Shown here: piece by piece, positions 1 through 64,000 of the stretch
Layout: each line of letters begins with the position of its first letter
Numbering within the stretch: the first letter of the stretch is position 1
IMG/VR virus record: IMGVR_UViG_3300006092_000342
Span: 1 to 64,000 of that record
Source of the DNA: a virus
Lineage: Duplodnaviria; Caudoviricetes
Reading direction: 5' to 3' (one strand)
Length of the DNA stretch: 64,000 nt
Made by a program: the position numbers and the translations under genes
The notes under the pieces: model-generated
The model's database searches: none
Told to the model about the DNA's origin: nothing
Seen by the model: only the letters and a program-made list of their open reading frames with translations

Positions 1-1
1 T

Positions 2-133
2 AGAACTCTAGACGAATTAAAAACTATTCTGGAACCTTTCTATAATTCAGAGGGATTTAATCCCAATGGTTTTGATCGAGAAGGTTTTGATTATTCTGGA
101 TATGATCGAGATGGAGTTCATAAACTTAGTTAA
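2..133 (+). CDS. 3' end of a gene truncated by the window edge, with G[FY][DN]xx repeats
   Basis: Frame 2 is open from the edge: RTLDELKTILEPFYNSEGFNPNGFDREGFDYSGYDRDGVHKLS*, TAA at 131-133; not in the ORF track. Confidence 0.6.
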   Translation, partial: RTLDELKTILEPFYNSEGFNPNGFDREGFDYSGYDRDGVHKLS

Positions 134-183
134 GATCCAGAAATCTAATTTGAGAAAAGTTAATATTGTAATTTTAAATAAGA

Positions 184-369
184 ATGCAAATAATAATAAA
201 AAAAGAAAAACAAAAAAAAGCAGCAAGAGCTATTACACTATTCCTTTTTAAAAAATGGAAAAACGATGGGAAATTAATTAATATTGAGTTTAAATCTCCT
301 TTAATATTTACTGCTCAAATCGTTTACAATGACAAAATTAGTTCATCACAAAAATTTATCTTATTATGA
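184..369 (+). CDS. Small basic hypothetical protein
   Basis: ATG after an A-rich leader; stop overlaps the next start (ATGA 366-369). Confidence 0.5.
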   Translation: MQIIIKKEKQKKAARAITLFLFKKWKNDGKLINIEFKSPLIFTAQIVYNDKISSSQKFILL

Positions 370-797
370 ATATCCGAAGTTTACCATTCCCTCATACTTT
401 CTTCTTAAGAAAAAAAGAATATTTTACCATAGGCAGCGTACCTACTGATGAAAAATGTACTCAAGCAGGTGGAGATAGAGAATTCCAACTTTTAGAATGT
501 AAAATTTATGCAAAACAATTTTTACGTGAATTTGGACCTTTACCTCCCTTTACTGATTTTTTCATATTAAAAAATGTACATGATGCAGGTATATATTATG
601 ACCTTGCTGTAGAATATCTCGATCCGGAACAATTTGATGAAGAAAATGAAACGGCAGATAAATCTCTAGCATATGCTTTGAAAGTAGAAGGAGGTTTAAG
701 TAATTGGGATGAAATTTCTTTGAAAGAATTACAAGAAAAGAAACATCCTTTGTATTTTACACCAGTTATTGTTACTAAATTTAAAGAAACAGCATGA
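366..797 (+). CDS. Conserved phage hypothetical protein
   Basis: Motifs GSVPTDEKCTQ...ECKIY..Q..R.FG...NVHDAGIYY...WD resemble a phage family of unknown function as I recall it; ATGA-coupled on both sides. Confidence 0.75.
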   Translation: MNIRSLPFPHTFFLRKKEYFTIGSVPTDEKCTQAGGDREFQLLECKIYAKQFLREFGPLPPFTDFFILKNVHDAGIYYDLAVEYLDPEQFDEENETADKSLAYALKVEGGLSNWDEISLKELQEKKHPLYFTPVIVTKFKETA

Positions 798-1843
798 TCA
801 ATGTAAAAACTTTATTACAAGCTTTTCGTAAGCTAGACATGATTCCCCAAAATAATATAATCCCCTACTTAGAGAAGGTTTTCTTTTTTACAAAGAATAA
901 TTACACGTATATTAGCTATACTAATCTACAGATTACTCTTACAATTAAATTGGAATATAATTTAGCAATTGAAGGTTGTTGTAGTTTAAAACCCTTAATT
1001 GCATTATTATCTAATTTTACCGAAGAAGAAGTTAAAATAAAAATAAACAAACAATCTTTAATTGTAGAAGGTAAATCAAGTGTGTATAAAACAGCATTCT
1101 CCGTAGAAGAAGATTACCCAAAACCTGCAAAATTAGCAGGAACTCCTATAACTCTTTTTACAAAAGAAATGCTGGAATCGATTTCTAAATTAGAACCATA
1201 TTTAGCCACTGATAAAAATCATCTGAGTAATCTGCATTTATTGCATTTTAATCTAAATGCAAATTCAGAAGTTGTTGCAACAAATGGATTTGTTCTAGGC
1301 ATTTACAAACCAAAACTTAATGTAAAAAAAGATTTCAAATTTAATTTGTCTAAGAATATTGTTTCTATTCTTAAGAAATTAAACGTAGATCTAAATTTAT
1401 ATTCGAATGGTTTTGGAGATAGAGATCATACAATTACTTTTCAGCAATTCGATGAAAAATTCGTAATTTATGAAGCCGTTTTGCCTAAAGAGTTACCTTC
1501 TAGTATTAGTGTTGATAGTAATGAATTAAGTAATTTACTGAAAATTGCAGCTGTATATACAGATCCTACCCCGAAAAATGATATAGTTTCTTTAATTCCA
1601 GAAGAAAATCAGCTTATCTTGAAAACATCTTGGGAAGAAAGAAATTACGAATCTGAAGCTGTTTTAAGCTGTACTAATTCTAATTTTCTATTTCCTGTTC
1701 ACTTCCGAATCAATTATATAAAATTGATTATCAAAACTTTAAATTTAGAAGAAGAATTTATTTTGAAAGGAATTGCCCCAAATAAGCCTTTTATAGCAGA
1801 AAATTCCGAATTTTACACATTAATAATGCCTTATTTAAATTAA
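794..1843 (+). CDS. dnaN: DNA polymerase III beta sliding clamp-like protein
   Basis: 349 aa; YTNLQI (cf. ATDLEI), EDYP, VATNGFVL (cf. VATDGHRL), C-terminal LIMP. Confidence 0.85.
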   Translation: MINVKTLLQAFRKLDMIPQNNIIPYLEKVFFFTKNNYTYISYTNLQITLTIKLEYNLAIEGCCSLKPLIALLSNFTEEEVKIKINKQSLIVEGKSSVYKTAFSVEEDYPKPAKLAGTPITLFTKEMLESISKLEPYLATDKNHLSNLHLLHFNLNANSEVVATNGFVLGIYKPKLNVKKDFKFNLSKNIVSILKKLNVDLNLYSNGFGDRDHTITFQQFDEKFVIYEAVLPKELPSSISVDSNELSNLLKIAAVYTDPTPKNDIVSLIPEENQLILKTSWEERNYESEAVLSCTNSNFLFPVHFRINYIKLIIKTLNLEEEFILKGIAPNKPFIAENSEFYTLIMPYLN

Positions 1844-1852
1844 TCCGAAATT

Positions 1853-2158
1853 ATGAATAATATCGCCTGGGGAGTTATCATAGGGTTTATATTAGCTCTT
1901 GCTTTGGCTAGTCAAGTTTATAGCTATAAAGCAAAAAAATGTGAAGAAAAAAATCGAAATTTAGAAAATCAGATTTTATTACTAGGACAAGCAAGTTCTA
2001 AACTATTAAAACAAGTTCATTCCCGGGATTCAGTTATGGAACCTTTAATTGCTAAATCAAAATATCTCAATGAAAAATACAATGCTAACATTGATACGAT
2101 TTATATTAATGATATGGATTCCCTTTTACGGGAATTCACAAGGGTTACAACTCGATAA
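1853..2158 (+). CDS. Membrane-anchored coiled-coil protein (i-spanin-like)
   Basis: N-terminal TM (IAWGVIIGFILALALA) followed by a helical/coiled-coil region; overlapped by the next gene in another frame. Confidence 0.6.
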   Translation: MNNIAWGVIIGFILALALASQVYSYKAKKCEEKNRNLENQILLLGQASSKLLKQVHSRDSVMEPLIAKSKYLNEKYNANIDTIYINDMDSLLREFTRVTTR

Positions 2159-2525
2159 TCCCATAGAAAATCAGGCAAAAGATTCTATTCGAATTCAACA
2201 AGATTCTTTAGGATTTTATTATAGAGTTCCATTTGCACAAGCACAAGTAGCTGTTTGGAAATCTCAACAATTTCCACTTTTTTTAGATTGCAAAAAAGAA
2301 TTAAGAGGGATAACTTCTCAATATTTAGAAGCACAACGTGTAATTGATAGCATTAACTATGGTATTAATAACTTAGTTGTAAATAATGATTATCTATCTT
2401 TATCTAATGCAACAAAAAGCAATGAAATTGAAATCCTACAAAACAAGTTAAGTCGATCTAAATTTTGGAGTAGAATCAAAGATGGTGTTAGTATTGCAAT
2501 TATCACCTGGCTTATCCTGAAGTAA
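2070..2525 (+). CDS. Secreted protein with C-terminal TM segment (possible spanin partner)
   Basis: ATG at 2070 gives MKNTMLTLIRFILMIWIPFYGNS-Q, a Bacteroidota-type signal peptide followed by Gln; coiled coil; C-terminal GVSIAIITWLILK. Confidence 0.6.
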   Translation: MKNTMLTLIRFILMIWIPFYGNSQGLQLDNPIENQAKDSIRIQQDSLGFYYRVPFAQAQVAVWKSQQFPLFLDCKKELRGITSQYLEAQRVIDSINYGINNLVVNNDYLSLSNATKSNEIEILQNKLSRSKFWSRIKDGVSIAIITWLILK

Positions 2526-2543
2526 TCTTACGCCGAAGTATTA

Positions 2544-2575
2544 AGGTTTAGATTTTTTAATTAAAATTTAAACCT
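2544..2575 (+). promoter_or_regulatory. 13-bp AT-rich hairpin covering the translation start region of the 2577 gene
   Basis: AGGTTTAGATTTT-TTAATT-AAAATTTAAACCT with one G:U pair; ends 1 nt before ATG 2577. Confidence 0.4.
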
Positions 2576-2576
2576 A

Positions 2577-2894
2577 ATGAATACGAAAACAAAAATGCTT
2601 ACTCTCGAAGATTCTTTATGGCAAAGAATCAAAAATGAACTTGGAATTAAAATTCCACAGGACACTTTTAAGTACAGTAGTACTAACCCTGTATCTGTTG
2701 TAAAAGCAGTAGTAAATGCTAAAAACCATAAATGGCTGGAAGTATGTTGTAGAGAAATTCTTAAGACCTATAAATTAGGTGTTGTAGAAAACGAAGGATC
2801 TATTTCCTTAGCCTTTATAGAAGAAGTTACTGATGAAGAACAAGAACAGGGCATTCAATTTTTAAAAAATATAAAACCTTTCATTCATGACTAA
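2577..2894 (+). CDS. Hypothetical protein
   Basis: 105-aa ORF overlapping the next gene by 8 nt. Confidence 0.7.
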   Translation: MNTKTKMLTLEDSLWQRIKNELGIKIPQDTFKYSSTNPVSVVKAVVNAKNHKWLEVCCREILKTYKLGVVENEGSISLAFIEEVTDEEQEQGIQFLKNIKPFIHD

Positions 2895-3429
2895 TGATTT
2901 AATAAGATCGAATTTTCCGGATCAGGTAGATTCAGGGAGACCTTTTATTGTTGGAATAACTACAAAGGATGGTAATCGCTATTCTTTACGTATCTGCCAA
3001 CAAATCACTCCAAAAGCTGATATAGAACTCAATGGAGCTAAACCTAACTTAAAAACAGGTTTTCACCACGGAGTTCCAAAGGCAAAAGTTGAGAAAGAAG
3101 GATATGCACCCGGTATTATTTTGGCTGAAGGTTTCAACCTTAGCGTAGTTCACCAATTTACACCACAATATGCTTCTCAGCAGCCGAGAAAAGATGCAGA
3201 AGGAAATAATCTCACTGTCAATGGTATGCCTTACTATGAGCACGTAAAGCTCATATATGGCCTTCCTAAAATTGAGTTATGGACTTCAGACCAATATAAA
3301 GAGAGATCTTCATTGGAAAATTCTTTTGCAGCGGACCTTACGGATGATCAAAAAAGTAGTTTCTATGCAAACAGTACCACTATGGAAGAAGTTGGCTTAG
3401 ATACGAATTTTGATGATCTACCGTTTTAA
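2887..3429 (+). CDS. Putative single-stranded DNA-binding protein
   Basis: Beta-rich N-terminal part and an acidic tail ending FDDLPF, the SSB C-terminal motif. Confidence 0.55.
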   Translation: MTNDLIRSNFPDQVDSGRPFIVGITTKDGNRYSLRICQQITPKADIELNGAKPNLKTGFHHGVPKAKVEKEGYAPGIILAEGFNLSVVHQFTPQYASQQPRKDAEGNNLTVNGMPYYEHVKLIYGLPKIELWTSDQYKERSSLENSFAADLTDDQKSSFYANSTTMEEVGLDTNFDDLPF

Positions 3430-3905
3430 CACTTCTCTTGGTTATGTAATCTGAGGAGATGGAGCAATCTGGGATCAGGCACACTTGATAGCATTGCATG
3501 TTTTATACATGCATAGCTATCAATGTCGTTGAAGTCCCAGATTTTTTGAAATAATTGCCTAATATTATGAACAGGCAACTCGTTTAAGTTTTGTCCTCCT
3601 TGAACGCTTACTATAAATATTTTTTTTCCGTTAAATATATCCTGGACTTCCTGACGCGATAATTGAAATAACCAGTTTAAAAAGACAGGAGGCGGGAAAT
3701 TGTAGTAACTACTAATTACGAACACATAAAAATCATGAAGGGTCCAATCAACACCTAAACCCGGACTCCCTTGTAAATATTGAGGAGTAATTTGCTTATA
3801 ATTTTCTAATGTAAGCAATTCAGCTTTTGGGAATTCCTGAAGTAAATAATTACTGACATCGGATGCCAAACTGCTTTCTCTGATTGTACCTTGTATGATT
3901 AACAT
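3426..3905 (-). CDS. NAD(P)H-dependent FMN reductase (flavodoxin-like fold)
   Basis: IIQGTIRESS (cf. IxGSxRxxS), FVISSYYNFPPPVFLNWL (cf. TPEYNxSxPxxLKNxxD), FNGKKIFIVSVQGG. Confidence 0.75.
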   Translation of the reverse strand: MLIIQGTIRESSLASDVSNYLLQEFPKAELLTLENYKQITPQYLQGSPGLGVDWTLHDFYVFVISSYYNFPPPVFLNWLFQLSRQEVQDIFNGKKIFIVSVQGGQNLNELPVHNIRQLFQKIWDFNDIDSYACIKHAMLSSVPDPRLLHLLRLHNQEKC

Positions 3906-4063
3906 TATTCAAAATATTCACTTTCTAATTTAAAACTTCCCCCATTACAAGTACACCACTTGTAATTTTTAACATAAGGTTTACCCTCCCTTAAATATTT
4001 CATGATTTTCCAGCGAACACCTTGTCGGGTTTCTTCATGACTACTTATAAAAGTATCTTTCAT
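3905..4063 (-). CDS. 52-aa hypothetical protein with a CxC motif (below the ORF-track cutoff)
   Basis: MKDTFISSHEETRQGVRWKIMKYLREGKPYVKNYKWCTCNGGSFKLESEYFE*; starts 2 nt after the AlkB stop; TAATG overlap with the FMN reductase start. Confidence 0.7.
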   Translation of the reverse strand: MKDTFISSHEETRQGVRWKIMKYLREGKPYVKNYKWCTCNGGSFKLESEYFE

Positions 4064-4065
4064 TT

Positions 4066-4545
4066 TTAGGAAACTTTTTTATTATAATATGATCGAAAAA
4101 CAATTGAGATTCTTTTTGCACTTGCTATTAAATAATGTTCGTATTTATACCGTAAATCATCTTTCATAAGAAATAAAGATCTTTGGGGCAACAATATAGG
4201 AATAACATCGTTTTTATCATGAACATTTCTGAACCACATCGTTTCTGAACTAATAATACTCAAAATTCTAATTTCATTATCTGCTCGTAGTGTATCTACA
4301 TGAGGATTCATTTTTTGTCCAGGATGATACTGATTTACGGTAATAGTATGAAAATCAAAAAACTGTCTGAAATACTCTAAATAATCTGGAATTATAGGAT
4401 CATATTCACTAAATTCATGTACTCCGGGATTTCCATAACGTTTGATATGATTTCGAGTATTTATATCAGGATTATAAGGCTCAAATTTAATTTTATCAAT
4501 TAAATTAAGCTCAATTTCTTCCGATATAAAATTAAGGATTAACAT
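4066..4545 (-). CDS. AlkB-family 2OG-Fe(II) dioxygenase
   Basis: VNQYHPGQKMNPHVD (NxY...HxD), LPQRSLFLM, RYKYEH, RISIVFR; ATG 4545 in a TGATG overlap. Confidence 0.85.
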   Translation of the reverse strand: MLILNFISEEIELNLIDKIKFEPYNPDINTRNHIKRYGNPGVHEFSEYDPIIPDYLEYFRQFFDFHTITVNQYHPGQKMNPHVDTLRADNEIRILSIISSETMWFRNVHDKNDVIPILLPQRSLFLMKDDLRYKYEHYLIASAKRISIVFRSYYNKKVS

Positions 4546-4880
4546 CAACTCAAATAATTATTTACTCTGCTTATGTTTTCAATGGTCCATTGATCTTGGT
4601 CATGAAAATATAAATAAATTGTAGCATCTGCCACAAAGACCTCTGCTTTTTCTCCAGGACAGACATCTAATGGGAGTCTATCCCCAAAATTAAGTTCGGC
4701 ATATACAGCTGCTAAATCATATTGAATTCCATCAAAAAATTGATCAATAAACTTATCTCTCAAAGAAATCCTATAAGGATTCATCTTGCATTCGCAATTA
4801 CAAATAGGTTTCTCTTCTAAAACTTTGACTCTACTATCTAAGTTTTTAATTAAGGCAAGTAATTCGGGAAATGTTGGCAT
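4545..4880 (-). CDS. Small structural or fibre-associated protein
   Basis: N-terminal coiled coil followed by CNCEC; lies in the fibre operon. Confidence 0.65.
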   Translation of the reverse strand: MPTFPELLALIKNLDSRVKVLEEKPICNCECKMNPYRISLRDKFIDQFFDGIQYDLAAVYAELNFGDRLPLDVCPGEKAEVFVADATIYLYFHDQDQWTIENISRVNNYLS

Positions 4881-4882
4881 AG

Positions 4883-6853
4883 TTATATAGTTTTTTTAAC
4901 AATTATTTCAAAATGAATCATATTAGGAGTAAACATGACCCCTCCATTGGCAATAAAATTAATTTTTATTAATCTCTCGCCTCCCCCAGCAACTACAAAA
5001 TTATTTAAAATATTCCGTTGAACATTTGTGGAAGCAAGAAGTGTTGCATCACCAGTAACAGCATCTAAGCCAGATTCTAAATCTTCTACATCAATGCCAA
5101 CCGTAATGTAAGATGGAGTAGCTATATTTAAAACTCCACCATGACTTGTAGTTACTTCCGAAATATACCAATAGAATGGACAATAAATAGCAGGAATATT
5201 AAACTCTAAATCAACTCCAGAATTAACCATGGTTATTGGAACATAGTATTTTATTTCTGTACTGGTGTATATAGTATTTTTTTCGTCATGGGATAAATCT
5301 ACCCATGTAATTTGGGAAGAATCTGCTTTGATATAAATCTTATTACAGTATTCTAAATTACAAGAACAATAGGTAAGATTATTAAAACTAGAATATGATA
5401 ATGAAGAACCTATCCAAGTTCCTGCCATGTAACATTCATTATCCCAACTACTTGAATAAAAATTACTAAAAGTTGAATTTATGTCAGTCCAATAACTTTT
5501 ATTGTTTAAAGAGCAATTTCTTATTTCTGAAAACTCATCTAGAAATATAGTACCCTCACCCTTTTGAATATAGCTACCATTTGTTAATGATATTTGATAT
5601 AAACTGGAATTTCCTTTAATTACTATACTATCAAACCAAGACTCATTATCTAAACTTAAACTTTGCAAATCAGCGCCATCATAAAATTCAGTCTTTATAA
5701 AAAAAGAGCTATTATGAAGATGTAAATTTCGCAAGGAACATGCATACCCAAAATAAGGCAAGTTAATTACAGAATAATTTTTAAGCTCTATTCCTAATGC
5801 AAGCTGCCCCTTGAAATTTATAAACTCCGCATAACTATCATCTATTTGTAAAAGTCCTACTCCAAAACCTGTGTCTTCGTTGAAATTATTTCCCCATTGC
5901 ATGGCAGAAATTCCATGTATTTCTACATTAAAGTTTCCTGAATAAGCAGTCCAATCATTTTCACTACTATTCCAATAGCTATAAGGAAAAAATACGGCAA
6001 TAGTACCAGAACTTCTTCTGCTAATCCAATCATTAGCAATGTCATATTCTATTTCATCTATGACTTTATTATAACCTTCATAAGTATAAGGTAATTTAGT
6101 CCAATCTTCAGGATTTAAAGTAAGACAATCCGAGGCAGTTCCTAAGTTACCTGTGGTATTTTGCCAATAGTACCCTCCCCATATTGCAACATCTCCTACT
6201 TGAAAACTATTCCTGTTTCCAATAACGGGGTTATCTCCATCCCAAATTCCATATAAATTTTTACCTTGGGTTAACCAAAAAGTAACAGGGTCTCCTCCGT
6301 TTTCAATAGTCAACACATCACCTGCAACATATCCGGCTCCAGGATCATCTATGGTAATACTAACAACTTGTCCATCTACATTAGCTACAATGTTGACAGT
6401 TAAACCAATTCCAGAACCTCCATCTGCTGGAAAATTTACAATTGTAGTAAACAGAGTTCCTCTACCAAGGTCTTCATTTATGACAGCTCCTAAAGGACCT
6501 AATTCTCCGTATTCAGTAGAATCATATATAGGGTTATAGAACTCTCCAAATCCTTTTGGTGAAAATTTATTAGTAGCAATTGCTTTTAAGTAAATTGTAG
6601 TACCAGAATTAGTGCCATCATCATATAAAATTTCAAACGCAGGTAATAGCTTATTTTTATGTACCCCTGAAATTTTGTACAAACTATTAGGGACCAGACT
6701 TGCGCTTTCAACTAAAGCCAAAGCTTCTGTTAATGTTATTTCTTCATAACAACAGTTAGAACTGCCACTATTACCACAACAACACTTACGTTTTAATTTG
6801 CGAAGTTGTTTTGAAATTTGTTTTTCTGTTAAATTCATTACATCCGGTCCCAT
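4883..6853 (-). CDS. Putative tail fibre/spike protein with a beta-helix-like region
   Basis: N-terminal coil + CCC; ITIDDPGAGYVAGDVLTI fibre-type motif; repeated Lx(N/D)xS beta-solenoid pattern. Confidence 0.65.
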   Translation of the reverse strand: MGPDVMNLTEKQISKQLRKLKRKCCCGNSGSSNCCYEEITLTEALALVESASLVPNSLYKISGVHKNKLLPAFEILYDDGTNSGTTIYLKAIATNKFSPKGFGEFYNPIYDSTEYGELGPLGAVINEDLGRGTLFTTIVNFPADGGSGIGLTVNIVANVDGQVVSITIDDPGAGYVAGDVLTIENGGDPVTFWLTQGKNLYGIWDGDNPVIGNRNSFQVGDVAIWGGYYWQNTTGNLGTASDCLTLNPEDWTKLPYTYEGYNKVIDEIEYDIANDWISRRSSGTIAVFFPYSYWNSSENDWTAYSGNFNVEIHGISAMQWGNNFNEDTGFGVGLLQIDDSYAEFINFKGQLALGIELKNYSVINLPYFGYACSLRNLHLHNSSFFIKTEFYDGADLQSLSLDNESWFDSIVIKGNSSLYQISLTNGSYIQKGEGTIFLDEFSEIRNCSLNNKSYWTDINSTFSNFYSSSWDNECYMAGTWIGSSLSYSSFNNLTYCSCNLEYCNKIYIKADSSQITWVDLSHDEKNTIYTSTEIKYYVPITMVNSGVDLEFNIPAIYCPFYWYISEVTTSHGGVLNIATPSYITVGIDVEDLESGLDAVTGDATLLASTNVQRNILNNFVVAGGGERLIKINFIANGGVMFTPNMIHFEIIVKKTI

Positions 6854-6878
6854 AATAATACTTTTAAAATTTTAACAT

Positions 6879-7271
6879 TTAATTTCCAGTTCCGCAAGAT
6901 TTACAAGGCCCTAGAAATCCTCCATTATTTATGTGTGTTCTGACTGCACTATAATAAGTACACACATTTTGAAAGCCTCCTGAAGGTGTTTTCATACAAA
7001 CCCTCACTTTTTGAAGAGAAGGAGTTCCACACTTCCATGGAGAATAAACTTGAGGATAAGGAGGAGGATCTATACAATCAGGATCTCCATCACCATCATA
7101 GTCTTGAGTATCATCTCCTCCCGGACATTTATCTACAGAATCAGGAATGCCATCGCAATCAGAGTCCGGGTCTACAATAGATACAACAGATTTTTTTTCC
7201 GGAATACTCTCGGAAAAGGTAGTACATTTCATGTACACAATAAAAGAAAGTAAAAATAGAATAAGTTTCAT
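6879..7271 (-). CDS. Secreted protein or lipoprotein with thrombospondin type-3 Ca-binding repeats
   Basis: Signal MKLILFLLSFIVYMKC; DSDCDGIPDSVDKCP and DYDGDGDPDCID; KVRVC...C...AV..H...G.FLGPC module. Confidence 0.75.
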   Translation of the reverse strand: MKLILFLLSFIVYMKCTTFSESIPEKKSVVSIVDPDSDCDGIPDSVDKCPGGDDTQDYDGDGDPDCIDPPPYPQVYSPWKCGTPSLQKVRVCMKTPSGGFQNVCTYYSAVRTHINNGGFLGPCKSCGTGN

Positions 7272-7289
7272 ATGGGTTAAATTTAAGTG

Positions 7290-8006
7290 TTAACGAAGAT
7301 AAGGAATTACTCCAAATCCATTAATAGTATCTTTTAAAGTTGTTGCAATTTCTCTTACTTCAATCCAAGCAATTGCACCATCTGTAGTTCCTGACCAACT
7401 TATATTGTAAGTTTGAGTACCTGTTCCTGTAGTAACTTTTGTTTGCGTACTTATCTGCATTGCAGATGAAGCCGATCCAACACCAGTACTTTGCGCAGTA
7501 CTCCAATTACCCTTACTTGTATCAGAATCTGTAGTTATAGTAGTTACACTTTCAACGGAACTGCTACCTATAACAATATTCCCACTTGTAATAGAAGAAG
7601 TTGTAGCTGTTAAAAATGTAGTACTAAATGCTGCACCTGCAGCCCCTGTAACATACGTAGGATTGTTACCAACTATTTCCCATAGAGCAGCACATTTAGC
7701 TACTACGTTTGTAGTCCAAGAAATTGTTATAGTCGTTCCAGTGGTTATTGTCCCCCCATCCATGGAAGTAGTAGCAATAAGAACATCAGCTCTTACTCCA
7801 GGAGACCCCCCAACTAAAGCAGATTGTCTTATAGTCCAAGTATTGCCATTTGTATCAGATACTGAAAAAGAAGATCCTCCACTATCAATAGCAATACAAA
7901 GAACAGCCATGGAACCAGCAGCTAAATTAGATGCAGGAACAAACGTAAAGCCATTGCTTGACGAATTATGAGTACCTGTTCCTCTTGCTGTTGCAGATAA
8001 AGCCAT
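7290..8006 (-). CDS. Thr/Ser/Gly-rich beta-sandwich virion (fibre-tip-like) protein
   Basis: Small-residue, beta-rich composition; SDTNGNTWT motif; TAATG-coupled to the 825-aa fibre gene. Confidence 0.6.
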   Translation of the reverse strand: MALSATARGTGTHNSSSNGFTFVPASNLAAGSMAVLCIAIDSGGSSFSVSDTNGNTWTIRQSALVGGSPGVRADVLIATTSMDGGTITTGTTITISWTTNVVAKCAALWEIVGNNPTYVTGAAGAAFSTTFLTATTSSITSGNIVIGSSSVESVTTITTDSDTSKGNWSTAQSTGVGSASSAMQISTQTKVTTGTGTQTYNISWSGTTDGAIAWIEVREIATTLKDTINGFGVIPYLR

Positions 8007-10471
8007 TATACGCTAATTGTAAAATAATCTACTTGAACAATAAGGCTACCGGTTGTTGGAGCAGAATTAGTAATTCTTAACTCTTCTCCATCACCCCCAA
8101 TACCAACAATACCAGATCCAGTTCCTTTTACAATACCAGAACCAGGCGCAATTCCAGGATGAGATAATATCATTTTTGCAACACCATCTGCTCCACTAGA
8201 TCCTTGTGTGGGTACATTTGCAGTCCCAAAACCAATCCTTACACTTGTATTTACTGTATTTGCAGCAGAAGCTGTAACAGTAATACAGGTAATTACATAA
8301 ATAGTACCTGTAGATATAGCTGGCAAAATATTATCATCTGTTTGAGCTGCAGTTGTATAATATTCCGCAGATTGTATATTTGGATGCCCACCAATCGCAA
8401 AAGGAATGCCATGAACATTTGTATAAGCATTACTTCTATCTCCTGCAGCTACAGCACTTGGATTACTACCATGAGCTACGGCTTTTCCTCCTATTTTTAT
8501 AGGATTTCCGGAATCAACACTGTCATGCGGAGTTCCACCACCAACGGCTGCTGCATCTACAGCATTTGTTCCTGTTTCATCTACAACGCCTTGTCTTAAA
8601 CCTCTTGTTGTACCATCTTCTAGTACATTAACAATAGCTCTCTTAGAATCTATTCTTGCGGCTGCAATATCATTTTCAGTTAATGCTGTTCCTGCAGTTT
8701 CATCAAAGACATAACCTACTCCTAATATTTTTGAGGAATTATCTGTGAATCCTGCATTATCTGTATAAACAGTGTCATCAATGAGCTGTAGCGAGGTAAG
8801 TGCTGCTCCGTTTTCTTGAACCACAAATGTTCCTCCATTATCTACAGTTATGGAATTTCCTCCATCTTGGATATTAACTGCAGAACCTCCTGAAGCATTG
8901 TTAATAGTAACATCCCCTATGTCTGTGCCAGGTTGCGCAGTAGCTAATACACTTAATTCACCAGCAGCAGTAATAGCCGCTGTATCTGTACCATCAGTTA
9001 ATTTAACTGAACCTATTGTATTTGTACCAGTAGGTAAAGCAGGTAATGTTAACACATCAACTTGCATCTCAGTCCCAGAGACTGCTCCTGCTATTGTATC
9101 TATTTTGGTACTGATATTCGAAGTATCAGCATCGATTGTTGTAAGAAGCGCTTCAATTCCATCAACATGGCCAATTATTGTAGCTTGGTTTGCTGCCGTT
9201 GCCGCGCCACTTGGAAGAGCCGAAGATGTTACTGTAACATCATTATTTGCTCCTAAATTAACAAGAAGTCCATCAGTTTGATTTCCAGGTGTTCTGTCCC
9301 AATTTGCCCCATCCCAAATCATCCCAAAGGCTCCCACTGCCGGGGCTGTTGGGTTCGCTGTGTTGTCTGCTAAAGCTGCTGCTGCAGGTAATTCTGTGTC
9401 CACTGGAACCGGAGTGGCTCTCAATTGAGCGTCTGTAAGGGGACCCGTAACGGCCACACTGCCAGAAATTATAACTACAGAACCAGAAGCATCAACCTTG
9501 TCTGTCGCAAAAACTAAATCCCGTATATCTAAGTCTGTAGCTTGAACAGTAACAATAGGCATAGTTAGTACATCAACCTGCATTTCTGCTCCTGAAACTG
9601 CACCAGCAATTGTATCTATTTTTGTACTGATATTCGAAGTATCAGCATCGATTGTTGTAAGAAGCGCTTCAATTCCATCAACATGGCCAATTATTGTAGC
9701 TTGGTTTGCTGCCGTTGCCGCACCACTTGGAAGTGCGGAAGATAATACATCTATTTGTAATTCTCCGTTACTATCTGTTTTAATTGCCTGTGGATTAGTA
9801 CCATCTTGGCCTAATATCGCAATACCTTTAACTACAGTTCCAGAACCATCAGTATAAATTGCATCATCTATTAATTCTACTGCTGTTTTTATTGCCGCAC
9901 TATTATCTTCAGTCACTAAACCCTTAGATCCGCTGATAAAATTATCAATAGTTTCCACAGCGGTCTTTACAGATTGTAAAGTAGCTTCTAAAGCTAATGC
10001 AGATGTATTTAAATTTGTACCTGCATTAGCAGTTACATTTCCAGATATAGTTAATGTACCTGCTAAACTTGTTATTATAGTACCTAATGCTGTTAAAATA
10101 GCAGCACTGTTATCTTCTGTTACTAAACCTCTTGATCCACTAATAAAATTATCAATAGTTTCTACTGCAGTTTTGATTGCTAAACTATTGTCCTCAGTTA
10201 CTAATCCTCTAGAACCACTGATAAAGTTATCAATAATCTCTACAGCGGTTTTTATATTAGCTAAGGTAGCTTCGGTAGCTAAATTCCCAGCTTGTGTATT
10301 AAGAGCTGCTAAGGTAGCTTCTGTCGCTGCCCCTGTAGGTAAAGGTAATACTGTAACAGAAACTGGTTGTGTAACTCCAGAACCATCTACAGAGACAGCC
10401 CCCGCTATAGAAATACTAGCAACATTTCCGGCAAGATCTCGTAATATTATACTTTCAAAGTAACCACTCAT
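8006..10471 (-). CDS. Long repetitive tail fibre protein
   Basis: Likely start ATG 10471 (ATGA overlap, upstream GGAGG); LPTGAATEATL, VTGPLTDAQLRATPVPV, three KTAVExIDNFISGSxGLVTEDNS and two ~60-aa repeats. Confidence 0.75.
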   Translation of the reverse strand: MSGYFESIILRDLAGNVASISIAGAVSVDGSGVTQPVSVTVLPLPTGAATEATLAALNTQAGNLATEATLANIKTAVEIIDNFISGSRGLVTEDNSLAIKTAVETIDNFISGSRGLVTEDNSAAILTALGTIITSLAGTLTISGNVTANAGTNLNTSALALEATLQSVKTAVETIDNFISGSKGLVTEDNSAAIKTAVELIDDAIYTDGSGTVVKGIAILGQDGTNPQAIKTDSNGELQIDVLSSALPSGAATAANQATIIGHVDGIEALLTTIDADTSNISTKIDTIAGAVSGAEMQVDVLTMPIVTVQATDLDIRDLVFATDKVDASGSVVIISGSVAVTGPLTDAQLRATPVPVDTELPAAAALADNTANPTAPAVGAFGMIWDGANWDRTPGNQTDGLLVNLGANNDVTVTSSALPSGAATAANQATIIGHVDGIEALLTTIDADTSNISTKIDTIAGAVSGTEMQVDVLTLPALPTGTNTIGSVKLTDGTDTAAITAAGELSVLATAQPGTDIGDVTINNASGGSAVNIQDGGNSITVDNGGTFVVQENGAALTSLQLIDDTVYTDNAGFTDNSSKILGVGYVFDETAGTALTENDIAAARIDSKRAIVNVLEDGTTRGLRQGVVDETGTNAVDAAAVGGGTPHDSVDSGNPIKIGGKAVAHGSNPSAVAAGDRSNAYTNVHGIPFAIGGHPNIQSAEYYTTAAQTDDNILPAISTGTIYVITCITVTASAANTVNTSVRIGFGTANVPTQGSSGADGVAKMILSHPGIAPGSGIVKGTGSGIVGIGGDGEELRITNSAPTTGSLIVQVDYFTISV
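9108..9721. repeat. Perfect 98-bp direct repeat (9108-9205 and 9624-9721) inside the fibre gene
   Basis: Direct base-by-base comparison; offset 516 bp, in frame. Confidence 0.9.
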
Positions 10472-11406
10472 ACTATCCTCCAATTTAAGTTAGTACTCTT
10501 CAATCCCATTGCAGAATTTTGAAATAAAATTTCATACGTAGAATCTCCATTTATTAATTCTAATCCCAATGCATTAACCAAAACTTTATTTAAAGTACTA
10601 TCTATTTTTACAATAGTAAGGTTGACTTGATTTCCTACAGCAGTAGGAAGATTTACATTCACATCTCCTAACGTACAATCAACTAGTAAAAGATATTCAT
10701 TAGCTGTAAAAGCAAAATTATAAGGATCATCTGTAAAGTCAATCTCAATTACCGTATATCCGCTACTACCGCCTCCTGGTATATTTAGCGTGGCTATATT
10801 TCCAATACGAGTTAAAGTAGCTCCAGGTCCTGTCACATTAAATGTATCTACGGTTCCTTGTGAACCGAGAGGAACACCTTCATCTTCAAATAAAATACCT
10901 ACTTGTACATTTTTTAAATTATACCAATCATTCAAAACTTTTGATGTTATAAAATTAACATCATCAGTTCCTGCAATAGCTTGCGCCAATGTCGCATTTA
11001 TAGGGACGCTTCTTGAAAATTTCCATTCAATTCCGTCACTAATATAAAAACCATCTGATTTATAACCAGGAGGCCACCATGGAGTTCCTGTACTAGTGAG
11101 AACATAATAAATTACTCCTGGATTTAAAGCCGGATCTGGCAAATCAGCATAAGTATTTACGAAAGCCGTTACTCCCAAACTGTTGGGGAAACTAACCATT
11201 ACGCATTGCAATTCCCCATTATTATCATGCAGTACCGGAAACTGATCTCCTACCACAATAGGCGTAGGCGGTAAAGTAAGTTGTGCTTTCTTTAGTAAAT
11301 CACAAAGATTTGTACACTCAGTTAACGCTTTTACCTTACGTATCTCCTTATAAATCAAGGAATAAGGATTAGGATCGCCCTTAAAATAATTATTTTGGGG
11401 AGGCAT
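10468..11406 (-). CDS. Fibre/adaptor structural protein
   Basis: VNTYADLPDP, FEDEG...FNVTGPG, and LVDCT.G.VNVNLP.A......TIVKID...N.V fibre-type domains. Confidence 0.65.
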   Translation of the reverse strand: MPPQNNYFKGDPNPYSLIYKEIRKVKALTECTNLCDLLKKAQLTLPPTPIVVGDQFPVLHDNNGELQCVMVSFPNSLGVTAFVNTYADLPDPALNPGVIYYVLTSTGTPWWPPGYKSDGFYISDGIEWKFSRSVPINATLAQAIAGTDDVNFITSKVLNDWYNLKNVQVGILFEDEGVPLGSQGTVDTFNVTGPGATLTRIGNIATLNIPGGGSSGYTVIEIDFTDDPYNFAFTANEYLLLVDCTLGDVNVNLPTAVGNQVNLTIVKIDSTLNKVLVNALGLELINGDSTYEILFQNSAMGLKSTNLNWRIV

Positions 11407-11436
11407 ACTCCAAAAGTATTTAGTTTTTTACAAATA

Positions 11437-11464
11437 AATTATTTTGCCTTTAGACAAAATAATT
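11437..11464. promoter_or_regulatory. Perfect 10-bp inverted repeat in the divergent promoter region
   Basis: AATTATTTTG-CCTTTAGA-CAAAATAATT between the divergent starts at 11406 (-) and 11495 (+). Confidence 0.55.
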
Positions 11465-11494
11465 GTCCAATTCTCTTACCTTAGCCCCCCCGTT

Positions 11495-13387
11495 ATGAAT
11501 ATAATTTTAGTTGGTCCCCAGGAATTTGGATTTCCTCGTATGGAATTTCCTAAAGCCTTAGAATTTTTAAACGGTCTGGATGTCATTGATTTTGATACTG
11601 AAAACGATATTCCTACTCAGGAGCTGATATGCATGCAGTTAGGTAATTCTGAAACTCAAATCATATTTACCGAAAATTTTATCAAATTAAAACCTCTCCT
11701 AGAAACTAAAACCCTTAGAATTCAAAATGCACTTCATGATTTACGTTTTTTGTACCGATTAGGAATTTATCCCCGTTTCATTCGAGATACTTTCCTTCAA
11801 GAAATGATTTTAGAATGTGGAAAACAAACACTAGGTCCTTCTTTAAAAGCTGCAGGACTTTTTTCGTTAGTTCAGAAATATTGTAATATCACTCTTGATA
11901 AAAATCCTAGAAAAAATCCAACTCTAACTAAAGAGTTTTTGGAATATGCTGCAAAAGATATCATGTTTCTAGAAAGAATTGATAGACAACAACGTAAAAT
12001 TGCAGAAAGCCTCGACCTAATGCCAACATTTGATCTTGAAAATCAATATGTACGTCCTCTCGCTTATATTACTAATTGTGGATTCAAATTAAATGTAGAA
12101 GGTTTTAAAGAAAAAGTTAAGAAAGACATTTTAGAATTGAAACAAACAGAGGAGGAATTAAAACAAATTATACTTTCTGAACCTAAATTAAAAAAATTCG
12201 TTCATTGGGTTTCTGACCTTTTTAGCACTCCTATACAAGAATTAACTTTTAATTGGACTCAACCTAAAATGGTATTAGAAGTATTTCGTACTCTTGGATT
12301 TGTTTGGAGTGAAAAAGAAAAAGAAACTATTGATATTCGATTAATGGTAAAAAGTGAAGGACAACATCCTTTAATTGATGCTTATATCAAAGCTGCTAAA
12401 CTTAGTAAAAAAGTTTCAAGCTTTGGGCAAAATATTTTAGATGCTGTAGATATTGAAAATAGAATTCGCTCCAATTATATTCAAATAATTGCAACAGGTC
12501 GTCAAAGTTCTAGAGGAGAAACAGAAGACTCCGATTTAAAAGGAATCAACTTGCAGAATATTCCAAAATGGGGTGAAGAACGCAAATATTTTACATGTGA
12601 CAAAGGTAATGTTTTAGTTATTGGAGATTACGCCGGTCAAGAAACTAGAATCTTAGCCGAGTTTGCAAGAGATCCTAATTATGCAGCATACATAAGTCAT
12701 CCTGAAAAAGATTTACACTGTTTTATGGCGCAATGTGTTTGGCCTAAATATCGAATATATTCTCATAGCTACATAAAAGAAAATTTCCCTAAAGTTCGAA
12801 ATGATGCGAAACCCGGTACTTTTAGTATCCCTTATGGAGGAGATGGGCCCACTATCGCTAAAAATTTAAATATAGATATTGAAGAAGGTAAAAGAGCTTA
12901 TAATGAATTTATGTCCGAATTTAAAGGACTAACTCGCTATTTTGATCATGTAACTACTCAAGCTCTTAAACTAGGTTTTATTTTAGTCAATCCCGTTACA
13001 AAAAGAAAAATCTTTTTGAAGGATTTTACTACTTACCGAGAATTAAAATTTATAAAAAATCAAACGGCTTCCCAATGGAAATTTTGTAAATCTTATGAGA
13101 ATAAGCAAGGCCGATTAGCTCGTAATTATCCTATACAAGGTACAGGAAGTGACCAATTAAAAACAGCCATTATCTATTTATTTGATTTACTTTTAAAAAA
13201 CAATTTATTAAATATTGTAAAAATAGTAAATATCGTACATGATGAAATTGACATTGAGTGCCCGGAAAGGCTTGCTCCAAAAGTTAAAGTAGCTCTAGAT
13301 AATTGTATGGTAGCTGCAGGAAAGAAATATCTTAAAAAAATCCCTGTCAAAGTGGATATTCGAGTATCTAAATATTGGAAAGAATGA
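11495..13387 (+). CDS. polA: Family A DNA polymerase with 3'-5' exonuclease
   Basis: ExoI DFDTE, ExoII NALHD, ExoIII YAAKD; TGRQSS, NLQNIP, motif A DYAGQETR, motif B RNDAKPGTFSIPYG, NYPIQGT, motif C VHDEI; ATG 11495 preferred over TTG 11444. Confidence 0.95.
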   Translation: MNIILVGPQEFGFPRMEFPKALEFLNGLDVIDFDTENDIPTQELICMQLGNSETQIIFTENFIKLKPLLETKTLRIQNALHDLRFLYRLGIYPRFIRDTFLQEMILECGKQTLGPSLKAAGLFSLVQKYCNITLDKNPRKNPTLTKEFLEYAAKDIMFLERIDRQQRKIAESLDLMPTFDLENQYVRPLAYITNCGFKLNVEGFKEKVKKDILELKQTEEELKQIILSEPKLKKFVHWVSDLFSTPIQELTFNWTQPKMVLEVFRTLGFVWSEKEKETIDIRLMVKSEGQHPLIDAYIKAAKLSKKVSSFGQNILDAVDIENRIRSNYIQIIATGRQSSRGETEDSDLKGINLQNIPKWGEERKYFTCDKGNVLVIGDYAGQETRILAEFARDPNYAAYISHPEKDLHCFMAQCVWPKYRIYSHSYIKENFPKVRNDAKPGTFSIPYGGDGPTIAKNLNIDIEEGKRAYNEFMSEFKGLTRYFDHVTTQALKLGFILVNPVTKRKIFLKDFTTYRELKFIKNQTASQWKFCKSYENKQGRLARNYPIQGTGSDQLKTAIIYLFDLLLKNNLLNIVKIVNIVHDEIDIECPERLAPKVKVALDNCMVAAGKKYLKKIPVKVDIRVSKYWKE

Positions 13388-13818
13388 ATACTATTTTAAA
13401 AAAACACTTAGATAATCCTGAAATAAAAATCCCACTATTAAAACTGTTTTACGAACTTGGATATCTTACAAATCCTAGTGATGAAAACAGTCTCACCGAA
13501 AAAGCTTTAAAAAAAACTCCAAAAGTAAAATATGAAATGGATGGCCAACTTTACGAAAGAATTAAAGAACTCTGGCCTAAAGGACAATGGACATCTAGTT
13601 TAGCTGCTTGTAATGCTCAAGTAACAAAACTATTTAAGAATTTTCCTGATAAAAAAGATACAATGGTACATTGGGAAAAAGCAGCTAAATATTATTTAGC
13701 GACTACTTCTTATCATGGAGAACTTAAATACTTTTTTTATAAAGATAATGATTCTAGATTATTAAAAGCCTTAGAAGAACTTGCTAAAAAACCTCAGCAA
13801 ACATTTAAAGAAAGATGA
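13384..13818 (+). CDS. Hypothetical replication-module protein
   Basis: ATGA-coupled between PolA and the helicase. Confidence 0.7.
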   Translation: MNTILKKHLDNPEIKIPLLKLFYELGYLTNPSDENSLTEKALKKTPKVKYEMDGQLYERIKELWPKGQWTSSLAACNAQVTKLFKNFPDKKDTMVHWEKAAKYYLATTSYHGELKYFFYKDNDSRLLKALEELAKKPQQTFKER

Positions 13819-14933
13819 TTGTAAAAAAACGTTTAGCAGAATTACAAGTTAAATTAAGTAATCGCTTAAAAGGAATTAATAATTCTCTCGTTATTGGAAA
13901 CAATTTCAGAACGAATTGGGAATTTGGAGGAGGATTTATTCCCGGACAACTTATAGGTATTACGGGAGATACTGCCGGCGGTAAAACTAAATATACAAAA
14001 TATTTAATTTATCAGGTTTATCTGGCATATAAAGCTAATCGAAATCGAAACTTTAAAGTAATCTGGTTTGGATTAGAAGAAACAGACGAAGAATTTATCG
14101 ATTCCATTTTATGTACTTTATATTATTCGAAGTTCGGGAAAGATCTAGATTATGCTGTTCTTAATAGTTATCGTAATGATACGATGACTAAAGAAATTTG
14201 GACCAACCTTATTTCTTTGCAGTATATAGCTCAAGATTTTTGTAATCATATTATTCATACTGATGCGGATAAACCCGAAAACATGTTGGCATTTTGTGAA
14301 GAAGCTGTTCAATCTCAAGGAGATGCTACATTTCAAATAACCAATAACGAAGAAAAAAAGTACATACCTCTTAGCGTAACTAAATACATTGTAGTCGTAG
14401 ATCATACTTCTTTAATTAAACAAAATCTAGGAAAATATGATTCAAAACATGATGCAATCGAAAGATGGGTTACTGATTATGCTAAAAAAATTATAAGTAA
14501 AAAATGGGGATGGACTGTTGTAAATATTATGCAACAAGGTTTTGAAAGCAATAAAGCGAGTATATATACGCCGAAGGGAGTTATAAATCCGCGTCGTGTA
14601 GAACCTTCTATGGATAAACTAGGCAATAACAAAGAAATTGCCCGGGACCATTATATTATGATTGGATTATTTAACCCTTACGCTTTTGAAATTAAAGAAT
14701 ATCCTACTGAAGGTTATGACATTACTCTACTTGAAGACAATTATCGCTGTGCTATTTTTATGAAAAATCGTTTTGGACAATCCATGCGCAGAGTCCATTA
14801 CTGGTTTCATGGAAGTTCCTTTATTTTTAAAGAATTGCCTAGCTATAAAACACATGCAGATGAATTACAATTATTTTATAATAAATTAAACCTTTTAAAA
14901 AATGGCGGAAACGAAATCTCCGGAAGTTTCTAA
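13815..14933 (+). CDS. DnaB-like (SF4) replicative helicase
   Basis: Walker A GDTAGGKT, FGLEE, Walker B VVVDH, MQQ, KNRFG. Confidence 0.88.
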   Translation: MIVKKRLAELQVKLSNRLKGINNSLVIGNNFRTNWEFGGGFIPGQLIGITGDTAGGKTKYTKYLIYQVYLAYKANRNRNFKVIWFGLEETDEEFIDSILCTLYYSKFGKDLDYAVLNSYRNDTMTKEIWTNLISLQYIAQDFCNHIIHTDADKPENMLAFCEEAVQSQGDATFQITNNEEKKYIPLSVTKYIVVVDHTSLIKQNLGKYDSKHDAIERWVTDYAKKIISKKWGWTVVNIMQQGFESNKASIYTPKGVINPRRVEPSMDKLGNNKEIARDHYIMIGLFNPYAFEIKEYPTEGYDITLLEDNYRCAIFMKNRFGQSMRRVHYWFHGSSFIFKELPSYKTHADELQLFYNKLNLLKNGGNEISGSF

Positions 14934-15822
14934 ACAAACTCCTCCTCAATCGCCTGTTGTAAAAAAAGCTCCTGAATTTAGTTTTGGAGAAAAAATAACA
15001 ACAGGATCTCCTAGAATTCGATCTATGCTCATTATGGGCTCTAGAATGATCGGTAAAACTCGATTACTTACTCAATTACCTAAATCTTTAACTATTGACA
15101 TTCCAGGTCATGCTCAAAATTATGAATCCGTAGGTAATGTATTCGACCTTCAAACAGAAATGGAAAAAAAGAATAAACAACTAGTTCAAGCTGCTCAAGG
15201 AGGTCCCAGTCCCATTTTGTATAATCGCTATACTTTTTTATTAGCATATAGCGCTTATTTGGCAAAAACAAAAATTATTGATTTTATTAATTTAGACTCT
15301 TTAACTGATTTAGAAGAAGTCTGTTTACCAAAAGCTAATCAGCTGTATCGAAAAACTTCAGAAGGTGCAAACTATACCGGAGATAATGTTGTAGCAGATA
15401 TTGGATATGGCAAAGGACAAACTTTCCTAAAAGAAGCCGCAAAACCTATTATCACAAATTTACTAGCTGCTTCTAAAATTTGTACTATTTTTACAGGCCA
15501 TGTTACGGTGAAAAATAAGCCAAAAAAGACTAAAGAAGAAGTAGATACTGAAGAAACCGATGTAGATTTAACTTCTCAAATTAAAAAGTTAATTGCAGGA
15601 CAGGTAGAAGCTACAGCTCTTATGTATCGAGCCGCTAATGGTGCTCAAAACATTCTTAGCTTTGAAAATTATGGAGATACAATAATTATCGGAGGACGGC
15701 CCGGACATTTACAAAATCAAAAATTTGTGATTTCTGAAATGTTTGATGAAGAGGATAATCTATCTCCTACAGGTAGTAAACTAGTTACTCATTGGAAGTC
15801 AATATTTCCCGAACTTAATTAA
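14902..15822 (+). CDS. P-loop ATPase (AAA_24/Sak4-like)
   Basis: Walker A GSRMIGKT, Walker B LDSLT, IFTGH; GYGKG motif. Confidence 0.75.
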   Translation: MAETKSPEVSKQTPPQSPVVKKAPEFSFGEKITTGSPRIRSMLIMGSRMIGKTRLLTQLPKSLTIDIPGHAQNYESVGNVFDLQTEMEKKNKQLVQAAQGGPSPILYNRYTFLLAYSAYLAKTKIIDFINLDSLTDLEEVCLPKANQLYRKTSEGANYTGDNVVADIGYGKGQTFLKEAAKPIITNLLAASKICTIFTGHVTVKNKPKKTKEEVDTEETDVDLTSQIKKLIAGQVEATALMYRAANGAQNILSFENYGDTIIIGGRPGHLQNQKFVISEMFDEEDNLSPTGSKLVTHWKSIFPELN

Positions 15823-15840
15823 TAATCTAAATAAAAAAGA

Positions 15841-16545
15841 ATGTCAGAAACAAAATTCGGTTTTACAGATGATTTAGGTGTCCAGGATAATTATTTACCT
15901 GGAGGACAAATCCATAGTGGTTTAAAATTAATAAAAACCACGTATAGTACTGCAGAAGGTAATTCTCCAGAGAAATTAACTCTATCATTTAAAAATGATA
16001 ATGGAATTGCAGAAGTAGATATTTTAGCTCCTAATCTATCAAAAACAAAAGCTACTGCTAAAAAAACGAAAGAACAAATGTATGATTTCTTTAAACGGAA
16101 AACTAATAACCTGTTTATAGGGATTGCAAAAGCTTATCGATTAGATACAAAAAAACTTCCTCCTGCAGATACTTTTAAACAAACAGCCCTTACTTTAAGT
16201 GAAGCTTTAGAACCTCATATAAAAGCTAATCAAATGGCTTTTCATATTAAATTCACAAAGAATAAAGAAGGTTATACTCGTATAGCCGATGAAGGTCTGT
16301 TTATGGAAATAGATAATGGTCAACCAACTACCTTATTCTTTTCTGAACATGAGAAGAATATGAATTTGATACAGAAATCTAGCAATTCCACAGAAAGAGA
16401 ATCTTCTTTAGGAAATGTTTTTGAAACCCCGGAAAGCCTAGAACAGGCTTCCGACCTCAATTTTAATTCGGGGGAGGAAATTCCTGATCCTTTTGATCAA
16501 CAGACAATTGAAAATGAAGAAGAACAACCTTTTGATAAATTCTAA
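15841..16545 (+). CDS. Putative ssDNA-binding/recombination protein
   Basis: Follows the Sak4-like ATPase; acidic C-terminal tail ending EEEQPFDKF. Confidence 0.5.
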   Translation: MSETKFGFTDDLGVQDNYLPGGQIHSGLKLIKTTYSTAEGNSPEKLTLSFKNDNGIAEVDILAPNLSKTKATAKKTKEQMYDFFKRKTNNLFIGIAKAYRLDTKKLPPADTFKQTALTLSEALEPHIKANQMAFHIKFTKNKEGYTRIADEGLFMEIDNGQPTTLFFSEHEKNMNLIQKSSNSTERESSLGNVFETPESLEQASDLNFNSGEEIPDPFDQQTIENEEEQPFDKF

Positions 16546-17525
16546 TGTTTCGACTGAATCCTCAATCGTATGAAGACTTACTTTCTTTATATAATGAGGA
16601 AACTATTTATAATTACTATCTCGGACATTGTATATTAGACAAGCATTTTTATTCGGTTTTCCGCCAGGAAAAAACACCGTCCATGATGTTAAAAGTCAAG
16701 GGCGGTGTTATCCGGTGGTACGACTTCGGAAGGAGCAAAAATGAAGTTTCTGGGAGTCGTGCTATTAACTTAATAATGGATCTTCATGGGCTTACATATT
16801 ATGAAGCCTTAGATAAAATGTATGAAGACCTAGAAGAAGGAAAACCTCAAGAAATTATTGTAAATAGAAAAGAAGTTTTTTTATCAAAACAAATTAAATT
16901 TCAAGAAAGTCGTCCTCAATATGTTGATAATTACTTTAAATTATATAACATAACTCCGGAAACTCTTGATTTATTTAATGTATGGTATTGTACTCAATTT
17001 AGATTTAACAATAAACTTTGGCATAAAAGCAATGAAATAGACTTTATGGCCATTTACATGTTTAGCATTGAATTTCATGCTTGGCAAATTATACGTCCAT
17101 ATGCAGGAGTTACAGATACCAATAAATTGATTGATAAAAAGAAAAAGTTTAGACCCAATAACATGGAAGATGTTATAATGGGATTTAAACAACTCCCGAA
17201 ACATTGTCCGGTAATTATTATTAAAAAAGCATATAAAGAAGTATTAGTCGCTCATGAATGTAAAATACCTGCAGTTTGTAAGGTCGGAGAAAACAGAATT
17301 CTAGAACCTTTTGAAATTGATATTTTACGGAGTAAATGTGATCATCTTATTTATTTAGGTGATAATGATAAAACCGGTAAAAATATGCAGGAACAATACA
17401 AACGTTTAAAAATTCCTGCTTATGAATGTCCCGGTCCTGAGAAAGATCCTTCGGATTTAAGTAAAATACGAGGATTGGAAGAATTGAATAAATTTTATTA
17501 CAACTTATTAAAACCTTATGTCTAA
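16545..17525 (+). CDS. DNA primase (DnaG/Toprim, crAss-type)
   Basis: Degenerate Zn-binding domain SVFRQEKTPS...WYDFG; Toprim GDNDKTG; KDPSD. Confidence 0.85.
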   Translation: MFRLNPQSYEDLLSLYNEETIYNYYLGHCILDKHFYSVFRQEKTPSMMLKVKGGVIRWYDFGRSKNEVSGSRAINLIMDLHGLTYYEALDKMYEDLEEGKPQEIIVNRKEVFLSKQIKFQESRPQYVDNYFKLYNITPETLDLFNVWYCTQFRFNNKLWHKSNEIDFMAIYMFSIEFHAWQIIRPYAGVTDTNKLIDKKKKFRPNNMEDVIMGFKQLPKHCPVIIIKKAYKEVLVAHECKIPAVCKVGENRILEPFEIDILRSKCDHLIYLGDNDKTGKNMQEQYKRLKIPAYECPGPEKDPSDLSKIRGLEELNKFYYNLLKPYV

Positions 17526-18570
17526 TATTACTAACATTGAATTTGAAGAAGTAGAAAGTTCGGCAACCTCTACTGAAGTATTTGAAGATCAACCTGTAGA
17601 TGAAACATGGTTAGTTCCTCTATCCTTTAAAGCCCCTTCTTTATTTACTAAAGAAGAAGGTTTAATAGCAAAGGCAAAACAAGCTTTTGCAGTTCCAACT
17701 GAAAAATTGGATAAATTGAAAAATTACGTGACTGAAATTGAAATTCTCGGAATTGAGGATAAAGAAAATTTCCAGAAAATTTACAGTGCACGCCAAATTG
17801 CTAAAAAAGAACGTTTAGCTTTTATTGCCGAGATTACTAAATGCAAAAAATTCCCTCAACAATTACTTAAAGTATTAAATGAAATTGCAGCCACTGTAGA
17901 ATTTCGTTATAAAGAAATTGAAAGTATTGCACAACAAAAAGAGGATGTAATTGAAGAAGCAAAAAAAGTTAAAAAACAACAAGAGGAAAAAGCGAAACGC
18001 GAAAAACTACAAAATCGTATTAATTCGCTTTTAGCTGTAGAAGCTGCAATGGATGTATCCTTACTAGAAAATCTGAGTGATGCTGAATTTGAAAAACATC
18101 TTCAAGAAGTTACTGAAGAATATCAAATGGCAGTTATAAAGAAAGAAGAAGAAGAAGCAGCCCTTAAAGCTCAAGTAGAAGAATTACAGCAACGTGCTGC
18201 AGCTTTAAATGCTAAAGAAGAAGAACTTAAGGCAAAAGAAAAAGAGCTCACTCAAAAGGAAAATCAGTTAGAAATAAAAGAAACTCATCTTGACAGAAAA
18301 GAGGATAAAATTGAGCAAAACCAACATTTCACAGCATCTCTAGGTCTTTCTTCCTCTGGAACAAGTTCTTCTCCAGATGTTATAAGAACATTAAAGAATG
18401 AAGTAGGGATTTTAAATGAAGCTTTGCAACATATTTATAAAGCAGAAACAGCTTTAAATTCTATAAAATCTGTTCCGGGTAAGACTATTGTAGGAGTAAT
18501 AATTCCTACATTAACTAAGATATCCGCATATCTTTTATCTAAAATTAAATATATTAATTCCAGCCAATGA
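17518..18570 (+). CDS. Long coiled-coil protein
   Basis: E/K/Q-rich heptads over more than 200 aa. Confidence 0.75.
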   Translation: MSNITNIEFEEVESSATSTEVFEDQPVDETWLVPLSFKAPSLFTKEEGLIAKAKQAFAVPTEKLDKLKNYVTEIEILGIEDKENFQKIYSARQIAKKERLAFIAEITKCKKFPQQLLKVLNEIAATVEFRYKEIESIAQQKEDVIEEAKKVKKQQEEKAKREKLQNRINSLLAVEAAMDVSLLENLSDAEFEKHLQEVTEEYQMAVIKKEEEEAALKAQVEELQQRAAALNAKEEELKAKEKELTQKENQLEIKETHLDRKEDKIEQNQHFTASLGLSSSGTSSSPDVIRTLKNEVGILNEALQHIYKAETALNSIKSVPGKTIVGVIIPTLTKISAYLLSKIKYINSSQ

Positions 18571-19277
18571 AACCAAAACAAATAGAAGATGCTTTTGCTA
18601 CCTGGGCAGATGTACTTCGAGGATTTGCAGAAACTCCTGCTATGGATAATATTTTACAAAAAGCTGTTATCGATCCTCGAAAAGAAAATAAGAAAGTGTG
18701 GCCTACTACCGAAAATATCTTTCGTTGTTTTAAATTAACTCCTTATAAGGATCTTGTCGCAGTTTGGATTGGACAGGATCCTTATCCAGGAACTCCCGAA
18801 AAATGTGTGGCAACCGGTATTGCTATGGGTATTGCTAAAGATAATCCTACCTTACCCCCAACTTTAAAAGTAATTGCTAAAGAATTACAGGATACCTGGC
18901 CAAATATAGATATTGACTATACTTTTGAATCTTGGGCAAGACAAGGGATTTTAATGCTCAACACTACTTTAACAGTAGAGGCCGGAAATATTGGAAGCCA
19001 TCTTCACTTATGGAAAGGTTTTACTACGTATTTACTTCAAACTCTTAGTGAAAGAAATACAGGTATTATTTATATCTGTTTAGGGAAAAATGCACAAGAA
19101 TATTTGAAGTACATTAATCAGGATTCCAATTACATAATTCGAGCAGCTCACCCGGCAGCTGAAGCTTACAGTGGAGGAAATGCCGGATTCTATGGTAGTA
19201 ATATTTTTGGAAAAATTAATGACATCATGATTAAAATGTATGGAAAACCTATCAATTTTGGACAACTTAATACTTAG
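18567..19277 (+). CDS. ung: Uracil-DNA glycosylase (family 1)
   Basis: GQDPYP, PPTL, WARQGILMLNTTLTV, H...W, HPAA. Confidence 0.92.
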   Translation: MKPKQIEDAFATWADVLRGFAETPAMDNILQKAVIDPRKENKKVWPTTENIFRCFKLTPYKDLVAVWIGQDPYPGTPEKCVATGIAMGIAKDNPTLPPTLKVIAKELQDTWPNIDIDYTFESWARQGILMLNTTLTVEAGNIGSHLHLWKGFTTYLLQTLSERNTGIIYICLGKNAQEYLKYINQDSNYIIRAAHPAAEAYSGGNAGFYGSNIFGKINDIMIKMYGKPINFGQLNT

Positions 19278-19494
19278 AATGGATTTATTCTATCTTTCTA
19301 TGTTCTGTATTTTATTGTGGGGTTTAGGCGCGCGACTGTTTTATCATTGTATTCTTAAAGAGGCTCTCGATTCTAGAAAAATTCCTGAGACTCGTCTTAC
19401 AAAAATATGGGATTTAATCGTAAGATTCTTTATTATCATTTTTTGGTTTTTAATTCTAATTTATGTCGATATTACAGAAAATACTAAAATTTAA
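19240..19494 (+). CDS. Small two-TM membrane protein
   Basis: Two hydrophobic segments; start may be ATG 19279. Confidence 0.55.
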   Translation: MENLSILDNLILRMDLFYLSMFCILLWGLGARLFYHCILKEALDSRKIPETRLTKIWDLIVRFFIIIFWFLILIYVDITENTKI

Positions 19495-20044
19495 CCAATC
19501 TACCATTAGATTAATTCCAGAACTCTGTAAAGAATTCGACATAGATTTTAAAGCTGTAAATATGGTTTATCATCCCTGGACTCAACTATTTGATGCAGGA
19601 TTAATCCAGATTTATGCATATAATGCCTACAGAGATCCCTTTATTTATTTTACAGTGAAAAGTAATGTAGTTATAAAAACAGGATTAGATCCGGAAAAAT
19701 TGCTATCAAAACATTTTGATAAACTCGAAACAGATCCTTTATATACACTCTATCGAACACGTACTAAATATAAAATCAATTGGTTTGATATTCCGGATCC
19801 TGCTGTTTTAAATGCTTTAAGCTATGGAGGAGAACATATCTGGACTGAAGTTGCCAATCCTTTAGGCTTGTACTATACAGTCAATAACATGAGTTTTGGT
19901 TTATTGTATAATACAAAACAAACTAAGCAATTATTTGCAAATGAGTTTAAGTGCGGTCTTGCTCATGTTCCAGATAAATTACTCCCCCAACCTGATTTAG
20001 AAAAAGAAACTTTTAGAAAAGAAAAAACATTATTGTATGCCTGA
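19463..20044 (+). CDS. Hypothetical protein
   Basis: 193-aa ORF overlapping both neighbours. Confidence 0.7.
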   Translation: MSILQKILKFNQSTIRLIPELCKEFDIDFKAVNMVYHPWTQLFDAGLIQIYAYNAYRDPFIYFTVKSNVVIKTGLDPEKLLSKHFDKLETDPLYTLYRTRTKYKINWFDIPDPAVLNALSYGGEHIWTEVANPLGLYYTVNNMSFGLLYNTKQTKQLFANEFKCGLAHVPDKLLPQPDLEKETFRKEKTLLYA

Positions 20045-20786
20045 ACTTAATCATCAAGATCTCAGTTTTTGTGTAATGAGACTTCCTTATAATTTAAGAG
20101 AAGCTTTAAAACAGAAATACTTTGAAAAAAAAATCATAATTGCCGGAGGGTTTATCCGTTGTGTTATCTCTCAAGAAAAAATCAATGATATTGATTTATT
20201 TACCGAGAATGAAAATATGGCTAAAAAATTTAGTGGATTGTTTCCAGAATCAAAGCATTCTACTCTAAATGCTATTACTATAAAGACAAAACCTACAATT
20301 CAAATTATCACTAAATGGCTATTTACTAATCCTATAGATGTAGTTAATAGTTTTGATTTTACTATTTGTCAAGCATGTATCTACTATGAAAACGGTCAAT
20401 GGAAAAGTTATTGTAGTGAAAAATTTTATCAAGACTTAGCTGCAAAAAGATTAGTATATACCTCTCCCAATAATAGAATAGAAGAAGCAGGAGGATCTAT
20501 GCTACGAGTTTTAAAATACTATCAAAGAGGTTTTAGAATTCCCTTAGATAGTTTAGGCAAAGTAATAGCCCGTTTAATGGCTTCAGTAGATAGAAAACAA
20601 TTATCTGAAGATGAAGAAGCTAGAGTTATAACAGGTTTATTAAGAGTTGTAGATCCTGCTATAGACCCTACGCATGAAAGTCATTTACCTATTATCGATA
20701 ATATAGATCTATCAGAACAAATGGAAGATGTAGAAGAAGCAAAAACAACTAAACTAATTCCCATAGATGGGCCTATAATTACTTAG
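20037..20786 (+). CDS. Nucleotidyltransferase (poly(A) polymerase/CCA head-like, Pol-beta superfamily)
   Basis: IAGGFIR...NDIDLF, FDFTICQ, RVLKYYQRGF. Confidence 0.8.
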   Translation: MPELNHQDLSFCVMRLPYNLREALKQKYFEKKIIIAGGFIRCVISQEKINDIDLFTENENMAKKFSGLFPESKHSTLNAITIKTKPTIQIITKWLFTNPIDVVNSFDFTICQACIYYENGQWKSYCSEKFYQDLAAKRLVYTSPNNRIEEAGGSMLRVLKYYQRGFRIPLDSLGKVIARLMASVDRKQLSEDEEARVITGLLRVVDPAIDPTHESHLPIIDNIDLSEQMEDVEEAKTTKLIPIDGPIIT

Positions 20787-23700
20787 GTTTATTAACTAGA
20801 ATTTTTGGCGTAATTCTTTCTGGAAATTCTACTTTAAAACGCTCATCATCTATCCCATACTCCCACATTTGATTTACAGGGTTTACAATTAAAGTTCGAG
20901 CTAATTCAGGCATATTTAATCCTGGAACTAAAGGAAGGAATTGTTTATTTATCTGATCTGTTACTAATCGATCTCTACTAATGACTGCTTTGGAATTAAA
21001 AAACTCAAAAGCATTTCTTACGAATGGATCTACTTTTATTAAAGCCTTTTGTTGGGAAGTCATTCCTTGATAAGGACCTGAATTAATAACATCTGGTTGA
21101 TCTTCTTCCCAAAATGTGAGTAATTGCTCTAGAGGAAAGCCCATAATAGTTATTATTCGAAGCATATTATCCCCAAAAGTTCCCCAGCTGTTAATAGGTT
21201 TATCTAAATTACTCATTAACTGAGTCCAACTAAAAGAACCTCCAATCTCGGATATAGCTCTTTTTGTATGGTAGCTAGCTTGCGCGGCTGCCCAACATGG
21301 CCAGGATTCGTAATTATTATTTTCACAATTTTTTATAGCCAAATGTGTAAAAAATGAAGCCATTTGTTCCCCAATTACTACTGTAGCTGTAGCAGTTAAT
21401 AATCGACCAAATGCATCGCGCATATCATAATTACGAATTCTTTGGCTTTTAAAATTCTCCCGGGTTTTTTGATCCCAGATCGATTTCATAGCCAACTGAA
21501 AGTATTTTAGATAAGACAATTCTTCAGTATTCAAAGCCATATTATTCCGGTTTTGCAATAACTGTTGACCCCAACGAACCAGGTACCCTTTTAAACTAAA
21601 TAGGAATTTACCTCCTAAACCCCTCATAGCTTTAGGTTGATCTGTAGTTTTCATATCGAGCTCTGCTAATCCCTCAGTTAAATATTGGTGCACAGCAGCT
21701 CTCATATTTATTGAAAATTTGTCTTCATGGCCAGCTTTAGGTTGAATTTTATCATTGACGATCTCTAGCATATCCCACGCAGATTCTCCTTCAGTTCTAA
21801 AAGATTCCCGGGTCTGGTCGAGGGTAACCCCTATATCGGTTGTAGCTTTCCACCGATGGTAAACATCCGGAGTCATGAACATATTTGCCTCTGGAATCCA
21901 TTTATAGCTTTGTAGTGCTGCTTTTGTGAACATCCTTGCCGGACGATGGTTTCCCATTTTCATAAGCCCATATCCATGAATATCGCTCATAAAATGAGTA
22001 AACCACGTTTGGTAATCCCGGGCCTCCCGAGTCCGATCGATAATACCAAAATATTCCTGGACCAAAGAAGTCTTAGTAAAGTTCCGATTCTGGAAATACT
22101 CTAAGACGCCATTAAGCCGATCTTCTCCGTACAGCTTACCATAATAAGCTAAAGCCTCTAATACTCTCGGTTTAGATTCGCCAGGTACCTGCAAAAACCG
22201 GCCACTATAAGCCATGTTTAAAAAACCGACTGTAGACTGACTTTTCGCGCCACTCGCACTGTATATGTTACTCCATAAAGTCAATGCTGTAGTAATTCCA
22301 GGAAGCTTTGAAAGTAAAAAGAAGATTCTTAACCGTTTTGGGTTATTCTTAACCCAATCCGGGAAGCTGGTATGTTCTTCATACAGATCACGTTCCAACC
22401 AATCATCTATGAGATTTGCCCAATACTTGCTGACATCACTAGAATGATTTTCAATTTCTTTGGTATAATTGATCAAACTTTCTGGAGAAAGTTCCTGTTG
22501 ATAAACTGTTGACTGTTTTTTATCAACCACCGAAACTTGCCGAAGCTTTAATAAAGCTCGCATAACCTCCCATTCTTGCAGACCTTTATGTTTTCTATCA
22601 AAATTATCTAAAGATTGCCAGTAAGTAGAAATAAGCTCAAAGTAGTTATCCATTAATCTTCCAGCAGAATCATAGGGATTAACCCCACGCATAGGTATTT
22701 CTGGATTTTTTTTATCCAATACAAATTTATCTTCGTCATTTATTTCGTAAAAACTACGAATATTATCCTTAATTCTTTTCCAAGCTTCTCCAAATTCTAA
22801 GTTTTTCAAGCGACTCCATACATCTGTCCCATGTCCTTCAAAAGCTCCCGATTGGTATAGACGTAATCGATTATAATTAGTTAAATTTTGTCTTTGAATT
22901 TTTCTATAAATTTCTGACTGCATTTGAAACATGTAATCATAAATTTCTTTGAATTCAGGAACACTATATAATTTTTTAAATAAATCATTTTGAAAATTTA
23001 CTGCCGGAAGTTCTAATTCAAAGGGAACATAATCCTCTCCTATCTTATAACTTAAACTATATGTCATGTCATTAGGACGATATGCCGGTACCGCCAATTC
23101 TCCAAGATAAATAGTATCATAAGTAGGAATATTATTTTGTATTCTATAATAATATTCCTCTTTAGTTAAGAAAGGTCTTACTATTTTTTCACTAGCTTTT
23201 AGCCATTTTGAAAATTCAGATGGCGATAAAGTTTGTCTTTTTTCTTTAATGATTTCATTACGTTCTGTTTCAGGTTTTGCTTGATTAAAAGTCATATCAT
23301 ACCCAACTTTTAAAGCATTATAAAGCCTCCTTACTTCTAATAAAATAGGATCTTCAGTAAGTTCCCAAGCTTTTTCAGACTTAAATAATTTATTCCTTTC
23401 CTGTTGATCATGTAAGAGATCCCCAACAGGAATTCGTAATACAGAACCCTTTTTTTCCAAATATTCATTAAGCTGGTTATAAATATTTGTCATGTACTCT
23501 TTTTGTTCCCGAGCCAATTTATCATGGAACCACTCTGATATTAAGTAATGAGTACGCTCTCCCTTTATTGTTTCATGAAATAACTCCTGGAACTTTCCGG
23601 TTTTTGTTAATTTTAGTGCAGCTTTAATTTCAGGATGTTCCAGTAACTTATCAATATTTTTTTCATAAAGTTCAGATAAACCAATTCGCTTATCCATAGC

Positions 23701-26550
23701 CGCTACTTGGGCTTGACTACTTAAACGGGACAAACTAGACACAAGACTCGCGAATATTTTATCGCTATTTTGTTTAGCACCTAATAATTCTTCCCAAGCT
23801 CCCACATCTGTTACAATTTCTTCTTCTAGAGGTTTATAAAACTTTAAGTTTTTACCTGTTTCTGTTTTATCAGTACCATTTACTTGATCTAAGATTCGAT
23901 CAATTTTAAACTCTAATAAGAATTCTTCAATTTCTTGAATTTTAGCTACTGAATCCATTAAAGCTTGTTCTGCAGCTTTTCTTTTATTTTTGGGAAAATA
24001 ATTCATAATTGAATTTCTTAAATCTACATTAGTAGCTCCCAACTCTAAAGCAATATCTTTGAATTGCTGTAATTTCATAAACATTAAATCGTACTGATAT
24101 TTATCAGGACGACCTATTTTCAATAAAACCTTTCTTTGGTTAAACTCTTGTTCTGCTGCTAATAAATTACTGTGTTCTGGACTACCTATAACACTTCCAT
24201 TATATTCATATTTTCTACGAGCTTCTACTAAAACCTCTTCCGCTGCTTTTAAATTCTCTTTTGCTTGATTAATCAAAGGTCTGTTAAATGTATTAATCCG
24301 TTTCAACATAACATTTAATTCATCAAACATAGGAGGAATCATGTATGGTCCGTCTTTAAGCTGAATTTCTTGTCCTAGTAAAAATAAATGAACAGCCTTA
24401 CCTATTTGTTCCCTTTTAATATAACCATTAACTGTTTGTAATTTTAAATTAAGACCTTCCAAACTAGATAACCGATTTAAATACTCTTTGTATTTGCCTT
24501 GCCATAATTCATAGTGACTGGGTTGATCTACTGCGGTTCGAGTAGCTTCTATAATATTAGTTTGCAATCCTCCTTTAATGGCATCATTAATAGCAATAAT
24601 TTGCTTTTTTATTTCTTGATTTACTTGATCTACAGACATACGAGGATATTTCAATTTTGTAGATTGATATACATCCATAATATGACTTGTATAAACATCC
24701 CATAGAGTAAACGACCCTAGATTAACTTTAGACAAGATTGGTTTTAAAGAAGCTACAAATCCATAGGACTTTCCATCAGTAACTTCTAAAATATCAAAGT
24801 TTTTGAGAGCTCTCTCACTTTCTTCTTTAGACATAATTCGAATTTCTTCCCAAACCGAATTAGGTACTAATTTACTTACAACTTCCTTATCATTTTTAAG
24901 ACTTGCTATAAAATTAAAATAATTTTCAATAAATTCAGGAAGATATAACGTAGCTATTTCATTTTCTAAACCCTCTTTTTGTAATCGTAAGACTTCCGGA
25001 ATCTCATCTAAAAATTGAACAATATCTTCCCTGATATTTTTACTGATAACTTCTATAAAATTCAGATCTTGTGTAATTTCAAAATCACCTTTCAAAGACA
25101 TGTGATTAATATCTTGTGCGTATTTTTGAATAGCATCAGTATATTTTTTTAATCCTTCTTCTTCTTTGCGTATTGTACTTAAAGTATCTAAAAACTTACG
25201 ATTTAAAACAGCTTTCCATAATTTATCCAGATCTTCTACATTTTCGAATAATTTAGCTTTTAGATTCTTAAACCATCGAACTAAAGATTCTAACCAATTT
25301 TGAATAACTCCAGCGGCTCCTTTGCTTTTTATGTTAATGATATAATTTTCTTTCCTTAATTCTGCTTCTAAAGCTCCCCCAACTAATTGCCCTGCAATTT
25401 CGATACGAGATAATTTGTTTGCAAGAGCCTGGATTTCTTCAATACTATAATTTAAAAGTTTAATATTACTTTCTTTTTGAAGCTCTGCATTTAAAAAATC
25501 AAAACGAGCTTGATTTATATCAGGATCTAAACGTTCTTCTCTAAATTCCTGTAATTTTTCTATCTCAGCATTGACTCGATTAATATACTTATTATAAATT
25601 TGGTTAAACCGGCCTTTATATTCAGGAGTAAGAGCTAAATAATCTATCCCTTGGGAAGGTTGCTCCCAAAGCTTAAAATTTAAACCTTCAATATTTATAT
25701 TATATTTTTGTAACCAATAAACAAAAATATGACCAGCTTCTTCAAATACATCTTCCGTAGTATAACCGTTAGGACGTAAATGTATTTTTCCTGTATAAGT
25801 ACCATCCGCCATTACTTTTGCAAAAGCCCAAACTTTATTTTTGTACTGCAGATCTAACTGTCCCGAATTAATTAATTCGTCTAATTCTTGATCGATTATT
25901 GCTGGGGATCTTTCTACTTTAATGTCATAAAGCTCTAATAATTTTACCAAAATATTTTCTAAGTCTTCATTTATTTCTCCCCGATTTTCATCTCTATCGC
26001 TAAAAAATGTACTAAAACTTTCAAAAATTTCTCCATCAGTTAGTAGTTGTTGATTTGCTTTTTTAACTAAGGATTCTAAACTTTCTTGAGGTTTTAATAA
26101 GACTCTAGGATTGATAACTTCGATATCTACTAAACTTTGTCCTTCATATACATGAATATCAGACACATCAATATAATTTTCAGGCATGAAAGTTTTTAAC
26201 TGACTTGTTACGCTTTCAATATCTTCAGGAGCAACTTTTAAATTAATTTTATCATGATTTTCATCTATTAAAAAGTTGAGATCTTCTTTATGATAGTCCG
26301 GAAGTTCAGAAAACTTAACAGCTCTTTTGAAACTAGAAATTCCTTTTTTAGAATTTAAAGGATAATTTAATTCTAGAGTAGGATTAGCTTTTTTTAAATA
26401 TTTATCTAATTCTTCTTTACTTGGAAAATCATCAGTATCCATTTCTTCTTGCCAAGTACTAACATCTGCAGCAAGTTCTAAAATAGAGTTATTTGTTTGA
26501 CTTAATAACTCTTGAAATTCCGGATGTTTTAAATTAATACATTTCTTCAT
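20779..26550 (-). CDS. Giant virion ejection/cargo protein with an EExxH zincin-like domain
   Basis: ATG 26550 (ATGA overlap) gives MKKCINLKHPEF; VFEEAGHIFV...EIAGQL; helical; hydrophobic segments near the C-terminus. Confidence 0.8.
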   Translation of the reverse strand: MKKCINLKHPEFQELLSQTNNSILELAADVSTWQEEMDTDDFPSKEELDKYLKKANPTLELNYPLNSKKGISSFKRAVKFSELPDYHKEDLNFLIDENHDKINLKVAPEDIESVTSQLKTFMPENYIDVSDIHVYEGQSLVDIEVINPRVLLKPQESLESLVKKANQQLLTDGEIFESFSTFFSDRDENRGEINEDLENILVKLLELYDIKVERSPAIIDQELDELINSGQLDLQYKNKVWAFAKVMADGTYTGKIHLRPNGYTTEDVFEEAGHIFVYWLQKYNINIEGLNFKLWEQPSQGIDYLALTPEYKGRFNQIYNKYINRVNAEIEKLQEFREERLDPDINQARFDFLNAELQKESNIKLLNYSIEEIQALANKLSRIEIAGQLVGGALEAELRKENYIINIKSKGAAGVIQNWLESLVRWFKNLKAKLFENVEDLDKLWKAVLNRKFLDTLSTIRKEEEGLKKYTDAIQKYAQDINHMSLKGDFEITQDLNFIEVISKNIREDIVQFLDEIPEVLRLQKEGLENEIATLYLPEFIENYFNFIASLKNDKEVVSKLVPNSVWEEIRIMSKEESERALKNFDILEVTDGKSYGFVASLKPILSKVNLGSFTLWDVYTSHIMDVYQSTKLKYPRMSVDQVNQEIKKQIIAINDAIKGGLQTNIIEATRTAVDQPSHYELWQGKYKEYLNRLSSLEGLNLKLQTVNGYIKREQIGKAVHLFLLGQEIQLKDGPYMIPPMFDELNVMLKRINTFNRPLINQAKENLKAAEEVLVEARRKYEYNGSVIGSPEHSNLLAAEQEFNQRKVLLKIGRPDKYQYDLMFMKLQQFKDIALELGATNVDLRNSIMNYFPKNKRKAAEQALMDSVAKIQEIEEFLLEFKIDRILDQVNGTDKTETGKNLKFYKPLEEEIVTDVGAWEELLGAKQNSDKIFASLVSSLSRLSSQAQVAAMDKRIGLSELYEKNIDKLLEHPEIKAALKLTKTGKFQELFHETIKGERTHYLISEWFHDKLAREQKEYMTNIYNQLNEYLEKKGSVLRIPVGDLLHDQQERNKLFKSEKAWELTEDPILLEVRRLYNALKVGYDMTFNQAKPETERNEIIKEKRQTLSPSEFSKWLKASEKIVRPFLTKEEYYYRIQNNIPTYDTIYLGELAVPAYRPNDMTYSLSYKIGEDYVPFELELPAVNFQNDLFKKLYSVPEFKEIYDYMFQMQSEIYRKIQRQNLTNYNRLRLYQSGAFEGHGTDVWSRLKNLEFGEAWKRIKDNIRSFYEINDEDKFVLDKKNPEIPMRGVNPYDSAGRLMDNYFELISTYWQSLDNFDRKHKGLQEWEVMRALLKLRQVSVVDKKQSTVYQQELSPESLINYTKEIENHSSDVSKYWANLIDDWLERDLYEEHTSFPDWVKNNPKRLRIFFLLSKLPGITTALTLWSNIYSASGAKSQSTVGFLNMAYSGRFLQVPGESKPRVLEALAYYGKLYGEDRLNGVLEYFQNRNFTKTSLVQEYFGIIDRTREARDYQTWFTHFMSDIHGYGLMKMGNHRPARMFTKAALQSYKWIPEANMFMTPDVYHRWKATTDIGVTLDQTRESFRTEGESAWDMLEIVNDKIQPKAGHEDKFSINMRAAVHQYLTEGLAELDMKTTDQPKAMRGLGGKFLFSLKGYLVRWGQQLLQNRNNMALNTEELSYLKYFQLAMKSIWDQKTRENFKSQRIRNYDMRDAFGRLLTATATVVIGEQMASFFTHLAIKNCENNNYESWPCWAAAQASYHTKRAISEIGGSFSWTQLMSNLDKPINSWGTFGDNMLRIITIMGFPLEQLLTFWEEDQPDVINSGPYQGMTSQQKALIKVDPFVRNAFEFFNSKAVISRDRLVTDQINKQFLPLVPGLNMPELARTLIVNPVNQMWEYGIDDERFKVEFPERITPKILVNKPK

Positions 26551-29500
26551 TGCATACATTTTTTATAATATTCCAATGCCTTAGCTTTACGATCTTGAGG
26601 TAAATTATTTAATTGTTCTAAAGTATAAGCAGGAGTTCCTATTTTTGCTAGAGATGTATTAATAACATCTAATTGTTCTTGGGTGAAATTAATAGAATCA
26701 TTTTCTAAAGAAGGATCTTCCTTTTTATGAAACTTAACTTGATACTCTCCCGGCTTTGTTTCTTTTAACAAATATTCAGCAGCCCATCCTTCGGTTTTAC
26801 TCCATTGAGTTAAAAATTCAGGATTTTCACGATCTGCTTTGGTAATCTTGTGTACACTATCTACAACTACTTGTACTTTTTCTTTTTGTTTATTGGTAAA
26901 TACTATTGTTTTTCCTACTAAATCTTCTACAGATTTTAAATTTCCTTTAACTACATTATGCCAATAACCCCGTGTAGTAGAGGTACGATCTCCTTTCACA
27001 ATAGCTGCAAAAGTAGTAGTATCTTCCCCATAAATATTGTTTTCAGCTTTCATTTCATAATCCATAGGCTCTTCTAATAAATTGGAAGAAGTTAACGGAA
27101 GTACTTTTTTATTTGTACTCACTGTAGATGAATTTTCTGGTATTAAATGAGTAGTACTTTCATTAGGTTGTACTATTACAGATACATTCCCCGGAGTAAA
27201 GTCATCAAAACCCTCCGATCCTTTTGTATTAATACGAACATAATTGCCAGAATCCGTATGCTTATAAACTTGAATAACTTCTTTCAATTTTAGACTTAAC
27301 ATTTTTGGAAATTTCCCTGCTACTCCTACAGAATTTGCATCTATTTGAAAACCTAATGTTAAGTTTAAATTCTTTAAATTATTATCTGTATAATATTTTT
27401 TAATTTTCCCATAAGAAATTGTAGGTAAAAATTCTTCAGGATTATTTAAAACCGCTAATTCTAAAAATCCGTTAACTCCAAAAGTATTTAAATCCTGGTC
27501 AAATTTATTTTCATAATTTTCCCATACACTTGCTGGAATAAGTGGGCCCCAATTATTGTTAGCTCGACTCCATCCTTTATAGATACTAAAATCTCGAAGA
27601 TCTTCCGCAAATTGTCTTAAAATCGGATCTGAACTTTTAATCATCTTCATAAACCCTCCTTCAAAATTTTCTATAAAAGAAGAGTCTTGAAATATTCCAG
27701 AAATTAATTGTAAATCACGCGTTTCCTTAACAAAACCTTCTTCTTTATAATAAATTGGATTTTTACTATATCCTAGATAACTAAGAATAGATAATATTTG
27801 GTTGTAATCCCCTCTTAATTTAATATTGTCTTCTGCATTAAATAAATTTTGAACATAATTTCTAACAAAACCTAGACTTCCTGGGAAGTAATAAATCCCA
27901 TCTTCTTTTGCGATACCTCGTTTACCTAAATGAAGCAAAGATCCTAAAGGCTTAACTTGTTTAGATTTGACTGCCCGCCTCATGTATTCGTTTAAACTAA
28001 GCCAAGCTGAATTAGATAAGGTATGTAAATATTCTCGATCTAATACAGTAATAGCTTCTATAAACTTAGGATGAAAATAAGTAGTTATAGCATTAAACGT
28101 TTTAATTTTTAGTAAAAAGGCTTTTGCAGCTTGATCAATAACAGGTATTCCGGTTAAATTTTTGAGACTGAATTCATTATTTGTATGTTGAATTACTGGC
28201 ATTAAATTCTCAATGTTTATAAATTTAGAAGATAATTCTTTTAATTCAATTAACATATCCCGGATTAATTCTGGACGAGGTTCTTGTGCTTTTGTTAATC
28301 TTTGAAAATTAATAGTTAAACTACTAAAATCGACACTTCTATCTTTTAATAGTAAGAATTTTGCAAATACTTGTTCACTATTAGCAGTCTTTGAATTTAG
28401 ACTTTCTAAACTAATTTCACTTAATAGATTTGCCTCATCATATAAAAAAGCTTCTAGGTTATCTTTTTTGGATATCCCTAATAATACTCTTTTCAATTCA
28501 TTCAATTTTGAAAAATATTCCCAACCTTGATATTTAACAGCAAGGGTATCTTTCATAGCAATGTAGTCCTGAATAACAGGATACTGTAAAAACTTAATAC
28601 TGTATTCTTCCGTACTACGCATCATTGTCATTACATCTAAAACAGCACTGAGTTCTTTATTTAATTTTAATTTACTTAAAGTTGCATTTTTAGGCATATT
28701 GACTGCAGCACTCACTCCTTGAGCTAATAAGTGTAATTTAGCAATTGGACCCTCTTTTGTATCTGTTATCCAATTAGTAAGCGAATTACCATAATTTTTA
28801 TCCAGAACTGGGTATGGTTTAACAAAAGATAAGGGCTTATTTTGAAAATGACCTTTAATAAAAGTAGATACGGTTAACACAACAGCTTTTGGTCCAATAG
28901 CATTCGAAGCTAAATCATTTAATTTTTGATACTCTAAATTATATTCTAAAGTTCCTGGTCTGTAATTTGGTAATTTTTCGTTTTCAGCTAACAAATCTAA
29001 TCGATTGTACTCTCCTGGAATACGTTGCTCATTACCTTTTTTTCGCAAAACTTGATCATAAATACGAGCATAAAGGCTCTGTCGTTGAGCCTTGCTTTCT
29101 AGTCCTGGAGATACTAATTGTAATTGATCTCCTCTATAATTTATTTGAGAAATTAAAGTAAAAAGAGCATCAGCATCAAAGTCGAAACCTGTCTGAGTAG
29201 TCATTTCCTTAGAAAGTTCTATTCCATTTCCAGAATGGTTTGGACTGAAATCTTTAATTTTTAATCGAATATAACTATATGCAAATTCTGTAGGTATTCG
29301 ATAACTGACAAAGAGAAAACCGATCTGATTAAGTTCTTGAATAATTTCTTCATCACTTTCAAACCAAACGCGCGCATCGTTTAAATTTTTCCCAGAAGTT
29401 TCTAACTTACGTCTTTGATATTCAATTAATTCAGGCCATTTTGCAATACGACATTCCACTTCTAATCCTCTATTTTCAGGAGTTCCTATCAATTTTGTTT

Positions 29501-32500
29501 GTAAGCCTCCCGTATAAGCTACGTTCTTAAAAGCAGGAGAGTTTGTTTTTATCTCTAAAATTTTATTAATTGCAGAATTAACTGCATTCATAAAAGTAAT
29601 TTGATTATTACTACTATAGGGTCTAATTTTAAAATTTGTATTACTTGCATTTAAATCAATACTATTAATAGTTTCACTAGTATTCCAAGTACTATTTCGT
29701 GCTTTTTCTAATAAGAATAAACTCAACTCTTTAAAATCGATTTCATTGCCTGATAAAAAAGAAATATTTTCAATTTCTTCTTGCATATCTAATGCTAAAG
29801 CTTTCTCAAATAATTCTCGTAATTTTTCTCCTGACAATTCTGAAGAATAACCAGGTATATTAGAAAAACCTAAAGAATATGTTTTTTCATCTTCAATCAT
29901 TCCAGGAATTTGGAACCTACTTTGACTACCCAATACTCTTGCCTTTAAATCATTTTTATTAGGTTGTTCCGTAACTATTTTCAAATCCTGCATTTCAATT
30001 TCTCTAACTAGAGGTTTTTCCGATTGCTCTAAATCATACATACCAAAATTACCAAATTTAGCTCCACTAGAATAATATGCATAATCTATACCATTATTTT
30101 GATCATGGAGTTTAAATAATTCAAACTCTAATTTTGCTAAATCCGGGGTTTTATACTGTTGGTAAACCTGAGAAACAAGCATTCCTTGTCGTGCTGCTAA
30201 TTGATCTGGTCTTATTAACTCATTATCTATAGTTCTATAAACTTGGGAAGGTAGAGACCATTTAATCATATACTTTTGAATAGAAGGAGATAAAATTTTA
30301 TATCCTTCTTCGCCTCGAAGATAACCTGCTTGTTGTTCCTCGTGAGCATATACTCCAAATTTAGTAGGTTGAAAAACAACACCTTTAGCTGATAATTCCT
30401 GAATGGTTTTTATGTCTAGGTTAAGTTCGGCTTGGTATAAAGCTTCTTTATCTGAATCCCAATTACTATCAGTTTTTCTTAAAAAGGCAAGACTTCCGTA
30501 TGCAGCACTATCAGTTTCATTATTATTTTCAAAAGCTTTTTTTGAAATTTCTCTGTATAATTCCGGTAATTCTTCTTCAATACTATTTAAAAATGCACTA
30601 CTACTTTTGCTAAATTTATCTTTTAACATAACAAATTTAGCATTTCCTTTCAAATTATTAATTCTACCATCTGTATGAATTTGCTTTAATCGTTTACTTA
30701 TATCTCCATAATCAGAACCAAAATAGGGATGTAAGATTAAAAAACCCAAAGAACTACTTTGATAAAATGTAGTATTATAATACCAGTTTTCAATAAATTC
30801 GGGAGTCACATGAGAAGCAAATAAATTAAAATCAGATTCAACTTCAACAGTTACTGTTTGTTCTTTATAACTAATACCGCCATTATCACTTACATTTCGA
30901 GTTTCTTTTACCTTTTTTAAGCGAGTCTCAAATAAATTTGGCTTTTCGATAAACTCCTTATAAAAATTAGAAAAATTTGTTTGCATATCTTTTGCAATCA
31001 ATTCCAAAACTTTATCCTGTTTTTCCAATAAAAGAGTTCTGTAATTATTAAAATATTCAGGACTTAAATCAGTCACAGTTAATTCTGATTTTCCGAAAAT
31101 TAACTCGTTCATCCCTGGAATAAGAAACCCTTTAATTTTATTTTTATTAAAGTTTTTATCTTCTAACTTAGAAAATAAATAATCAAGTTCTGCCTGAACT
31201 AAACCAAAGCTCTTATTAATAATTTCTTTATTATCCAAAAAAGGAGCTTGTAGTAAATATGCAGTAGGACTGTCACTTAAATTACCTATCCAAAAATTAC
31301 CTAAATATTCTTTAGAATTTTTAGCCTGAATTCCTATATTTATCAAATCTATAACTCTTTCTGTAGTACTAAGATTTTCCCAACTTTTTTCTACTTTTTT
31401 ATTACCTCCATATTTTTTTAAATCGAATTGAGGATGACTGCTTAAAACTAAATCAAGTAATGGATTATATCGTAAGCCAAATAATTTTTTATAATAGGAA
31501 GAAACTAAACTTGGATTTTTTAATACTGCTTTAAATTTACGTAATAAAAAATTAGGTTGATGATAACTTTGTCTTTGATTATTTTCTGAATCTTTATAAC
31601 TAGTTAAATATTGTTTATTACCCGCACTAGAAAGTACACTTGCTAAACTATTTATTAATTTACGAGCTTCCGAATTATCTCCTCTTATAAAGTCATATTG
31701 ATAATTATTCTTTTGTAGACTTAAAGCTAAATCGCTAAGTGTTGCAAGAAAAGGAGAAATAGTAGTCGTTTTAAAACCTACTATATTTTTACGGCCAGGT
31801 TCTTTAAATCCATAAGCCATGTTTTTAATATTCTGTTCATTTATATTAAAACCTAATTTTTGAAAAACTTGTGGAATTATATCAAAGAAATTTCGAGTAG
31901 TAACACTTCCAGCAGATGTATAAGTTCCAACCGCTTTTAAAACCCAATCTATATCTTTTTTTAAAAGATCTTTAGAAATCCGTTCTCCTGTAGAATCAAA
32001 GCCATAATATTCCACAGATTGCATCATAATATTTGCAAATGACTTTTCATTATATACAATATTCGAACTTCCTATTAAAAAGTCGTTATTCTTATAGCTA
32101 TATCGATAAATTTCTTCTAAGAAGTGTAATTGTCCTATTCCTTCCCAAAGTTCTGTTTCTAACAAGGACTTTCCTAATTCTTTTTCTTCTTGTAATTTAA
32201 AACGCAGAACTTTCAACCAAGGATCTCCTTTTTCAGATAAATCTTGTAATTTACTTAACATTTCTTCAATACTATTACTGCTATTTAATTGTCGTAATAG
32301 GGATTCAACTCGATCCTTTAAATTGAAATTAAACGTAAATAAATTAGAAATTTTATTATAAGAAACTCCTTTTAAATTACGAACATCAGTTTGTTTTACA
32401 ATTTTCTTAGTTTCTCCTTGCAAAACATAATTATTAGGATCTCCTTCTACATTGTCTGCAGAAATAGTATCAGGAATATTATAGAGTAAAACCCTAAGAT

Positions 32501-35303
32501 TAATTCCTAGTTTTTGAATTACATCTGCTTCAGTTTCTTTTACTATTCCTAGTTTATCCTGTTCTAAATCGTAAATATCATAGTTTATCTTTAAACCGTA
32601 GCTATTTGCTAAATCTGCTCGTAAATCAGCATGGAGTGCCGGTTCATTCATTAGTCTTAAAAGAGACTCTAACTTAGAAATGTCGCTTTGATTTAACTCG
32701 TTATTTTGCTTGGCAAGATCTCGAATTATACTTCGAATATGGTTTTTAACATCATCATATAAATCTTCTAAGCTATTGCTGATATCATAAGTATCATCTC
32801 CTTTTAAATTATTAATTAATTTTAATGTATTTAATTTAAAATTAATACTATTCCCATCTAGAATCTCCGGCAAATAATTCCTGTTAATAATATTTACAGC
32901 TTCTTTTCTTCTTTCATTATTTAATGCCGAATATTCAGGAGATAAACTATATCTCACACCTTCTGATATTTTTTTTGGCTTTACATTCTTATAATATCCT
33001 GAATGAAAGCGATCACTAAACAATTGAATTGCATCTCTTTGATTAAAAAGGGTATTTAGAATTTCTTTCAAAATTGCAATAAACCGTTTAATAAATCCAT
33101 CAGGTAAATCTCTTGGATCTGCTCTAACAATCTGCATTAAAGCTTCCTCTAATTCAATTTCACTTGTTAAAGGAATTCCTGTACGTTCCGCTACCTCTAA
33201 GAATAATTGTTTTTGTTGTTCCGGACTTAACTGATCAAATATAGCATGACCGAATTCTTCTTTTAAAACTCCTGTACTAATAAAATCTTTAGCAAAACCT
33301 ACCATTTTGGTTCCTCTATCAAAATATCCATTATAGAGATCTTCAATAAGTTTATCATAAAATGTAATCTCAAATCCTGGGAAATTTTGCTGGGCCCAAA
33401 CTCTAGCTTGATCTACTGATAAAGTTTCTTGATCAATAGTTGAACTAAATAAAGGTTTTATTAAATCAGATTTAGGCTTAACCTGTTCCGTCCAAAATGT
33501 AAGATCTCCTGTAGGTCGATCATCTGCTAAATTAGTAATTAATACTCCATACTTGTAGATATAATTTTTTAAGTATTTTTGATTATTAAAATGTTCAACA
33601 CTAACTTGACTTCTTTTATTAGATAAAGTAGTAGGTTCCCCTAGATTATTTATTACAATATTAGTATCTTCTTGAAAAAATTTTTGATACAACGCATCTG
33701 CATTATCTCCAAATTCAGTTTTTTTGTAATCGCTTTTATATTTTTTGGCCGCAGTTAAAATATCTACAAAATCTTTTGTTATAATTTCTTGCATTCCTAT
33801 AAATTCTCGAAGTGCTTGAATTACATTAATAGGAGCTTCTGCAAATAATGAACTATAAACCTCTCCGGATATTTTAGGATTAACTGTTTTAAGATAATTT
33901 TTTAAATTTTCTTTAGTGGGTTCAATTCCTTGGGAATCTGCATAAATTTCAAACTGAATATTATATCTAGAATAAACACCTTCATTATTCCAAATTTTAT
34001 CTACCCAACGATTTTGCATATAATCTTTACCATCATTGAATTTAATGGTAGAATTATCTACAACATTTATAATTTGATATTTACCTTCGATCTTAACTAC
34101 ATCATAATTAATATCCCCTCGAAATATTTTTTTTATAATACCTTCAAACCGCTTTGCAAAAATTGGATTATCTCCCCATGATTTTGTGATCATCCGAATT
34201 GGGAAATAATGCTGTCCTTTTTCTACATAACTTTTTCCTGTATTAATATTGCTTGGTAATAGCAAATGAACATCTCCATTATTTAAGTTGTAAAATAAAG
34301 ATTGATCTTCTATAAGATTTCCATTATTCAATTCTAAGTACTGACTCCCTGGATCTTTATCCTTTCGTCTTACAATACCTAATAACGGAACTACCTCTTT
34401 ATTAAACCAGGACAGTACACTCAAATTCTTGAATTTTTGTTGGACTTGTTTTTGAGCTCCTGGAGTATCTTTTGAAACCAGATTTCCTTCTTGATCTGTA
34501 TAAATTTCTTCATAATTAATTCTACGATTAAATCCTGCTAGAAATTTAACTTCTTCTGTAACTGCAGGACTGTAATGAATAATATCATTATTAGTAACAA
34601 TACCATCGGTTTCTCCAATTTTCTTTTTATACTCAATTGCTTTTTTTTGCAAAGCTTGTCTTAATGCCTGATTTGATTGATTAGTAGCCCCTGCAAATTC
34701 ATGAAAACTTCCAACATATTTGACTTGTGCTTTACCTTCTTCTAATAAAGTTCGCATCAATTTAAAATCTTGTGTAACTTCTAAAGGGTATGGATTATTA
34801 GAAGTATCTGTAAATACTACAGCTGTAAGTTTTGTAAATCGTAATTTATCAGAATTTTCTCTAGCAAGAGTTCTGAAATTTAAAAAACCATACTCTTGGT
34901 TATAAGGAGTTTTTTCGCTATAAATAAAATGAACAGGAGTTCCTGATTTAAACTGAGCACTATTTACAAAATCCTGGCCCTCTCGATGTAATTGTAATGT
35001 AGGTGCATCTAAACTAGCAGGAGCTTCCAAATTAACTACTTGGAAGTCTTTACCACTATTATAAAAAAAGCGGTCTTTACTATGAATTTGAGTTAATACA
35101 GGTTGATTTCTTTGGAGTAATCCATTTTGTGTTTGTGCTATTAAATTACTTTGAGAATTAGCATGAAGCTGTATGAACTGTTCTTTAGACAAAAAATCAT
35201 AAACATCTGCATTCTGTGTAACAAAATCTAATGCTTTTTTTTTGCTATCAAAACTCTGTGTACCTCCTCCAGGAAGTTTTACAATTTGACAAGGTTGACT
35301 CAT
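26547..35303 (-). CDS. Virion-packaged RNA polymerase polyprotein (crAss/phi14:2 gp66-like)
   Basis: LGSQ, YRIPTE...S, TGFDFDADAL (DxDxD at 29169-29183); N-terminal EEFGH zincin-like domain; C-terminal ASCH-like domain. Confidence 0.88.
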   Translation of the reverse strand: MSQPCQIVKLPGGGTQSFDSKKKALDFVTQNADVYDFLSKEQFIQLHANSQSNLIAQTQNGLLQRNQPVLTQIHSKDRFFYNSGKDFQVVNLEAPASLDAPTLQLHREGQDFVNSAQFKSGTPVHFIYSEKTPYNQEYGFLNFRTLARENSDKLRFTKLTAVVFTDTSNNPYPLEVTQDFKLMRTLLEEGKAQVKYVGSFHEFAGATNQSNQALRQALQKKAIEYKKKIGETDGIVTNNDIIHYSPAVTEEVKFLAGFNRRINYEEIYTDQEGNLVSKDTPGAQKQVQQKFKNLSVLSWFNKEVVPLLGIVRRKDKDPGSQYLELNNGNLIEDQSLFYNLNNGDVHLLLPSNINTGKSYVEKGQHYFPIRMITKSWGDNPIFAKRFEGIIKKIFRGDINYDVVKIEGKYQIINVVDNSTIKFNDGKDYMQNRWVDKIWNNEGVYSRYNIQFEIYADSQGIEPTKENLKNYLKTVNPKISGEVYSSLFAEAPINVIQALREFIGMQEIITKDFVDILTAAKKYKSDYKKTEFGDNADALYQKFFQEDTNIVINNLGEPTTLSNKRSQVSVEHFNNQKYLKNYIYKYGVLITNLADDRPTGDLTFWTEQVKPKSDLIKPLFSSTIDQETLSVDQARVWAQQNFPGFEITFYDKLIEDLYNGYFDRGTKMVGFAKDFISTGVLKEEFGHAIFDQLSPEQQKQLFLEVAERTGIPLTSEIELEEALMQIVRADPRDLPDGFIKRFIAILKEILNTLFNQRDAIQLFSDRFHSGYYKNVKPKKISEGVRYSLSPEYSALNNERRKEAVNIINRNYLPEILDGNSINFKLNTLKLINNLKGDDTYDISNSLEDLYDDVKNHIRSIIRDLAKQNNELNQSDISKLESLLRLMNEPALHADLRADLANSYGLKINYDIYDLEQDKLGIVKETEADVIQKLGINLRVLLYNIPDTISADNVEGDPNNYVLQGETKKIVKQTDVRNLKGVSYNKISNLFTFNFNLKDRVESLLRQLNSSNSIEEMLSKLQDLSEKGDPWLKVLRFKLQEEKELGKSLLETELWEGIGQLHFLEEIYRYSYKNNDFLIGSSNIVYNEKSFANIMMQSVEYYGFDSTGERISKDLLKKDIDWVLKAVGTYTSAGSVTTRNFFDIIPQVFQKLGFNINEQNIKNMAYGFKEPGRKNIVGFKTTTISPFLATLSDLALSLQKNNYQYDFIRGDNSEARKLINSLASVLSSAGNKQYLTSYKDSENNQRQSYHQPNFLLRKFKAVLKNPSLVSSYYKKLFGLRYNPLLDLVLSSHPQFDLKKYGGNKKVEKSWENLSTTERVIDLINIGIQAKNSKEYLGNFWIGNLSDSPTAYLLQAPFLDNKEIINKSFGLVQAELDYLFSKLEDKNFNKNKIKGFLIPGMNELIFGKSELTVTDLSPEYFNNYRTLLLEKQDKVLELIAKDMQTNFSNFYKEFIEKPNLFETRLKKVKETRNVSDNGGISYKEQTVTVEVESDFNLFASHVTPEFIENWYYNTTFYQSSSLGFLILHPYFGSDYGDISKRLKQIHTDGRINNLKGNAKFVMLKDKFSKSSSAFLNSIEEELPELYREISKKAFENNNETDSAAYGSLAFLRKTDSNWDSDKEALYQAELNLDIKTIQELSAKGVVFQPTKFGVYAHEEQQAGYLRGEEGYKILSPSIQKYMIKWSLPSQVYRTIDNELIRPDQLAARQGMLVSQVYQQYKTPDLAKLEFELFKLHDQNNGIDYAYYSSGAKFGNFGMYDLEQSEKPLVREIEMQDLKIVTEQPNKNDLKARVLGSQSRFQIPGMIEDEKTYSLGFSNIPGYSSELSGEKLRELFEKALALDMQEEIENISFLSGNEIDFKELSLFLLEKARNSTWNTSETINSIDLNASNTNFKIRPYSSNNQITFMNAVNSAINKILEIKTNSPAFKNVAYTGGLQTKLIGTPENRGLEVECRIAKWPELIEYQRRKLETSGKNLNDARVWFESDEEIIQELNQIGFLFVSYRIPTEFAYSYIRLKIKDFSPNHSGNGIELSKEMTTQTGFDFDADALFTLISQINYRGDQLQLVSPGLESKAQRQSLYARIYDQVLRKKGNEQRIPGEYNRLDLLAENEKLPNYRPGTLEYNLEYQKLNDLASNAIGPKAVVLTVSTFIKGHFQNKPLSFVKPYPVLDKNYGNSLTNWITDTKEGPIAKLHLLAQGVSAAVNMPKNATLSKLKLNKELSAVLDVMTMMRSTEEYSIKFLQYPVIQDYIAMKDTLAVKYQGWEYFSKLNELKRVLLGISKKDNLEAFLYDEANLLSEISLESLNSKTANSEQVFAKFLLLKDRSVDFSSLTINFQRLTKAQEPRPELIRDMLIELKELSSKFINIENLMPVIQHTNNEFSLKNLTGIPVIDQAAKAFLLKIKTFNAITTYFHPKFIEAITVLDREYLHTLSNSAWLSLNEYMRRAVKSKQVKPLGSLLHLGKRGIAKEDGIYYFPGSLGFVRNYVQNLFNAEDNIKLRGDYNQILSILSYLGYSKNPIYYKEEGFVKETRDLQLISGIFQDSSFIENFEGGFMKMIKSSDPILRQFAEDLRDFSIYKGWSRANNNWGPLIPASVWENYENKFDQDLNTFGVNGFLELAVLNNPEEFLPTISYGKIKKYYTDNNLKNLNLTLGFQIDANSVGVAGKFPKMLSLKLKEVIQVYKHTDSGNYVRINTKGSEGFDDFTPGNVSVIVQPNESTTHLIPENSSTVSTNKKVLPLTSSNLLEEPMDYEMKAENNIYGEDTTTFAAIVKGDRTSTTRGYWHNVVKGNLKSVEDLVGKTIVFTNKQKEKVQVVVDSVHKITKADRENPEFLTQWSKTEGWAAEYLLKETKPGEYQVKFHKKEDPSLENDSINFTQEQLDVINTSLAKIGTPAYTLEQLNNLPQDRKAKALEYYKKCMQ

Positions 35304-38300
35304 ATATTACAAGGTCTAATTAAATTAGAATTTTCAAAAAGTTCATCCAAAGAAACACTATCATTTATTAATGGTATTTCTACACTATCATCAACAGGAA
35401 AATCATCCAAAAATAAAGTTTCATCATTCTGAATCTCTGGAATTTCTTCTTCTCTATTTTCTCCTTGGGAATAAAAAGTATTTATAATGCGTTTTTCAAC
35501 TTCATTACGATCCGGAGATAATACCAAAGCTTTTAAATCTGTAGTATTTTTAACTTGAGATAAAGCTTCTACAAAACTAGAATTTACTCCAGGAACATTA
35601 TTTAACTGGTTAACCAACATAGTGCGTTCTGGCATAAATAAAAAAGAACGTTGAGCTTCACTGTTATTATAACGTTGATCTACCTGTTCTGGTGTTTGGC
35701 TCCCTGCAGCATCTCTTAATCGAGATAGAGCTGCTTTTATAATTGCTTTTTTCTTTTCTTCAAAAAGCTTTTTAGTTTTTGGATCTGAAGTTAAATCTGC
35801 TAAAGATTCATTATAGCCTTTTATTAAACTTTCAAAAGTATCATGGTTTAATTCTTCTCGAAAACCCATAGCATTGTTCACACCTCCTTCTCTAAAAAAG
35901 GAATCTACTTGTCTTTGAAAATGAGCAGTTTCTTGTAAAAATTTAGCTTCATTTTTAGCACTTTTTTTCTGATCTACTAAATTAGAAAGATCCGCAGCTT
36001 CTTGCTCTGTTTGACTTATCTCTGAAATAACAGCTTCCGGAGATTTTCCAGTTTCCTCGACAGCAGTTTCGATAATATGCGCTTTATGTTCATCACTATC
36101 TTTTTTTAGATTTTTATTGTCTTTGATTAAATTAGTTAAAACTTTAGTATATGCTTTAACATAAGCATCATTTAATTTAATATCCTGCTCAATATTACCA
36201 ACTTGAATAGGGTCTCCTTGTGTTTTATTTTTTTGCTCTTCTAAAAATTTACCCACTGATTGAAATTCAGTTAAATTTCCTACAGCTTCAAAAACACGTT
36301 TCCTTAATTCCGGGGTAATATTATAATTTTTATTATTGAGATCTTTAAAAATTCTTTGACTGTAATCATAAGTTTGAGCTGTGCTAGCTAATGCATTTTC
36401 AATTTCACTAAACTGTGCTTTTATATCGTTTTTTGAGATATAGGGCGTACTACTCTTTATATCTAAATCGCCGGTACGCGCTTTTAAAGCTCCCAAAATA
36501 TGTTTAACAGTATCATTATGTTCTACTCCATTTTCCCGAGCTTGATAATATAATTTATTCAAACCCTCTTGTTCTAGAACATGACGCAATTGCCAATCTT
36601 TACTTTGCTCTGCAGCTCCCTTTGCTATTTCATTTTGCATAGCTTCAAAAGCAAATTTTAGATGGCCAATAACATTTTCATCCATATTCAATGGATCCGT
36701 AATTACTGAATTTATTTTGTCTGTATCAATAAATTTCAACTTTTCTTTAATTCCTTTTTGGCGCATTTCTCCAAATCCCCAACGTGCTGCATTAAATCCT
36801 CCGGAAGTAGCCGCGCCTGTTATAAAAGACATTGTTACTTCTGGATCCAGATTATACAAATCTTTAAAAGCAGTTAATCCCCCTCCTATAATAGTCTCCA
36901 TACTAGAATTACTAGCAGAATCTTTACTCCCCTCATATTTAGTAATATCAGTTTGAATACTTTCTTCATAACCTTCTTTACCAAGATCTAACGCGGCTTT
37001 ACCCCAACGACTGGTCCAGGGTGCAAATAATTCATTAGTAATGGGCGCCACTTCTTCCGTAGCATTCCTGGCAGCTATACTGCCATAAGCACGACTCATA
37101 TTAGATTTAGGAAACAAACCTAAAAGCTTATAACTAGCTAAATTGCTCAAACCTAAAATGGCTAGATTAGCTTTTCCCACATTTTCAGCTTTTGCGCGAG
37201 CAATAACTTTAGCTTCTTCCATATCAGAGTCTTCTACAATTTTAGTAGCTTGTTCTGGTGGAATCCCGGTATCTACTAATTCTTTAATTTTAGCTTGAGT
37301 TGCCTCTTGCATGTATTGATCATAAGCCTGGAATTTTTCTAAATCAGCTTCAAATTTAGTACCGCCAATCATGGCCCCTGTACTTCCTATAACTTCTCCG
37401 GTATGTTTACCTCTAGCTGCAGCTTCTTCTAAATCAACAGTAACTTTTCCTACTCGAGACTTAATGTAAGCTTTTATAGAAGGAGATTCAAAATCGGGTT
37501 TATCTATATATTTCTGAAGGGTTTCTTTCCATTTTAAAGTTTCAGCTCTTTGTGCATTTTTTAAGTTTAAATTACCTTTAACGGTCCCTAAACCTTTTCC
37601 AACAGCCCCGGCACCTTTAGTTACTAAAAAGTTAGAAGCATACAATCCTCCCATAAAGCCAATACCACTTTGTAATCCTGAAGCAAAAGTAGAAGCTACC
37701 CATTCAGGATTTTGCCATGAAGGTTCTCCTTCTGGACTTTTAAAATCGACAGTAATATCTTTTTTGAATTTTTCAAAATCTTTAGTGTACTGATCGTTAT
37801 AACTATTTTCAATTAATTGCTTCTCTTCTTGATTATAACTTGGTTGTATCGGAGAAGTTTTTTGTTCCCAAGTATTTTGTCGAACATCATACGCATTTTT
37901 TATAGTTTCTGGACTTGGGAGTTCTCCATTTTTAGCCCACGCACCTAAGAGTTCTTGAGATGCTGAAACCGCAGAACCCACTGCTCCAAATAAATTAAGA
38001 GCACCTCCATATAAATCTTTTAAGGTTTTGGTCACTCCGGGAACACCTCCGGTTACAATATCTTTACCTACACCATACGTACTTTCTACAGTATTTACAG
38101 CAGCTTCAACAAGACCATTGTATCCAATAGCTCCGATAGTTTTTGCACTTCCTAGAAAACTACTCCCATCTGTTACTCCAAAACCGAATTGAGCTTCTAG
38201 ACCTGTATTAGACTCTGGACTTTCCTGTGGATAGATCGGACCTGGAGTTCCTCGAGGAGCTTCCTTATTTAATCTTCGTTGAGTTCTATTATAATTTTCG

Positions 38301-38632
38301 ACTAACTGCTTTCTATCGTATTGACCTATAAGATCCAAATTAAATTTACCGCTTTGTAATGCTTGTATAATTTCAGCTTTGGTACCTTCAATTTTAGTGC
38401 TATCTGCTTTAAAATCGCGGAAACTAGGTATGACAGGATCGTAAATTAAATCATCATAATTTACTTTAGAAGACTCTTTTCTTATCTTAGGATTAATTTC
38501 ATAAATACCTTTGGATCCGTTATTCCCATAAATGATTCCAAATCCCCCATCATCTTTTGGAATAATTTTTAGATCCCCTTTGCCTGTTTTAAAACCTTCG
38601 AAAAGTTTTGATACAATTTCTTCGGGATTCAT
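35300..38632 (-). CDS. Large ejection/cargo protein
   Basis: Gly/Ala-rich amphipathic segments, EGYEESIQ motif, helical C-terminal half; directly upstream of the vRNAP gene. Confidence 0.75.
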   Translation of the reverse strand: MNPEEIVSKLFEGFKTGKGDLKIIPKDDGGFGIIYGNNGSKGIYEINPKIRKESSKVNYDDLIYDPVIPSFRDFKADSTKIEGTKAEIIQALQSGKFNLDLIGQYDRKQLVENYNRTQRRLNKEAPRGTPGPIYPQESPESNTGLEAQFGFGVTDGSSFLGSAKTIGAIGYNGLVEAAVNTVESTYGVGKDIVTGGVPGVTKTLKDLYGGALNLFGAVGSAVSASQELLGAWAKNGELPSPETIKNAYDVRQNTWEQKTSPIQPSYNQEEKQLIENSYNDQYTKDFEKFKKDITVDFKSPEGEPSWQNPEWVASTFASGLQSGIGFMGGLYASNFLVTKGAGAVGKGLGTVKGNLNLKNAQRAETLKWKETLQKYIDKPDFESPSIKAYIKSRVGKVTVDLEEAAARGKHTGEVIGSTGAMIGGTKFEADLEKFQAYDQYMQEATQAKIKELVDTGIPPEQATKIVEDSDMEEAKVIARAKAENVGKANLAILGLSNLASYKLLGLFPKSNMSRAYGSIAARNATEEVAPITNELFAPWTSRWGKAALDLGKEGYEESIQTDITKYEGSKDSASNSSMETIIGGGLTAFKDLYNLDPEVTMSFITGAATSGGFNAARWGFGEMRQKGIKEKLKFIDTDKINSVITDPLNMDENVIGHLKFAFEAMQNEIAKGAAEQSKDWQLRHVLEQEGLNKLYYQARENGVEHNDTVKHILGALKARTGDLDIKSSTPYISKNDIKAQFSEIENALASTAQTYDYSQRIFKDLNNKNYNITPELRKRVFEAVGNLTEFQSVGKFLEEQKNKTQGDPIQVGNIEQDIKLNDAYVKAYTKVLTNLIKDNKNLKKDSDEHKAHIIETAVEETGKSPEAVISEISQTEQEAADLSNLVDQKKSAKNEAKFLQETAHFQRQVDSFFREGGVNNAMGFREELNHDTFESLIKGYNESLADLTSDPKTKKLFEEKKKAIIKAALSRLRDAAGSQTPEQVDQRYNNSEAQRSFLFMPERTMLVNQLNNVPGVNSSFVEALSQVKNTTDLKALVLSPDRNEVEKRIINTFYSQGENREEEIPEIQNDETLFLDDFPVDDSVEIPLINDSVSLDELFENSNLIRPCNI

Positions 38633-38641
38633 ATATAAACT

Positions 38642-40987
38642 TTATTTTTTTGGTAATCCTGGTAATTCTAACTCAGATGTATCTTGTAAAATTAGATCCA
38701 GTTCTGTTTTTTGTTCTGGAATTTCTTTATGAAATTCAACATGGAGATGAGGTAATACTTCAGGATTAATATGTTCTTCTATTATCTGACTTCCTTGTGA
38801 TTTAAGATTATCTAAAACTAAGGCCCCCTCTTGATCATTAGATTCCAAAATAGCTTTACGATATTTACGAACACTCGCAGCATCCGGTCCTTCAAAAATT
38901 ATTTTTTTAATTGATTTGGCATAGTTATCATTAAATAACCTTAACCCCGCCACTACAGCTTTTGGATTCTGTCCCGTAAAATCTAACGCAGTTCCTCCTT
39001 GAAGATGGGCACTATCTGGATTGCTATCTAATCTAATACCTTTTGTATCTGCAGCTCCGCTAATTGCTTGTTCTAAAATACCGGGATACTTATTACTTAA
39101 ATCCTTTACTTTACTAAATAGTTGTGGATCTAAACTCAAAATTTGTTCCGCATTTAAATCTCTGAACTTAGTATTTTTTACAAATTCTATATTAGAAGGA
39201 TCCTGTGAGTTTAATTTCAGATTTTCATTTAATGCCGGTGTTGAACTATTTGTAGAAAATTCGCCCTTAGCTTTATACATTTTATAAACTTCTTGACCGG
39301 TTTTTATATTATCATCCGTAAGTACTTCTCCTTGAAATGGAGGAGAAAATATAATGTCTTTTATTCTAAAGCGAGGAATTCCATCTGATCCGGGTTTATC
39401 ATAATCCATGCTTACTTTCTTACGAATTTCTTCATTAGACAACCCTTGCTTACGTGCATTAGCAATATACTGCTGAACAATCTGTAAATTATTTGTTACA
39501 GCCTCTCCTACTGTAATGCTCATACCTCCTATTTCATCATTACCTCCCATTGGAGTTTCATTTACAACATTCCAATATAATTCTTGCGGAGGTTTTCCCG
39601 GATATTGAATTGTTAAATTTCTATCCGGAGAAGGTCGTTTAATAACTGTATTATTAGAATCAAACGGTAAAAACCCTTTATCTACTATCGAAGTATTAGA
39701 ACTTAAAGGTTTTCCATCAGGTAATGTAATAGCTTCAGTCCAATCTCCAATACCAGGCAAGTTAGATAAATCTCCTACCTGATTATCTGGAATTCCGATA
39801 TCGTGAGTTTTTCGTGTACTTAAATCTTGAGTGCGTTGTCCTGGATTATTGTCTTCGCGTGGGTTTATAGAAACAACCTTGCCGTTATCAAAAACAGAAA
39901 GGACACGACCTGCTCTTTGACTAGATTTACTTTCTACCCATTCTTTTGCTAACTCTTTTCGCTTTGTAGCTGGATTGGTCCAATAAATGCTAACAGCATT
40001 TCCTTCATATTTATTAGGACTGCCGGCTGCTCCCGGTACCATAAAGGTCTTCTCCATTCCTTCTTTAATACTCTTATCTACAATAGGATTTCCAGTTCCA
40101 TAGTTGAAAGTCATACTACTTCCCGGAGTCATAGTATTGTAACTATATCTACTATTATTCCAAGCTCTCCAATGATCTTCTAAAGATCTCGGTTTAAATG
40201 TAGGATCTTCTTTTTGTTTTTGCAATTCATTTTTGTAAGATTCAAGAGCTCCTCCAAAGTCTATTAAATCATTCCCTTTTACACTTCCATTTGCAATTCC
40301 CATTTTAATAATACTAGGAACCAATGGATCTGTTAAGATATCATCTATATATTTTTGGTTTTTCTTAGTTTGTTCTAAGGCATAATTCTTTGCAGTTGTA
40401 TCTGCTAAACTTTCTTGTGTTGCAGCATTTGAATGGGCAATATTGGCATTAACAGCTGCATCTTGTAACTTCTGAGTCTGATCATCGAAATAGTCAGTAA
40501 TATTCAGTCCTTCAAAACTACTTCCTTTTGTATTTGCAATTTCATCTAACTTTCCATAGTAATTAACTGCATTTCTTCCTAATTTCTCTTTTAAAACTTC
40601 TCCTCTTTTTATGTATTCATCCATTTTCCCATAATCCAACATTGCATTACGCATTTCAGGATGTTGTAATGCAGAAAGAAGCTGAGATTGTAATTCAGTA
40701 GCTTGATCGATATTATGGACCCCCCGTTTTAAAGTTTCTTCTACAGGAGCTAAATGCATAGCTACTACATCTGCATCTTTAGGGAGATATTTTAAATTTT
40801 TAAATAACTCATGACTTTGGTATAAATTCTCCGTCACGAACTTCTGTTCTTGAAGTTGTCTATTTTTTTCCTCGCCTATTAAAGCATACATCTTTAATAA
40901 AGCATTTGTATCTAATCCTCCACGATCATCTCGCGCAATTCTAGGAGCATTAATAGGCGCTGGAAGAATTCCTTGTGTTAGTGGCAT
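38642..40987 (-). CDS. Cargo protein with a C-terminal M15/LAS-type peptidoglycan peptidase domain
   Basis: Likely start ATG 40987; SAHLQGGTALDF...PHLHVEF (SxHxxGxAxD...HxH). Confidence 0.7.
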   Translation of the reverse strand: MPLTQGILPAPINAPRIARDDRGGLDTNALLKMYALIGEEKNRQLQEQKFVTENLYQSHELFKNLKYLPKDADVVAMHLAPVEETLKRGVHNIDQATELQSQLLSALQHPEMRNAMLDYGKMDEYIKRGEVLKEKLGRNAVNYYGKLDEIANTKGSSFEGLNITDYFDDQTQKLQDAAVNANIAHSNAATQESLADTTAKNYALEQTKKNQKYIDDILTDPLVPSIIKMGIANGSVKGNDLIDFGGALESYKNELQKQKEDPTFKPRSLEDHWRAWNNSRYSYNTMTPGSSMTFNYGTGNPIVDKSIKEGMEKTFMVPGAAGSPNKYEGNAVSIYWTNPATKRKELAKEWVESKSSQRAGRVLSVFDNGKVVSINPREDNNPGQRTQDLSTRKTHDIGIPDNQVGDLSNLPGIGDWTEAITLPDGKPLSSNTSIVDKGFLPFDSNNTVIKRPSPDRNLTIQYPGKPPQELYWNVVNETPMGGNDEIGGMSITVGEAVTNNLQIVQQYIANARKQGLSNEEIRKKVSMDYDKPGSDGIPRFRIKDIIFSPPFQGEVLTDDNIKTGQEVYKMYKAKGEFSTNSSTPALNENLKLNSQDPSNIEFVKNTKFRDLNAEQILSLDPQLFSKVKDLSNKYPGILEQAISGAADTKGIRLDSNPDSAHLQGGTALDFTGQNPKAVVAGLRLFNDNYAKSIKKIIFEGPDAASVRKYRKAILESNDQEGALVLDNLKSQGSQIIEEHINPEVLPHLHVEFHKEIPEQKTELDLILQDTSELELPGLPKK

Positions 40988-40988
40988 G

Positions 40989-43766
40989 TTATTTAAAAGG
41001 TTGGCCTGTAGATAATTGTATTCTTTTTTGAGCACTTATAGGCCCTTGCAATTGTTTAAATCGCATTAATTTTTGAAATCGCTTATCGTTATAAAAGTTA
41101 GTAGGATTGCTAGAAATAATACTAGAAATTTCATTATCTGCACTTTCTTCGGTAAGATCTCCAAATTCATCTACAGTTGTATTACTTAAAGTTTTAGTAG
41201 GAGTTGCAGTTGAAACAGTAGAATTTATCCCCTTTAAAAAGGAAGAAGTTCCTACAGGCATTCCGGTCATTCTTCCAAACTTATCCATAACTTTCATCAG
41301 GTGCTTTGACATAATTAAATTAGAAATCTCACCTTCTTTTCCAGATTCAAAAGCTTGTTTAGCTTGAGATTCTTGTGCAGATAAATTTCCTAAATTAGAA
41401 ATAGTATTTACCAAAGGCCTGGTAACATTAAAAATATACTGATTTTGGAACTCTTTGTTTTTATTAACTTGTGCTGTATAATTTGCTAAATTCTGATCTT
41501 CTGCTGCAGCCCTTTGTCGATCTAATTGATCATTACGGATTCCTGCATTTAAAACAGCTTTGTTTCGTTCGTTTACATTATTATTACTAGAAAGATAAAA
41601 AGGAACTTTTTGTGCACTTACCCCTTGATTTTCTAATACTTGCATTTTTATAGCATCTTGATCCGCTAAACTATTATCATATACTCTTGCAATTCTACTT
41701 ACATCCTCTGGTTTAAATTTGCGAGCTTGCAACTCAGAACTCGTACTGTAAATATCATTAGCAGGATTTTGTAAAGCAGAAGCAGCACTTGCAGCTATCC
41801 CAGACCCTACTGTAAATAATCGAGCTGTATTTAAATTTGAATTATCAAAGTTTTTATTTTCTAAGTCTTTTAATCTTTTATTAATGTAATCTTCTATTTC
41901 ACTTCCTTCTTCATAACGTCTAACTTCCATTCCTTTCTTAGCTTCGGGAATTTCAGCTTGTTCCGGAGTATCTCCACGCATGAGAGTATTTAAATCTTTA
42001 ACCAAATCTAAATAAGGAATTCTGCTTTTTTTATTTCCTTCCCAAGCCATTTTATCGAAAATATCGGTTTCAACATTTTCCGGTTTTTTGTATTTGTTTA
42101 AAACTTTCTTTAAAATAGCTACAGGAGTTAAACCTTTTGCTTTACCATAAAATTCACCTGCAAGAGTTTTTTCTTGTGCCTCCGGAAGTTTCAGGTCTTC
42201 ACTATAAAATGCAGGAGTTAATTCGGTTTTTATTTTCTCTGCTAGCTTACGAGGCACTTTTAGATTTTTGTCATTACTGACAACATAAGCCCCGGGAGCT
42301 ATAATATTTCCCATTTCATCCCTTTCCAAGGGAGTTAAAGTATCTGTTACTTTATTAGAATCTCCACTTGATTTATATTCTTTATGAGTCTTTTTTGCAC
42401 CAGGTTTTGTTACATCATAATTAGGATGGATTACTAATTCCTCTTTACTAACTTGTAAAGGCACCAAATTATTTGCAGGAACTATCTCCGGAGCTTCTCC
42501 ACCTGATTGTCTTATAGGAATTTCAGTAACATAATCTGCACTAGGAAACATTATCCGTTTAACCCCTGCTTTCATAACCTTCAATTTACCTACATTTGGA
42601 ATTCCTAAAACATCAAACGGTGTATTTTTCATAGTTAGGTGATTGCTTGGAATAATATTAAAATCATTTTCGAAACTGTCAGTTCCGGGAGTATATCCGG
42701 TTTTGTTTACATTTCCTCCGGCTTCCATGTATGCTACTCTCCCTGTATCGCCATTAATACTATTTGCGGCTAACCAGGCTTTATTTTGTTGTTCAGTCTG
42801 ATCAGCTTTATTAGTAGCATTAATTGCATACTTCATTAAAGAAGCTGCTCCCTGTGTAATAGCTCCTATAGGCCCTGCAGTCATAAATCCTCCGATAGTA
42901 CCTAAAGCAGTTCCCCCTATAACTCCTTTTTTATCTCCTTGTAACCCTACTCCATCTGCCTGACTACTGATTAGACTGCCTAAAGGTGCTGTATATTTTG
43001 TATAATCCTTCCCGGTAAGAAAACCTAAAACATCCCTTTTTTTACCCTTTTCTGGATCAAAAGGAATATCATCAAAATTACTAGAAGCGGAAGCCACACT
43101 TCCGCTGACGCTGGGATTAGGTTCCGGAATTGGGTTAAAAGGCTTTAATTCAGGTTGTAAAAAATCATCTTCAGGCCGGGAATCTTCTCCATAAGTAGGA
43201 GAACCTTCTTGTCGCTTTGCAACACGAGCTTTGGGATTGAAAGTATTAACATCTTTCCCATCCTGAATGATCTTATACATTTGCTCAATGTAATCGGTTT
43301 CTGCTTGGCGACTTGGCAATGATTTTGCCATGGTATAATCAAACAGATAATTCTTGGTTGTTTGCGGAAAATCCGGATCTCCAATCGCCTTTTTAATATT
43401 ACCCTGATATTTCTGATATAAACTCCGGGCTTTGGTAGGTCCCATATTATAAGCAGCAGCATTCCAATGTTCATCCTTAAACCCGTACTCTGCTAGAATT
43501 GAAGAGTATTTCATGCCCCCGGCTAAAGCTTCTGGTCCGGTTAAACTCTTGTAATCTCTATTTTTAAAATAACCTTTTTTTTGGAGTTCTTCGAAAGCAA
43601 TAGGACTTAATTGAAGGGGGCCTGCTTTTCCATTAGTTAAATCTGGTTTGGTTAGGTGTGCACTGTCATGACGACTTTCTACCCAGGCTAATCTCTCATA
43701 ATGTTTGGGAGACATTAAAAGTCCCCCGTATGGAGATCCTCCCTGTTGTAGATTGTCATGTTTCAT
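40989..43766 (-). CDS. Cargo protein with an N-terminal lytic transglycosylase (SLT) domain
   Basis: AWVES, AGPLQL, AAAYNMGP, TKNY; Gly-rich hydrophobic segments further on. Confidence 0.8.
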   Translation of the reverse strand: MKHDNLQQGGSPYGGLLMSPKHYERLAWVESRHDSAHLTKPDLTNGKAGPLQLSPIAFEELQKKGYFKNRDYKSLTGPEALAGGMKYSSILAEYGFKDEHWNAAAYNMGPTKARSLYQKYQGNIKKAIGDPDFPQTTKNYLFDYTMAKSLPSRQAETDYIEQMYKIIQDGKDVNTFNPKARVAKRQEGSPTYGEDSRPEDDFLQPELKPFNPIPEPNPSVSGSVASASSNFDDIPFDPEKGKKRDVLGFLTGKDYTKYTAPLGSLISSQADGVGLQGDKKGVIGGTALGTIGGFMTAGPIGAITQGAASLMKYAINATNKADQTEQQNKAWLAANSINGDTGRVAYMEAGGNVNKTGYTPGTDSFENDFNIIPSNHLTMKNTPFDVLGIPNVGKLKVMKAGVKRIMFPSADYVTEIPIRQSGGEAPEIVPANNLVPLQVSKEELVIHPNYDVTKPGAKKTHKEYKSSGDSNKVTDTLTPLERDEMGNIIAPGAYVVSNDKNLKVPRKLAEKIKTELTPAFYSEDLKLPEAQEKTLAGEFYGKAKGLTPVAILKKVLNKYKKPENVETDIFDKMAWEGNKKSRIPYLDLVKDLNTLMRGDTPEQAEIPEAKKGMEVRRYEEGSEIEDYINKRLKDLENKNFDNSNLNTARLFTVGSGIAASAASALQNPANDIYSTSSELQARKFKPEDVSRIARVYDNSLADQDAIKMQVLENQGVSAQKVPFYLSSNNNVNERNKAVLNAGIRNDQLDRQRAAAEDQNLANYTAQVNKNKEFQNQYIFNVTRPLVNTISNLGNLSAQESQAKQAFESGKEGEISNLIMSKHLMKVMDKFGRMTGMPVGTSSFLKGINSTVSTATPTKTLSNTTVDEFGDLTEESADNEISSIISSNPTNFYNDKRFQKLMRFKQLQGPISAQKRIQLSTGQPFK

Positions 43767-46700
43767 TATCTGAGGCTGATTTTATTTTTGTCAACACATA
43801 TTTTAAAATCGTTTGGACAGATTTGTCTAGATCTTGTCGTACAAAACGATACCTTAAATACTCATCAAAAAAGACACTATCATTGGCATTTCCAAAAGTT
43901 TTGTCAAATTTAATTAAATCTTTTAACATATTGGGTAATAAGCCGTTAACCTTTTCCAATACTGCTGTAAGATCTTCTGGAGTAGATACCTTATTTAGAA
44001 CTTGATAAAATTCATACTGCATTGAATTATAACTTGTTACAGCTAAATCTCGAGGATCTGATACTGAATTTGGATTCTCGACAAAAGTTTTTAGTAATCC
44101 TGAACTTTGGTAATTATTTAAAATTCCGATATAATCAAAAAACTTATCAACTCTTCTCCATTTACCGGCAAATTCATCCCAAATCATATTTTTTAATCCT
44201 ACTAGCGTGCTTGCATATTCAAAACCACGCCCGAATCGATTATTAAATTCCCGCGAAACTATGTCAATGATAAACGGGTATTTTATATCATAGAATACCA
44301 AATAAGAGTCTTTATTGTCAGCATGGCGCCATAATTTTCCATCATTCCAGTTATACATGTAGTTCCGATCCCACGTATAATAATCAGGAACATAGCTATG
44401 AAATCCTACAAAAAAACGTTTTTCTTTCCCTATGTAATAACTTAAAGTAAAACTCCTATTTTCAAACCATTCAGGATTCCCTAATTCAATCACGGTATTC
44501 GTACCTTTTAAATAAAAAATATCATTGACTAGCTTAAGCTTTGTTGGATTTTTACATTTCCAGTCTTTTTTGGTTATTAAAATACGACTAAATCTATGAT
44601 CAATTCCTAAAGAGAAACCGGTTTTATGCCCTTGACTAATACCCGGGTAATCTGGGAAATCTTCTGCTAAATACATGCGGATATTATTTTTAAAAAAAGA
44701 TTTAAGGCCCCTAGTACTCAATTCGTCATTTGAGCCTGTCCAATTATTGATCGTTCTAGCTTTCCGATCGATAAAGAAATGACCCCATTCTGAGGTAATA
44801 CTAGCGCTAGGATCAATACATCCTCCTTTACCTTCAGCAATATTACCAAAAACGTCATAAGGCTTTCCAAAGAAACCACCATCTCCTAACCGAGCTTTAT
44901 CCCCATTACTGATATCTATGCTCATTTGGCCGAAACGTAAATCTTTTATTGAATCTGATGTTTGCGCCCAAACTCTGTTTCCCCAATGAATTAGATTTTT
45001 GATCAATCCAAAATTGGTATCTAAATCAATGTAATTATTAATTTTAAATCTTCGGAAAGCATCTCCTTTACTAGCAACATTTTGCTTATTGCCAATATAA
45101 ACACGCCCGTTAAGCTCCCCTAAACATTTGCACAAATTATATCCAATAGGGACACCATAGTTATACCAGAGCAGTGTGAAACTTTTTGACCAATCATACT
45201 TATTATGTAAGTCATGAAACCCTTTTATCCCTCCAATTTTGGGACCGCCATCTTGATCTCCTAAACAGCTATCAATTCCTAATAATAAAATTAAATTTGT
45301 GTTTCTAGTAATACTTAAAAAAATCACATAAAAAGCTATTCCTAAACCAATCATTACATATCCTAACACGCTGGTTAAACTAATCGCAGACATCGCTCCA
45401 TACATTAAAATACCTACTGCAAGTCTAATAATAGTGTTTGCCCATAGAACTAATTTATCTAATTTACTCAACCCTACAATAGACCAGTACATTCTAGATA
45501 ACCACGAAATTTCTTGATCAGTCTTTGGCGGAAAATTAGGATCTAACTCCTGATTCTTAAGTTTTGGATAATAGATTTCATTGAAAGGAGCTCTTTCATC
45601 TCCCAAGATTCTAGCATGTAAATTGACTTTACATTCTACCATAAAGGTATTGTTACTAGTAAGAACTCCAGGCCAATATTGGCTTAAACCTCTATATCCT
45701 TGAAAAGGTGTAGTACCATCCCAAGGATTTCCAGGACGAAGCATATTATTGTTTCTAGGATCATCTTCCCCGCTTTGTGGAGGATCTCCGCAATCACTTA
45801 CGCCAAAAATTTGTTCAAAAAAGTTAGAAGGATTTACATTAAGACCAACCCGATCTGATACTACAGAATGTCTCTTTACGGAATATTGTCCAATATAAAC
45901 ATCCCCCGCTAATAAATTAACAGCACCACAAATACTTTCCGTTTCTGTCAATAAATGAATATCTGCATATTTTGCATTCTCAATCCTTCCATATTGATTT
46001 GGAATATTTCGAAGAAGAACTGCATAATGACAAGATGCATTATGAATATCTGCTTCATGATATTTTCCATCTCCCATAAAAGAAAAATCACATGTATTAT
46101 TGGCAGCGAGATTTCCAAAATTTCGATTGCCATTATAGCTATTATCAGATAAAAAAGGATCAATTCCATGTTTTAATGTCGGAAAACTTCCAGGTTCTAA
46201 TTCTAGATATACACTTGATTCCCGAAATTTATTCATTAAACTAAAAGTGAATCGATCTTCTTTATTGACTATCTTATTAGCTTCTGCATATACTGCAGCT
46301 TTTACACAATATAAACTTGGGACTTCTCTATATTTAGGTTCTCTACGATTTTTTGCAAAAACACAAACTTCTTTAAAAACTGAATTATTGTTTACATCAT
46401 ACGTTACGGTAAGTCCATTTTGCAATACTGCAGAATATAAACAACCTTCGTTTGTTTCGACCTCAATAAAACACTCACAAACAAATGTAGAATTAAAGGG
46501 TAAGTTCTTAGTTGTATTACTATCTCTGTAATTAGTTTTTCCTAATAAATCTATGGTTAAGTCATTACCTTGATTATCTAATAAACGTAGTTTAAAAGTT
46601 TTGATTCCTGTAGGAGCTGTTATAATTTTTACTTCTCTTACTATAACAAGTCGATTAGCTGGTAATTGATTAAGCTGAATAAAAAAGCTAAAACAAAGTT

Positions 46701-49700
46701 CTTGTGTACAATAACCTTCCTCTACTAGTATTTTACTACTATTCCTATCATAATGGTTTAAATGAATCGCTTGTCTACATCCTTTTCTATTATAGTATCT
46801 CGCGGAATAACTATCTGGTTCAGTCATTTTACTGCTGGTCCCGTGTCTTCTACCCGAACCGTATATTTCTAGTGGACACTTTATTTGAGAAATATTTAAA
46901 GGCGGTTTTCCATATTGTGTATCTGGACTAAAAAACACATATGCTGGAACTGTTGGAAGTATTCCTCCACGACTAGGAGTTCTAGAATTGTCATTTAACC
47001 ATTTAATATCCATGCTAAACTTCTCTAAAGAGTTTACACCATGGTTAGGATACATGAAAGATTGAGCATGCAATTGTCCTTGGAAACAACCGACTAACTT
47101 TCCCTTTGCAATAACTCGACTATTACTATCATCCCTGGGCTCCATACCAATCTTCCATTGGCGAATATTACATCCAGGTTTTATATAATCTTCAGAGTCT
47201 AGATCTGGAATTCCTGTAATAATATATCCCAATAAAATAACATAAGCATCATTACTTTCTAAATTCGCAGGATCTAATCGATGTGGCACCCCATTTTGAA
47301 AACTAATATAATGAGGAAGTACACTTTCATCCGGACCCAGAATATGTCGTATAGGCATTCCTGCATCTTGCCCATAGATAAAATTACCATTACAATCTTT
47401 ATCTAATGGATAAGTCTCCGTACTTTCCCAATATCCGCACTCTCCTTCTGCAAAAATTGGAAGATCATAATCAATAATATTGCAACCTTTTTCATCATAA
47501 ATAGGAACTGGTTCGCATATTTTACTATTAAGAGCCTGACTTAAAGTAGGAGTAGTTTTACGATCAAATTGATAAACAGGAGGTTGATAAACCGGACGTT
47601 CATATATTTTAACTTCTGTCCCATCTCTGCGACGAATTATTTGTGTCTTTAGATCTAATTCGGATTCATTTTCCCAAGGTATTGTCCATTTTTTTCCAAA
47701 GAGTTGCATTAAAGGTTCACACTTTTCCGGAATACAGCAAAGAATTGCTTTAAAATCAAAACTTTCCCAAGGATTTAAAGCTCCATATTCTGATAAGATA
47801 CACGTATTACTATCATCGTTATACCAAATAGGATTTTTTGGATTTGTAGGTAAACACCCCTGTTCCGGACAATCTGTATTACATCCTGCACATCCAGAAG
47901 GACAATCTTCTTTTTTACATTTAGTTAAACATTCTATATAACTAGAATAGTCTCCGTTATCATCAGGTAAACACCCCTGATCAGTACACCTAAAACGGCC
48001 ATCTTGACTATATTCACAAGTACTTCTACATGCCAATAAACTGCTGAATTCTCCATCCTCGGCAGCTTCACAAGCCCCATTAGTACATCGATACCTCTCT
48101 TGCCCATTTATATTGCAATGTTTTGAACACTCAAATAAGGTACTATAAGGCCCTTCGAGATCTGTAACACAATTTCCATTTGCCGGATCACATCTCCATT
48201 TACTAGTACGCTCTGCAGAACAATTATCTTTACATGCTTGATAACTTCTCCATTCTCCATTTTGTCCTGCAGCAATACAACCGGTTTCTCTACAATCATA
48301 TGTTTCTTCAGGCTCCTCATTACATTCGCACCATCCTGTTATAGCATTTACGAAATCATCCAGAGTTCGACCAACAACAATTGAATTACCACTCATGCAG
48401 TCAAACTCAAAGCTGATATCAATATAATCTTTAGGATCTCTATCGATTACTACGAGATGTACATTATATTGAGGTAAAGCAGCTGCTAATTGTCCCCAAA
48501 CACCGCTGGCATCAAAAGCATCACATGCAGGACAATTTGGAGTTTTATTATAAGTAATAACAACATCACAAACTCCGAGTCCTATCTGCTCGTTCCCCGT
48601 ATTGTAATAACTACTGCCTGTACTATTACCAGAACAACCTTGACTGCATCCGCCGGTACAAGAAGTACCAGAACACCCGCCAGAACATCCTGAACATTTT
48701 GCACCACAATTTTGACATAATCCATTTTTACAACAACCTAATCCATAGCAACTTTTACTACAAGTAGCAGTGCATGGTCCTTGAACCGCTATACCTTGAT
48801 AAACACTTCCCGGATTACAATGACGACCTTTAGGACATCCTGAATTAGGATCGGTTTCATCTTGTTTATCTATTTTTAAACTAAATGCAGATACCTGGGA
48901 ATCTTCCATCATTTCGTATGGATTTCCACAATACCACTTAGTAACACTTGCAGTATTTTCTACTTGCCAGCGTTCCAACTCGCATTCAGTACAATTTCTA
49001 GGATCGGAAATAGGTATTTTTTCCCGATCATATGGAGTGGCTCGTCTCCCTGGAATATGACCAAACCTACTATAAGTACCATCACACCATACTTTTGAAA
49101 GCGCCAAACTCATAACCTCATCTCGAGGCATGCTAGTGTATTTATGCGCTTCTGATAGAGGTGCTAATTTTGCAAACCACCTTACTCTTAAATTCCGACT
49201 ATATTTAAGTATTGGAAAATTAGGTTCTCCATACGTATTAAATAGTACAGCATGTCCGTCTATAATATCAATATCTTCTCCCCTAATATAAGCTATGTCT
49301 TTATTTCGGATATCATCTATTGTAATCGGTATTCCGCTAAACTGTCTATGATTTGTAAGAAGAACTTGTTGTTTAGTTCTCGTGAAAGGAATTTTTGGTA
49401 GAAGTTTTACACTTACCTCAAAACCAATATTCCGAACAATTGCTATTTCTATAAACTCAAAATGTGCACTTCTATTTCCTTCTACAACAATATCGATTGC
49501 GTTTTCTGAAACTTCTCCCGGAATTTGATTAGGACTATCTAAAATTAAAGGATCACTTCCCCAAAAGAAATTTGTATGGTTATTATCCTCATCTGTTAAA
49601 CGAACAAAAGCATAATATTTACCTCCAACAAGATCTAATCCTCCATACTTTACTTGACGTAATTTAACCAAAGGACCGCAATCACAAGGCAATAGAAGTA

Positions 49701-50181
49701 AATCTTCATAAGTAACATCGCAAAAACTTTTACTAATATTTAATACATAGTATGTACTACAAGCAACGAAAATAACATGATGTTCTCTACACTCTCCTTT
49801 TACAAAAAACTTAGGTTTAATCTTTTTACTAATTCCAAAATTTAATTTTTTTGTGTACTTGGAATCGTTTAAATACGTACTATACTCTTTTGTAATTAAA
49901 TTTACTTTTCCGATTTCAGAAGTACCTGTAGATTGATTATAACTAAAAACAAGTAATTCATTTTTGTCAGGAATTAAAATATCTCCTCTACTTACAAATC
50001 CTTCTGGAAGACTTGCTATGAACTCTAAAGAAGGTTCACTTGCAATTCCATAATTCTCATGATCTTCAGTTTCTACTACTCCATTTAAAAGAAAAGACCA
50101 TGTACCAGGTACTTGGTTTTCCTCAAGATTTGCTAACCATAAGCCCGCATTGAGATCATTTTGAATTTGGTCTTTCTTCAT
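43756..50181 (-). CDS. Tail stabilisation/muzzle protein (P22 gp10-like, crAss-type) with a Cys-rich insertion
   Basis: 2141 aa; propeller-like N-terminus (SEIG...LNF), RDEV, GHIPGR, GYWESTETYP, GDVYI, FTLSY...FHSYVPD; typical position between ring and cargo genes. Confidence 0.8.
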   Translation of the reverse strand: MKKDQIQNDLNAGLWLANLEENQVPGTWSFLLNGVVETEDHENYGIASEPSLEFIASLPEGFVSRGDILIPDKNELLVFSYNQSTGTSEIGKVNLITKEYSTYLNDSKYTKKLNFGISKKIKPKFFVKGECREHHVIFVACSTYYVLNISKSFCDVTYEDLLLLPCDCGPLVKLRQVKYGGLDLVGGKYYAFVRLTDEDNNHTNFFWGSDPLILDSPNQIPGEVSENAIDIVVEGNRSAHFEFIEIAIVRNIGFEVSVKLLPKIPFTRTKQQVLLTNHRQFSGIPITIDDIRNKDIAYIRGEDIDIIDGHAVLFNTYGEPNFPILKYSRNLRVRWFAKLAPLSEAHKYTSMPRDEVMSLALSKVWCDGTYSRFGHIPGRRATPYDREKIPISDPRNCTECELERWQVENTASVTKWYCGNPYEMMEDSQVSAFSLKIDKQDETDPNSGCPKGRHCNPGSVYQGIAVQGPCTATCSKSCYGLGCCKNGLCQNCGAKCSGCSGGCSGTSCTGGCSQGCSGNSTGSSYYNTGNEQIGLGVCDVVITYNKTPNCPACDAFDASGVWGQLAAALPQYNVHLVVIDRDPKDYIDISFEFDCMSGNSIVVGRTLDDFVNAITGWCECNEEPEETYDCRETGCIAAGQNGEWRSYQACKDNCSAERTSKWRCDPANGNCVTDLEGPYSTLFECSKHCNINGQERYRCTNGACEAAEDGEFSSLLACRSTCEYSQDGRFRCTDQGCLPDDNGDYSSYIECLTKCKKEDCPSGCAGCNTDCPEQGCLPTNPKNPIWYNDDSNTCILSEYGALNPWESFDFKAILCCIPEKCEPLMQLFGKKWTIPWENESELDLKTQIIRRRDGTEVKIYERPVYQPPVYQFDRKTTPTLSQALNSKICEPVPIYDEKGCNIIDYDLPIFAEGECGYWESTETYPLDKDCNGNFIYGQDAGMPIRHILGPDESVLPHYISFQNGVPHRLDPANLESNDAYVILLGYIITGIPDLDSEDYIKPGCNIRQWKIGMEPRDDSNSRVIAKGKLVGCFQGQLHAQSFMYPNHGVNSLEKFSMDIKWLNDNSRTPSRGGILPTVPAYVFFSPDTQYGKPPLNISQIKCPLEIYGSGRRHGTSSKMTEPDSYSARYYNRKGCRQAIHLNHYDRNSSKILVEEGYCTQELCFSFFIQLNQLPANRLVIVREVKIITAPTGIKTFKLRLLDNQGNDLTIDLLGKTNYRDSNTTKNLPFNSTFVCECFIEVETNEGCLYSAVLQNGLTVTYDVNNNSVFKEVCVFAKNRREPKYREVPSLYCVKAAVYAEANKIVNKEDRFTFSLMNKFRESSVYLELEPGSFPTLKHGIDPFLSDNSYNGNRNFGNLAANNTCDFSFMGDGKYHEADIHNASCHYAVLLRNIPNQYGRIENAKYADIHLLTETESICGAVNLLAGDVYIGQYSVKRHSVVSDRVGLNVNPSNFFEQIFGVSDCGDPPQSGEDDPRNNNMLRPGNPWDGTTPFQGYRGLSQYWPGVLTSNNTFMVECKVNLHARILGDERAPFNEIYYPKLKNQELDPNFPPKTDQEISWLSRMYWSIVGLSKLDKLVLWANTIIRLAVGILMYGAMSAISLTSVLGYVMIGLGIAFYVIFLSITRNTNLILLLGIDSCLGDQDGGPKIGGIKGFHDLHNKYDWSKSFTLLWYNYGVPIGYNLCKCLGELNGRVYIGNKQNVASKGDAFRRFKINNYIDLDTNFGLIKNLIHWGNRVWAQTSDSIKDLRFGQMSIDISNGDKARLGDGGFFGKPYDVFGNIAEGKGGCIDPSASITSEWGHFFIDRKARTINNWTGSNDELSTRGLKSFFKNNIRMYLAEDFPDYPGISQGHKTGFSLGIDHRFSRILITKKDWKCKNPTKLKLVNDIFYLKGTNTVIELGNPEWFENRSFTLSYYIGKEKRFFVGFHSYVPDYYTWDRNYMYNWNDGKLWRHADNKDSYLVFYDIKYPFIIDIVSREFNNRFGRGFEYASTLVGLKNMIWDEFAGKWRRVDKFFDYIGILNNYQSSGLLKTFVENPNSVSDPRDLAVTSYNSMQYEFYQVLNKVSTPEDLTAVLEKVNGLLPNMLKDLIKFDKTFGNANDSVFFDEYLRYRFVRQDLDKSVQTILKYVLTKIKSASDNET
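47917..48305 (-). repeat. Four tandem ~30-aa Cys repeats ([YWF]xC-x4-6-C-x5-6-G-x-[YFW]-x5-C-x3-C)
   Basis: YDCRETGC..GEWRSYQACKDNC; WRCDPANGNC..GPYSTLFECSKHC; YRCTNGAC..GEFSSLLACRSTC; FRCTDQGC..GDYSSYIECLTKC. Confidence 0.85.
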
Positions 50182-50196
50182 TAAACTTTAAATACA

Positions 50197-51165
50197 TTAT
50201 TCTAAATAGTTCTCAAAATCCCCAAAATCATATCCTCTACGATACATATTTTCATAGCCATTTGTTGGAATTAATTGATTTAATTGTGCTGCAATAGAAT
50301 CCCATCGATCAGGACTAATTTTAGATAATTCTCCAATTGCTGCATACTCTGTTTCATCTAATAACTGCTTACTTAATTTCAGACGAGCTTGTGTTTCATT
50401 GTCTAATTTATTGCGACTTCTCGCATAATCCCACCAAAAATCTAAATTAGCCCTAATAGCTGCAAATACTTTAGGATTATTTGGCACCTTCAAAAATCCA
50501 TCCTGCATTGCATATCCTTTGTAGGATAACAATACCCAACCTTCATCAAAGTTTAAAACAATATTGGGCAAATCAATTTCATACGCAATTTCAGTATCTA
50601 CATTTAAGTTTAAACATTCTTTTGTATAATATTGACTATTATGAAAAGCTCCTTGTGCTGGACGCATTATATGAAACCCAGGAGCTAATTTACAATTTCC
50701 ATAAGGATGTAAAGGATCTGGACTTTTAAAATTATGGAAATGAGGATAATTTTTTAAACGTAATTCCGGATAATCGAATTCCTGTAGATCGATTCGATAT
50801 AATAAATCAGAACATTCACATTCAGTTTTACCACACTTATTGCATTCTAGACTTACAACAAATTTACAATCATCTCCCAAATTGTATTGAATGTAATCTC
50901 TAATAATTGTACGAGTAGGAGGTACTTGTATTTGTGCAAAAGCTGCTAATGTCACATGACGAAACCCTGGAGGTAATACGCCTACTTTATTTTTTATAGG
51001 AATTAAGGCAATTCCTTTTATAAAATTGTCCCCACGTAATAAATTTTGAATACAATCATTTATAACTGCATACGCCCAACGTTGTTTAGGCAAATCAGTA
51101 TCATCTACTTGACGTGTTAACCAATCTTTATAGGCTTCTTCTATATGTAAAAATGATGTTTCCAT
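50197..51165 (-). CDS. Tail tubular/ring protein
   Basis: Size and position; LP..F, YEI....IVLNFDEGWVLLSY...DGFLKVP pattern of crAss-like ring proteins. Confidence 0.7.
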   Translation of the reverse strand: METSFLHIEEAYKDWLTRQVDDTDLPKQRWAYAVINDCIQNLLRGDNFIKGIALIPIKNKVGVLPPGFRHVTLAAFAQIQVPPTRTIIRDYIQYNLGDDCKFVVSLECNKCGKTECECSDLLYRIDLQEFDYPELRLKNYPHFHNFKSPDPLHPYGNCKLAPGFHIMRPAQGAFHNSQYYTKECLNLNVDTEIAYEIDLPNIVLNFDEGWVLLSYKGYAMQDGFLKVPNNPKVFAAIRANLDFWWDYARSRNKLDNETQARLKLSKQLLDETEYAAIGELSKISPDRWDSIAAQLNQLIPTNGYENMYRRGYDFGDFENYLE

Positions 51166-51626
51166 TAAACTCGGTGTAAAACTGTATCATAACTAGGAAC
51201 AGATCTATCTGAATGACTTTCTAATATAAATTTACTTATAAGTCCTTTAATATTTTTATGCCATCGAAATTGGTAATAGTCTGAATTACGCATTTGTGTA
51301 TATTGAAGTCTTGTATCCCATTTTGTATAAAACATGTATCCAAAAGTTTCATAGTTTAATTTCATTATTAAAATCTTCTTTTGGACAGACTTCATTTTAT
51401 CTCCATTGGTTAATAATCCATGGCATGTATTTCTTGATTTACACTTAACAAGAGAAATAAAACCCATTCTTCTCGGAAAAATGAAAACCCCATTTTTATA
51501 AATAAACTCTTTGCAAATTAAAGTTAGGATAGATACAATTACTTTTTTCCAGACTTCAAACGTGTATTTATTATTGTCTGTAGCAATTATGTAATCTTCA
51601 TATAAGATCTCAAAAGTTACGTCCAT
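51165..51626 (-). CDS. IHF/HU-like protein of crAss-like tail modules
   Basis: FIFPRRMGFISLVK, N.ETFGY....KW; lies between two ring genes. Confidence 0.65.
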   Translation of the reverse strand: MDVTFEILYEDYIIATDNNKYTFEVWKKVIVSILTLICKEFIYKNGVFIFPRRMGFISLVKCKSRNTCHGLLTNGDKMKSVQKKILIMKLNYETFGYMFYTKWDTRLQYTQMRNSDYYQFRWHKNIKGLISKFILESHSDRSVPSYDTVLHRV

Positions 51627-51627
51627 C

Positions 51628-52350
51628 TTATTTATTTGTAGGATGAGGTATTACAGTGTTATCAATATTATCCTGAATATAATCCCCTCGCATTTGATTT
51701 TTTCTTGGATCTAAATAGCTAGTAATAACCATTTCTTTACAAATACGAAGCAAATCTTTGTCTAAAGGAAAAGATTGTTCTAAAATATCAATACATTTTT
51801 TTATAGAAGTATCATTGCATTCTGGAAACATAAGTACTTCTAAAGGATCCTCCGCTAAAAGTTTAACTGCAATTGCTTTGTCTTGAATTGTATTTAAAAC
51901 ATAAATATGGATTTTATTTCCTACATTCTGATAAGTATATGCTAAAAAATTATCAAAGTTAAATCGTCCACCTTCATAATCACTTATACTTTCCCATTTG
52001 ATATAATCTAATTCTATATTACCTTCTAGTGTTGTAACAGCTTCAAATTGACCCATTAAAGGTTTAGGCACCGGATTAACGGTTCTGAGAACTTTTTTAC
52101 CTCCTCCTGGAATAAAAGGACATTCTGAAATACTAGCTTGTTGTAAACTAGCACAAGGAATAGTCTGAATATCAAAATCAGTATAACGTCTTGCTTTTAA
52201 ATATTTCTCATGTAATAAATAAATACGGGCATCCATAAGATCAGAAAGTACTGCTCTTTCGGAGATTCGCGATTCTTCTACTTGTTTCCCACTAGCATTC
52301 GCAATCTTTACAATAATATCATCTATTATTTTCCCGTAAGTTTCTGTCAT
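51628..52350 (-). CDS. Tail ring protein
   Basis: QTIPC..L......ECP...LRT...VP, EDP, FPLD pattern; position in the tail module. Confidence 0.65.
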   Translation of the reverse strand: MTETYGKIIDDIIVKIANASGKQVEESRISERAVLSDLMDARIYLLHEKYLKARRYTDFDIQTIPCASLQQASISECPFIPGGGKKVLRTVNPVPKPLMGQFEAVTTLEGNIELDYIKWESISDYEGGRFNFDNFLAYTYQNVGNKIHIYVLNTIQDKAIAVKLLAEDPLEVLMFPECNDTSIKKCIDILEQSFPLDKDLLRICKEMVITSYLDPRKNQMRGDYIQDNIDNTVIPHPTNK

Positions 52351-52351
52351 T

Positions 52352-53122
52352 TTAAGGTCTTAATAAATACTTATCAATCATCGCAGGAACATTTTGTTCT
52401 GAAGGCCAAAATACTGTCGTTACAGGAATCATTTTATTATGTTCTAAACTGTAGATAGCTTTTTGAGAATTAAATTCAAATAAACCTAATGCATTAAAAT
52501 TAGGTTTTTTTGTGATATCTAACGAAGCAATTCCTACATTATGTGCATGTATATATGAAGAACCCTTAACAAGAGAATGAACTTTTTTTGCATTTAAAAA
52601 CTCAATATCAAATACTCTAGGATCGTGCCCACGATTATTCCCCATAACAAAATCATAAAAGTATTGATCATATACATAGGCAGCATCTCCGCTTCCAGTA
52701 AGGTCCGTATAATATATTTTAGGAACTGAATTTTTATATGGATTTCCGGTAGGACAATAAATTTTTATAAAACATTCTGGTTTATTTTTCGGATGTATTG
52801 TGTAATATTTAGATTTTTTACTATCTAAAATCCAAACCGTTAATGAAAAATCGATAGACTTCTTCCGATCATCCTTTACAATAAAAAGAGAATCATATTG
52901 TTCTAAATGAAGAAAAGTAGTACCAAATTGTAAAAAAGATACCCCATTATAAGTTGCTACAATATTATAACTTAAGTTTTCTAAAATTTGTAAAGCACTC
53001 CTTTGTTCTTCCGAAGAAACGCTCGCAGTTCCAGATCCTATACAAGTTACTCGATTATTTGGAGTTTCAGGTATAAGAGATCTCCCTGAGTCAGAATTCG
53101 GTCCTAATATTGTAATACCCAT
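52352..53122 (-). CDS. Hypothetical protein
   Basis: 256-aa ORF tightly packed in the operon. Confidence 0.65.
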   Translation of the reverse strand: MGITILGPNSDSGRSLIPETPNNRVTCIGSGTASVSSEEQRSALQILENLSYNIVATYNGVSFLQFGTTFLHLEQYDSLFIVKDDRKKSIDFSLTVWILDSKKSKYYTIHPKNKPECFIKIYCPTGNPYKNSVPKIYYTDLTGSGDAAYVYDQYFYDFVMGNNRGHDPRVFDIEFLNAKKVHSLVKGSSYIHAHNVGIASLDITKKPNFNALGLFEFNSQKAIYSLEHNKMIPVTTVFWPSEQNVPAMIDKYLLRP

Positions 53123-53134
53123 GATCTTTAATTT

Positions 53135-53350
53135 TTATTCCCAAACTTTTAAAATTACCAAAAAATTAGCCTCTTTCATCCCTACTCCCAAATTTGAAAC
53201 ACTAAATTTACAATCTTCTTTCGGTCCACCAAACATTTCTTCACATCTTATGCCCCGTTTAGTCAAATCTGTAGTCAATTCTCCTTGGTGCACATTCATC
53301 TCATCTTCTGTAAGATAGGGGTAAATCCGATAACTTTCAAAAAACTTCAT
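53135..53350 (-). CDS. Small hypothetical protein
   Basis: ATGA overlap with the amidase stop. Confidence 0.55.
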   Translation of the reverse strand: MKFFESYRIYPYLTEDEMNVHQGELTTDLTKRGIRCEEMFGGPKEDCKFSVSNLGVGMKEANFLVILKVWE

Positions 53351-53940
53351 AATCCGTATAATTTACTAGCCTTAAAACCTGGACAAACCTTTGTAACTCC
53401 CGGGAATTCATTATGACCCAATACTTTGGCTTTTGGAAACTGCAATTTTAAACCGGCTACTATTCGTTCTAGCTCTTTATCTTGATAAGGGGTTCTGTTA
53501 TCTTGTCTCCACAAGGGATAATCAATGTAACATCCATCAATACAAACTCCGATTGTTTTACTGTTATATCCAGCCACTGTCCAACATAATTCCTTGTCTT
53601 CTAAGACTTTATTACCATTTAAAGGTGTAAGAGTATCAGTTATTTTATCTCGCCTAATAAAAAAATGATAGGGATTTCTTTTAAATCCCCTCTCTTTAGC
53701 AATACGTAAAATATCTTTCCCTGTAAGAGGATGTTTACTATTGCTCACACTGCAATGAATGCTAATGTATAAGACTTCCTGGGGACCATCTGCATACTCA
53801 TCTCCATACATATCTGGAAGATATAAGTCATTGATAACTACTGATGTCTCTTTTATCCAATTTGTAACAGCAAAGGCCAGCCAAAGGCCGGCCCCCGCCG
53901 CAATCAGAAGAATGAAGAAATTTTTTTTACTTTTTATCAT
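53347..53940 (-). CDS. N-acetylmuramoyl-L-alanine amidase (T7 lysozyme-like) with an N-terminal signal anchor
   Basis: IHCS, YHFFI, GYNSKTIGVC, GHNE...KVCPGF; N-terminus KSKK + FFILLIAAGAGLWLAFAV. Confidence 0.9.
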   Translation of the reverse strand: MIKSKKNFFILLIAAGAGLWLAFAVTNWIKETSVVINDLYLPDMYGDEYADGPQEVLYISIHCSVSNSKHPLTGKDILRIAKERGFKRNPYHFFIRRDKITDTLTPLNGNKVLEDKELCWTVAGYNSKTIGVCIDGCYIDYPLWRQDNRTPYQDKELERIVAGLKLQFPKAKVLGHNEFPGVTKVCPGFKASKLYGL

Positions 53941-54766
53941 TGTCTAGATTAAGTAATGTTCTGTAAATCTGAGGGTTAAGTTCCGTAGTTCTTCGAATTC
54001 GCGAACCCTGTCCTGTTGTAAGAGTATTTCTACAACTTGAATTACTGTAACTCATTAGATTGGTATTAAGAATTCTACTTTTCCTTTTACTTAATCCTGG
54101 GATAACGAAATCACAAAATCTAGTAAGATCCGGTCTTAACTCTGGACTGCTAGGGGTATCACAGACTTTATCCCCGGTTTTAGTATTGAGTCCATCCGTC
54201 ATATCGGATTCATGCGTATGTAAACAACCTAAACAATGCAATAATTCATGAATAGTAGAAGAAGTCCATAAATACTGCCGTTGAACCGCACAGTTAACTG
54301 TTGGAATATCCGTACCGGCACTGCCTTTAAAATCATCATAATCATTCTTTGTCAAATAAAGATTTAAGCATCTTTTTTTATTAAGATCTGTAAAACTCTC
54401 GAAATTACTAACACTTAATTTCCATAAAGGCAACTGCTCGCTACTATCAATTACATTATGATTCCTCCAAAATTCTCCAGATCGGGTTCCAATTACTTTA
54501 AAAAAGATATTCTCTTTATTCAAAGTATTAGGTTCTTCTGAATCAGAAAAACTATCTATGGCTTCTTGAAGCTCTTCTACCGTATAAGCTAAACTGTCAT
54601 GATAAATTTGATGTACAAAAACTTTATAAATCAATTTTGTGGTATCGTCAAAAAAGCGTTTATCCAATTTATAGCCTAAACAATCCCTGGGAGAAGGATC
54701 CCTATCATCAATTTCACAAGACTTTATTCCTAAAATGAAAAAAAGTAGGACACAAAACACTTTCAT
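53927..54766 (-). CDS. M43 (pappalysin/ulilysin-like) zinc metallopeptidase, predicted lipoprotein
   Basis: HELLHCLGCLHTH, GDKVCDTP, Met-turn NLMSY, C...LTTGQ..R; lipoprotein-like signal ending GIKS-C. Confidence 0.85.
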   Translation of the reverse strand: MKVFCVLLFFILGIKSCEIDDRDPSPRDCLGYKLDKRFFDDTTKLIYKVFVHQIYHDSLAYTVEELQEAIDSFSDSEEPNTLNKENIFFKVIGTRSGEFWRNHNVIDSSEQLPLWKLSVSNFESFTDLNKKRCLNLYLTKNDYDDFKGSAGTDIPTVNCAVQRQYLWTSSTIHELLHCLGCLHTHESDMTDGLNTKTGDKVCDTPSSPELRPDLTRFCDFVIPGLSKRKSRILNTNLMSYSNSSCRNTLTTGQGSRIRRTTELNPQIYRTLLNLDNDKK

Positions 54767-54777
54767 GGAATGTAGTT

Positions 54778-55917
54778 TTAATCCTGGTTATCAATAATAC
54801 CTGCACTCGCATCTCGACAACAAGTAGCTACTTTAAGTTTTAAAGTTTCTAGTTCTTGGAGAATTGTGCGGATATCTAATTTTAAAGCACAAATATCATT
54901 TCCTGTTTTATATCCGAATTCTTGAATTGTAGTTTCGTAAGTTCTTTTTTCGCAATTTTGATCACAATCAATTGCTTGAATCTTTTCCTCTCCTATATTA
55001 TCTAACCGACTGTAAATAGTACATATATGTCCGCTATGAACTGCTGTAGCTCCCCCAATACTTTTATCATGATATGTAACTTTCTTGCATCCAGCTAAAC
55101 CAATGAATCGATTGCTATCCATTCTAGCATTCAATTGACAAATTGCAGCTTCTAAAAGTTCATTGTATTGTGTTTGACTTAAGCCGGAACCACTGTTTTT
55201 ACTTGTACGATCTTCTACTTCTAAAATTGCAGAACTATCTTGAGGTTGGGGTGCGTCTAACGTTATTCGTTTTGACATAGTAACCAATCCTGCAGGCGTT
55301 CCAATATCTAAGGTAAATACTAATGCAATTGGAAACTGATCGCCTCTTAATTGAAATTGACCTATAAGATCATTAGTTTTTACAAGACGCGAATCTAAAC
55401 TAGTTGTTGGATTATAACTGAAAGCCTCTACTTCCTTTCGAGAAACTATATAATCTGCAGGCAGATCTTTTATAGCTTCTTCCATATTATAGGTAAGGTT
55501 GGAGTGTCCTCGCTCTGTCGCACTTACTGAGTAAATAATACCACGCGTTCCTAAAACTGCAGAATAAACAGAAGAAGTTCTTCCTAGACAAAATAAAGAA
55601 TTTTTAACTTTGATTTTATCTGAATCTAGATCTGCTAAAAGTTCTAAAGCTAGCTCCGCAGCTTCTCCTGGAAGCATATCCTTATAAGGATAACCATCGG
55701 GATTTACATAATTTTTTTGAATGTAATCTTGAACTCCTAAACCAATCTTTGTACACACTTCCTGCAGTGAGGTGCGATCAGATTCCTTCCAATCTTTTAC
55801 ATTGAAATGTGAAATTTCTGGCCCTCGGTAAAATACACAAGGGCCATAATTATAATCTGTACAACTGTGCTGACAATGATGACAATACTCCGATCCAAAA
55901 TTCCCGACTGCTCCCAC
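54778..55917 (-). CDS. Cys-containing structural protein with coiled-coil segments
   Basis: GTG start; CHHCQHSC...CVFYRGP; C-terminal coil + CC. Confidence 0.7.
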   Translation of the reverse strand: MGAVGNFGSEYCHHCQHSCTDYNYGPCVFYRGPEISHFNVKDWKESDRTSLQEVCTKIGLGVQDYIQKNYVNPDGYPYKDMLPGEAAELALELLADLDSDKIKVKNSLFCLGRTSSVYSAVLGTRGIIYSVSATERGHSNLTYNMEEAIKDLPADYIVSRKEVEAFSYNPTTSLDSRLVKTNDLIGQFQLRGDQFPIALVFTLDIGTPAGLVTMSKRITLDAPQPQDSSAILEVEDRTSKNSGSGLSQTQYNELLEAAICQLNARMDSNRFIGLAGCKKVTYHDKSIGGATAVHSGHICTIYSRLDNIGEEKIQAIDCDQNCEKRTYETTIQEFGYKTGNDICALKLDIRTILQELETLKLKVATCCRDASAGIIDNQD

Positions 55918-55921
55918 ACTT

Positions 55922-58900
55922 TTAACAATTTAAAGTTATAGATTCATTTGAACTAAAGGCTGTTGGATCTCCTAAACAAACTAATCTCACACTAACTGTA
56001 GAATTATATGGATATTCATAATCAATAGTAGCTCCCGCTAGAGGACTTACAGTACCTCGATAGACATACCCACTGCCGGCATCAATATAAACTAATACAG
56101 TAGTATTATTTGTATTGTTGACTCCCACTTTTCGATTTCCACCCACTACAGTGCAATATAAATCTCCCGGATCAAGTACTACAGCCCCGCAAGCTGCTCC
56201 ATTAGAGCACTCTCCAATGCGTACTTCACATTGACAACCATCTCCCGGATATCCAATTAACTGGTAATGAATAACCCGATCACGATTTGTAATTGGAACC
56301 CCACTCACAAAGCCGGTACCTCCCGGTGCAATTGTCATGGTAGGACTTACCCAAATCGATTGATTAACGCAAGTATTGTTAAAGTCACTTTCTAAAATTC
56401 TTACAGTAACAGCGGCAGTATGTGTTGCTAAACCGCTTAAATGAATAGCAAAGGCACTACCGCATGGATCTCCTGTTATCGAGAATAAGTCTCCAAAATC
56501 CATGCATGGGTCTCCGCTGCCACCGCCGGCACTACAATTGACTGTAATAGTCTTCTCAACAGTACAGAATTCGCTATCAGTTATAGTACGAATTTGGTAA
56601 ATTCCATTGCTTAAGAGATGTCCGGCTAAAACAGTCGTCCAAACACCGGCAATTTTAACTTGAACATCTGTACTTCCACCTGTCCATTGTAAACCAGGAC
56701 TTCCGCCAGAACAATTATAGGTTACTGTTCCTAAATCATCTACTACTGTAAGAGTTTTGGTAACACTTCCTAATAAACAGTTTTGGCCGGGACAAGCCAA
56801 CATAATATCAACTTGAAGAGTAGTACTAGCTTTTACTAGAACAAAATCGGTTTTAATAACTATTGGATCTATCCAAGAACCTGTTGGAATAGTATAAGCT
56901 GGCTGTGCTACTCCATCAATTTTTAATAAGAAATGTACGCTACAACCCGCCGGTAAAGCCGGAGTAGTAGGATCATCCAAGCCTGTAATACTCAATTCTC
57001 CATTAGAACAGTCTAAATCAATATCAGGAGTTCCGATATCAATAGCTGCACAAGTATTACATTTTAAGGTAATACTCTTATAACAAGTTGGATTAGCTGC
57101 TACGCGAACATATATAGTTTCAGTAGCCCCAGGCGCTAATGCTGAAGGTAATGCAATCGGATTTGTGTCTGCAGCCCAAGCTCCGGTACCTCCAATAGAG
57201 ACTTCATCCCAAGCCGGACTACTTACGATCGTAGCTTCATCACAATCTGTATTTAAAGTTGCACTAGTAATAGTTAAAGCACAAGTATCGCAATTAACAA
57301 CCAAATCTAAAGCTGTATTACAATCGTGGTTATCCACTCTTCGTAATCTCACTTTTCCTGGATAAGTTGCATTGGATAATACAGAGGCAATTCGTTTTGT
57401 AGCCCCTAATAAATACCAATCCGTACCATTCAAGGAATATTCAGTAGGAATGCTTCCTAAACTATTTACAACAATTTGTTGTAAATCACAATCATAATTG
57501 ACATTTGGATTTCCTAAATCACAACAAGTCATTGAGAAATTCAAACGTTGTTCACATCCGAAAGCATCTGTAACTTTTACATACCAATCACCACTTTCCA
57601 TCATTCCTGCAAAAGTGAAAGTATTTGGAACCGGTGCATCGTAAATAAAGCTATCAACTTCATGATCAATTGGAGGAATGGTTCTGACAACAACTACTCT
57701 ATAAGGAGCAGTTCCTCCCGTAAGTTCATATTGGAACCCGGTCGTACAACTAGGAATTCCGATCAAACTTAAACTCATTGGAGTTACACTACAGTTACAA
57801 GGGTTATTGATACTGAATGTTTTTACAATATCGCAGATATTACACTCATCCCCTGGAACTTTTAATCGAACTTCCGTTACAGGAACACCATAATTTATGG
57901 TAATACCGCCTGTGAATAGTTTTCCAGAAGTTACTGTATAGCTTCCATATAAACTACCATTAATCCATAACTCATAAACTTTACCTTCATACAGGCTACA
58001 TACTGTAGCCTCATCAATTGTAATTTCAGTATTACATAATGATTGATTAGGAGTTACAACTAAGTTTGGCGGCTGACAGAAACCAACTTTTGTAGGTCTG
58101 CTTTCATCTCCCCAACAACTAAAGAAAGTATCTTTATCACAACCACAATCAGTTAATAATTTTACATATTTTCCTATTTCAAGACCTTCCGCAGCGCCGA
58201 ATATATCCCGATAAAAATTACCCACTTTTAAAGCATAAGCTTCTCTGGCTTTTACTAGATTAGATAAAGCAGTTCCTTTGTACCAGGTAAATAAAGGTAA
58301 TTTACAACCGGCACGTTTTACCAAAGGAATAACTGCCGATTTAGTGGCTCCACAACCTGCAACACTTACTTTAGTACCTGCAGGAATAAAATATTTACAA
58401 TTATTTTCAAACGTGAAATCAATATCAGTTTTGATAATGAAATCGTAACGAATCACTGTAGCATTTACTACAGGGAGAGCGCATGCAGATTGATAGGCAT
58501 ACTGTAAATTATTTACAGGAACATATCCCCAATCTTCTGTAAAAGTCTGAATAGTATCTTCAGAACCATTACTGTAAAAAGCTTTGATCTCAATATTGTT
58601 AACTCCTAGATTTGGCGGGAAATCTTTGTAGATTCCGGTCATATCTAATAAGATCGAGTTTTGGTTATGGCCTTTACGTAACTTTCTGTTGAAAGATATC
58701 AATCCAGTAGAATCTACAGAAATGTCTAAAGCATACCCAATGTCAGGACAGCCACAACAATCTTGTGTAGTTAATCTACCTTCTAATTTACAATTTAGAT
58801 TGTCTTTAACGATTTTCAGTTCATCGAGACACTCTAATTTTTTATGTTCTTCACAAACTCCTGCAGGACAATCACAGCCATTTACCTGAGCACAAGTTGT

Positions 58901-60286
58901 ACAATCAAAGCTATCACAAGGGTAACAACCTTTATCTTCCCAGCAACCACAACCCGTTTGGCATTGACCTCCATTTACACAGGAACCGGCACATGGGTTT
59001 TTCTTACATCTTTTAACCCCTTTATCACAATAACAACCCCACTCGCAATCTCCATTGTTCTCACAAGGACGATCACACTCATTACAACGGCCTGTATTTT
59101 TATTACAACCGCAAGTATCCGCACAATCTTCAGGTTTAGTACAAGGGCTATTGCAAGGATCTTCCTGACAACTTTGAGATAAATTTCCTACAGCAACCGG
59201 CCTACATTTACAACCTACTAATTCTTCACAATTAGGAGTAGTACAATTTCTTGTATTACAATTTTCACAACGCTTTGTAAGCAAATTACATCCACAACCT
59301 TTAGCACATGGTGTATTTTCATCACAATATGCATCACAAGGATCTTTGGCTTTAGGTCCACATCGATTGAAATCTTTACATTCACATCCTTCCGGACAAC
59401 CCCCAACAGTAGTACATGCTACATCGCAATTAACACAAATACAAATTAACCCTTTACGTACACAAGTATAGCCTGGAGGACAACTTGGATTAGAACAATC
59501 ACAAACTAATTGACAACAATCAGAACCTACATGCACGCGACCTGGTAAACAACTTGTAGGAGCACAGCCATCAGGTGTGCACTCATAACAAGGAGGGCAT
59601 TGTCCCGCTGTACAAGGAGGTTTTGCAATACATTTACCTGTAATTGGATCCCGATAATATCCGGTGCAACAATTACACATACCATTTGCATCACAACAAG
59701 TATTTTCTTCTAAACAATGGCTATTATTCCAACACTGCTTACACTCACATGTTTCTGGATTTAAATAACCTACAGCACAAGTTTTAGCAACACAATCATA
59801 AGCACTACATACCTCACAACCATTACAATCTGTACTTTCAATACATCTTCTACAAATGCCAAACTGATCTATTCTCCATCCAGGAGGACATTCACATTTT
59901 CCTTGATTACAAACCTTTCCATTTTTACAAGGATGTAATTCATTACACTCTACGCACTCATCTCCTGAACAAACACCGGTAGGACAAATATCTTCACAGA
60001 CTTTATCCACTTCATTACAACGATGACAACTCGGACATTGGAAATGATCATCACAAAAACATTTTACTACACGTAAAGGAGGACAATCTAAACAATTGCT
60101 ACAACGTATCCAGGCTTCTAGACATGCAATTTCGTCTGGTACAACATATACTACTACGGTACCATCCGGTTTTATACAAGCAATATCAACTCCGGTTATA
60201 GTTTTTACATCTATAATTGGATTGGTACAGCTATAACCATCTAAGGTTATATTTTTAAATACCGCTAATCGTTTTTGCAGATCCAT
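55922..60286 (-). CDS. 1454-aa Cys-rich protein: EGF-like repeat array plus SprB/Ig-like domains
   Basis: About 450 aa of C-x3-C-x5-C-x3-C-x-C-type units; TGGTAPY...VTDAFGC (SprB-like), EYSLNG. Confidence 0.8.
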   Translation of the reverse strand: MDLQKRLAVFKNITLDGYSCTNPIIDVKTITGVDIACIKPDGTVVVYVVPDEIACLEAWIRCSNCLDCPPLRVVKCFCDDHFQCPSCHRCNEVDKVCEDICPTGVCSGDECVECNELHPCKNGKVCNQGKCECPPGWRIDQFGICRRCIESTDCNGCEVCSAYDCVAKTCAVGYLNPETCECKQCWNNSHCLEENTCCDANGMCNCCTGYYRDPITGKCIAKPPCTAGQCPPCYECTPDGCAPTSCLPGRVHVGSDCCQLVCDCSNPSCPPGYTCVRKGLICICVNCDVACTTVGGCPEGCECKDFNRCGPKAKDPCDAYCDENTPCAKGCGCNLLTKRCENCNTRNCTTPNCEELVGCKCRPVAVGNLSQSCQEDPCNSPCTKPEDCADTCGCNKNTGRCNECDRPCENNGDCEWGCYCDKGVKRCKKNPCAGSCVNGGQCQTGCGCWEDKGCYPCDSFDCTTCAQVNGCDCPAGVCEEHKKLECLDELKIVKDNLNCKLEGRLTTQDCCGCPDIGYALDISVDSTGLISFNRKLRKGHNQNSILLDMTGIYKDFPPNLGVNNIEIKAFYSNGSEDTIQTFTEDWGYVPVNNLQYAYQSACALPVVNATVIRYDFIIKTDIDFTFENNCKYFIPAGTKVSVAGCGATKSAVIPLVKRAGCKLPLFTWYKGTALSNLVKAREAYALKVGNFYRDIFGAAEGLEIGKYVKLLTDCGCDKDTFFSCWGDESRPTKVGFCQPPNLVVTPNQSLCNTEITIDEATVCSLYEGKVYELWINGSLYGSYTVTSGKLFTGGITINYGVPVTEVRLKVPGDECNICDIVKTFSINNPCNCSVTPMSLSLIGIPSCTTGFQYELTGGTAPYRVVVVRTIPPIDHEVDSFIYDAPVPNTFTFAGMMESGDWYVKVTDAFGCEQRLNFSMTCCDLGNPNVNYDCDLQQIVVNSLGSIPTEYSLNGTDWYLLGATKRIASVLSNATYPGKVRLRRVDNHDCNTALDLVVNCDTCALTITSATLNTDCDEATIVSSPAWDEVSIGGTGAWAADTNPIALPSALAPGATETIYVRVAANPTCYKSITLKCNTCAAIDIGTPDIDLDCSNGELSITGLDDPTTPALPAGCSVHFLLKIDGVAQPAYTIPTGSWIDPIVIKTDFVLVKASTTLQVDIMLACPGQNCLLGSVTKTLTVVDDLGTVTYNCSGGSPGLQWTGGSTDVQVKIAGVWTTVLAGHLLSNGIYQIRTITDSEFCTVEKTITVNCSAGGGSGDPCMDFGDLFSITGDPCGSAFAIHLSGLATHTAAVTVRILESDFNNTCVNQSIWVSPTMTIAPGGTGFVSGVPITNRDRVIHYQLIGYPGDGCQCEVRIGECSNGAACGAVVLDPGDLYCTVVGGNRKVGVNNTNNTTVLVYIDAGSGYVYRGTVSPLAGATIDYEYPYNSTVSVRLVCLGDPTAFSSNESITLNC

Positions 60287-61149
60287 TACGAAAGATTACA
60301 ATCTGTTAAATAATTTGTGAAATCTTGTTTATATTTTATTTTGCATAAATCATAAGTTTTATTCTCATGAATCATAAATAAACAAGTATCACGATATTCG
60401 AATTTCAAACCAGGATTACAAGTAACTACTTTGTAGATTTCCTCATATCCCAAGCCGCATTTTTTTAAATATGTATATGTATCTAAATTTAAAATACATA
60501 CCTTTTTATCACTATACGAAGCATCTAATTTACATTTAGCTATAAAGTCCGTATAATTAAAGTCAATTTCGCAAGTTTTTTGAATTAATAACTCATACTC
60601 AGTTATACAAGAAGCATGATTAACATCTTGATTTGTAACTGATTTGGTTTTCATTACAAAATCAAAAAGAATTTCATTAGGAATTCGTTGCGTTTGCAAT
60701 AAGTTAATAAAGTCTTCTACTTTATTTTGCTTTTCAAATTCTTGAAATGAAAAATCAAAAACATATTCACACGCAATTCCAATATCTTTTAAAAATCTAG
60801 AACGACTTCTACAACGTTGGTTATCCCAATCCGGGTTATCCGATACAAAAACATCAGAACGACATTCTTCTTTACACCCAACTACCCAATTTTTTAATGT
60901 TTCAATTAATCGACAGATATAAGCATCTTCTACACAACTCTCAAACCCTTGCTTTACTTTAAAATAATATCTTCTTAAACTTTCATAAACAAAACGAAAT
61001 AATTGGATTTCTTTTTCATCTTGAACATCTCTAGTGCGCCATTGAAATATGCGAGCTTTTATCTCCATATTCCTAGAAATAACGATACCTGCTTTGTGTA
61101 AAAGCAGGTCAAGTTCGAACAAATCTATGTTACAACACTCGGATTTCAT
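60286..61149 (-). CDS. Cys-rich hypothetical structural protein
   Basis: Likely ATG 61149 (ATGA overlap); TAATG-coupled to the 1454-aa gene. Confidence 0.7.
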   Translation of the reverse strand: MKSECCNIDLFELDLLLHKAGIVISRNMEIKARIFQWRTRDVQDEKEIQLFRFVYESLRRYYFKVKQGFESCVEDAYICRLIETLKNWVVGCKEECRSDVFVSDNPDWDNQRCRSRSRFLKDIGIACEYVFDFSFQEFEKQNKVEDFINLLQTQRIPNEILFDFVMKTKSVTNQDVNHASCITEYELLIQKTCEIDFNYTDFIAKCKLDASYSDKKVCILNLDTYTYLKKCGLGYEEIYKVVTCNPGLKFEYRDTCLFMIHENKTYDLCKIKYKQDFTNYLTDCNLS

Positions 61150-63155
61150 ATCGTTACACAACTAGAAGTTTGAGCTGATGAAATTTTTACAAGTTCTAAT
61201 GGAGTTCCTACATCACAAGATTCTGTTAAATCTACATTAGTTCCTCCCATTCCATGACGGAAACTAATTGTAATTGTATCTTCGACTGCATCCCAATTAG
61301 CCGCAACTAATCCTGGAATACCAATTGACAACAGTAAAGAAGGTAATAAAGTATAGCTTGTGGCTCCGAAAGAATAATCTACACCATCCACATTTATATT
61401 AGTAAGATCTCCATCAGGACACTCAGATGCTACTTCCCAACAATCATAAAGGAAAGAAACTTCTAAGTTTCCATAACCGGTTGCAATTGCCCAGTTCTCT
61501 ATATGAATATCCGCTAACAGAATTACAGCCGTTTTTCCTAAACCAGCTAACGTACTAATAATATCTCCATCGTCTTGAACTGCAGTAACGCTTCCTCCTA
61601 CAGGAGTAAAGTTTACAGAGGTAAATACTGTATAATCAATAGTAGCACCGACATTACCATTTTCTTGATTATTGATACCACTTCCGGCAATACCTTCATT
61701 TGTATCAATAAGCTGAAGTCTTCTTTGGGTAGGAATATCTGTTACTGTAATAGCCGTGGTTAAACTTGGATTATGAAGTCTGGAAACATTACCTCCACTA
61801 TTGTCTAACCATACCCATCCTGCTTGACCAGTTAATTCGATCATTCTATTAGCCAAAGCTAATCCGGTTGCATGCAATTCATGGGTATCTCCTCCATAAG
61901 CCGACAGATCATAACTCATTCCCAGGAAGCCTACTGTGGTATTGATATTGGTATAAGTTAAATTGGTACCAACACCATCTTCTAAATAGACATAAACACT
62001 CGCAGTAGTATGAATAACTTCTATTGGAGCATACTCTTGTCCACAAACCCAATCTGCTAAAGCAACAGCACATCCAACAACTGTTACAGTTAAAGGCGTA
62101 TCCAAAGCTGCAAATGCATCAACAATATCTGAAGCATCTGCTACACTTACTACTCCTCCTCCATAAGGAGTTAAATCTATTTTTTGAAATTTGGTGAAAT
62201 CTAAAGTACCTCCATCACAATAATCAGGACAATCTCCGTCTGTATCTACTAATGGAATTAATAATTTAGTTAATATAGAATGAGGACTGTTTTCCCCTGC
62301 AATTGTAAAAACACACAAAGAACTATTCCAACAAACACTAGAATCCCAAAAAGCTGAGTACGCCTCTTCTAATTCTTCAATGGTATCATATTGAACATAA
62401 GCTTCTTCTTCCCCAAAACTTACTAGTAGTTTTGTTAAATCTATACAATCGCATCCTAACAAAGTACCTTCTCCATCTGTGAATGCAGAAAGTCCTTGTG
62501 TAGCCATTGCTACTCCAGCTAATGTAAAAGGTCCGTAAGGTCCGTATGTGCATGTATCTTTATTACAAGTTACTTCTAAAGTTAAAAACCAATTACTTGA
62601 CAAAGAATAAGGAATAATATTAATTACTCGAGTAACAGGATCTATACTCCAAGACAATACATTTTCTCTTCCAGTCTCTATATACTCATTTGTGAATCCA
62701 TTATCACATTGAAAACATCTAGGAAGAGTTCTTGTAATTATATATAAACTTTCACAAGCTTTATACTGTATATCATGTGTACAAGCTTCACTTGTAACAT
62801 CTTCACAACTATTAATGCACTCTTCCGCAGTTCCTTTTTGAAAGGAAACCGGTCCCCCATTATTATTTATAATCGTATCACAACCTGGAACAGAAACCGC
62901 TGTAGGAGTAACTGTGAAATTAATTTGACTGATATCCGTAATACGAACATTTAAAACGATATCAAATTCCATTCCATGAACTAAAGAAGGAATATTAATT
63001 ACACCTCCGGAATAACTACCATAAGGACTTACCATGGAATCAAATACAATTCCAGGAGAATAATTTACATTGATAATATAAGGACAAGTGTTTCCTGTCT
63101 TTTTTACATGTATAATTATGGCACGTATATCCCCGTTTCGACAAACTTTTATCAT
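61146..63155 (-). CDS. Multi-domain structural protein (DUF11/Ig-like N-terminus, internal repeats)
   Basis: GIVFDS...GSY.G...IPSL...IVLNVRI; repeated DLTPYGG/NFTPVGG/DLSAYGG units. Confidence 0.7.
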   Translation of the reverse strand: MIKVCRNGDIRAIIIHVKKTGNTCPYIINVNYSPGIVFDSMVSPYGSYSGGVINIPSLVHGMEFDIVLNVRITDISQINFTVTPTAVSVPGCDTIINNNGGPVSFQKGTAEECINSCEDVTSEACTHDIQYKACESLYIITRTLPRCFQCDNGFTNEYIETGRENVLSWSIDPVTRVINIIPYSLSSNWFLTLEVTCNKDTCTYGPYGPFTLAGVAMATQGLSAFTDGEGTLLGCDCIDLTKLLVSFGEEEAYVQYDTIEELEEAYSAFWDSSVCWNSSLCVFTIAGENSPHSILTKLLIPLVDTDGDCPDYCDGGTLDFTKFQKIDLTPYGGGVVSVADASDIVDAFAALDTPLTVTVVGCAVALADWVCGQEYAPIEVIHTTASVYVYLEDGVGTNLTYTNINTTVGFLGMSYDLSAYGGDTHELHATGLALANRMIELTGQAGWVWLDNSGGNVSRLHNPSLTTAITVTDIPTQRRLQLIDTNEGIAGSGINNQENGNVGATIDYTVFTSVNFTPVGGSVTAVQDDGDIISTLAGLGKTAVILLADIHIENWAIATGYGNLEVSFLYDCWEVASECPDGDLTNINVDGVDYSFGATSYTLLPSLLLSIGIPGLVAANWDAVEDTITISFRHGMGGTNVDLTESCDVGTPLELVKISSAQTSSCVTI

Positions 63156-63649
63156 GATATTGTGATCTCAGGTGTTGTAGGGTTAACAATAATTTCAGAA
63201 GCTTGTGGACCACAAAGTCCTGTACAAGGATCACATCCATCTAAGCAATTTTTCCCAAGACATCGATCTAGAATTGGAATTTCTACTATACTTTGAGCAC
63301 TATATCCTTTAGCTGTTCCACCTTTACAAACCCCTCTTACAAGAATTTTGTACGTATTATGAATTCCCGGAATAGCATAGTTAGGATGAGTACGTCCGTA
63401 TAACACGTTTCCAACAAAATGACAATCATAAAATGCAGGGTCAGCTTTAATAACACTGTATTCCACACTAGTACAATTGGTAGTACTAGCAAAAGCAACA
63501 CTAAATTGCTCATTACAAGGTCCTACCGTATTTTTATAATTGATATACGGTTTTGATAATGCAAAACAATCTTCACATTCTCTTTCAACTACAGGAGGCT
63601 GAGGAGGCTCCGGGGTTAAATTGCAGCAATTTGATAAAACGTTAAGCAT
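63152..63649 (-). CDS. Cys-rich Ig-like structural protein
   Basis: ATG 63649; beta-rich; CLGKNCLDGCDPCTGLC. Confidence 0.65.
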   Translation of the reverse strand: MLNVLSNCCNLTPEPPQPPVVERECEDCFALSKPYINYKNTVGPCNEQFSVAFASTTNCTSVEYSVIKADPAFYDCHFVGNVLYGRTHPNYAIPGIHNTYKILVRGVCKGGTAKGYSAQSIVEIPILDRCLGKNCLDGCDPCTGLCGPQASEIIVNPTTPEITIS

Positions 63650-63651
63650 GA

Positions 63652-64000
63652 TCAACAATTACAGTCTAAAAATTTTAATTCTCTGTGTAACATTTCAATG
63701 TATTCTGCCGCTTTTTCAGTTTTACCGGCTTCTACAATATCTGGAATGTCTGTTATTAATCGGTCTACCAAAGTTATTTTTAATAAATTGGATTGTAATT
63801 CTCCCAATTTACTCTTTGCAAGATATGTGTCATAACAACAACGTGCTTTACAAAGTAGGACTCGATTTAGTGTATGAATTTTATCGCAGATAACTGCTTT
63901 TATACAGTAAATTCCATCCATAAATTTGGAATCTCCATATCCCAACTGTTTCATTTCAAATACATTAGTAATTCCTGTTTTGATTTCTAATGGAATTCCT
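63652..64000 (-). CDS. Structural protein truncated by the window edge
   Basis: Frame stays open upstream of ATG 63954 to the edge (GIPLEIKTGITNVFE-M); DGIY motif; ends DCNC. Confidence 0.65.
   Translation of the reverse strand, partial: GIPLEIKTGITNVFEMKQLGYGDSKFMDGIYCIKAVICDKIHTLNRVLLCKARCCYDTYLAKSKLGELQSNLLKITLVDRLITDIPDIVEAGKTEKAAEYIEMLHRELKFLDCNC

Follow-up and report, generated by a model that had tools for sequence, protein, structure and literature searches.

Cysteines at the junction-facing ends of giant RNA polymerase cargo proteins in a divergent crAss-like phage and its relatives: a candidate end-to-end tether

In the crAss-like phages phi14:2 (g067–g066–g065) and crAss001 (gp47–gp50–gp49), a giant DFDxD RNA polymerase is encoded between two other giant proteins; the muzzle gene and a pair of smaller cargo genes lie upstream of this block. 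The crAss001 proteins gp47, gp49 and gp50 were detected in the virion by mass spectrometry; they must partly unfold to exit the particle and are thought to be ejected in that state (PMC10172136). In Suoliviridae, phage Fpv2, Intestiviridae and Crevaviridae, the same modules occur in the same order as fused polyproteins. A more distant comparison is provided by the N4-like phages (Schitoviridae), in which the ejection proteins, such as N4 gp50 and DEV gp71–gp73, are suppressed in cysteine (PMC11445570). The N4-like polymerase is a single chain of about 3,500 residues with essentially no cysteine, and no rule governing terminal cysteines has been reported for it.

Here we analyse a window of 64,000 nucleotides (positions 1 to 64,000 of the IMG/VR record IMGVR_UViG_3300006092_000342) that contains the RNA polymerase cargo block of a divergent crAss-like phage. 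The block is anchored by synteny to a gene for a crassvirus muzzle protein of 2,141 residues with 80 cysteines (43756..50181, minus strand), recognized by Pfam PF25731 (crAss_MUZ; 28.6 bits, cut-off 27) and PHROG 15100. Next come two cysteine-free proteins of 925 and 797 residues (38642..43766, minus strand), which correspond by position to cargo proteins C1 and C2, and then the genes for protein A (1,110 residues; 35300..38632), protein B (2,918 residues; 26547..35303) and protein C (1,923 residues; 20779..26550), all on the minus strand. This order matches that of the phi14:2 and crAss001 blocks, in which the muzzle gene and two smaller genes likewise precede a giant polymerase with a giant protein on either side. 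The start of B is unambiguous, with an in-frame stop two codons upstream; C would be 1,926 residues long if the ATG at 26559 were its start. A, B and C are most likely carried in the phage particle, as judged from synteny.

Protein B is the virion RNA polymerase. Its DFDxD catalytic motif occupies residues 2041–2045 (29169..29183, minus strand), and residues 1493–2057 match crAss RNA polymerase genes in tblastn searches. A profile of this core retrieved chain A of 6VR4 (phi14:2 gp66) from the PDB with an E value of 1e-34, whereas phmmer with B itself against the PDB gave no match. Identity to the phi14:2 and crAss001 polymerases is 22–25% and is restricted to the core. The window differs from those two phages in its flanking proteins: A and C have no phmmer similarity to gp47/g067 or gp49/g065, matching only their counterparts in a relative of the window's lineage (L008, below), and the HExxH motif is absent from A, B and C. 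Pfam and PHROGs returned no families for any of the three. A and C are thus analogues by position of gp47/g067 and gp49/g065.

The cargo block is nearly devoid of cysteine. A, B and C together contain seven in 5,951 residues, and the five cargo-block proteins contain seven in 7,673 (0.09%), against a mean of 1.81% for the 96-kb genome. The N4-like phages are alike in this respect, in that their ejected proteins, including the giant virion RNA polymerase, are nearly free of cysteine compared with the proteome; the window block differs from theirs in being split and in keeping one cysteine at each split end. Of the seven cysteines, four are placed 2–5 residues from a chain end that abuts the A/B or B/C junction, one at each of the four such ends. 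As read from the sequence (minus strand throughout), junction 1 is flanked by the only cysteine of A (residue 1108, codon 35309..35311) and by Cys5 of B (codon 35289..35291), and junction 2 by Cys2916 of B (codon 26556..26558) and Cys4 of C (codon 26539..26541). Two sense codons separate each upstream junction cysteine codon from the stop. The remaining three are Cys1951 of B and Cys1742 and Cys1752 of C, both of the latter being conserved in L008; the C terminus of C has no nearby cysteine. With the cysteines of each protein placed uniformly, the probability that all four junction ends would bear one is 5e-9. The first-pass annotation of this DNA had given the same counts (one, three and three, with four of the seven at junctions), the same terminal peptides and the same spacings between the paired cysteine codons (20 nt at junction 1 and 17 nt at junction 2), all of which we could confirm.

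The cysteine of A sits at the end of an acidic C-terminal tail of about 53 residues that is predicted to be disordered (35303..35461, minus strand). In an AlphaFold2 model of the last 300 residues of A, a helical domain (pLDDT 80–91) gives way to this tail (residues 248–300 of the modelled segment; pLDDT 32–44). Alignment A5 has 17 invariant columns, of which the terminal cysteine is one. For the first 590 residues of B, modelling with three sequences yielded a poor result (mean pLDDT 41), in which a small hairpin and helix just after Cys5 alone reach about 79, and this model was given no weight as evidence.

The earlier annotation also saw, on the two sides of each junction, a matching motif encoded by repeated DNA, and noted that both junctions are ATGA overlaps. 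The flanks do match in the window, where two of four flanking residues are identical at each junction (P about 5e-4, judged post hoc), but the match is not conserved in other systems: across five other three-protein systems, true partners agree at 5 of 29 flank positions, and the figure is again 5 of 29 when partners are swapped within a genome. The repeats are merely the codons of the shared residues and are specific to the window. Likewise, the ATGA overlaps exist at both window junctions and are not conserved in relatives.

By contrast, the position of the cysteines is conserved. Three distant relatives of the window's lineage (28–48% identity) follow the same placement. Four homologues of A (34–48% identity) have exactly one cysteine each, 1–3 residues before the last residue. 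In relative L008, the counterpart of B (28.6% identity to B) has exactly two cysteines, Cys5 and one that lies a single residue short of the end, and the counterpart of C has Cys5; in relative L002, the counterpart of A has a cysteine one residue before its end and that of B has Cys3. Cys5 of B is invariant in an alignment with two relatives (29–36% identity). The relatives also keep cysteine-free proteins at the position of the 925- and 797-residue pair, and these two proteins stand outside the series of cysteine-bearing junctions. No further relatives of this lineage were found in viral_contigs or metagenome_contigs, and word-index protein searches returned the window's own proteins only.

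The described systems share this rule with the window. In phi14:2, g067, g066 and g065 contain four cysteines in 5,398 residues, all at junction ends: the single cysteine of g067 is its last residue, the two of g066 are Cys3 and one that lies a single residue short of the end, and the single one of g065 is at position 3. The same pattern is present in crAss001, cr85_1, cr106_1, cr126_1, cr116_1 and IAS virus, and the rule also holds in Intestiviridae, Suoliviridae, Crevaviridae and Flavobacterium phage Fpv2. In 80 IMG/VR loci, with each count restricted to proteins that were complete at the end in question, a cysteine was present at the N terminus of the polymerase in 78 of 78, at its C terminus in 77 of 77, at the N terminus of the gp49-like protein in 76 of 76 (after correction of four miscalled starts) and at the C terminus of the gp47-like protein in 71 of 71, being the sole cysteine of that protein in 70. 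The rule thus held with no exception among the complete proteins of these loci. The observation that the outer ends of the chain lack a terminal cysteine extends from the window to the outer C terminus of gp49 (0 of 73). Cysteine frequency in the cargo proteins of the IMG/VR relatives is 0.10–0.22%. Across systems, the junction cysteines lie 0–8 residues from the C terminus or at positions 3–6 from the N terminus, and alignments of the terminal domains show very few invariant columns besides them.

In cr273_1, the C-side cysteine lies 49 residues from the end, within a low-complexity tail (a soft exception), and some Intestiviridae have an extra, unpaired C-terminal cysteine on an upstream cargo protein, so that not every terminal cysteine has a visible partner. 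We also considered cr116_1 and a bajarodcaudo virus, in which an endonuclease gene interrupts the polymerase within its DFD motif. No junction pair of cysteines is present there: the piece downstream of the break lacks one at its N terminus, and the piece upstream ends in a cysteine in cr116_1 only. As this break resembles an intron more than a protein junction, it was not counted as an exception. Taken together, the comparisons support the view that junction-facing cysteines are a selected, order-wide feature. An origin by chance or composition, with terminal cysteines that have no function, is refuted by this conservation and has next to no probability, even though the finding was made post hoc and the matched flanking motifs are indeed window-specific: the chance probability is about 1e-9 per three-protein system, the pattern recurs at less than 30% identity and in four families, and the cysteines are among so few invariant columns.

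Fused forms of the block behave in a corresponding manner. The natural fusions join exactly those ends that bear cysteines in the split forms, with the polarity that the cysteines predict, the gp47-like part being N-terminal to the polymerase. In giants that fuse the first protein to the polymerase (cr1_1, cr50_1, cr60_1, cr10_1, Azobacteroides phage and Fpv2), the fused joint has no cysteine and the pair is kept at the single remaining junction. Forms that fuse the polymerase to the last protein (Carjivirus, Rudgehvirus, cr3_1, crAss002 and cr127_1) also retain one pair. In the fused and split forms examined, the number of cysteine pairs thus equals the number of junctions. At the fused joint of cr1_1, the zincin domain is kept and the cysteines are absent. 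Because of this, and because A and C show no detectable similarity to gp47 or gp49, the cysteines are seen to track the junction and not a domain. Cysteine-free fused joints would also be expected if the cysteines needed a terminal place for another role.

The reading that we favour, with a probability of roughly 0.6, is that A is tethered to B and B to C through these thiols, probably as disulfides, to make one thread for packaging and ejection; this pairing, its chemistry and its role are inferred from sequence. The cysteine at the C terminus of A would pair with that at the N terminus of B, and the cysteine at the C terminus of B with that at the N terminus of C. The first-pass annotation had proposed a chain in gene order, and the linear topology stands, with a cysteine only at the C terminus of the first protein, at both ends of the middle one and only at the N terminus of the last; its matched motifs do not, nor do the ribosomal hopping and transpeptidation that it offered as means alongside inter-chain disulfides. 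The most likely link would be a disulfide formed once the proteins are inside the particle, whereupon the three chains would behave as a single thread of about 6,000 residues, the chemical equivalent of the fused polyprotein of other crAss lineages. Placed at the very tips of the chains and on a flexible tail, the link would add almost no width, and a partly unfolded thread could therefore pass a narrow tail in a fixed order and with 1:1:1 stoichiometry. Once in the host, the links would be cut by the reducing cytoplasm and the polymerase set free. Unlike in the fused forms, the window link, if real, would be post-translational, between separate chains, and would be opened by reduction and not by a protease. 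Our search of the literature found no description of these terminal cysteines or of an end-to-end tether.

More specifically, and with somewhat less than even odds, the cargo may form a redox-cleavable protein train, in which disulfide-joined proteins with the polymerase in mid-chain would be uncoupled by host thiols, its place being taken elsewhere by a polyprotein with a zincin protease next to the joint. A similar principle operates in unrelated proteins. AB-type toxins such as diphtheria toxin, botulinum neurotoxin and ricin consist of two chains, in some cases derived from one nicked precursor, that are held by a single disulfide during membrane passage and are freed by reduction in the cytosol. 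The toxin link differs in not being end to end, and we know of no phage example of such an interchain disulfide. Structural disulfides are present in crAss001 virions (PMC10172136). The crAss001 disulfides in the tail were seen in particles that had been purified in air. Strict gut anaerobes make up most of the hosts, and their surroundings are reducing, so that a disulfide may not form or last there.

This difficulty is sidestepped if the tether instead runs through a shared metal ion, held by a clasp of thiolates and other ligands, that is stable in the gut and released in the host by changed conditions. Such a clasp would explain the conservation and polarity as well as a disulfide does, and acidic residues, in some lineages also a histidine, are found a few residues before the C-side cysteine. 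Each terminus, however, offers a single cysteine, on neither side is a second ligand conserved at a set spacing, and the termini of the marine phage phi14:2 are the barest possible, the cysteine being last on one side and third on the other. We consider a metal clasp unlikely.

It is likewise improbable that the terminal cysteines function without pairing with one another, whether by binding the portal, the capsid interior, DNA or a host factor, or as the cysteine switch of a zincin. A zincin HExxH motif does lie about 180–240 residues from the junction cysteine in crAss001 gp47, phi14:2 g065, Fpv2 g33 and the zincin protein of Carjivirus, and the orphan C-terminal cysteine of some Intestiviridae fits such a role. 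However, the window's A, B and C keep their cysteines with no HExxH, and the fused cr1_1 keeps the zincin motif next to a joint that has none. Any role without pairing would also leave unexplained why the outer ends are free of cysteine (0 of 73) and why the cysteines number twice the junctions.

Translational recoding that fuses the frames, by hopping of a peptidyl-tRNA-Cys between cysteine codons as in T4 gene 60 or by a −1 slip at junction 2, is very improbable. The window invites this reading, with two TGT codons 20 or 17 nt apart at its junctions, between which a hop would join the frames, and with a run of six A at 26559–26564 on which a −1 slip would enter the frame of C. The likeness to T4 gene 60 is confined to the window and consists of matched codons flanking a short gap at a gene boundary. 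In T4 gene 60, the take-off codon is immediately followed by a stop and is accompanied by a stem-loop; in the window, no stop comes immediately after the putative take-off codon, and the junction RNAs show no excess of structure over shuffled sequences (folding z of +0.53 and +1.16). The A run is absent in relatives. Furthermore, many crAss relatives do not have the partner genes side by side. The gp47-like gene of crAss001, and that of about 70 related loci, is on the strand opposite to the polymerase and its C-terminal cysteine is kept, and in Carjivirus and crAss002, which belong to the Intestiviridae, 130–260 nt separate the two genes and include a hairpin followed by a T run. The opposite-strand genes and these terminator-like spacers refute ribosomal hopping, or any translational fusion, as the general mechanism. 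A start signal at the nucleotide level was also rejected, since the C-terminal cysteine codon of gp47 adjoins no start codon and both TGT and TGC are used.

Other chemistries were discarded as well. The transpeptidation suggested by the earlier annotation found no backing, as no sortase- or intein-like features were found. Split inteins have halves of tens of residues at the termini, with a cysteine first in the intein and in the downstream extein; here, the cysteines are 0–8 residues from the C terminus and at position 3–6 on the N-terminal side, and Pfam searches gave no intein or Hint families. Sortase or native-ligation chemistry does not fit cysteines that are not residue 1 and have no accompanying motifs, CaaX-like lipidation does not fit a distance from the end that varies from 0 to 8, and a lipoprotein signal would need a signal peptide, of which there is none.

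No phages are more abundant in the human gut than the Crassvirales. How they move about 700 kDa of protein, a giant RNA polymerase among it, through a tail tunnel only a few nanometres wide is a question raised both by the 2023 crAss001 structure paper and by the 2026 N4 paper. The junction-cysteine rule is a practical guide to the true starts and ends of giant cargo genes; with its help, starts taken from annotation or from the longest ORF were corrected in Carjivirus, crAss002 and four IMG/VR loci. The question can be tested in two cultured systems, phi14:2 and crAss001. If true, a conserved tether between chain ends would account for the order in which the proteins are ejected and for their stoichiometry, for the occurrence of both fused and split blocks in different lineages, and for the fact that every other cysteine has been lost from the cargo proteins.

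The three giant cargo proteins of the window, A (1,110 amino acids (aa); 35300–38632), B (2,918 aa; 26547–35303) and C (1,923 aa; 20779–26550), are all encoded on the minus strand, with ATGA overlaps at A/B and B/C. They contain seven cysteines: Cys1108 in A, Cys5, Cys1951 and Cys2916 in B, and Cys4, Cys1742 and Cys1752 in C. Thus, four of the seven lie 2–5 residues from the four termini that face a junction (A C terminus and B N terminus at junction 1; B C terminus and C N terminus at junction 2). The outer termini (A N terminus and C C terminus) have none. Translation therefore confirms the first-pass annotation on both the junction-end cysteines and the cysteine-free outer ends; with the cysteine count of each protein fixed and placement uniform, the probability of a cysteine at all four junction ends is 5 × 10−9. 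For B, an in-frame stop two codons upstream leaves no doubt about the start; C starts at 26550 or 26559, and with either the cysteine falls within seven residues of the start. Two proteins upstream of A (925 and 797 aa) have no cysteine. Mean cysteine content is 1.81% across the 96-kb genome and 4–10% in the tail proteins.

No Pfam or PHROGs family was found for A, B or C. Residues 1493–2057 of B match crAss-like phage virion RNA polymerase genes, a DFDxD motif is present at 2041–2045, and a profile of the B polymerase core matches the phi14:2 gp66 structure (6VR4; E = 1 × 10−34). The 2,141-aa protein encoded at 43756–50181 (minus strand) matches the crassvirus muzzle protein (PF25731, just over the cut-off). 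These matches give the order muzzle, two small cysteine-free proteins, A, polymerase and C, which is the Crassvirales cargo block as described for crAss001, the virions of which contain gp45, gp46, gp47, gp49 and gp50, with cargo proteins thought to exit via the tail partly unfolded (PMC10172136). In sharp contrast to the cargo block, the muzzle protein has 80 cysteines (3.7%) and adjoining tail proteins reach 9.7%. A CxxC module previously named in the muzzle lacks family support, as no thioredoxin family was found there by Pfam search at E 0.01.

Searched exhaustively with HMMER, 1.8 billion representatives yielded six homologues of A besides itself at E < 0.001, only two of them full-length; the lineage is very sparsely sampled. 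All four that reach the C terminus (34–48% identity) have exactly one cysteine, 1–3 residues before the last residue. In contig L008, a single cysteine lies three residues before the end of the A homologue; the B homologue (2,865 aa, 28.6% identity with B) carries only two, at position 5 and one residue short of its end; and the C homologue has Cys5 and the same internal pair as C. That pair (21297–21329, minus strand), 10 residues apart in C and kept in the 28%-identical L008 relative (residues 1773 and 1785), could act as an internal pair or else as a metal site of an otherwise cysteine-free protein. In contig L002, the A homologue has its cysteine one residue short of its end, Cys3 is present in the B homologue, and both proteins upstream of the A homologue are cysteine-free. 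Residues flanking the junction cysteines differ from the window in these relatives, and the ATGA overlaps are absent.

The cleanest case is phi14:2, with four cysteines in 5,398 residues: the last residue of g067 (first protein, 1,797 aa), position 3 and the last residue but one of g066 (polymerase, 2,180 aa), and position 3 of g065 (last protein, 1,421 aa). Their crAss001 counterparts have a single cysteine two residues before the end (gp47), Cys5 and another eight residues before the end (gp50), and a single Cys5 (gp49); cr85_1, cr106_1, cr126_1, cr116_1 and IAS virus share the pattern. A scan of IMG/VR with the polymerase-core profile gave 80 loci, in which proteins were counted only if complete at the relevant end. 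The polymerase has a cysteine within its first six residues in 78/78 and within its last ten in 77/77, gp47-like proteins have one within their last eight residues in 71/71 (the only cysteine in view in 70), and gp49-like proteins have the N-terminal cysteine in 76/76 (four overlong ORF calls corrected), with none in the last ten residues of the 73 complete gp49-like proteins. Conservation across crAss-like operons, a check proposed in the first-pass annotation, thus holds. The only exception seen, a soft one, is cr273_1, with its C-side cysteine 49 residues from the end, in a low-complexity tail (L104 20480–20632); TAG is recoded in this genome (36 in-frame TAG). Alignments of the terminal domains contain very few columns that are invariant or nearly so, the junction cysteines being among them, and we regard selection for a junction-specific role as virtually certain.

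Natural fusions follow the same rule. In Suoliviridae (cr1_1, cr50_1, cr60_1, cr10_1 and Azobacteroides phage) and in Flavobacterium phage Fpv2, a single chain of 3,500–4,800 residues comprises the first protein and the polymerase, with no cysteine at the N terminus or fused joint; it keeps a cysteine 0–10 residues from its end, and another stands at position 3 or 5 of the protein that follows. In Fpv2 g33, the only cysteine among 4,401 residues lies one residue before the end. BLAST places the gp47-like part N-terminal to the polymerase in these giants, and therefore the fusions join exactly the ends that carry cysteines in split forms. In Intestiviridae (Carjivirus, Rudgehvirus, cr3_1 and crAss002) and Crevaviridae (cr127_1), a ~4,100–4,250-aa chain begins with the polymerase, fused to a further subunit on the annotators' reading (homology taken from annotation), and the cysteine pair is found solely at the junction upstream of this chain. 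In every arrangement seen, cysteine pairs equal junctions in number. Separately, in cr116_1 and bajarodcaudo virus 1 (L105 10526–21391; L009 17139–25322), a related endonuclease gene breaks the polymerase gene right after the DFD of the catalytic motif, an arrangement suggestive of a mobile intron within the active site. No junction pair marks this break: the downstream piece has no cysteine at its N terminus, although, as it happens, the upstream ORF of cr116_1 ends in one.

Intein, sortase, lipobox and CaaX readings fail on cysteine position and motifs, and the cysteine-based transpeptidation suggested earlier is left without support. A zincin cysteine switch is unlikely: the zincin HExxH motif lies within ~180–240 residues of a junction cysteine in the C-terminal regions of crAss001 gp47, Fpv2 g33 and the Carjivirus zincin protein and in the N-terminal region of phi14:2 g065, but A, B and C keep their cysteines with no HExxH, and in cr1_1 the motif sits at the cysteine-free fused joint.

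Translational recoding, proposed in the first-pass annotation as ribosomal hopping like that of T4 gene 60, would join the reading frames. At junction 2, six consecutive A (26559–26564, minus strand) immediately precede the last cysteine codon of B, and a ribosome slipping by −1 on them could pass into the C frame via the upstream ATG at 26559. However, relatives lack this A run, two sense codons follow each upstream cysteine codon in the window, and the predicted folds of the junction RNAs are no more stable than those of shuffled sequences. Moreover, in crAss001 and ~70 loci the gp47-like gene lies in convergent orientation to its two partners, yet keeps its C-terminal cysteine, and partner genes lie 130–260 nt apart in Carjivirus and crAss002, with a strong hairpin and T run between the zincin-protein and polymerase-fusion genes (L094 13564–13693 and L106 13079–13343, respectively). 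Recoding cannot, then, be the general mechanism. The annotated starts of these two downstream genes are 21–32 codons too early, the cysteine rule giving an internal ATG. The matched motifs flanking the cysteines are indeed unusual in the window (P about 5 × 10−4, post hoc), but in five other three-protein systems true and swapped partners of the same genome share equally many flank residues (5/29 each); a pooled shuffle across genomes gave 12/70 matches versus 5.5 expected, an excess traceable to the window itself and to composition common within genomes.

The polarity, with cysteine at the C terminus only of the first protein, at both ends of the middle one and at the N terminus only of the last, reads from sequence as the signature of a linear chain. 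We favour a putative thiol-mediated tether, most likely a disulfide, with a probability of about 0.6. The cysteine of A lies at the end of an acidic, predicted disordered tail of ~53 residues that follows a confidently modelled helical domain, a position that would suit a flexible tether and hardly widen an unfolded chain. Structural disulfides are present in crAss001 virions (PMC10172136). Main doubts about such a tether are that the gut is reducing and that some Intestiviridae have a C-terminal cysteine without a partner on an upstream cargo protein. This cysteine, 1–10 residues from the C terminus and the only one in the protein, has no visible N-terminal partner (L094 1213–5127; L100 2490–4763; L106 2553–4226), is absent in cr3_1, and belongs to a protein annotated as transmembrane in crAss002; it may mark a further link to an unseen partner, or a homodimer. 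A metal clasp between the junction cysteines and separate roles for each of them are live rivals.

The junction cysteines are not mentioned in the crAss001 atlas, the phi14:2 polymerase preprint, the DEV and N4 papers or the full-text literature searched (subscription journals outside its scope). The purging of other cysteines is already known from N4-like ejection proteins, which resemble the window cargo proteins in this respect; the explanation given there is that these proteins traverse the periplasm (PMC11445570). With a tether, this loss would also stop wrong pairings. A disulfide across each junction, the simplest chemistry, would tie the three proteins into one thread inside the particle; the thread would pass the tail in order, and reduction in the host cytoplasm would release the proteins. 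Lineages with a true polyprotein would rely instead on cleavage, as the authors of the phi14:2 polymerase preprint suggested.
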